A DNA stretch of 16,601 bases from Parcubacteria bacterium DG_74_3 (GTDB lineage: Bacteria > Patescibacteriota > Minisyncoccia > Minisyncoccales > DG-74-3), in assembly GCA_001302985.1 (NCBI GenBank), contig LJNG01000014.1:1-16601 (forward strand). The letters run 5' to 3'. This document shows, in pieces, positions 1 through 16,601 of this stretch. How positions within the stretch are numbered: position 1 is the stretch's first letter; each line of letters begins with the position of its first letter. Made by a program: the position numbers and the translations under genes. Under the pieces are notes generated by a model. The model had not been told where the DNA came from and made no database searches. It saw only the letters and a program-made list of their open reading frames with translations.

Positions 1-1227
1 CCTTTTCAAGTTCGTCAAAGTCAATCACATATTTGCCATCTCTTAATATCACAATCTCTGAGGTTTCGGTTCTTACTCCGCCAGCAAAATCTGCTACATA
101 AGTTGTGTATTTTTCTCCATTAATGTCAAATATCGGGTCAATAGTACCAACAGTGAGCTTTCCCAAACCACCTCCTATAACCACTCCGTCTGTAGAAGCA
201 GTTCCGAATCTGGCTGTGGTAGCTCCTCCACTTGCCACATCCAATTTGTATCCAGGGCTGGTATTGCCAATACCAAGTCTTTTATTGGTATTGTTCCAAT
301 AAAGACCAACATCTGAACTAATAGTGCTAGGACCTGAAAAGAAGGCAACCTGGGTAGCTGTTCCTCCTCCTCCTATACCTCCGGCTGGCGCAGAACACTT
401 TAAGGTTCCTTCCACTCCATAGGCATATTGACCTGATGGACAATCAGCAGGAAATGAAGTAAGTCTTGCCCAGGGAATAGAACCAGCTGTAAGAGAGCCC
501 AACCAAGAAACATTGCCTGTGTTGGTAATTCTCATTAGTTCTCCGGTAAGGCTGTCCCAAAATCTTACTCCCTTGCTATCTCCCAGCCAAATCGTATGAG
601 GGGTAGCCTGGGTTCCCCGAAGCAAAATTTTATCATTACCGGCAGTATTAATGGTTAGACCGCCTGTCATTGTGTCGCCTGTTACATTAACAAATCTAAC
701 ATCACAATCTGGACAGCTTATTCCTCCAACTGGACAATTGGTGCCATTTTGCAGACAGACATTCTGCCCACTTACAGTGGCGTTCCCGCTTACTGTAAGA
801 TTTCCGTTAATGAGAGTTGGTCGCCACAAATGAATATTATTAGCTGTACCATAAAGGTTTAAATCACCATCTGCGTTTGACCTATTAGGGGGAGAAACAT
901 CAATTATCCAAGCAGCTGTTGTTCCGGCCCAACTTAATCCCTCTCCTACTCCTGGATCGTTAATAATAAGGTTATTAATATTGTTTATGTTATTGTTGGA
1001 CATACCAAGACCGCCTGTCATTGTATCGCCTGTAGCGTTTACATATCTGCCGTCAGCCCATGTTGTGTCGACGCTTACTGTATTCGCAGCCACTGTTATT
1101 CCTGTACCTGCTCCCACGTTTAAGGTTAAATTTCCATTAGCTCCACCATCTGTAGAGGTAAGACCGCTCCTTTCGTCTACTCCACAGACTAATTGACCAG
1201 CGATAGCATCAATGGTATTGCAATTGC
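1..1227 (-). CDS. Tail-fibre-like / beta-helical surface protein, C-terminal body. It is partial and runs off the left edge, and it has no convincing start of its own.
   Basis: My own translation of the minus strand (codon low coordinates = 2 mod 3) is open from 1252 down to base 1, where it is still open. The ORF track omits it because no stop lies in the window. The product is Gly/Thr/Asn-rich. It has two copies of (Y/F)VNxTGDTMTGGL, a phage tail-fibre hallmark, 117 codons apart. It also has a Cys cluster (CLQNGTNCPVGGISCPDC), a GGIGGGGTATQVAFFSG segment and LYWNNTNKRLGIGNTSPGYKLDV, typical of tail-fibre/endosialidase-stalk-like proteins. The first in-frame ATG is at 1021 and the first GTG at 1117, and neither is followed by a signal peptide. 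Confidence 0.75.
658..1033 (-). repeat. Intragenic direct repeat. 25-nt blocks at 658-682 and 1009-1033 differ at one base and encode the GDTMTGGL motif.
   Basis: gaccgcctgtcattgtGtcgcctgt versus gaccgcctgtcattgtAtcgcctgt on the plus strand. The spacing is 351 nt, or 117 codons, indicating a duplicated protein module. Confidence 0.8.
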
Positions 1228-1695
1228 CTAACCCAGCCCAGTAACTCTCAAATTACCATAGACGTCCAGATCGCTTCCAATGCTGGCTTTGGTCCAGTCT
1301 CCACCATAGTTAAATCTTATCTCAGAGGGACCAATGTCTACTATGGCTCTTCCTGGAGTTCCCCTTCTTGTGCTATTTCCGATTTTAAAATCAGCACAGC
1401 CAATAGAGGCTGTAAAAGAATCTCCAACCGTAAGACCGCCGGCATTAAATTGTCCCTGGACGGTTAAATTTCCACTTTTAGTTTGAGCCGTGGAACCAAT
1501 ATTAATTGGGGCTGAAATATTACCCCCAGGTGGAGCTACGCTGGGCTCGGTCCAAGCTCTAACGATAAAACTAATTAAAAAAACCGTTGCTAACACACCG
1601 ACCACTAAAGCAATGGTTTTGTTTGCCCTATTAGGTCCCTGTAGCTTCGACCTGCTCTTTGGGGATCCAAGGAGCGCTAAATTGAAGTAGTTCAT
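1228..1695 (-). CDS. N-terminal membrane-anchor/signal segment plus first beta-rich repeats of the tail-fibre-like surface protein. It is probably the 5' part of the same gene as 1-1227.
   Basis: 155-aa ORF with a basic N-terminus and one hydrophobic helix (IALVVGVLATVFLISFIV). This is followed by VRA/WTEPSVAPPGGNISAPINIGSTAQTKSGNLTV, then a Gly-rich beta-type sequence that continues in style into the downstream frame. It ends at TAG 1228-1230. Confidence 0.7.
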   Translation of the reverse strand: MNYFNLALLGSPKSRSKLQGPNRANKTIALVVGVLATVFLISFIVRAWTEPSVAPPGGNISAPINIGSTAQTKSGNLTVQGQFNAGGLTVGDSFTASIGCADFKIGNSTRRGTPGRAIVDIGPSEIRFNYGGDWTKASIGSDLDVYGNLRVTGLG

Positions 1696-1859
1696 TTTTT
1701 TAAAAGAAGTTGCGAAATTCAGTAAAAATTCTATAGTGTCTCGACCCGCATTTCCACTGAATTCTTGTAAACTTCTTTTTGTTAATGATTATTTAACAAA
1801 TTAGACCTTGTTTAATTTTAACACATTCGAAAAATAAAAAATTTTAAAAATAAAGAAAA

Positions 1860-2432
1860 TTATCTGATTGCTTTTCCTAAAATCCCTGATTTATCTACCA
1901 GACCAAAGATAGTAGAGTCGATAGAGCCAGAGGGCAAATTGCCCAATAATAAAAGGGTGTTATCGGGGATAATGCCCCTATAATCTTTTTCGTATAGTTT
2001 AAGCATACCTACTCTTTTTTCATTTAGAAGATAAGGGATGCCTTCTGAGTTTTGGAGTATGTTACCGTTAATTAAAACATGCCAGCCCTGTTCAGTTTCT
2101 TTTAATTGAAATCTATCGCCAGAAACTCCTTTGACAATTTTTATAATTGGCTTTTCAAATCCTGGGTAGTTAAGTAAAACAACATCTTCTCGCTCTACCT
2201 CGTTGCAGTTATAATAGTCAAATAAGATTTCTACTACTTCTCCTGACTCAATTAAACCATTAAGGGAGTTGCCTTGGACAATTTTTTTTTCGGTTTGGAT
2301 TACGCACTCTTTATTAAGATTTTCTAGAGAGGGATCTAGTTTATTTAAATAAAAGTAAAAGAAAAAAATAAAGACCAAAAAGCCAGATATTATTAAAAAC
2401 ATAATTAATCTTAAATGATATTTCTTAATCAC
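1860..2432 (-). CDS. Signal peptidase I-like (S26 family) membrane-anchored peptidase
   Basis: N-terminal TM helix (LIMFLIISGFLVFIFFFYFYL). VQGNSLNGLI matches the SPase I Ser box (GxSMxPT-like, Ser retained). IIKIVKGVSGDRF matches the Lys box (IKRVxGxxGD). LLLGNLPSGSIDSTIFGLV matches the GDNxxxSxDSRxxG box, followed by a C-terminal ILGKA. Confidence 0.6.
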   Translation of the reverse strand: MIKKYHLRLIMFLIISGFLVFIFFFYFYLNKLDPSLENLNKECVIQTEKKIVQGNSLNGLIESGEVVEILFDYYNCNEVEREDVVLLNYPGFEKPIIKIVKGVSGDRFQLKETEQGWHVLINGNILQNSEGIPYLLNEKRVGMLKLYEKDYRGIIPDNTLLLLGNLPSGSIDSTIFGLVDKSGILGKAIR

Positions 2433-2501
2433 AAAATTGAAAAAACTTTACAGCCTGAGCTTGTTTTCTTTTTGTATTAAGTTGCTCCCAATGAATGCCA
2501 C

Positions 2502-3107
2502 TTAATCAGAACAGCACCAAACGCGCTCATAATCAACGCAGTTGGAAACTGTAAAATGATACCACATAGTAGCTCCACCAGTAGAATCCTTAAAAGTGTT
2601 CATCTCTGCTGTTTGTCCGTAATAGACGCTGCTAACGCTCGTCCAGTCCGAACAATCTGAATCTTCTCCACTCAGGCTGCCTGATTTAGTATCAATCCAA
2701 CCCTCTGGTCCTCCTCCAGGACTGGTATCCCTACCCGTTCCTGAGGTTTCTACTCTTCTTCCTCCCATTGCAAACTCTGAGGTATCACATATATGATATC
2801 CCGACTGGCAACAAGCGCCAGGATTATCATCGCAATTATGATTACCCCTAAATGTACTACTAGTAAGATACAGGGTGCCTGCTCCTCCGGCTGCGACAAC
2901 AGCATTGTCTACGTAGTCTTTGGTGACAGCGTCTGAACCAGATGTAGGAGTCCCCAAATTAATGATTTTATTAAGGGCCATATCTAATTGAGTTTCTATT
3001 TTGAGAGCAGCTAAGGCCACTAAACTGACCAAGAATAGAGAAATTAGAACTCCTGAAATTAGGGTTATGGTTTTAATGAGTTTAGTGTGATTCATATTTA
3101 TTTTCAC
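2502..3107 (-). CDS. Secreted or membrane-anchored protein with a tail-fibre-type N-terminal motif and a Cys-rich C-terminal domain
   Basis: It has a TM/signal helix with ALA-A type cleavage context. LDMALNKIINLGTPTSGSDAVTKDYVDNAV matches the NxKIxNLxxPTxxxDAVNKxYVD motif common in phage tail fibres and tailspikes. The C-terminal ~115 aa carry 8 Cys, ending VWCCSD, a pattern reminiscent of endostatin/DUF1554-like lectin folds (from memory, unverified). Confidence 0.6.
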   Translation of the reverse strand: MKINMNHTKLIKTITLISGVLISLFLVSLVALAALKIETQLDMALNKIINLGTPTSGSDAVTKDYVDNAVVAAGGAGTLYLTSSTFRGNHNCDDNPGACCQSGYHICDTSEFAMGGRRVETSGTGRDTSPGGGPEGWIDTKSGSLSGEDSDCSDWTSVSSVYYGQTAEMNTFKDSTGGATMWYHFTVSNCVDYERVWCCSD

Positions 3108-3133
3108 TAAATTAATAATTTTTTTATTACCTT

Positions 3134-3637
3134 TTAGCGAACCACCATTATTCCGGTTTCTCCATGACCTGGTAAATGGCAGAAAAACTCGTATTCTCCT
3201 GGCTCTTCAGGTGCATAAAAAGTTATAGCCCGAATGGGATCATGAGAACCAACACCAATAGCAACCTCGCTTAACACATCATCTCTAAATTTAAAAATAT
3301 GAACTCCCTGGTCCCCATTAATAACTGTCAAAACCACTTTTTCTCCTCGCTGAACTTCGAAAGTCTCGGGACTATATCCTTTTTTAGTCACTGTAAGCTT
3401 AATAGAATCAGCAGGAATTTCGCTTTCTTTAAGTGGGGGCGACTCTATTGGATTTTCAGGATTTTGCCAGTCTTCGGTTGGGGTTTTTTCGAAAGTTATT
3501 TTCTCTTCAGTTCCCCCTAATAATCCTTGAGTTAAATCTTTTTGGCCCTTTTGACCAGGAAACACAACTAAAAGGATTATTAGGCTCACTCCTAACAGTA
3601 CAGCCAAAACAATTAAAATGATTCTTTGTTTCTCCAT
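3134..3637 (-). CDS. Membrane-anchored cupredoxin-domain (type-1 blue copper-like) protein
   Basis: N-terminal TM helix, then a C-terminal ~100 aa with the cupredoxin_1 pattern: FEVQRGEKVVLTVINGDQGVHIF ... GEYEFFCHLPGHGETGIM. This supplies His, Cys, His and Met ligands in canonical order. Confidence 0.65.
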   Translation of the reverse strand: MEKQRIILIVLAVLLGVSLIILLVVFPGQKGQKDLTQGLLGGTEEKITFEKTPTEDWQNPENPIESPPLKESEIPADSIKLTVTKKGYSPETFEVQRGEKVVLTVINGDQGVHIFKFRDDVLSEVAIGVGSHDPIRAITFYAPEEPGEYEFFCHLPGHGETGIMVVR

Positions 3638-3718
3638 ATGTACACGTACAATAAAAGGTTTTTTTATTTGAAAGCCCTATTGTCTTTTTTCTAAACCCAA
3701 AACAATACTTTCTGTCTT

Positions 3719-4132
3719 TTATTCGATCTCTCCTTCTAAATCTTGGGGAGTAGAGGGTATTTGTTGTTGAGGAACAATCTTTCCCTGAGCACGAGCTTCA
3801 ATGTACTCAACTACCGGACTGGTAGGCGCTAACCTTACTATCCAAACCACACTCTCAGAGTTCAGTTTAAGTTTTCCTCTCGGAGCCCAAAAAGCGTCTT
3901 GAAAACGTTCTACGCTGATTGGCGCACCTTGATCTTGACTCACCCTAAGATAGTAGGAGTCTTCTAAAATGTAGCGAGAGCAGCAAACCAGTTTACCAAA
4001 ATAAATATCGCCAGTAGAAAGATAAACAGCATAATAGTTTGACCTATAAAAAAATTTCCAGATAACAAAACCTATTAATACTAATATAAGGAAGAACGTT
4101 GCTGATAATAAGATAATCTTTTTTTTCTCCAT
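3719..4132 (-). CDS. Hypothetical membrane-anchored protein
   Basis: 137-aa ORF with a single N-terminal TM helix (ILLSATFFLILVLIGFVIW) and a YYAVYLSTGDIYFGKL segment. I recognise no family. Confidence 0.5.
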   Translation of the reverse strand: MEKKKIILLSATFFLILVLIGFVIWKFFYRSNYYAVYLSTGDIYFGKLVCCSRYILEDSYYLRVSQDQGAPISVERFQDAFWAPRGKLKLNSESVVWIVRLAPTSPVVEYIEARAQGKIVPQQQIPSTPQDLEGEIE

Positions 4133-4247
4133 ATTTTATAAGCAATTAGGGCTTTTTCGACCTTTAAAGGTGGTGCCCAAAAAGCACTTTTTTAATTGTA
4201 GCATATTTTCGTTTTTATCGCGTTTTATTCTCTTCCAAATAAAAAAT

Positions 4248-4260
4248 GCCTCAAAGGGGC
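4248..4260 (-). terminator. Weak candidate rho-independent terminator downstream of clpP
   Basis: The minus-strand RNA GCCCC-UUU-GAGGC has 4 of 5 pairs, with a C.A mismatch on this strand. It is followed by AUUUUUUAUUU. It is the only hairpin plus U-tract between the clpP stop and the next gene. Confidence 0.3.
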
Positions 4261-4295
4261 GTCTTAACTATTTATATGACTGGTTATATGACTGG

Positions 4296-4883
4296 TTACT
4301 TTTTACTTTTTATTACCTCATCAATGATTCCGTACTCTTTTGCTTCCTGGGCTGAAAGGTAAAAGTCTCGATCAGTATCTTTAGCTACTCTTTCCAAGGC
4401 TTGGCCGGTATGTTTTGCTAAAATCTTGTTAAGCTTGTCTTTGATTTTAACAATTTGTTTTGCGGTAATCTCAATCTCGATTGCTTGACCCGCTACCTTT
4501 CCAGCTACTTGATGAAGTAAAATCTCAGAATTAGGAAGGGCAAATCTCCTTCTCTTGGTACCTGAAGCCAGGATGGTGGCTGCCATTGAGCCTGCCAAGC
4601 CCACACAAACTGTAGAAATAGGACATTGAATATATTGCAAGGTATCGTAAATGGCTAAACCCGCAGTTACCGAACCTCCGGGAGAATTAATATAAAGCTT
4701 AATGTCTTTTTTGGGGTCTTTGGAGGATAAAAATAAAAGTTGAGCAATAATTGAATTGGCTGTAACGTCTGTAATGGGGCCTGCCAAAAGAACAATTCTA
4801 TCTTTCAAGAGCCTAGAGTAAATATCATAGGCTCTTTCGCCGTGTTGAGTTTTTTCAATGACAGTTGGAACTAAATAAGCCAT
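4296..4883 (-). CDS. clpP: ATP-dependent Clp protease proteolytic subunit
   Basis: [46 protein letters not shown], the catalytic Ser context GLAGSMAA, His in LLHQVAG and Asp in [14 protein letters not shown] place the start at ATG 4883 (MAYLVP...). The tracked TTG start at 4910 lies inside the intergenic tandem repeat. Confidence 0.9.
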
Positions 4884-4888
4884 ATTAA

Positions 4889-4980
4889 TTTTGAGCGAAG
4901 CGAGAAACAAGGTTCTGGCGAAGCCAGGTTCTTATTTTGAGCGAAGCGAGAAACAAGGTTCTGGCGAAGCCAGGTTCTTA
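4889..4980. repeat. Perfect 46-bp tandem duplication (2 copies) in the tig-clpP intergenic region
   Basis: ttttgagcgaagcgagaaacaaggttctggcgaagccaggttctta occurs at 4889-4934 and again, identically, at 4935-4980. Each unit carries GCGAAGC twice, 23 bp apart, and a ctggc-gaa-gccag hairpin. A partial gttctta follows at 4982-4988. Confidence 0.95.
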
Positions 4981-4985
4981 TGTTC

Positions 4986-5873
4986 TTATTTTTTAATAAA
5001 ACCCTCTAAAAATTGAAAGGTTTTCTCGTTTATAAGCGCTTCTTTAGTATAATCTTTTAGGCGCTCTGGGTCAAGATTTGTTTCTAAACCAGGATTGGCA
5101 ACTGAAATTTTCTTTATTTCTTCTTCAATTTCTTTTTCTGTCACTGATATGTTTTCTTTTTTACCAATTTCTCTTAAAACCAAAGATTTTTTAATTCTAG
5201 TTTTGGATTCGGGTAAAAAAGAATCTAGAATCTCTTTTTCTGTTTTTTGTAGTTTGGCCAAATAGTCTTCAAAGCTTATTTGAAGAGTTTGAACTACTCC
5301 ACTTTTGAGACTTTGGAGCATTCTTTTTTTCTCTTCCTCTATTAAAATTTCAGGTATATCAACCTTGCTCTCGAGGGCTATTTTTTCTAAGATTTCTCTT
5401 CTCATTCTTTCTTTTTCCCATCTTTCTTTTTCTTGCCTTAATTTTTCTATTTCCTCTTCTGTCACCTTAACTTCTTTTTTCTGAACCCGAGAAGTAAGGC
5501 TTTTGTAATCTGGTAATTTAATTTCGGGTAAAATCCAAATTTTAGCTTTAAATTCAAGGGGGTTATTTGGGGCTAATTTCAAAATTTCAATTTCTGGCTG
5601 AGAAATAATCTTAATTTTATCTGCTAGCTGATTGATGGCCTTAGGATAATTCGTTTGAATAGCCATTTCAGCTGCTTCCTTTAAAATATTTTCTGGGCTC
5701 ACCTCTTTCTCAATGACTTCTTTTGGTGCTTTTCCTTTTCGAAAACCCTTCACTTCCAAGTTTTGGCCCAAGCTCAAGACTGCTTTTTTAACAAAGATTT
5801 GAAACTCTTCTGGTGGAACCTCTATTTTTAACTCAATTTGTGTTTGAGAAATTTTATTAACTGTAGTTCTCAC
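4986..5873 (-). CDS. tig: Trigger factor, short form lacking the FKBP-type PPIase domain
   Basis: The N-terminal ribosome-binding domain carries the signature GFRKGKAP. The sequence then passes directly from the linker (VKVTEEEIEKLRQEKERWEKE) into a Trigger_C-like helical region (KVDIPEILIEEEKKRML...). It is 295 aa, versus about 430 aa for canonical TF. It has a GTG start that overlaps the ppaC TGA by 4 nt. Confidence 0.8.
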   Translation of the reverse strand: MRTTVNKISQTQIELKIEVPPEEFQIFVKKAVLSLGQNLEVKGFRKGKAPKEVIEKEVSPENILKEAAEMAIQTNYPKAINQLADKIKIISQPEIEILKLAPNNPLEFKAKIWILPEIKLPDYKSLTSRVQKKEVKVTEEEIEKLRQEKERWEKERMRREILEKIALESKVDIPEILIEEEKKRMLQSLKSGVVQTLQISFEDYLAKLQKTEKEILDSFLPESKTRIKKSLVLREIGKKENISVTEKEIEEEIKKISVANPGLETNLDPERLKDYTKEALINEKTFQFLEGFIKK

Positions 5874-6823
5874 TTCTTTTCTAAAAATTTAAGTAGTGGG
5901 GGTAAGATTTGTTTTTTTCTGGAAACTACTCCTGGTAAAAAAATTAGGTTTTCTTTTGTTTTTTTCTTAAATATTTTTTCAGCTAACCCTTTTTCTTTTT
6001 CTCCCAGAATAAAAAGAGTGCTGTTTTTTTCCAAAATATCAATTAGGGCGAAAAACAGGAAGTCCGCCTTTCTTTTCTTTTTTAATTTTGCTAAAGCAGA
6101 AAAAATATCTTTTTTTATTTGAAATATCTTTTGGGGAGAAGTTGTTTCCCAAACGCCAATAGCAAAATCTGTTCTTCCGGCCTTAAATTCTTTGTAATCT
6201 GTAGCTACCAGTTTGTCTGGAGAAATACCTGTAATATCAGATTTTACCTCAAACATTTTTTTGGCTAATTTATTTATATTTTCTTTGGAGATTTTTGCTA
6301 AAAACTGAACAATTTTTTTATCTTCTGTGGTGGTGGTGGGAGAGGTGAGCTTTAAGGTATCAGACAAAATGGCAGAGAGAAGCAAACCCGCTTCTTTTTT
6401 CTTTAAAGAGAGATTGTTTTCCAAAAACATTTTTGCCAAAATTGTGCTTGAGCTGCCAATTGGTTCTGCTCGATAAAAAATAGGAGAGACTGTTTTTAAA
6501 CCTCCTAGCTTATGATGGTCTAAAACTCCAACAATGTTTGCTTTTTTAATGCCCGGGGCTGCCTGTTCATAATCTCCGTGGTCTACAAGAAAAACATTTT
6601 TGTCGGAAAGAGATTTTATAATAGGGGGAGCTTTTTGTTTAAAATATTTTAAGACAAATTTTGTTTCTTTATTAAGGGGGCTGGGGCTGGCGACCCTAAT
6701 CTTAAAATTTAAAAAGCCAATAATGGGCTTTTTTATTTTTTGAAGAAATCGAGCAAAAATTAAAGAGGTGACGATTGCGTCAGTATCCGGGGTTTTGTGA
6801 CCAATAATAATTATTTCCTTCAT
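5870..6823 (-). CDS. ppaC: Family II (Mn-dependent, DHH/DHHA2) inorganic pyrophosphatase
   Basis: IGHKTPDTDAIVTS (DHH motif I), VDHGDYEQA, LDHHKLGG (the DHH motif), ILSDTLKLTSPTTT (characteristic of family II PPases), and a C-terminal DHHA2-like region. The length of 317 aa is typical. Confidence 0.8.
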   Translation of the reverse strand: MKEIIIIGHKTPDTDAIVTSLIFARFLQKIKKPIIGFLNFKIRVASPSPLNKETKFVLKYFKQKAPPIIKSLSDKNVFLVDHGDYEQAAPGIKKANIVGVLDHHKLGGLKTVSPIFYRAEPIGSSSTILAKMFLENNLSLKKKEAGLLLSAILSDTLKLTSPTTTTEDKKIVQFLAKISKENINKLAKKMFEVKSDITGISPDKLVATDYKEFKAGRTDFAIGVWETTSPQKIFQIKKDIFSALAKLKKKRKADFLFFALIDILEKNSTLFILGEKEKGLAEKIFKKKTKENLIFLPGVVSRKKQILPPLLKFLEKK

Positions 6824-8049
6824 TTTTTTTGTTTGGTTTTTGATTTTTTTGCTGGAGGTTGCTTCTTTTTTGTTTTTTCTTTCTTCCCCACTTCTTCCTC
6901 TTTGATTTCTTCTTCCTCTCCTTTTGCTTCTGTACTTCTAACATCAATTTTCCAGCCGGTTAGTTTAGCTGCCAGCCTAACATTCTGTCCATCTTTGCCA
7001 ATAGCTAAAGATAACTGTTCTTCGGGAACAATACAGAGAGCCTTGTTTTTCGGTAAAATTTTAACCTCCAATACTTTAGCTGGAGAAAGGGCATTGGCAA
7101 TAAATTTCTCTGGGTCTTCTGACCATTCAATAATATCAATTTTCTCTCCACCCAATTCATTAATAACCGCCATCACTCGAGTTCCCCTTTGACCAACAGC
7201 TGCTCCAATGGGGTCGATTCCCTCGACATCAGAAAAAACTGCAATTTTTGTCCGGGATCCTGCTTCTCGAGCAATTGCTTTTATCTGAACCTGACCTGAA
7301 GAAATTTCCGGCACTTCTAGCTCAAAAAGTTTAGAAATCAATTTGGGATAGGCTCTGGATAAAAAGATTCTTGGTCCTTTAGGCGTTTCTTCTACTTTTA
7401 AAACATAAAGTTTCAATCTTTGGCCCGGTCGGTAAAACTCTCCAGGAACCTGCTCTTCTCTTGGTAAAATTGCCAGGGTTTTACCGATATTAAAGTAGAT
7501 ATTTCTACCTTCAATCCTTTGTAAAATTCCAGAAATAATTTCTCCCTCCTTTCTTTTATATTCCCCGAAAATGCTTTCTCTTTCTGCTTCTTTTAATCTT
7601 TGCATTATTACCTGTTTGGCAGTTTGGGCAGCAATTCGACCATAATCTTTCTCAGTCTTAAGGGGAATTTTTAATTCTTCCCCGACCTGAATTTTTTTAT
7701 TAATCTTTCTGGCTTCTTTGATTAGAATGTGTTTTTCGGGATTAAAACGGATCTTTTTTTCTTCCTCTTTTTCTTCTCCTTCTTCTTGAGTTCTTTTTTC
7801 TTTTAGCGCCAGAAGTTCTTCTTCAGAGTAAATCATGCTTTCATCCACCGCCTCCTGAATCTGCCAAAATTTAACCTCGCCCGAATTTAAATCGAGTTCG
7901 GCTCGGATTATTTGTCCCCTTTTTCCGTATTCTTTTTTATAGGCAGCAGCTATTGCTTGCTCAATGGTCTCTAAAACTTTTTCTTGGGGGATTCCCTTTT
8001 CTTCAGCAATTTGAGCAATAGCTGAGCTAAATGTCTTTAAATCCTCCAT
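6820..8049 (-). CDS. nusA: Transcription termination/antitermination factor NusA (bacterial type)
   Basis: NusA_N (IAQIAEEKGIPQEKVLETIEQAIAAAYKK), an S1 domain (GEIISGILQRIEGRNIYFNIG) and two KH domains (RTKIAVFSDVEGIDPIGAAVGQRGTRV; LSLAIGKDGQNVRLAAKLTGWKIDV). It has a Lys/Glu-rich C-terminal tail and an acidic insertion near residue 85-105. Its stop overlaps the ppaC ATG (ATGA). Confidence 0.9.
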   Translation of the reverse strand: MEDLKTFSSAIAQIAEEKGIPQEKVLETIEQAIAAAYKKEYGKRGQIIRAELDLNSGEVKFWQIQEAVDESMIYSEEELLALKEKRTQEEGEEKEEEKKIRFNPEKHILIKEARKINKKIQVGEELKIPLKTEKDYGRIAAQTAKQVIMQRLKEAERESIFGEYKRKEGEIISGILQRIEGRNIYFNIGKTLAILPREEQVPGEFYRPGQRLKLYVLKVEETPKGPRIFLSRAYPKLISKLFELEVPEISSGQVQIKAIAREAGSRTKIAVFSDVEGIDPIGAAVGQRGTRVMAVINELGGEKIDIIEWSEDPEKFIANALSPAKVLEVKILPKNKALCIVPEEQLSLAIGKDGQNVRLAAKLTGWKIDVRSTEAKGEEEEIKEEEVGKKEKTKKKQPPAKKSKTKQKK

Positions 8050-8069
8050 AGTGTTTTCTTAAATAAAAT

Positions 8070-8089
8070 GTCCGTTGTTGAAAGCGGAC
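8070..8089 (-). terminator. Candidate hairpin terminator/attenuator between plsY-like gene 1 and nusA
   Basis: gtccg-N10-cggac (5-bp stem). On the minus strand it is followed by AUUUUAUUU, and the plus-strand side is also T-rich. Confidence 0.35.
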
Positions 8090-8110
8090 TAATTTTATTT
8101 TAATTGAGAT

Positions 8111-8776
8111 TTAACTTTCTGTCAAGCGACTAAATATTTTTTTTATTCTTAACTCTAAAGCGGGCTTATCATCATCAAACAATAAGCGATTTCTAATTAA
8201 AGAACTTTTCTCTTGAGACTTTTTAATTTCTTCGATGGGGCTTAATCTTTTAATAAAAATCGGAGCCAAAGAAATAATTGAAAAAAGACCGACTGTTTCC
8301 CATTGGTTAAAAGAAGCAGAAAGGATTATAGCTAATACCAGAAACAAAATTGTTCCGATAGAGAGGTTCCAGATAAGACCCAAAAGAACAAAAGGAATCA
8401 AAGAATAAGCTAAAATTCTGGGCGAGAGTGCTAAAAAAGCACCAATAAAAGTTCCGATTCCTCTTCCACCAGCTCCTTTTAAAAAGCACGACCAATTATG
8501 ACCGGTCACAGCTGCTACCCCGGCCATTGCCTGAATTTCGGGTTTTAAACCTAGATTTTGAACTAATTTAACAGCCAAAAAACCCTTACCCACATCTAAA
8601 ACTCCGGTTAAAACCCCTTGCCAGATTCCAATATTTTTAAAAACATTTGAGCCTGAAGTTTTCCGCCAGCCTATTTCTAAGATATTTTTTCGGGTCGAAA
8701 GCTTAGTAACTATATAGCCCGAAGGGAAAGAACCCAAAATATAAGATATTATTAAAAATAAAATCGATTTAATCAT
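8111..8776 (-). CDS. plsY: PlsY-family (acyl-phosphate:glycerol-3-phosphate acyltransferase-like) membrane protein, divergent paralogue 1
   Basis: The N-terminus YILGSFPSGYIVTK matches the PlsY start. It also has LDVGKGFLAV and GHNWSCFLKGAGGRGIGTFIGAF (PlsY GHxFPxFLxFKGGKGVAT box) and is polytopic. Motif 1 reads TSGSNVFKNIG instead of GSGNxGATN. Confidence 0.7.
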   Translation of the reverse strand: MIKSILFLIISYILGSFPSGYIVTKLSTRKNILEIGWRKTSGSNVFKNIGIWQGVLTGVLDVGKGFLAVKLVQNLGLKPEIQAMAGVAAVTGHNWSCFLKGAGGRGIGTFIGAFLALSPRILAYSLIPFVLLGLIWNLSIGTILFLVLAIILSASFNQWETVGLFSIISLAPIFIKRLSPIEEIKKSQEKSSLIRNRLLFDDDKPALELRIKKIFSRLTES

Positions 8777-8864
8777 AAAATAGGTGGTCTGCGATTTTCG
8801 ATTGTTTAGTTGATTATTGTCTCGAGCAAGGAGTAGACATTATCAGCAAGCAAACCAATGTTTA

Positions 8865-9653
8865 TCATTGTTTTTTATATTTTTTTACTTTTTCTTTTCC
8901 TCTTTCTTTCATTATTTTCACAAAGTCAGCTACTAATTTTTTAACATCTTTTATCTTTTCAGCAGCTGTGCCCACCTGAATACAATCTGCCCCTGCCTCT
9001 ATTATTTTCCCTGCTTGCTCTGGCGTTTTTACACCTCCACCAACTACGTAGGGGATGTCAATAGCTGCTCTAACAGTAGCCACCATTTCAGTAGGAACGG
9101 GGGCAAAGGCATTAGAGCCTGCATCTGTAAAAATCAGACGTTTTCCGGAAAATTGTCCGGCAAGAGCCAGGGCAGCTGCAATTTTAGGTCTGTTCCTTGG
9201 AACCAAATTAGCATCTCCCACCCAACCTGCTGTGCCTCCGGGTTCCACTAAAATATAGCCCATGGGTAGGGGTTCTACTCCTAGTTTTTTAATTAAAGGT
9301 GCTGAAAGTGTTTGGGCTTGAGAAATCCAGTAAGGATTTCTTGAGTTAAGTAGGGTCATAAAGAAGATGGCATCAGCAAAGGGAGAAATAGTGGCAATAT
9401 TACCAGGAAACAAAGTAATGGGAAGCCTTACCTTAGCTTTAATTCCTTTGATAACCTTGTCCAAAAGCTCACCCTGAGCTTCGGTACTACCCCCAACTGC
9501 AATAATGTCAGCTCCACCAAGTTGGGCAGCATAAGCTGTTTCAATGGCTGCTTTAATTGAAGGATGGTCGCAAGGGTCAATCACAATTGACAAAAGAGCG
9601 CCTTCTTTCTTAATTTTTTCCCTAATATAAAGTTCAACTTTTCCTGTTTTCAT
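8865..9653 (-). CDS. Geranylgeranylglyceryl phosphate synthase (GGGPS / PcrB family TIM-barrel prenyltransferase)
   Basis: IDPCD, IIAVGGST, LFPGN, LNSRNPYWI, GYILVEPGGTAG, FTDAGSNA and VVGGGVKTPEQA occur in the order and spacing of the GGGPS/PcrB family. The long form with the NPYW segment resembles group II enzymes. The start lies 2 nt after the GGPP synthase stop. Confidence 0.85.
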   Translation of the reverse strand: MKTGKVELYIREKIKKEGALLSIVIDPCDHPSIKAAIETAYAAQLGGADIIAVGGSTEAQGELLDKVIKGIKAKVRLPITLFPGNIATISPFADAIFFMTLLNSRNPYWISQAQTLSAPLIKKLGVEPLPMGYILVEPGGTAGWVGDANLVPRNRPKIAAALALAGQFSGKRLIFTDAGSNAFAPVPTEMVATVRAAIDIPYVVGGGVKTPEQAGKIIEAGADCIQVGTAAEKIKDVKKLVADFVKIMKERGKEKVKKYKKQ

Positions 9654-9655
9654 AT

Positions 9656-10738
9656 TTATACTTTTCTTTCAATTAAATAATTAACAAATTCTCTTAACCT
9701 TTCTTTGGCTGGAGAAGCGGTAAGTAGCCCATCTGCTTCTTGCCAGGCTTCTTGCATAATTTTTTGAGCTACTTTTTGGGCATACTCAACACTACCATAT
9801 TTTTGGATTATTTCTATTGCCTCTCTTTTCTCTTCGGAATCATCAGTATGTTTATTTAATATCTCAACTAATCTCTTTTTATCATCGGGGGTGGCTTGCT
9901 TTAAAGTATGAATAACCATTAAGGTTCTTTTTCCTTCTTTTATGTCATTGCCAAAGACCTTGCCAAACTTTTCTCGTTCTTCCCCTGTTAGGGTTATGTC
10001 TAAAATATCGTCTTGAATTTGAAAGCCGACTCCCATGGCTTCTGCCACTTTACCTGCAGCTTCTGCCAATTCCTTGCTGGCCCCAGAAAGTATTACTGCT
10101 AATTTAGCTGACATTCGAGACAGACATCCTGTTTTGTAAGCACACATTTGGAGATATTCTTCTTCACTTATTTCTTGGGCCTTGCCTTTGTGCCAGTAAA
10201 TATCTGTTCCCTGACCAAAACCTAAGTTTATCATTTCTTGAACATAGGCTTCATAGGCTCTAATTAGAATCTCTGTCTTGAACTTATCTTTATTTTTGAT
10301 GAGGGCTAAAAGAGGGAAAAAGTACATAAAGTTGCCGGCATTTAAAGCAATGTCGATTCCAAAAATTTTGTGTAAAACAGGTTTTCCTCTTCTCAGCTCT
10401 CCTTCGTCTTCGATGTCGTCTATAATAATGGTTCCATTGTGAATTAACTCTGGCACAACCACTATATCTCTCGCTTTTTCAAGATTCCCACCAACAGCTT
10501 CGGTGATTAATAGGAATAGGATTGGTCTCCATCTTTTCCCGCCCCGACCAATAAAATCCCAGATGGGTTTAATTAAAGCTCTGTCTGCTGCTTCAAAACT
10601 ATAAGCATACCTGGGTTTTCCAAAAGTAAACTCCAGCCATTCTTTAGTTGCTTCCTTGGGAAGATATTTTTCAATAATCTCATCAACTTCGGGCTTTAAT
10701 TTTTCTAAATATTCTTCAAATTTTTCTTTTTTTATCAT
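9656..10738 (-). CDS. Polyprenyl diphosphate synthase, probable geranylgeranyl diphosphate (GGPP) synthase
   Basis: The first Asp-rich motif is in LIHNGTIIIDDIEDEGELRRGKP and the second in GFQIQDDILD. The HNxxxxIDDIEDxxxLRRGxP block closely resembles the type III (eukaryote/archaeal-like) GGPPS signature. Chain length is inferred, not proven. Confidence 0.8.
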   Translation of the reverse strand: MIKKEKFEEYLEKLKPEVDEIIEKYLPKEATKEWLEFTFGKPRYAYSFEAADRALIKPIWDFIGRGGKRWRPILFLLITEAVGGNLEKARDIVVVPELIHNGTIIIDDIEDEGELRRGKPVLHKIFGIDIALNAGNFMYFFPLLALIKNKDKFKTEILIRAYEAYVQEMINLGFGQGTDIYWHKGKAQEISEEEYLQMCAYKTGCLSRMSAKLAVILSGASKELAEAAGKVAEAMGVGFQIQDDILDITLTGEEREKFGKVFGNDIKEGKRTLMVIHTLKQATPDDKKRLVEILNKHTDDSEEKREAIEIIQKYGSVEYAQKVAQKIMQEAWQEADGLLTASPAKERLREFVNYLIERKV

Positions 10739-10767
10739 TTTGGGTGTGAAAACTGGTTTTACTACTA

Positions 10768-10797
10768 TTAATGTTGACTTCTTATTTCAATTATAAT
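10768..10797 (+). promoter_or_regulatory. Candidate sigma70-type promoter for the DGGGP synthase gene. Its -10 overlaps a minus-strand TATAAT that could serve the GGPP synthase operon.
   Basis: A perfect TATAAT lies at 10792-10797, with a weak -35 TTAATG 18 nt upstream. A better TTGACT at 10774-10779 is only 12 nt away. The reverse strand reads TATAAT at 10795-10790. The assignment rests on sequence alone. Confidence 0.3.
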
Positions 10798-10826
10798 ATA
10801 TTGGGTGCGTTTGTGTTTATAGCTTG

Positions 10827-10892
10827 ACCCAGCACCTTATGCTACAATAACAATACCTAATAAGGGTTTTATGCGCAATCTCGGTGCTGGGT
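10827..10892. promoter_or_regulatory. 10-bp perfect inverted repeat (acccagcacc ... ggtgctgggt) enclosing 46 nt, in the divergent intergenic region
   Basis: 10827-10836 is the exact reverse complement of 10883-10892, and on the plus strand it is followed by tttattgtaattt. It is either a leader RNA stem-loop in the 5' UTR of the DGGGP synthase gene or a protein operator. Confidence 0.4.
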
Positions 10893-10935
10893 TTATTGTA
10901 ATTTCGGGCGTTTTATTCAATTATACAATAATAAC

Positions 10936-11736
10936 ATGAATCCTTTTTTTGAAATAATTCGTCCCATTACTTCCTTGGTTGCGGCTCTCGGCGCTGTTGT
11001 CGGGGCTATAATTTCAGGGGTCTCTGACCCTATTTTGCTTTTTTATGCCTTCCTGGCTGTTTTTACTATTACCGGGGCTGGAATGATTCTTAATGATTAT
11101 TATGATTTAGAGATTGATAAAATTAATGCTCCCCAGAGACCCTTACCCTCGGGCCAAATATTCCCTAGAGATGCTTTATCTTATAGTTCCTGGTTATTCA
11201 TTGTGAGCATTTTTTTTGCGGCCCTCATCAATAGTTATTGTCTGGCTTTAGCTCTCGTCAATGCTGTCCTCGAATATTTATATTCTAAGCACCTTAAACG
11301 AACTTTCTTGTTGGGTAATATAATAGTCAGTTGGTTTACGGCTTCTACTTTTATTTTCGGAGGCCTCATCACTTTAGATTTCAGCATTGTAAAGATTATT
11401 GCCCCCCTAGCTTTCCTGGCTAATATGGGAAGAGAAATTTTCAAGACAATTGAAGATATAAAAGGAGATAAAAAATTGAAACTAGACACTCTCCCAATAG
11501 CTGTGGGAATTGATTCGGCCAGAGAGATAGCCCAAGGATTTATTGCTTCGGCCATCTTATTATCTCCTCTTCCCTATTTTTCCGGGCTTCTTAATTCTAT
11601 TTATCTAAGGGTTGTTTCAATTAGCAATGCTCTATTTTTATATTCCCTCTCCCAAACACCAACTCAAATTAAGAGAATTACTAAGCTGGCCATGCTCATT
11701 GTTCTTTTAGCGTTTTTACTTGGTAGGTCTTTTTAA
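10936..11736 (+). CDS. UbiA-family prenyltransferase, probable digeranylgeranylglyceryl phosphate (DGGGP) synthase
   Basis: LNDYYDLEIDKINAPQRPLPSGQI (NDxxDxxxD followed by RPxPSG, as in archaeal DGGGPS), a second Asp motif in IEDIKGDKK, about 8 TM segments and a short 266-aa length. It lies between the GGGPS/GGPPS and GGR genes. It is the only plus-strand CDS in the window. Confidence 0.75.
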   Translation: MNPFFEIIRPITSLVAALGAVVGAIISGVSDPILLFYAFLAVFTITGAGMILNDYYDLEIDKINAPQRPLPSGQIFPRDALSYSSWLFIVSIFFAALINSYCLALALVNAVLEYLYSKHLKRTFLLGNIIVSWFTASTFIFGGLITLDFSIVKIIAPLAFLANMGREIFKTIEDIKGDKKLKLDTLPIAVGIDSAREIAQGFIASAILLSPLPYFSGLLNSIYLRVVSISNALFLYSLSQTPTQIKRITKLAMLIVLLAFLLGRSF

Positions 11737-11760
11737 TCTTTTAAAAGGTCCCGCTTTTTC

Positions 11761-11785
11761 AACGCTTTCAAAGAGCGTTTTTTTT
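11761..11785 (+). terminator. Rho-independent terminator after the DGGGP synthase gene, at the convergent junction with the reductase gene
   Basis: aacgct-ttcaaag-agcgtt (6-bp stem, 7-nt loop) followed by a run of T's (8 consecutive including the 2 stem bases, 11778-11785). It abuts the TAA of the minus-strand reductase gene. Confidence 0.6.
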
Positions 11786-12905
11786 AACCGAAACTAGCCG
11801 TGTTCTTTTCTAAAATCAGAAAAAGCTTAGCAAGTCGGAAAAAATTTTTTCTTAATTGATCCTTAGATAGTAACCCGAAAACTCCTGGAAAAGTTTTAAG
11901 ATAAAAAACATCTTTATTTTCCAAAATTTCAGCTAATTGGTTTAAAACGGAATTGGGAAAAGAATATAATATTTTTTGAGCTACTAATAAGTCTGTGCTA
12001 AAGGGAGGCATTGATTTAATTTTTCTTTCGTAAAGATGGGGGGTGTTAGAGAGAATACATTCAGCAGCCACTCTTCCGGAAATCATGGCATTTATCATTC
12101 CTCCTCCCAAAACTGGATCAACGAGGCTACCGGCATCGCCTGTTAAGAAAGCATTGTCTTTAAAAAGAGTCATTTTTGCTCCTCCCCAGGATATAGTCCC
12201 GCTTATATTTTTTAAGAGCTTATAATTTCCATAATTTGGCTTGACCTGATTTTCCATAAAGTATTGGAATCTTTCAATAAGATTGCCCTTGCCGCCCAAT
12301 CCAATATTGGCGGTTTTTTTAGATTTGGGAAATATCCACACATAACCATCAGGAAACTTTTCTTTGTCAAAGTATATTTGAATCACCGAGTCATCGATCT
12401 CTCTTTCTAATTCGACTAAATATTCAAAAGTAGATAAAATTTCCGGTTTTTCTCCAAAAACTCTTCTTCTGACAATCGAGAGGGGTCCGTCAGCCCCGAT
12501 TAAATATCGGGATTGAAAGGCTTTTCCTTCATTTGTTGTTACCTTCCAGATATCGCCCCTCCTTTCTAAATTAACCACCCGTGTTTCTAGTTGAATTTTA
12601 GCTTGAACTTTTTTTGCCAAACACTTCTCAAAACCAATTCTATCTATTACAAAACCTATTTTTTCTCCTTTAATCGTAATTGGTTTTCCTGATGGAACAA
12701 ATACTTTTACCGTGTTAATAACGGTTGAAATCCAAGCAGGATTAGGAGAAATCCCTTCTTTTTCTAGGGATTCTTTGCTTATGCCTTCGGCACATTGAAC
12801 GGGTTTTCCAATCTCTTTTTTCTGGTCCAAAATCAAACAATTTTTTAAGTGTCTTCCGGCAGATAAGCCTGCGGGTCCTGCTCCGATAATAATAGTTTCT
12901 AACAT
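11784..12905 (-). CDS. Geranylgeranyl reductase family flavoprotein (digeranylgeranylglycerophospholipid reductase-like)
   Basis: FAD-binding IIIGAGPAGLSAG, a catalytic-Cys region VQCAEGIS (compare xCGEGxS in archaeal GGR), GADGPLSIVRR and LTGDAGSLVDPVLGGGMINAMISG. The length of 373 aa fits. Confidence 0.8.
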   Translation of the reverse strand: MLETIIIGAGPAGLSAGRHLKNCLILDQKKEIGKPVQCAEGISKESLEKEGISPNPAWISTVINTVKVFVPSGKPITIKGEKIGFVIDRIGFEKCLAKKVQAKIQLETRVVNLERRGDIWKVTTNEGKAFQSRYLIGADGPLSIVRRRVFGEKPEILSTFEYLVELEREIDDSVIQIYFDKEKFPDGYVWIFPKSKKTANIGLGGKGNLIERFQYFMENQVKPNYGNYKLLKNISGTISWGGAKMTLFKDNAFLTGDAGSLVDPVLGGGMINAMISGRVAAECILSNTPHLYERKIKSMPPFSTDLLVAQKILYSFPNSVLNQLAEILENKDVFYLKTFPGVFGLLSKDQLRKNFFRLAKLFLILEKNTASFG

Positions 12906-12914
12906 AAAACAAAT

Positions 12915-13559
12915 TTAGGATTGGTTAATTGTTTTCTTTTTCCAATACCACTTGGGTCTTTCTCCATAAAGAGCCGAGGGAAAGTGGGGCCACTGTTTTA
13001 CGAAAATTGGAAGGGTCATTAACAAACAAGCTAAAAAATATTTTTTGTCCAAATAAAAACCTATAAGGGGGAGAAAAATATTTCCTATAAATTGACCGAA
13101 AAAGAAAATCTGGGTAGTCAAAATAAACAAAATAGCTATCCCTGCCCAGGGTAAAAGCAACCACTGAAAATTTAAGACGGCTAACACCCCTATTAAAGAG
13201 GCCTGGGCTTTTCCCCCCGAAAAGCGTCCTTCTTTCAGTTTAAAGTAGATGGAAAAACAATGACCCAATATTACGCCAAAGGCAGCAAGACTGGTTGCCC
13301 ATAAAATATTGTAATTTAAAAAAGAAAGCTTCTGAGGAAGAAAAACGGCTAGTGCTCCCTTTCCGATATCAACCATCGCTGTCAAAATAAAGAGAAGTGG
13401 TTTGCCTGTAGTTCGCATTACATTAAGAGCACCGACATTTTTGGATTCTTCTTTTCTAATGTCTTTACCGGTGAATTTTTTAGTTACCAAGAACGCGGTG
13501 GGGAAAGAACCCAAAAGATAGGCGATTACGAAGAATGTGATTGGATATAAGAAAGTCAT
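12915..13559 (-). CDS. plsY: PlsY-family acyltransferase-like membrane protein, divergent paralogue 2
   Basis: AYLLGSFPTAFLVTKKFTGKDIRKEESKNVGALNVMRTTG aligns to the PlsY N-terminus and motif 1 (GSGNxGATNVxRxxG), with Gly->Glu, Gly->Lys and Thr->Leu substitutions. It also has VDIGKGALAV. GHCFSIYFKLKEGRFSGGKAQAS matches the PlsY His/GGKG box with a 6-aa insertion. Confidence 0.7.
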   Translation of the reverse strand: MTFLYPITFFVIAYLLGSFPTAFLVTKKFTGKDIRKEESKNVGALNVMRTTGKPLLFILTAMVDIGKGALAVFLPQKLSFLNYNILWATSLAAFGVILGHCFSIYFKLKEGRFSGGKAQASLIGVLAVLNFQWLLLPWAGIAILFILTTQIFFFGQFIGNIFLPLIGFYLDKKYFLACLLMTLPIFVKQWPHFPSALYGERPKWYWKKKTINQS

Positions 13560-13581
13560 TCGTGTCTAATAGATAAATTTT

Positions 13582-15363
13582 TTATTCAATTGGTATCCAG
13601 GCAGCAATTAAGCTTCCCGGACCAATGTGAGCCCCGACCACCGGACTCACCAAATTAATAAAAGAAATTTCGGCTTTAATGCTTTTTAATTTGTCTTTTA
13701 ATTTTTTTGCTTCTGGGAGATTATTGGCGTGCGAAATGATTACCCGGATTCTTTTACCCCTTTCTCTTTCTTTTTTACTTTCTTTAGCTATTTTTTTAAA
13801 GAGGGCATCGGCCATATCTCTAGCCCAAACCACCCCCCCTTTAATCAGTACTCCATTTTTAATTTTTATTAGAGGATGAAGACGGATTTTCTTCATTCTT
13901 CTTATCCATTCAGCCTGTCTTTTGGTTACTCTTCCTCCAGCCTCTATCCATCTTGGCTCCTCGAAAAGAAGATAGAGATTGATTTTGCTCCTGAGCTTTT
14001 TTAACTTATTAATAACTTCGACTATTTCTCTTTGTTCTTGAATTAATTCGATGGCTCGCAAAACCAAAAGAGCCTGGGAGGCAGAAGCGTGCCAAGAATC
14101 AAAAACAAAAATCCGTTTCGGCTCCTGGACCTCTGCTTCAGCCTGTTTGGCAGAATTATAACAACCAGAGAGTTTAGCGGTAATGGTAATACACAAAACC
14201 TTTTCAAACTTGTGAAGCTGTTTTTCAAAAGCCACAAGATAGTCCTTGGGGGTTGCCTGAGAGGTCTTGGGGAAACTTTTTATGCCCCGCCTTTTTGCTT
14301 CAATCATTTTTTGATAAATATTTTCCCCGGGTATTTTTTTTCCTTCTGGCCAATTAAGGACAGTTGGCACTATTTCAATTTGATAACGTTCAGTAATTTT
14401 GGGTAAGAGTCCAGCAACATCATCGGTGACAATTCCAATTGATACCTGCCTGACCGAAGGCTCTCCTCCCACCTCTTTGGCCATGTCTTCAATTCTTAAA
14501 CTTTCAAGCTTGCCGGATTCCCTTGCTATTTTTTCAACCTCATCCACCAAGTCGGTATGAATATGAACCTTGGTTTTGTCGCCAATTTTGACTACTTCGA
14601 TGCTGTTTCCTAAAATCGCTAATTTTTTCTCAAGTAATTCTTTGTCTAACTTTTGATTTTTTACCAAAAAGACAACTTCATAGCGATGGGAAAGGGTTTG
14701 AATAAATCTTCTAACTTGTTCTGAAGGTCGTTCCTCGACTCTCTCTTTTCTTTTTTCGCCTTCTAGGGCTTCGAGATGAGCCTCGAGAATCATTAAGAAG
14801 GCCAAGCCTCCGGCATCAACCACATTGGCTTTTCTAAAAATTTCCATTTTTTCTCGGGTAGCCAAGAGGGCTTCATTAGCTTTTTCTGTGGCTTTTTTAA
14901 AAAGTTGAATGATATTCCTTTCCTGCCCCGCTTCTTTTTGAAGGGTTTGAGCTGCTGCGTCAATTACATCCAAAATTGTTCCTTCTATGGGATTTTGAAT
15001 TGATTCTCTAGCTTTCTCTGCTCCTTTTTTAAAAGCAACAGAGAGTTTCTTGGCGTTTACCGGGTTTTTATTGAGCAGCGGTAAAAAACCAGCTAAAAAG
15101 CCGGTGTAAATTACACCAGCATTTCCCTGAGCCGCAATAAGAGCCCCATCTAAGGTAGCTTCTGAGATTTCCCGTAAGTCTTGAAATTCTTTTACCTCAA
15201 TCGCTTCTTTAATTCCCAACAGGGTCTTGGCCATATTGCTTCCTGTGTCTTGGTCGGGTACTGGAAAAACATTAATTTTGTTAATCTCTTCTTTATTTCT
15301 CTCAACCCTTTCCCAGGCAAGAAGCATCATTTTTTTGAGTTCCTTATGGGTCAAATACTCCAT
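13582..15363 (-). CDS. DAK2 (FakA-like kinase N-domain) plus FakA-like middle domain plus full DegV (FakB-like fatty-acid-binding) domain fusion. It is a putative single-chain fatty acid kinase.
   Basis: N-terminus: INVFPVPDQDTGSNM (the DhaL/FakA phosphate-Mg site) and GNAGVI. Middle: GNSIEVVKIGDKTKVHIHT and LRIEDM, like the YloV/FakA central domain. From about residue 307 the sequence is a canonical DegV domain: IGIVTDDVAGLLP, TSQATPKDY, ITITAKLSGCYNSAKQA, VFDSWHASASQALLV, ISHANN and SPVVGAHIGPGS. Confidence 0.8.
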   Translation of the reverse strand: MEYLTHKELKKMMLLAWERVERNKEEINKINVFPVPDQDTGSNMAKTLLGIKEAIEVKEFQDLREISEATLDGALIAAQGNAGVIYTGFLAGFLPLLNKNPVNAKKLSVAFKKGAEKARESIQNPIEGTILDVIDAAAQTLQKEAGQERNIIQLFKKATEKANEALLATREKMEIFRKANVVDAGGLAFLMILEAHLEALEGEKRKERVEERPSEQVRRFIQTLSHRYEVVFLVKNQKLDKELLEKKLAILGNSIEVVKIGDKTKVHIHTDLVDEVEKIARESGKLESLRIEDMAKEVGGEPSVRQVSIGIVTDDVAGLLPKITERYQIEIVPTVLNWPEGKKIPGENIYQKMIEAKRRGIKSFPKTSQATPKDYLVAFEKQLHKFEKVLCITITAKLSGCYNSAKQAEAEVQEPKRIFVFDSWHASASQALLVLRAIELIQEQREIVEVINKLKKLRSKINLYLLFEEPRWIEAGGRVTKRQAEWIRRMKKIRLHPLIKIKNGVLIKGGVVWARDMADALFKKIAKESKKERERGKRIRVIISHANNLPEAKKLKDKLKSIKAEISFINLVSPVVGAHIGPGSLIAAWIPIE

Positions 15364-15376
15364 ATTGTAAGCCCGA

Positions 15377-16030
15377 TTAACGAAGCTTCTTTTCTAGCTC
15401 TTTAAGAATCTTAGCTGCTATTTCTTTTCCTCCGAGACCAAAAGCAATACCTATGGTAAGAGAGATGGCAATAACAAAACCAATAAAGACGGTCAGAATT
15501 AAAGTGGGTGCTATTTGGAGTTGGTACAAAATAGCCAGGGTAGCCAAACTCCAAATTATCCAGCGTATCACTCTTCCAAAAAGCCGCGAGTAGGTTATCT
15601 TTTCTTTTTCCAAAACAGCCACCATAATTTTCTGAGAAAAATCAGCCAAAAAAACAGCGATGATAAAGATTAGGGATGCAATAAAAATATTCTGGAAATA
15701 ACTTATAACTTTTCCTAAAAACTGACTGAACTGCGGAAGGCCCAGAATTTCTAAAGAAATCATCAGAAAAATAATTATAAAGAACCATTTTACTAATTCT
15801 CCAAAAAATCCCGGAGCATCCAAGCTAAGATCAAGCTTGGCTAGAGTCTCTGCCCAACCCAATCTTTTAAGAGTTTGGTTAAGATTGGTTTTGTTGAGAA
15901 ATCGAACAGCAGTGTTTCCCATCCATTTGGCCACAAAAAAACCGGCGACAAAAACTAAAATTGCCCACAGAAGTTGGGGTAATTTCTCAATAAGGCTCAC
16001 TAGAAATAATTGAAGAAACCCTGTTTCCAT
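15377..16030 (-). CDS. Polytopic membrane protein of the conserved TM-helix repeat type (resembles the N-terminal region of MscS-like channels)
   Basis: Two repeats of a TM pair. The first has the pattern LPQLLWAILVFVAGFFVAKWMGNTAVRFLNK...LKRLG, followed by LVKWFFIIIFLMISLEILGL. This resembles the TM_helix family as I recall it. No soluble MscS beta domain is present. Confidence 0.5.
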   Translation of the reverse strand: METGFLQLFLVSLIEKLPQLLWAILVFVAGFFVAKWMGNTAVRFLNKTNLNQTLKRLGWAETLAKLDLSLDAPGFFGELVKWFFIIIFLMISLEILGLPQFSQFLGKVISYFQNIFIASLIFIIAVFLADFSQKIMVAVLEKEKITYSRLFGRVIRWIIWSLATLAILYQLQIAPTLILTVFIGFVIAISLTIGIAFGLGGKEIAAKILKELEKKLR

Positions 16031-16046
16031 GCAAATTTATTGTAAC

Positions 16047-16601
16047 TTACCATTGATTTTGAGACAAGCCCAATCTAAATCCTATCTGGGTAGCGCTTAT
16101 GTGCAAAATGAAGGTTAAAATTAAAAGGGTTATCCACACTCCCATATTTATTGCATAAAATGGGCTTAAAAAAAGAGCTGAGCCAATTACATAATTTATC
16201 TGGTCAAAGGGCAGAAACCTTGTCCCTGGTTTTAGTCCCAAGCGTCGTTTAATAAAAGCGAAAAATAAATCGCCGCAAAGGGCTCCTCCCGACATTAAAA
16301 CACCAAAGAAAAAAATATTAATTATTTGATAGTTTAAAAAACTAATTTCTCTGATAAAAAGAAGTCTATTAAAAAGTTGTCTCTGGAAAAGAGCTGTCAA
16401 GAGACCAGCAGTTAATCCTAAAATAATCCCCCGCCAGGTTTTGTGGTTTCCTAAAATAGGGGAGCCCTGAAGCTTCCTTCCGAAATCAAGGGGCTTGTCC
16501 AAGCATTTAAAAAAACCCCTACTTGCCATTAAAGAGGGTGTCATATTTGTAAAGTAAGCTGGCAAGAAAAAATAAAAAGATGATAAAATCCATTTAAGCA
16601 T
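16047..16601 (-). CDS. carS: CDP-archaeol synthase (CarS / DUF46 family CTP:2,3-di-O-geranylgeranyl-sn-glyceryl-phosphate cytidylyltransferase)
   Basis: FLPAYFTNMTPSL, PLDFGRKLQGSPILGNHKTWRGII (CarS PxDxG...G..KTxRG block) and LPFDQINYVIGSALF (the DQxxF/Y acidic motif), with about 5 TM segments. At 184 aa it is the typical CarS size. Its ATG is the last three bases of the window, so the true start could lie further upstream. Confidence 0.75.
   Translation of the reverse strand: MLKWILSSFYFFLPAYFTNMTPSLMASRGFFKCLDKPLDFGRKLQGSPILGNHKTWRGIILGLTAGLLTALFQRQLFNRLLFIREISFLNYQIINIFFFGVLMSGGALCGDLFFAFIKRRLGLKPGTRFLPFDQINYVIGSALFLSPFYAINMGVWITLLILTFILHISATQIGFRLGLSQNQW

Follow-up and report, generated by a model that had tools for sequence, protein, structure and literature searches.

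The window analyzed here is the whole 16,601-nucleotide stretch of contig LJNG01000014.1 from Parcubacteria bacterium DG_74_3. Positions 8111-16601 hold nine lipid-region ORFs, whose coordinates were checked and whose families, determined by profile-HMM searches, are in every case those proposed in the initial annotation of this DNA.

Organization of the locus

On the minus strand, the first series of genes encodes a CarS-like CTP:lipid cytidylyltransferase of a CPR-specific subclade (16047-16601; PF01864), a small MscS-TM-like membrane protein (15377-16030; PF05552), a single-chain fatty acid kinase (FakA::FakB fusion, 13582-15363; Dak2, FakA-like_M and DegV domains), a PlsY paralogue referred to as type B (12915-13559; PF02660) and a geranylgeranyl reductase (GGR) family flavoenzyme (11784-12905; TIGR02032, GGR_cat). 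The second minus-strand series encodes a short-chain trans-isoprenyl diphosphate synthase (IPPS), probably a GGPP (C20) synthase (9656-10738; PF00348), a group II GGGPS (8865-9653; NF003198, TIGR01769) and another PlsY paralogue, type C (8111-8776; PF02660). Between them, on the plus strand, is the gene of a DGGGP synthase (DGGGPS)-type UbiA prenyltransferase (10936-11736), for which NF009521 is the best NCBIfam model. The downstream neighbor, nusA (6820-8049, minus strand; NusA_N, S1 and KH domains), is conserved and ties the cluster to the chromosome of the host. Pfam matches identify this gene and those of a DHH/DHHA2 PPase, trigger factor, ClpP and an S26 peptidase as the bacterial neighbors originally named, in a CPR/Parcubacteria host.

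Intergenic gaps within the region are 2, 9, 13, 16 and 22 nt, and the IPPS stop codon is located 2 nt from the GGGPS start. The tight minus-strand operons originally described are found as regards packing, but because UbiA is on the plus strand the run is divided into two units, carS-msc-fakAB-plsY-GGR and IPPS-GGGPS-plsY(-nusA). These units are separated by 197 nt of divergent intergenic sequence (10739-10935), located between the IPPS operon (minus) and UbiA (plus), and by a 47-nt convergent gap. The divergent region contains probable promoters, with promoter-like hexamers on both strands (10774-10802, plus; 10819-10790, minus), and a 10-nt perfect inverted repeat (10827-10836/10883-10892); no sequence conservation of 10739-10935 was found in related loci. 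In the convergent UbiA/GGR gap, a hairpin and T-run at 11761-11779 (plus strand), AACGCTTTCAAAGAGCGTT followed by TTTTTT, form a likely terminator. Near nusA, a strong promoter-like site is found at 8125-8097.

The isoprenoid ether cassette

Profile scores and solved structures agree in assigning GGGPS, IPPS, DGGGPS and GGR to the archaeal lipid subfamilies in which they had been placed. The GGGPS ORF scores 293 bits with NF003198 (cutoff 247) and 203 bits with TIGR01769 (cutoff 161.55), and its best solved structure is the M. thermautotrophicus GGGPS (4MM1, 224 bits). No PcrB structure was matched in this search of solved structures (E<=1e-5). The alternative assignment as a PcrB-type enzyme is rejected on these grounds, in line with the original proposal. 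The protein is 100% identical to a GGGPS recorded for Parcubacteria bacterium DG_74_3. Identity to DPANN homologues is 62-69%, and in a neighbor-joining tree without support values the CPR GGGPS group together as one clade, which has named Aenigmarchaeota (DPANN) as its sister.

The name "GGPP synthase" holds in part. The ORF belongs to the polyprenyl_synt family (PF00348, 224 bits), its best full-length structure match is P. horikoshii GGPPS (1WY0) and both Asp-rich motifs are intact (FARM, DDIED; SARM, DDILD), but the C20 product is no more than likely, and the cutoffs of all NCBIfam equivalog models are missed. The residue five positions before the FARM is Gly, i.e., not aromatic. Near the FARM the protein most closely resembles the GGPPS of yeast and human (2DH4, 2Q80), with NFMYF where these have NYMYF. 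The His of yeast "NLHRGQG", which we take to be His139, aligns with a Gly. The enzyme is probably a short-chain trans-isoprenyl diphosphate synthase with a type-III-like chain-length region and GGPP as its product.

For the UbiA ORF the DGGGPS model NF009521 yields the highest score, 249 bits, which is below the cutoff of 296; NF009523 and NF009522 follow, and the next unrelated NCBIfam family, ChlG, is found at 98 bits. The solved M. jannaschii DGGGPS (6M31) is matched over the full length at 154 bits, compared to 49.5 for chlorophyll synthase; among solved structures the protein is closest to DGGGPS, as initially proposed. Both UbiA Asp-rich motifs are conserved (NDYYDLEID, EDIKGDKK). The reductase passes the cutoff of the GGR-family model TIGR02032 (GG-red-SF; 186.4 vs 158.8 bits) and matches PF22578 (GGR_cat) at 52 bits; its best structure is the T. 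acidophilum digeranylgeranylglycerophospholipid reductase (3OZ2, 114 bits). DGGGPS and GGR are always co-encoded in the GGGPS-bearing loci examined.

The CarS-like protein and its neighbors

The DUF46 protein is a member of the CarS family, as had been suggested: it matches PF01864 over its full length (110 bits), its NF003114 score of 135.7 is just below the cutoff (148), and a profile of its clade matches A. pernix CarS (5GUF) with E=1.7e-10. Its subclade is specific to CPR, and most members have no cassette beside them (the two adjoin in only 3 of 80 sampled species-level loci); the transferred ether cassette does not include the CarS-like gene. Members are encoded by at least 179 species-level genomes of GTDB, Patescibacteria almost throughout, and their genes nearly always adjoin those of Fak, Msc and an AIPS-like transferase. 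The nearest named canonical relatives are from Woesearchaeota (~41% identity). The motif of the subclade, GDLFFAFIKRR...PFDQ(I/T)NY, differs from that of the rest of the family, GDxxKSFxKRR...PFDQxD, with Ser-to-Ala and terminal Asp-to-Asn changes in this conserved motif. Archaeal CarS has a strong preference for DGGGP over phosphatidic acid (PMC9385802), but in most CPR genomes with a CarS-like gene no cassette adjoins it, so that its native substrate may be an acyl lipid.

The FakA::FakB fusion joins a FakA kinase (Dak2 and middle domain) to a FakB/DegV fatty-acid-binding domain (Dak2, 110 bits; FakA-like_M, 52; DegV, 159; TIGR00762 DegV, 179 vs cutoff 99.7; partial matches to FakA and FakB1). 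Its gene adjoins carS in 49/80 species-level loci, and that of the MscS-TM-like protein (PF05552, 50.5 bits) directly follows the CarS-like gene in 55-57. Just past the window edge, beside the CarS-like gene, are a CDP-alcohol transferase gene and a PHP phosphatase gene, which overlap by 29 nt. The best match of the transferase is AIP synthase (122 bits), and its translation, read by eye, contains the full DxxDGxxAR...G...D...D signature.

This gene neighborhood bears on an explanation in which the CarS-like, AIPS-like and PlsY proteins would serve fatty-acyl lipids only, with the CarS-like protein as the CPR equivalent of CdsA, while the ether cassette would yield a minor or non-bilayer product, e.g., a prenyl-glycerol-phosphate anchor like those formed by Bacillus PcrB, and not a bulk membrane lipid. 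The CarS-like gene adjoins Fak/Msc genes far more often than GGGPS, and its clade has motif changes of its own. In addition, the only lipidomics of CPR-enriched small-cell fractions, from another site and other taxa, found acylglycerols alone (PMC7242380), and no G1P dehydrogenase was found in about 25-32 kb of the source contig or in the 10 kb around the cluster at six related loci. However, the GGGPS is of group II and closest to the M. thermautotrophicus enzyme, its constant company of DGGGPS and GGR is that of membrane-lipid pathways, and the cassette is embedded in a lipid cluster, not a cell-wall locus. Furthermore, phosphatidic acid is used inefficiently by archaeal CarS (PMC9385802), although the specificity of this clade may differ. 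On balance, we consider this explanation unlikely.

The PlsY paralogues

Residues were compared using Aquifex PlsY (5XJ5) and a 57-sequence alignment. Both paralogues are below the TIGR00023 cutoff of 137.2 (type B, 106.6; type C, 93.7), with PF02660 scores of 118 and 103 bits, respectively. In type B, motif 1 reads ESKNVGALNVMR, in which S35, N37 and R45 are retained and T41 is replaced by Leu; an insertion precedes GGK, and there is no H177/N180 motif. In type C, motif 1 is IGWRKTSGSNVFKN, as compared to the canonical GSGNxGATNVxR (S35W, N37K, R45K), GGKG is changed to GGRG (K104R), the HRENIKR motif (H177/N180) is lost and the C-terminal NRLIFDxD is conserved. Contrary to the initial annotation, the two proteins are non-canonical paralogues with altered glycerol-3-phosphate clamp and contact positions, not the canonical ester-lipid entry enzyme.

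Type C, a protein of the membrane acyltransferase fold whose acceptor site is altered, retains H92, a position-41 hydroxyl and the GG-x-G loop, which serves for acyl-phosphate. It is under strong purifying selection (62-70% identity over more than 120 CPR clusters) and is encoded directly downstream of GGGPS, sometimes with DegV between, in every cassette-bearing CPR locus whose flank is long enough. These properties, and the fact that the changes affect all phosphate-clamp positions (35, 45, 104 and 180) as well as H177, favor a route in which the paralogues, especially type C, would transfer the acyl group of acyl-phosphate supplied by the Fak fusion to GGGP or another lysolipid and not to glycerol-3-phosphate. 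The mixed 1-O-prenyl-2-acyl glycerophospholipids would then be activated by the CarS-like enzyme. Because neither PlsX nor ACP has been reported in CPR (PMC7242380), a PlsC-type second acylation would be problematic, which also favors this route. The B-C tandem is, however, common and equally conserved in Paceibacteria loci without a cassette nearby (L017, L024, L076-L092), which argues that type C has a function independent of GGGP, and the intact DGGGPS points to a second ether bond. We know of no biochemical precedent for a PlsY acting on a lysolipid, and the hybrid route appears unlikely.

Conservation and origin

Identical proteins in the same order are found on more than 12 contigs assembled independently from different samples (JGI, ENA, Logan). 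The full supercluster, including the interleaving with Fak, DegV and PlsY genes noted originally, is shared by at least 14 divergent loci with protein identities of only 59-77% (the window, L014/L181, L015, L019, L099, L100, L107, L116, L117, L119, L131, L134, L137 and L140). The order GGGPS-PlsY(C)-NusA is seen in 20/80 metagenomic GGGPS loci and in L099, L100 and L094, the latter a distant variant that retains this adjacency. In a Nealsonbacteria variant the cassette is located beside mevalonate-pathway genes (HMG-CoA reductase, GHMP kinases, MVD), which ties it to isoprenoid supply.

The archaeal type of the enzymes and the identity of the GGGPS to DPANN homologues could suggest that an archaeal fragment was joined to a bacterial contig during assembly or binning. 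This explanation, to which we assign a negligible probability, is refuted by the repeated NusA-PlsY-GGGPS and GGR-PlsY-Fak-CarS junctions, which recur on the independent contigs and, in related species, on contigs of up to 584 kb, by uniform composition and by the bacterial genes that flank the archaeal-type genes on both sides and lie between them. The originally noted similarity in codon style is borne out: in GC3 and codon usage, the cassette genes fall within the range of housekeeping genes, which fits long residence.

Proposed lipid assembly

We consider it likely, on the basis of the sequence comparisons, that the region is a native, conserved Paceibacteria lipid-assembly supercluster composed of two layers. 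In the first, Paceibacteria-wide layer (FakB (DegV), AIPS-like transferase, PHP phosphatase, CarS-like, Msc-like, FakA::FakB and PlsY paralogues), scavenged fatty acids would be converted to acyl-phosphate and transferred to a glycerol-phosphate-type acceptor, after which the acyl lipid would be activated by CTP and receive an inositol-phosphate-type head group. The second layer is the four-gene cassette (GGR, DGGGPS, GGPPS-like and group II GGGPS), nested between the PlsY paralogues; it represents one CPR clade, with DPANN (Aenigmarchaeota) GGGPS as the nearest relatives. Here, a C20 (possibly C25) prenyl diphosphate would be made, a first and then a second prenyl chain would be joined to glycerol phosphate by ether bonds, and saturation of the chains would follow. 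The DGGGP-type product would enter the shared CarS-like and AIPS-like steps, and archaeal-type diether phospholipids are thus predicted alongside, or combined with, fatty-acyl lipids. All enzymatic steps, the length of the chains, the stereochemistry of the glycerol phosphate and the resulting membrane composition are what we infer from these assignments.

Observations that weigh against the two-layer reading are the missed equivalog cutoffs (DGGGPS, CarS and all IPPS models), the motif changes in the CarS-like clade, the absence of G1P dehydrogenase and IPP-pathway genes from the 25-32 kb of the source contig and the six related loci (10 kb) mentioned above, and the acylglycerol-only small-cell fractions.

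Cloacimonetes GGGPS and DGGGPS yield archaeal-type lipids in E. coli, and the source genomes lack a dedicated G1P dehydrogenase (PMC7852524). The arrangement, initially described as unusual, is so only in a relative sense, since it recurs in Paceibacteria and an earlier study had pointed out GGGPS together with DGGGPS in a single Parcubacteria genome (Villanueva 2021, PMC7852524). The integration of CarS and an AIPS-like transferase with Fak/PlsY is not reported in the literature searched. CPR bacteria, including the ultra-small Parcubacteria, are usually described as unable to make lipids. If the two-layer reading is correct, a CPR bacterium may have membranes in which archaeal-type ether lipids and fatty-acid lipids are mixed.

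Gene Content and Genomic Setting

Minus-strand genes fill the window almost without interruption, and profile searches bear out every gene family named in the initial annotation. An ether-lipid cassette encodes a GGR-type reductase (11784-12905, minus strand), a UbiA prenyltransferase of the DGGGPS type (10936-11736, plus strand), a polyprenyl synthase (IPPS; 9656-10738, minus strand) and a geranylgeranylglyceryl phosphate synthase (GGGPS; 8865-9653, minus strand). It is found between two members of the PlsY family (type C at 8111-8776 and type B at 12915-13559, both on the minus strand). Beyond type B, on the same strand, follow a fusion of Dak2, FakA-middle and DegV domains (13582-15363), a small protein with MscS-type transmembrane helices (Msc-like, 15377-16030) and a CarS-like gene (16047-16601).

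These genes had been described as minus-strand operons. The tight packing stands, with intergenic gaps of 2-22 nt inside the minus-strand runs, but the UbiA gene on the opposite strand splits the region into two units. The first (carS - msc - fakA::fakB - plsY(B) - GGR, minus strand) ends at a 47-nt convergent gap that harbors a hairpin with a T-run (11761-11779), while the second (IPPS - GGGPS - plsY(C), minus strand) begins at a 197-nt intergenic region between divergent genes, in which both strands carry promoter-like sites. The nusA gene has a strong promoter-like site of its own. The region between IPPS and UbiA also holds a perfect 10-nt inverted repeat (ACCCAGCACC at 10827-10836 and GGTGCTGGGT at 10883-10892, 46 nt apart), which related loci do not share. 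The cassette borders are marked by no tRNA, Rfam family or conserved intergenic element.

The question of a bacterial/archaeal assembly chimera, raised in the initial annotation, is settled by the same gene order in independent assemblies, by bacterial flanks and by uniform composition, which together exclude such an origin. Identical GGGPS is found on 12 contigs and identical CarS on 8; these were assembled independently (JGI, ENA and Logan) and agree in gene order throughout. The flanks encode NusA, a DHH/DHHA2 pyrophosphatase, trigger factor, ClpP, PNPase, S15, a CCA-adding enzyme and a T4SS-type pilin. For the archaeal-type genes, GC, GC3 and codon usage lie within the housekeeping range, in agreement with the native composition proposed earlier. 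In NCBI, the identical protein (100%) is named [quoted passage not shown].

Among the other genes of the window, trigger factor (4986-5873) is only 295 residues long and matches Trigger_N and Trigger_C, with no match to an FKBP-type PPIase domain. A row of small proteins that carry an N-terminal transmembrane helix and are secreted or membrane-anchored is found at 1228-4132, including a Gly/Ser-rich, pilin-like protein (1228-1695), a protein with a Cys-rich C-terminus (2502-3107) and a cupredoxin-domain protein (3134-3637); an S26 signal peptidase (1860-2432) adjoins them.

Assignment of the Cassette Enzymes

Every enzyme was also placed by sequence matches to solved structures, where the cassette and CarS-like enzymes match the archaeal structures 4MM1, 6M31, 3OZ2, 1WY0 and 5GUF. 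For GGGPS, three profiles are exceeded (NF003198, 293 vs a cutoff of 247; TIGR01769, 203 vs 161.55; TIGR01768, 194 vs 113). The concern that this protein might be a PcrB-type enzyme is not supported: among solved structures the nearest is 4MM1, the M. thermautotrophicus group II enzyme (224 bits), further matches are 6JO3, 6NKE and 4JEJ, and at E ≤ 1e-5 this comparison yields no PcrB structure. The PcrB equivalog NF003197 (HepGP synthase) scores only 25.8 vs 260.

For the UbiA member, the DGGGPS assignment holds in rank, i.e., the three best NCBIfam models are all of the DGGGPS type (249, 234 and 158 bits), but all three scores fall below the equivalog cutoffs. Other UbiA families score lower (ChlG 98 and CyoE 53 bits). 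A MenA/CtaB-type identity, considered initially, appears less likely from a full-length match of 154 bits to M. jannaschii DGGGPS (6M31) vs 49.5 bits to chlorophyll synthase. Both Asp-rich motifs, NDYYDLEID and EDIKGDKK, are kept in the alignment to the M. jannaschii enzyme. The GGR exceeds TIGR02032 (186.4 vs 158.8) and PF22578 (GGR_cat, 51.9 vs 27), and its nearest structure is the Thermoplasma digeranylgeranylglycerophospholipid reductase 3OZ2.

The IPPS reaches none of the NCBIfam equivalog cutoffs; among structures matched over the full length, an archaeal GGPPS ranks first, and the Asp-rich motifs FARM (DDIED) and SARM (DDILD) are intact in alignments to 1WY0 and 5JFQ. Gly and Thr are found 4-5 positions before FARM, where there is no aromatic residue, and the nearby sequence most resembles that of yeast/human type III GGPPS (NFMYF vs NYMYF). 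In the yeast enzyme Tyr107, Phe108 and His139 form the floor that limits the product to C20; the residue that we take to occupy the position of His139 is Gly in the IPPS. This Gly, the NFMYF floor and the lack of an aromatic residue before FARM together make a C20 product likely and a C25 product possible.

CarS-Like Protein and Head-Group Genes

The CarS-like protein aligns over residues 1-184 with profile positions 1-175 of 175 in PF01864 (110 bits). Its placement as CarS is upheld in part, because the CarS-like clade profile matches A. pernix CarS (5GUF, E = 1.7e-10), but the NF003114 cutoff is missed (135.7, under 148). Across 150 representatives the CarS family displays the motif GDxxKSFxKRR...PFDQxD(Y/F), while the CPR clade reads GDLFFAFIKRR...PFDQ(I/T)NY, i.e., FAF for KSF and DQ(I/T)N for DQxD. 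The Ser-to-Ala change is almost confined to the CPR clade. The last Asp is also absent in ~10% of the other family representatives, so that catalysis by the CPR proteins would still be conceivable. The reviews searched contain no residue-level mapping for CarS by which the Asp-to-Asn change could be related to the Asp dyad that binds metal in CdsA/CarS.

The homologues form more than 550 clusters, and among the best 120 of these (54-94% identity) every taxon-bearing name is CPR (Patescibacteria, Parcubacteria, Paceibacterales). The gene is found in at least 179 GTDB species-representative genomes, nearly all Patescibacteria, including complete Nealsonbacteria genomes and UBA5738. Archaeal CarS is remote; the best representatives outside the CarS-like clade are ~41-44% identical, and the named ones are from Woesearchaeota. 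Two CarS-like loci are recorded in GTDB as "Candidatus Pacearchaeota archaeon" (DAOSAR010000001.1 and DAOSDI010000010.1, loci L055 and L065). The context in both is typical of CPR (Fak fusion, DegV, PlsY, UPF0102, PHP), and they are probably mislabelled Paceibacteria.

On two longer JGI contigs of this region (L001 and L009), carS is followed by a divergently oriented pair of genes overlapping by 29 nt, which encode a PHP phosphatase and a CDP-alcohol phosphatidyltransferase, and then by a stand-alone DegV (FakB) gene. The transferase (L009 8418-9002, outside the window edge) is AIPS-like: NF040950 is its best model (122 bits vs a cutoff of 180), PIP synthase scores 66, and the signature DFIDGAVAR-x8-G-x3-D-x3-D is complete as read by eye in the translation. 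Head-group steps thus appear to be encoded next to the window.

Proposed Pathway

We consider it probable that the cluster enables the cell to make isoprenoid glycerol-ether phospholipids as well as acyl lipids, by steps all of which we infer. Here, the IPPS would make GGPP, and GGGPS would ether-link it to glycerol phosphate, i.e., to G1P or, via promiscuity, to G3P; bacterial GGGPS has been reported to be promiscuous, with G3P as a possible acceptor (PMC7852524). The second chain would be added by DGGGPS, the product would be activated with CTP by the CarS-like enzyme, a head group derived from inositol phosphate would be installed by the AIPS-like transferase and the PHP phosphatase, and the chains would be saturated by GGR. 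In parallel, FakB and the FakA::FakB fusion would phosphorylate scavenged fatty acids and so supply the PlsY paralogues with acyl-phosphate. Because either stereoisomer of glycerol phosphate is accepted by PlsY and PlsC, as recent work shows (PMC13400652), stereochemistry would be no firm barrier between the ether and acyl branches.

Three observations count against synthesis of ether lipids by the cluster, namely that several enzymes fall below curated equivalog cutoffs, that neither a G1P dehydrogenase nor an IPP-pathway gene is found in the fetched sequence of the source contig, and that the one lipidomic study of CPR-enriched small-cell fractions, from a different site and different taxa, revealed only acylglycerols (PMC7242380).

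Two Layers of Conserved Synteny

In a sample of 80 loci, drawn from at least 179 genomes with CarS-like genes, the CarS-like gene is accompanied by the Msc-like protein in 55-57 loci, the PHP phosphatase in 47, the AIPS-like transferase in 30-31 and PlsY genes in ~30. The Fak fusion found in the window (13582-15363) recurs in 49 of the 80, and several CarS loci hold two or three additional stand-alone DegV genes. GGGPS together with a DGGGPS-type UbiA is found in 3 of the 80. These counts indicate that the CarS-like gene is part of a Paceibacteria-wide lipid cluster rather than being ether-specific, and this synteny would point to acyl lipids at least as much as to DGGGP. Such a setting agrees with an arrangement in which the CarS-like enzyme serves acyl lipids and the cassette yields only a minor product. 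Archaeal CarS, on the other hand, strongly prefers DGGGP over phosphatidic acid and is no substitute for E. coli CdsA (PMC9385802), and we regard this alternative as quite unlikely.

The second layer is the cassette. All GGGPS genes of the CPR type with enough flanking sequence are found in the order GGR - UbiA - IPPS - GGGPS directly upstream of plsY(C) - nusA. All contigs that reach beyond this carry the complete supercluster (AIPS-like - PHP - CarS - Msc - Fak - ... - cassette - PlsY(C) - NusA), i.e., the window, L014/L181, L015, L019, L099, L100, L107, L116, L117, L119, L131, L134, L137 (a 584-kb contig) and L140; a 196-kb contig of P0018 bears it in full. The close relatives L017 and L024 display Fak - DegV - PlsY(A/B/C) - NusA, with the cassette missing.

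From the three CarS loci of 80 with GGGPS, the cassette could be taken for a recent insertion in a small clade. This explanation was rejected, because L094, L099, L100, L181 and eight metagenomic loci display the same nesting at 59-77% protein identity, because a distant lineage retains IPPS-GGGPS-PlsY(C)-NusA, and because all CPR GGGPS form one clade.

Two variants of the cassette were found. In a distant Paceibacterium (L094 1-7045, equal to L113, and L103), fatty-acid synthesis (FAS) genes are found upstream of it, in the order FabG - FabA-like - FabK - PlsC - AccC - BCCP - biotin ligase - carboxyltransferase. This "partial FAS" run recurs in the cultured archaeal parasite Minisyncoccus archaeiphilus (MNSC_05930-05970), for which it has been reported without an explanation (PMC12281837); among the annotation entries listed for this organism, no GGGPS or CarS terms occur. 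In Nealsonbacteria (L095/L096 6452-17637; L161), the cassette reads NUDIX - GGR - UbiA - IPPS - GGGPS and forms one uninterrupted stretch with the genes for HMG-CoA reductase, two GHMP kinases and mevalonate diphosphate decarboxylase, a locus that would amount to a mevalonate-to-diether gene island.

A different isoprenoid cassette is located directly downstream of the CarS-Msc-Fak core in three further loci, from other Parcubacteria (L029 12972-20059, L042 13045-20552 and L045 14835-18977). It starts with thiolase-like - (DUF6580 - B12-binding radical SAM with DUF4070) - DUF362 - SDR and continues with divergent UbiA - GGR - polyprenyl synthase - NUDIX; GGGPS was not found within the fetched flank. 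By analogy, the radical SAM gene beside lipid genes recalls makers of membrane-spanning or otherwise modified lipids.

PlsY Paralogues and the Fak Fusion

An alignment of 57 PlsY ORFs from CarS loci resolves three classes, referred to as A, B and C, and some loci harbor all three (e.g., L017 14745-16695 and L076 9403-16145). Type A is sometimes found directly upstream of the CarS-like gene in Paceibacteria loci. A type A protein from a related locus meets TIGR00023 (178 vs 137.2), while the window encodes types B and C only, both of which miss this cutoff (106.6 and 93.7, respectively). The canonical type A is not found in the 32-kb contig seen.

In Aquifex PlsY, the phosphate clamp for G3P is formed by S35, R45, K104 and N180, the 2-OH group is contacted by S142 and H177 (Li et al. 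2017, PMC5700162), and acyl-phosphate is bound by T41 and H92 (PMC5700162). In type C, positions 35, 45 and 104 are occupied by W, K and R, and the H177/N180 motif is gone; H92 and a hydroxyl at position 41 remain. The type B protein of the window has kept S35, R45 and K104, carries T41L and displays no H177/N180 motif. The proposal in the initial annotation that the plsY genes provide the entry to ester lipids thus needs revision, with the equivalog cutoff missed and G3P-binding residues gone. Type C is strongly conserved in CPR (62-70% identity across more than 120 clusters). Types B and C appear to be functional proteins for which G3P acylation cannot be assumed, and a different acceptor is plausible.

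The Fak fusion is a single chain of 593 residues in which all three Pfam domains score above their cutoffs. Full-length YloV/FakA models are missed because DegV replaces the usual C-terminal domain of FakA, i.e., a complete FakB/DegV domain stands in its place and FakA and FakB are one polypeptide. Probst et al. 2020 left open how CPR make acyl-phosphate without PlsX or ACP (PMC7242380), and a single-chain Fak kinase could answer this question.

If the PlsY paralogues acylate an acceptor other than G3P, they might make true ether/ester hybrids. The lost G3P-binding residues are consistent with such a role, DGGGPS in the cassette would instead supply a second isoprenoid chain, and this explanation is unlikely. 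A broader conjecture, to which we give somewhat less credence still, is that Paceibacteria run a hybrid pathway in which PlsYs without the clamp acylate GGGP or other lysolipids with Fak-made acyl-phosphate, and in which the CPR-specific CarS-like enzyme and the AIPS-like transferase finish the lipid. If true, natural ether/ester, isoprenoid/acyl glycerophospholipids would be a living intermediate across the lipid divide, found throughout a bacterial class whose members often live next to or on archaea.

Origin of GGGPS

The nearest GGGPS outside CPR are those of DPANN Aenigmarchaeota (62-69% identity). In a neighbor-joining (NJ) tree of 91 sequences, which carries no support values, all CPR GGGPS, including the mevalonate- and FAS-linked variants, form one clade, and its sister, in the same tree without support values, is a clade with named Aenigmarchaeota. 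One locus of this type (L097) is unambiguously archaeal (TFIIB, histone, eIF5A) and has synteny in common with a second (L123). A trio of NAD-dependent epimerase - GGGPS - A24 prepilin peptidase is conserved in the two (L097 9050-11568 and L123 8984-11761), and in L123 the epimerase and GGGPS read as a single ORF of 598 residues. Unlike GGGPS, with its 62-69% identity, UbiA and IPPS reach only 31-48% identity to the copies in Aenigmarchaeota-type loci, which suggests that the four cassette genes may not share one history.

Relation to Known Systems and Implications

Bacteria with GGGPS and DGGGPS are known in the FCB group, with heterologous proof for Cloacimonetes (PMC7852524). Both these and the present bacterium combine GGGPS and DGGGPS with a polyprenyl synthase, GGR-like reductases and bacterial lipid genes, and both are without G1P dehydrogenase (here, within the sequence seen; Villanueva et al. 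2021, PMC7852524). In contrast to the FCB case, the four ether genes here constitute one tight cassette nested among Fak/DegV/PlsY, the nearest relatives of the GGGPS are in DPANN Aenigmarchaeota, unlike the TACK affiliation reported in PMC7852524, and the host belongs to the CPR, a reduced bacterium for which lipid synthesis is reported to be absent. CarS was explicitly not found in Cloacimonetes (PMC7852524), while here a CarS-family gene is joined by an AIPS-like transferase.

Compared with the canonical archaeal pathway (GGPPS, GGGPS, DGGGPS, CarS, AIPS/ASS, GGR), a homologue for each step is found in or next to the window. However, no G1P dehydrogenase is seen, the CarS-like and AIPS-like proteins score under the equivalog cutoffs, the former with clade-specific motif changes, the chain-length region of the IPPS is eukaryote-like (type III) without the archaeal aromatic residue before FARM, and the genes reside in a bacterial chromosome beside acyl-phosphate enzymes. 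Dak2, DegV and PlsY-family domains are all shared with the Gram-positive FakA/FakB-PlsY pathway and, as in that pathway, would supply acyl-phosphate without PlsX or ACP; unlike there, FakA and FakB are a single chain and the PlsYs of the window are divergent, below cutoff and without G3P-binding residues. The Bacillus PcrB/AraM heptaprenylglyceryl phosphate system also involves a bacterial member of the PcrB/GGGPS family, but the GGGPS of the window does not match PcrB and has DGGGPS, GGR and CarS-like partners, which to our knowledge are absent in Bacillus.

Proteins of the type found in the window are already named in NCBI. In the literature searched on CDP-archaeol synthase or GGGPS in CPR, Patescibacteria and Nealsonbacteria, only one sentence was found, in which "a genome of Ca. 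Parcubacteria" with GGGPS and DGGGPS is noted (Villanueva et al. 2021, PMC7852524). The same literature yielded no mention of a CarS-family plus AIPS-like gene in CPR, of the recurrent four-gene cassette nested in the Fak/PlsY cluster, of the three PlsY paralogue classes or of the Aenigmarchaeota sister relationship of CPR GGGPS. Papers on CPR keep stating that lipid biosynthesis is absent (including PMC7242380). Contrary to this view, the present data suggest that one subgroup of Paceibacteria encodes all archaeal-type steps from prenyl diphosphate to head group, including a CarS-family enzyme, a component that was missing in Cloacimonetes, the one bacterial case backed by experiment.

Archaeal membranes are built from ether-linked isoprenoid lipids and bacterial ones from ester-linked acyl lipids. 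Models of early cell evolution and of eukaryogenesis turn on this lipid divide, and organisms that naturally possess both pathways serve as key tests for them. In the cluster described here, the ether genes are physically interwoven with those of a fatty-acid salvage route that needs neither PlsX nor ACP, and the Aenigmarchaeota-sister GGGPS offers a concrete case of gene exchange between two ultra-small radiations. Because the cluster is compact (~12 kb with the flanking head-group genes), it could be expressed as a unit in a heterologous host, and the mixed or hybrid membrane that it may confer is directly testable.

Follow-up and report, generated by a model that had tools for sequence, protein, structure and literature searches.

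A probable single-chain fatty acid kinase encoded beside plsY in the genome of Parcubacteria bacterium DG_74_3

Fatty acid kinase has been described as a two-component system, FakA plus FakB, in Firmicutes (Staphylococcus aureus, Streptococcus suis; PDB 7RM7, 6W6B, 7W7H and 5UTO; PMC9136124; PMC10848957). A related pairing, of an EDD-fold domain with a DhaL/Dak2 domain, is found in dihydroxyacetone kinases, in some of them on a single chain (PMC10848957). CPR/Patescibacteria are without fatty-acid synthesis, and how they build their membranes is a standing question. More specifically, Nealsonbacteria devoid of PlsX were found to carry PlsY, and the source of their acyl-phosphate was left as a question (Probst et al., bioRxiv 10.1101/465690).

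Here, we analyze a stretch of 16,601 nucleotides (contig LJNG01000014.1, positions 1 to 16,601; hereafter the window) from Parcubacteria bacterium DG_74_3, in which one open reading frame joins FakA-type and FakB-type domains. We conclude that this frame probably encodes a single-chain fatty acid kinase that feeds PlsY-family acyltransferases, and that the fusion is a widespread variant of the known Fak system. The literature searched yielded neither a characterized fused FakA-FakB nor a biochemical datum on any member of the family.

An uninterrupted frame with three domains

The frame and its domains lie at the following positions:

13582..15363, minus strand: open reading frame of the proposed single-chain fatty acid kinase (FakA_N, FakA_M and DegV/FakB), 593 aa plus stop
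14776..15264, minus strand: Dak2/DhaL-type nucleotide-binding domain, residues 34-196 (structural domain about 1-201)
14470..14685, minus strand: FakA middle domain (putative dimerization and metal site), residues 227-298, Pfam PF21645
13600..14442, minus strand: complete DegV/FakB-type domain, residues 308-588, with T367, S368, S399, R478 and H579

Translation gives an uninterrupted frame with 0 internal stops. In Pfam, Dak2 matches residues 34-196 at 109.7 bits (cut-off 27), FakA-like_M (PF21645) matches residues 227-298 at 51.9 bits (cut-off 24.9) and DegV (PF02645) matches residues 308-588 at 159 bits (cut-off 27), covering profile positions 1-276 of 280. The Dak2 match at 14776..15264 is also recovered by a profile search of the whole genome, and the TIGR00762 DegV profile scores 178.8 bits against a cut-off of 99.7. 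FakA-like_C (PF13684) has no match in the 593-aa protein at E<=0.01, nor anywhere in the genome, which is 544 kb in size and 97% complete. Consistently, the NCBIfam YloV profile is matched only over positions 1-298 of 530 (255.4 bits, subfamily cut-off 396), and the FakA equivalog NF038248 stays below its cut-off (134.6 bits against 975). Rather than forming a free-standing shuttle of about 280-300 aa, the FakB-type domain is covalently fused behind FakA_N and FakA_M.

A preliminary description of the window, made from the sequence alone, had claimed this one-chain fusion of FakA kinase and middle domains with DegV, and had named domain profiles as a check. The uninterrupted 593-aa frame with its three Pfam domains, each above cut-off, bears the claim out. 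Tested as a FakA/YloV C-domain or as DegV, the C-terminal part scores as a true DegV domain in both Pfam and NCBIfam. A missed stop or frameshift dividing two genes was looked for and is absent, the homologues having the same length and domains.

We considered whether the single frame could be an artefact, either of a missed frameshift or stop or of a chimera between a truncated fakA and a fakB. Two-component systems commonly have the gene order fakA then fakB, but a search for signs of such an artefact gave none, and we assign it a negligible probability. Besides the uninterrupted frame, more than 100 close homologues that come from independent assemblies and are 64-78% identical have the three Pfam domains and a similar length. 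The architecture recurs in complete genomes of cultured bacteria and among the 150 best representatives of 50%-identity clusters, 129 of which share it. Furthermore, the junction falls exactly where FakA_C would start, whereas a read-through of FakA into FakB would give a product of about 850 aa. Frameshift and chimeric assembly are ruled out by these comparative data.

The fusion spans many phyla, with cultured examples in Lysobacter, Pseudoxanthomonas, Vagococcus and Trichococcus, a spread that rules out a CPR-specific invention. The taxonomic survey of the Dak2 plus DegV architecture that had been proposed thus finds it elsewhere, and finds it to be common and cross-phylum, not a CPR curiosity. 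A recent, recurrent gene fusion was likewise rejected: on a tree of the N and M domains, only 2 changes are enough to account for fused and canonical forms, and no more than 1 is required by branches with good support. The fused form may be ancestral to the Fak system, in which case FakA_C may be a decayed DegV domain.

Translation could start at M1 or at M11/M12. AAGGA precedes M11, and one database copy has 582 aa. M1 is favored because residues 5-12 can be aligned to the beginning of S. suis FakA and fold within a helix (residues 6-22, pLDDT of about 97 in the AlphaFold2 (AF2) model).

Conserved sites and predicted fold

Three sites in the kinase and middle domains are located as follows:

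15235..15273, minus strand: ATP/Mg motif NVFPVPDQDTGSN, residues 31-43
14557..14565, minus strand: His267-Ile-His269, the HxH pair of FakA_M (S. aureus H282/H284)
14677..14679, minus strand: codon of Glu229, at the position of FakA Cys240 (S. aureus) or Cys244 (S. suis)

The motifs quoted in the preliminary description are present in the translation: the kinase motif at residues 31-43, KVHIHT at 265-270, and the DegV blocks TSQATP (367-372), LSGCYNSA (398-405), DSWHAS (422-427) and GAHIGPG (577-583). In the kinase domain, N31, D37, D39 and T40 correspond to N32, D38, D40 and T41 of S. aureus FakA, and N81 and D183 to Asn82 and Asp185, all six being Mg/ATP ligands in that enzyme (roles in PMC9136124). 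These six residues, together with H267 and H269 of the middle domain, are invariant in 67 aligned fusions, which share 25-52% identity with the 593-aa protein. The roles of the HxH pair have been described (PMC9136124, PMC10848957).

The middle domain departs from FakA at one position. The preliminary description had noted a YEVVF segment lacking the expected Cys; the segment is there (HRYEVVF, residues 226-232), and what the family adds as a correction is that Cys is replaced by Glu throughout a clade and not merely lost. In the 67 fusions this column holds Cys in 46 and Glu in 21 and nothing else, and the Glu type forms one clade that needs one change on the tree. Since the C240A variant of S. 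aureus FakA is about 200-fold less active (PMC9136124), the replacement of an essential Cys by Glu counts against the kinase reading. The Cys/His assignment itself is drawn from Pfam, the family alignment and published motifs; searched alone against PDB sequences with phmmer, the middle domain gave chance matches only (for example NifH, E of about 0.5). S. suis FakA has a fourth zinc ligand, His226, for which no conserved counterpart was found; the column of H226 of the 593-aa protein holds Y, F, N or H. A whole clade with Glu for Cys fits a metal-ligand or structural role of this position, the view of Shi et al., better than a thiol nucleophile.

In the DegV part, alignment with FakB1 matches T367, S368, S399, H579 and R478 to the FakB set for carboxylate binding and phosphotransfer. 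Across the 67 fusions, S399 is conserved in 67, R478 in 66, S368 in 62, T367 in 59 and H579 in 57. R478 aligns with FakB Arg173 (numbering of PMC9136124), which is essential for phosphotransfer (PMC9136124).

The AF2 model of the 593-aa protein has a pLDDT of 93 and a pTM of 0.62, the latter leaving the inter-domain geometry uncertain. Individual domains compare well with solved structures. The N domain superposes on S. aureus FakA_N with a TM score of 0.95 and an rmsd of 1.1 Å (Foldseek), and the middle domain is modeled as a beta-alpha-beta fold (pLDDT of about 95). The DegV part adopts the two-subdomain DegV fold (pLDDT above 90) and matches fatty-acid-loaded FakB/DegV crystal structures, including FakB1, TM841 and Thermus thermophilus DegV, over about 290-300 alignment columns with TM scores of 0.77-0.87, normalized to the target (5UTO, 6ALW, 1MGP, 2DT8, 4X9X).

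Docking between residues 1-300 and 305-593 was predicted in the presence of ATP and 2 Mg, with a median score of 0.41 against 0.05 for the best control; runs share at least 76% of contacts, with a partner pLDDT of 87 or more. Of 80 solved complexes, 58 reach the mark applied to such predictions, as do 2 of 110 mismatched pairs; at scores of 0.60 or under, only 7 of the 80 solved complexes reach it, and so do both mismatches. The pass may also be explained by memory of the solved FakA-FakB2 complex 7W7H. The prediction therefore weakly supports docking of the kinase and DegV parts.

Could the fused DegV domain serve for docking or as a scaffold only, as an equivalent of FakA_C, while a standalone DegV protein carries the fatty acid? 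The genome encodes such a protein of 294 aa on another contig (C15), 45% identical to the fused domain and retaining its T, S, S and R, so the fused domain is not necessarily the sole or main fatty-acid carrier. In relatives, the fusion gene is accompanied by as many as three standalone DegV genes, and FakA_C itself has a DegV-like fold (PMC10848957). In one genus of the same family (g455), the PKTSQ segment, S399/G400, R478 and H579 are missing from the fused domain, which drops to 36-58 bits in Pfam, and standalone DegV genes occur in the vicinity. A fused DegV domain without the ligand-binding motifs is thus able to serve another role and, if the fused form is ancestral, this degenerate domain may replay the decay of DegV into FakA_C.

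These points are outweighed by the state of the domain in our protein, where it retains each of the five residues for ligand binding and phosphotransfer and scores 159 bits across the DegV profile. The ligand residues are conserved in fusions from many phyla, many fused loci have no DegV gene within the flanks examined, and the standalone DegV of this genome has Ile in place of the carboxylate-binding His. We consider a docking-only domain very unlikely; docking and fatty-acid carriage by the fused domain may coexist, and only the docking-only form is a true rival to it.

Gene neighborhood, ligand and proposed pathway

The kinase gene lies among genes of lipid synthesis:

12915..13559, minus strand: PlsY paralogue 2 (PlsY-2), Pfam 118 bits, 22 nt downstream of the kinase stop
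15377..16030, minus strand: membrane protein of 217 aa with two MscS-type TM-helix repeats, 13 nt upstream of the kinase
16047..16601, minus strand: CarS-like CDP-archaeol synthase homologue, the sole CTP_transf_1-like gene of the genome
8111..8776, minus strand: PlsY paralogue 1 (PlsY-1), at the far end of the operon, acceptor pocket rebuilt

The 22 nt reported between the kinase stop and the ATG of PlsY-2 (12915-13559) are exact; on the other side, the stop of the 217-aa membrane protein gene lies 13 nt before the kinase ATG at 15363. The placement within an isoprenoid-lipid operon also stands, the kinase being located in an ether-lipid operon with the CarS-like gene to one side of it and plsY/GGR genes to the other. 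The same cluster contains UbiA-type prenyltransferase, GGPP synthase and PcrB/GGGPS genes, and the order CarS-like gene, TM protein, kinase is kept in 8 related loci.

This setting suggests another ligand, namely an isoprenoid-derived acid or alcohol phosphorylated for the ether-lipid pathway instead of an ordinary fatty acid. Dak2-type kinases can phosphorylate hydroxyls, as dihydroxyacetone kinase does. The pocket and the wider family point the other way. T/S/S/H together with Arg is the carboxylate-binding set of FakB, and the strongest and widest linkage of the family is to plsY. Of 63 fused loci from other genomes, 19 have a plsY on the same strand no more than 300 nt away, among them loci of Lysobacter, Pseudoxanthomonas, Fidelibacterota, Cytophagia, Spirochaetota and Acetothermia, and linkage to a canonical plsY extends to phyla whose loci contain no ether-lipid genes. 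PlsY is even part of the chain in the CPR representatives P0147 and P0163 (PlsY, Dak2, M and DegV); three more representatives are extended at the N-terminus by about 240-270 aa, a segment outside the domain scan. PlsY enzymes take acyl-phosphate as substrate (PMC5700162). Taken together, we regard an isoprenoid ligand as highly improbable and retain a fatty acid as the probable one.

The genome content agrees with fatty-acid scavenging. Searches of the 97%-complete genome gave no match to the ketoacyl-synthase, ACP, PlsX or PlsC families, in line with the earlier suggestion that the host is without FASII, nor to a long-chain acyl-CoA ligase; the only AMP-forming ligase is an acetate-CoA ligase. 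The fused kinase is therefore the only recognizable fatty-acid activator.

We infer fatty-acid binding and kinase activity for this protein, as well as phosphotransfer, in cis or in trans, and the acyl acceptor, and propose the following sequence of events. The N-terminal Dak2 domain would bind ATP and two Mg ions, while the middle domain would hold a conserved Glu/His/His site and, by comparison with FakA, mediate dimerization. Residues 300-306, a short flexible linker, would tether the ligand-competent DegV domain at the exact place of the FakB-docking domain of FakA, the covalent tether standing in for the affinity normally provided by FakA_C. S. aureus FakA_NL, which is without FakA_C, is still active at high FakB concentration (PMC9136124). 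The tethered domain would take up a free fatty acid and bring its carboxylate, placed below Arg478, to the gamma-phosphate. The acyl-phosphate would then leave and be used by membrane PlsY-family acyltransferases, making the fused kinase the only recognizable entry of scavenged fatty acids into lipid synthesis. The module already proposed in the preliminary description (fatty acid to acyl-phosphate to PlsY) is supported, every named test that can be computed coming out in its favor.

Which acceptor the acyl group would reach depends on the acyltransferases. PlsY-2 keeps S35, R45 and K104 of aaPlsY in alignment, with a rebuilt, non-canonical motif 3, and the genome has three PlsY paralogues; acyl-phosphate-to-G3P transfer by PlsY-2 is thus only a candidate activity. 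In PlsY-1, the G3P phosphate clamp is lost. It is possible, if rather unlikely, that the acyl-phosphate made by the kinase is the only activated acyl donor and that PlsY-1 and PlsY-2 both pass it to acceptors other than G3P. One candidate acceptor is lysophosphatidate, with a PlsY paralogue acting as an acyl-phosphate-dependent substitute for PlsC; another is the geranylgeranylglyceryl-phosphate intermediate, whose acylation would provide a bacterium with lipids of hybrid ester/ether type.

Comparison with known systems

A single-chain Fak beside plsY probably accounts for the acyl-phosphate of this bacterium and is a candidate for the source asked for by Probst et al. If the kinase does work without FakA_C, this would support the idea that FakA_C only raises the local concentration of FakB. 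The compact one-chain design, which elsewhere also includes PlsY, could be of use for making lipids in synthetic cells, a field that already employs FakA/B-PlsY cascades (PMC13400652).

Compared with the two-component FakA/FakB system, the protein has a Dak2 domain with identical Mg/ATP ligands, a middle domain with the HxH pair, and a DegV fold with the same carboxylate-binding residues and phosphotransfer Arg, and its product is likewise expected to feed PlsY. It differs in being one chain instead of two, in having a ligand-competent DegV domain in place of FakA_C (PF13684) and in carrying Glu in the Cys/His/His site. Unlike the hosts of FakA/FakB, this genome has no PlsX match for a protein that would hand acyl groups to ACP.

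Among the cultured examples of the fusion, Trichococcus flocculiformis WP_434351116.1 ('DAK2 domain-containing protein') has the same three domains, length and conserved residues, and proteins of Lysobacter, Pseudoxanthomonas sp. Root630 and Vagococcus salmoninarum share layout, length and conserved residues, often with plsY adjoining. Such proteins of other phyla are only 25-30% identical to our protein, keep the Cys and have a fully canonical neighboring PlsY; hosts of this type mostly have larger genomes and several are cultured. Closer in kind are the CPR fusions of PlsY, Dak2, FakA_M and DegV (P0147, P0150, P0163 and P0175), whose kinase and DegV parts belong to the same Glu-type clade and which follow the same pathway logic. 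Here, in contrast, the acyltransferases are separate genes, and the PlsY type fused to the kinase in those sister lineages is that of PlsY-1, not of PlsY-2.

Finally, the dihydroxyacetone kinases (DhaK/DhaL; Citrobacter freundii DhaK) likewise combine an EDD-fold substrate domain with a DhaL/Dak2 domain, sometimes on one chain. Unlike them, the protein described here places the nucleotide domain first, contains an extra middle domain and, judged from its pocket residues, would act on the carboxylate of a lipid, not on the hydroxyl of a triose.

Domain composition and predicted fold

The gene under study is a single open reading frame of 593 codons plus TAA, with no internal stops:

13582..15363, minus strand: fused kinase gene

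All motifs quoted in the preliminary description were found at their described places along this one uninterrupted frame. Pfam profiles assign a Dak2 domain to residues 34-196 (109.7 bits), the FakA middle domain to residues 227-298 (51.9 bits) and a complete DegV domain to residues 308-588 (159 bits, profile positions 1-276 of 280), in agreement with the three-part composition described initially. The C-terminal region is not an ordinary FakA_C, which has no Pfam match in the 593-aa protein at E<=0.01; the NCBIfam YloV/FakA profile covers the protein only to position 298 of 530, and TIGR00762, a DegV profile, matches at 178.8 bits (cut-off 99.7). Either Met1 or Met11/Met12 could be the start (window 15330-15363, minus strand): AAGGA lies ahead of Met11/Met12, one database copy (P0002) has 582 aa, and no Shine-Dalgarno-like sequence was found at the ATG at 15363. 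Homology to the FakA N-terminus favours Met1 as the likelier start.

An AlphaFold2 model built on 67 homologues has a mean pLDDT of 93, with low confidence only in two linkers (about 202-227 and 300-306). In this model the individual domains are well defined and, because pTM is 0.62, their mutual arrangement is not. Using Foldseek, the N domain superposes on S. aureus FakA_N (TM 0.95, rmsd 1.1 A) and the C domain on crystal structures of fatty-acid-loaded FakB and DegV proteins (TM 0.77-0.87, about 290-300 alignment columns). Residues 1-300 were also predicted in complex with residues 305-593, ATP and two Mg, giving a median score of 0.41 (best control 0.05) that may reflect memory of 7W7H. 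The 0.41 mark was reached by 58/80 solved complexes and 2/110 mismatches; at <=0.60, it was reached by only 7/80 solved complexes and by both mismatches. At least 76% of contacts recur between runs and partner pLDDT is at least 87; the prediction lends weak support to the domain pairing.

Distribution and residue conservation of the fused family

A word-indexed search brought up over 3,700 relatives, and every one of the best 120 (64-78% identity, together with the window's own copy) carries the same three Pfam domains in about 595 residues. Where named, these are 'DegV family protein' of Nealsonbacteria, Paceibacterales or Patescibacteria. Run exhaustively against 50%-identity cluster representatives, HMMER recorded 774 matches at E<=1e-30, and the N and DegV parts share one chain in 129 of the 150 best representatives, down to 26% identity. 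Full-length matches include Pseudoxanthomonas sp. Root630, Lysobacter spp. and Vagococcus salmoninarum; Trichococcus flocculiformis WP_434351116.1 (RefSeq, 'DAK2 domain-containing protein') is also a member, and uncultured lineages of Gemmatimonadota, Fidelibacterota, Bacteroidota, Spirochaetota, Thermodesulfobacteriota, Acidobacteriota, Thermotogota, Actinomycetota and Bipolaricaulota have matches. The survey of the Dak2-DegV architecture proposed earlier thus reveals a large family across many phyla, far beyond CPR. That the reading frame is an artefact, by a missed stop or frameshift, has a negligible probability given these comparative data and was rejected: the same three-domain chain occurs in many independent relatives.

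Within Patescibacteria the gene is patchy, being found in 4/300 genomes of an even phylum sample, 2/300 of an even class sample, 7/35 other families of the window's order and all five other genomes of its family. Because a tree of the N and middle regions requires only two changes between fused and canonical FakA states, of which well-supported branches force only one, the fused form is an old lineage and not a set of recent accidents.

Residue conservation was scored in 67 aligned fusions with 25-52% identity to the window's protein. N31, D37, D39, T40, N43, N81, D183, H267, H269 and S399 are invariant (67/67), and on the DegV side R478 is kept in 66, S368 in 62, T367 in 59 and H579 in 57. 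In S. aureus FakA, ADP and two Mg ions are bound by N32/D38/D40/T41/N82/D185 and activity depends on H282/H284, while the FakB arginine named Arg173 is essential for phosphotransfer (PMC9136124). Pairwise alignment to S. aureus FakB1 places R478 at Arg173 and H579 at the FakB histidine. Given this match and its conservation across the family, the fused DegV domain has the full set of features known to be needed by a working FakB.

The FakA Cys of the middle domain, reported missing in the preliminary description, is indeed replaced by Glu229, and at this position each of the 67 fusions has either Cys (46) or Glu (21). When 86 fusions are placed on a tree, the Glu type falls into one clade of 29 rows (SH-like support 98, one change) whose sister is a Cys-type clade likewise from Patescibacteria. 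Metal ligation is open to Glu as it is to Cys, but thiol chemistry is not. For this reason the column fits the zinc-site or structural interpretation of the FakA Cys/His residues (Shi et al., PMC10848957) better than the nucleophilic 'catalytic triad' view (PMC9136124). The metal site is putative, as no conserved counterpart of the fourth zinc ligand of Shi et al. was found in the fused family.

The same genome encodes a separate DegV protein on contig 15:

L001:1492-2376, minus strand: standalone DegV, 294 aa, 45% identical to the fused domain

T, S, S and R are all retained in this protein, and the carboxylate-binding His is Ile. Its gene adjoins, convergently, a CDP-alcohol phosphatidyltransferase gene (L001:846-1430, plus strand) whose product scores best as archaetidylinositol-phosphate synthase (122 bits, under the cut-off of 180). 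The order's standalone DegVs group with the same order's fused domains in a DegV-domain tree (19 rows, support 96) and are lineage-specific paralogues of the fused domain. In g455, a genus of the window's family, the fused proteins are shorter (554-568 aa; L019:1477-3174, L020:850-2544, L021:1480-3141; representatives P0124, P0128), with standalone DegV genes close by. About 35-40 residues of their DegV domain are gone, including PKTSQ, as are the equivalents of S399/G400, R478 and H579, and its Pfam score falls to 36-58 bits; it looks like a fused FakB domain decaying toward a FakA_C-like docking domain. These losses and the standalone paralogues would suit a fused DegV domain that only docks a separate FakB, yet every residue lost in g455 is intact in the window's protein, for which we consider such a role very improbable.

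Gene neighbourhood, PlsY and genome content

The window corresponds to contig 19 of a 97%-complete genome of 544 kb. As the preliminary description stated, the kinase gene sits inside an isoprenoid-lipid operon directly upstream of plsY, with the following neighbours:

16047-16601, minus strand: CarS-like gene, first in minus-strand order
15377-16030, minus strand: 217-aa membrane protein with two MscS-type conserved TM-helix repeats, between the CarS-like and kinase genes
12915-13559, minus strand: PlsY-2, downstream of the kinase gene and followed by a 9-nt spacer
11784-12905, minus strand: geranylgeranyl reductase, after PlsY-2
10936-11736, plus strand: UbiA-type prenyltransferase, further along the cluster
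9656-10738: GGPP synthase, further along the cluster
8865-9653: PcrB/GGGP synthase, further along the cluster
8111-8776, minus strand: PlsY-1, last of the listed cluster genes

The spacers before and after the kinase gene measure 13 and 22 nt, and no terminator-like sites were found in any of the short spacers. The 217-aa protein gene always lies between the CarS-like and fused kinase genes in eight related loci (L013, L014, L016-L021); a possible role for its product is that of membrane partner to the kinase.

In 19 of 63 fused loci of other genomes a same-strand plsY lies no more than 300 nt away, and in 2 further loci it lies within 2.5 kb; this is a lower bound since many loci end at contig ends. 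The linked loci come from Pseudomonadota, Bacteroidota, Fidelibacterota, Spirochaetota, Bipolaricaulota and Patescibacteria. In P0147 (868 aa; L102:3873-6479) and P0163 (838 aa), Pfam places PlsY N-terminal to Dak2, middle and DegV domains in one polypeptide, Rosetta-stone evidence that the kinase's product would be used by a PlsY-family enzyme. P0150, P0175 and P0205 have N-terminal extensions of about 240-270 aa; P0147, P0150, P0163 and P0175 form one subclade within the Glu-type clade. A standalone DegV gene lies directly upstream of the P0147 gene. That the ligand is an isoprenoid-derived lipid, as the operon context might suggest, is very improbable in view of the FakB-type carboxylate site and the plsY linkage across the family.

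The genome has three PlsY paralogues, the third being near canonical:

L105:1462-2052, minus strand: contig-1 PlsY

Directly upstream of it is a gene for a 360-aa ApbA/PanE-like Rossmann reductase (L105:2065-3147, minus strand); gpsA is often placed directly upstream of plsY. The Aquifex PlsY phosphate clamp comprises S35, R45, K104 and N180, with S142 and H177 contacting the 2-OH (PMC5700162). By alignment to this protein in divergent regions, to be taken as leads, PlsY-2 keeps S35, R45 and K104 with motif 3 rebuilt, PlsY-1 has W, K and R at those three positions with motif 3 not recognisable, and the triple fusions carry a PlsY domain that resembles PlsY-1 in type. By the same comparison, the plsY beside fused kinases is fully canonical in Lysobacter, Pseudoxanthomonas, Fidelibacterota, Cytophagia and Acetothermia. 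Two tandem plsY follow the kinase gene in the Cys-type CPR fusions L005:3268-4520 and L006:227-1472, one canonical (GSG..R / GGKG or GGKA / HRQNI) and the other a distinct variant (HGTGNVGTMNTHR / KHAPRIK or AHLPRMK); PlsY duplication beside the kinase thus recurs in separate CPR lineages.

Family searches across the whole genome gave no match to FakA_C, PlsX, a PlsC-type acyltransferase, ketoacyl synthase or ACP, the last two supporting the earlier claim of an organism without FASII, and none to a G1P-dehydrogenase-type Fe-ADH (PF13685); GpsA gave a sub-threshold match only. Because no PlsC was found, one PlsY paralogue might perform the second acylation. Given these search results, and as the sole AMP-forming ligase is an acetate-CoA ligase (861 bits, cut-off 657), the fused kinase is the only recognisable enzyme in this genome that could activate a long-chain fatty acid.

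Proposed function and comparison with known fatty acid kinases

Composition, fold, residue conservation, gene linkage and gene content all support the initial reading, and the protein is, in our judgement, quite likely a single-chain fatty acid kinase. The fused DegV domain would bind the fatty acid, the protein would dimerise through its middle domain, and phosphotransfer could take place either in cis or between protomers. S. aureus FakA_NL lacks FakA_C and yet phosphorylates the fatty acid held by FakB when FakB is supplied at 10 uM (PMC9136124). It follows that FakA_C contributes affinity, not chemistry, and that it could be replaced by a covalent tether. Use of the acyl-phosphate by the remodelled PlsY paralogues on acceptors other than G3P is rather unlikely; if true, it would be of high interest.

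The Dak2-DegV architecture as such is already in databases, and a 2006 review by Erni and colleagues reportedly assigned to the DegV family those proteins that are 'circularly permuted', with DhaL first. A single sentence of a 2021 preprint concerns this architecture, citing Erni et al. 2006. Our literature search found no paper characterising a fused enzyme, and none tying one to the acyl-phosphate gap in CPR bacteria that was pointed out by Probst et al. (bioRxiv 10.1101/465690). Through the fused kinase, the acyl-phosphate source in CPR bacteria lacking PlsX and FASII becomes directly testable, and its natural variations (FakA_C absent, Cys to Glu) are informative on Fak catalysis, although the enzyme is unlikely to astonish a specialist.

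We propose that the fused kinase works like FakA plus FakB. It is no member of the FakA equivalog, lacking FakA_C and the Cys and scoring far under the cut-offs, and unlike FakB it is not free-standing. It is an uncharacterised variant of a known system, belonging to a large cross-phylum family, and not a one-off.
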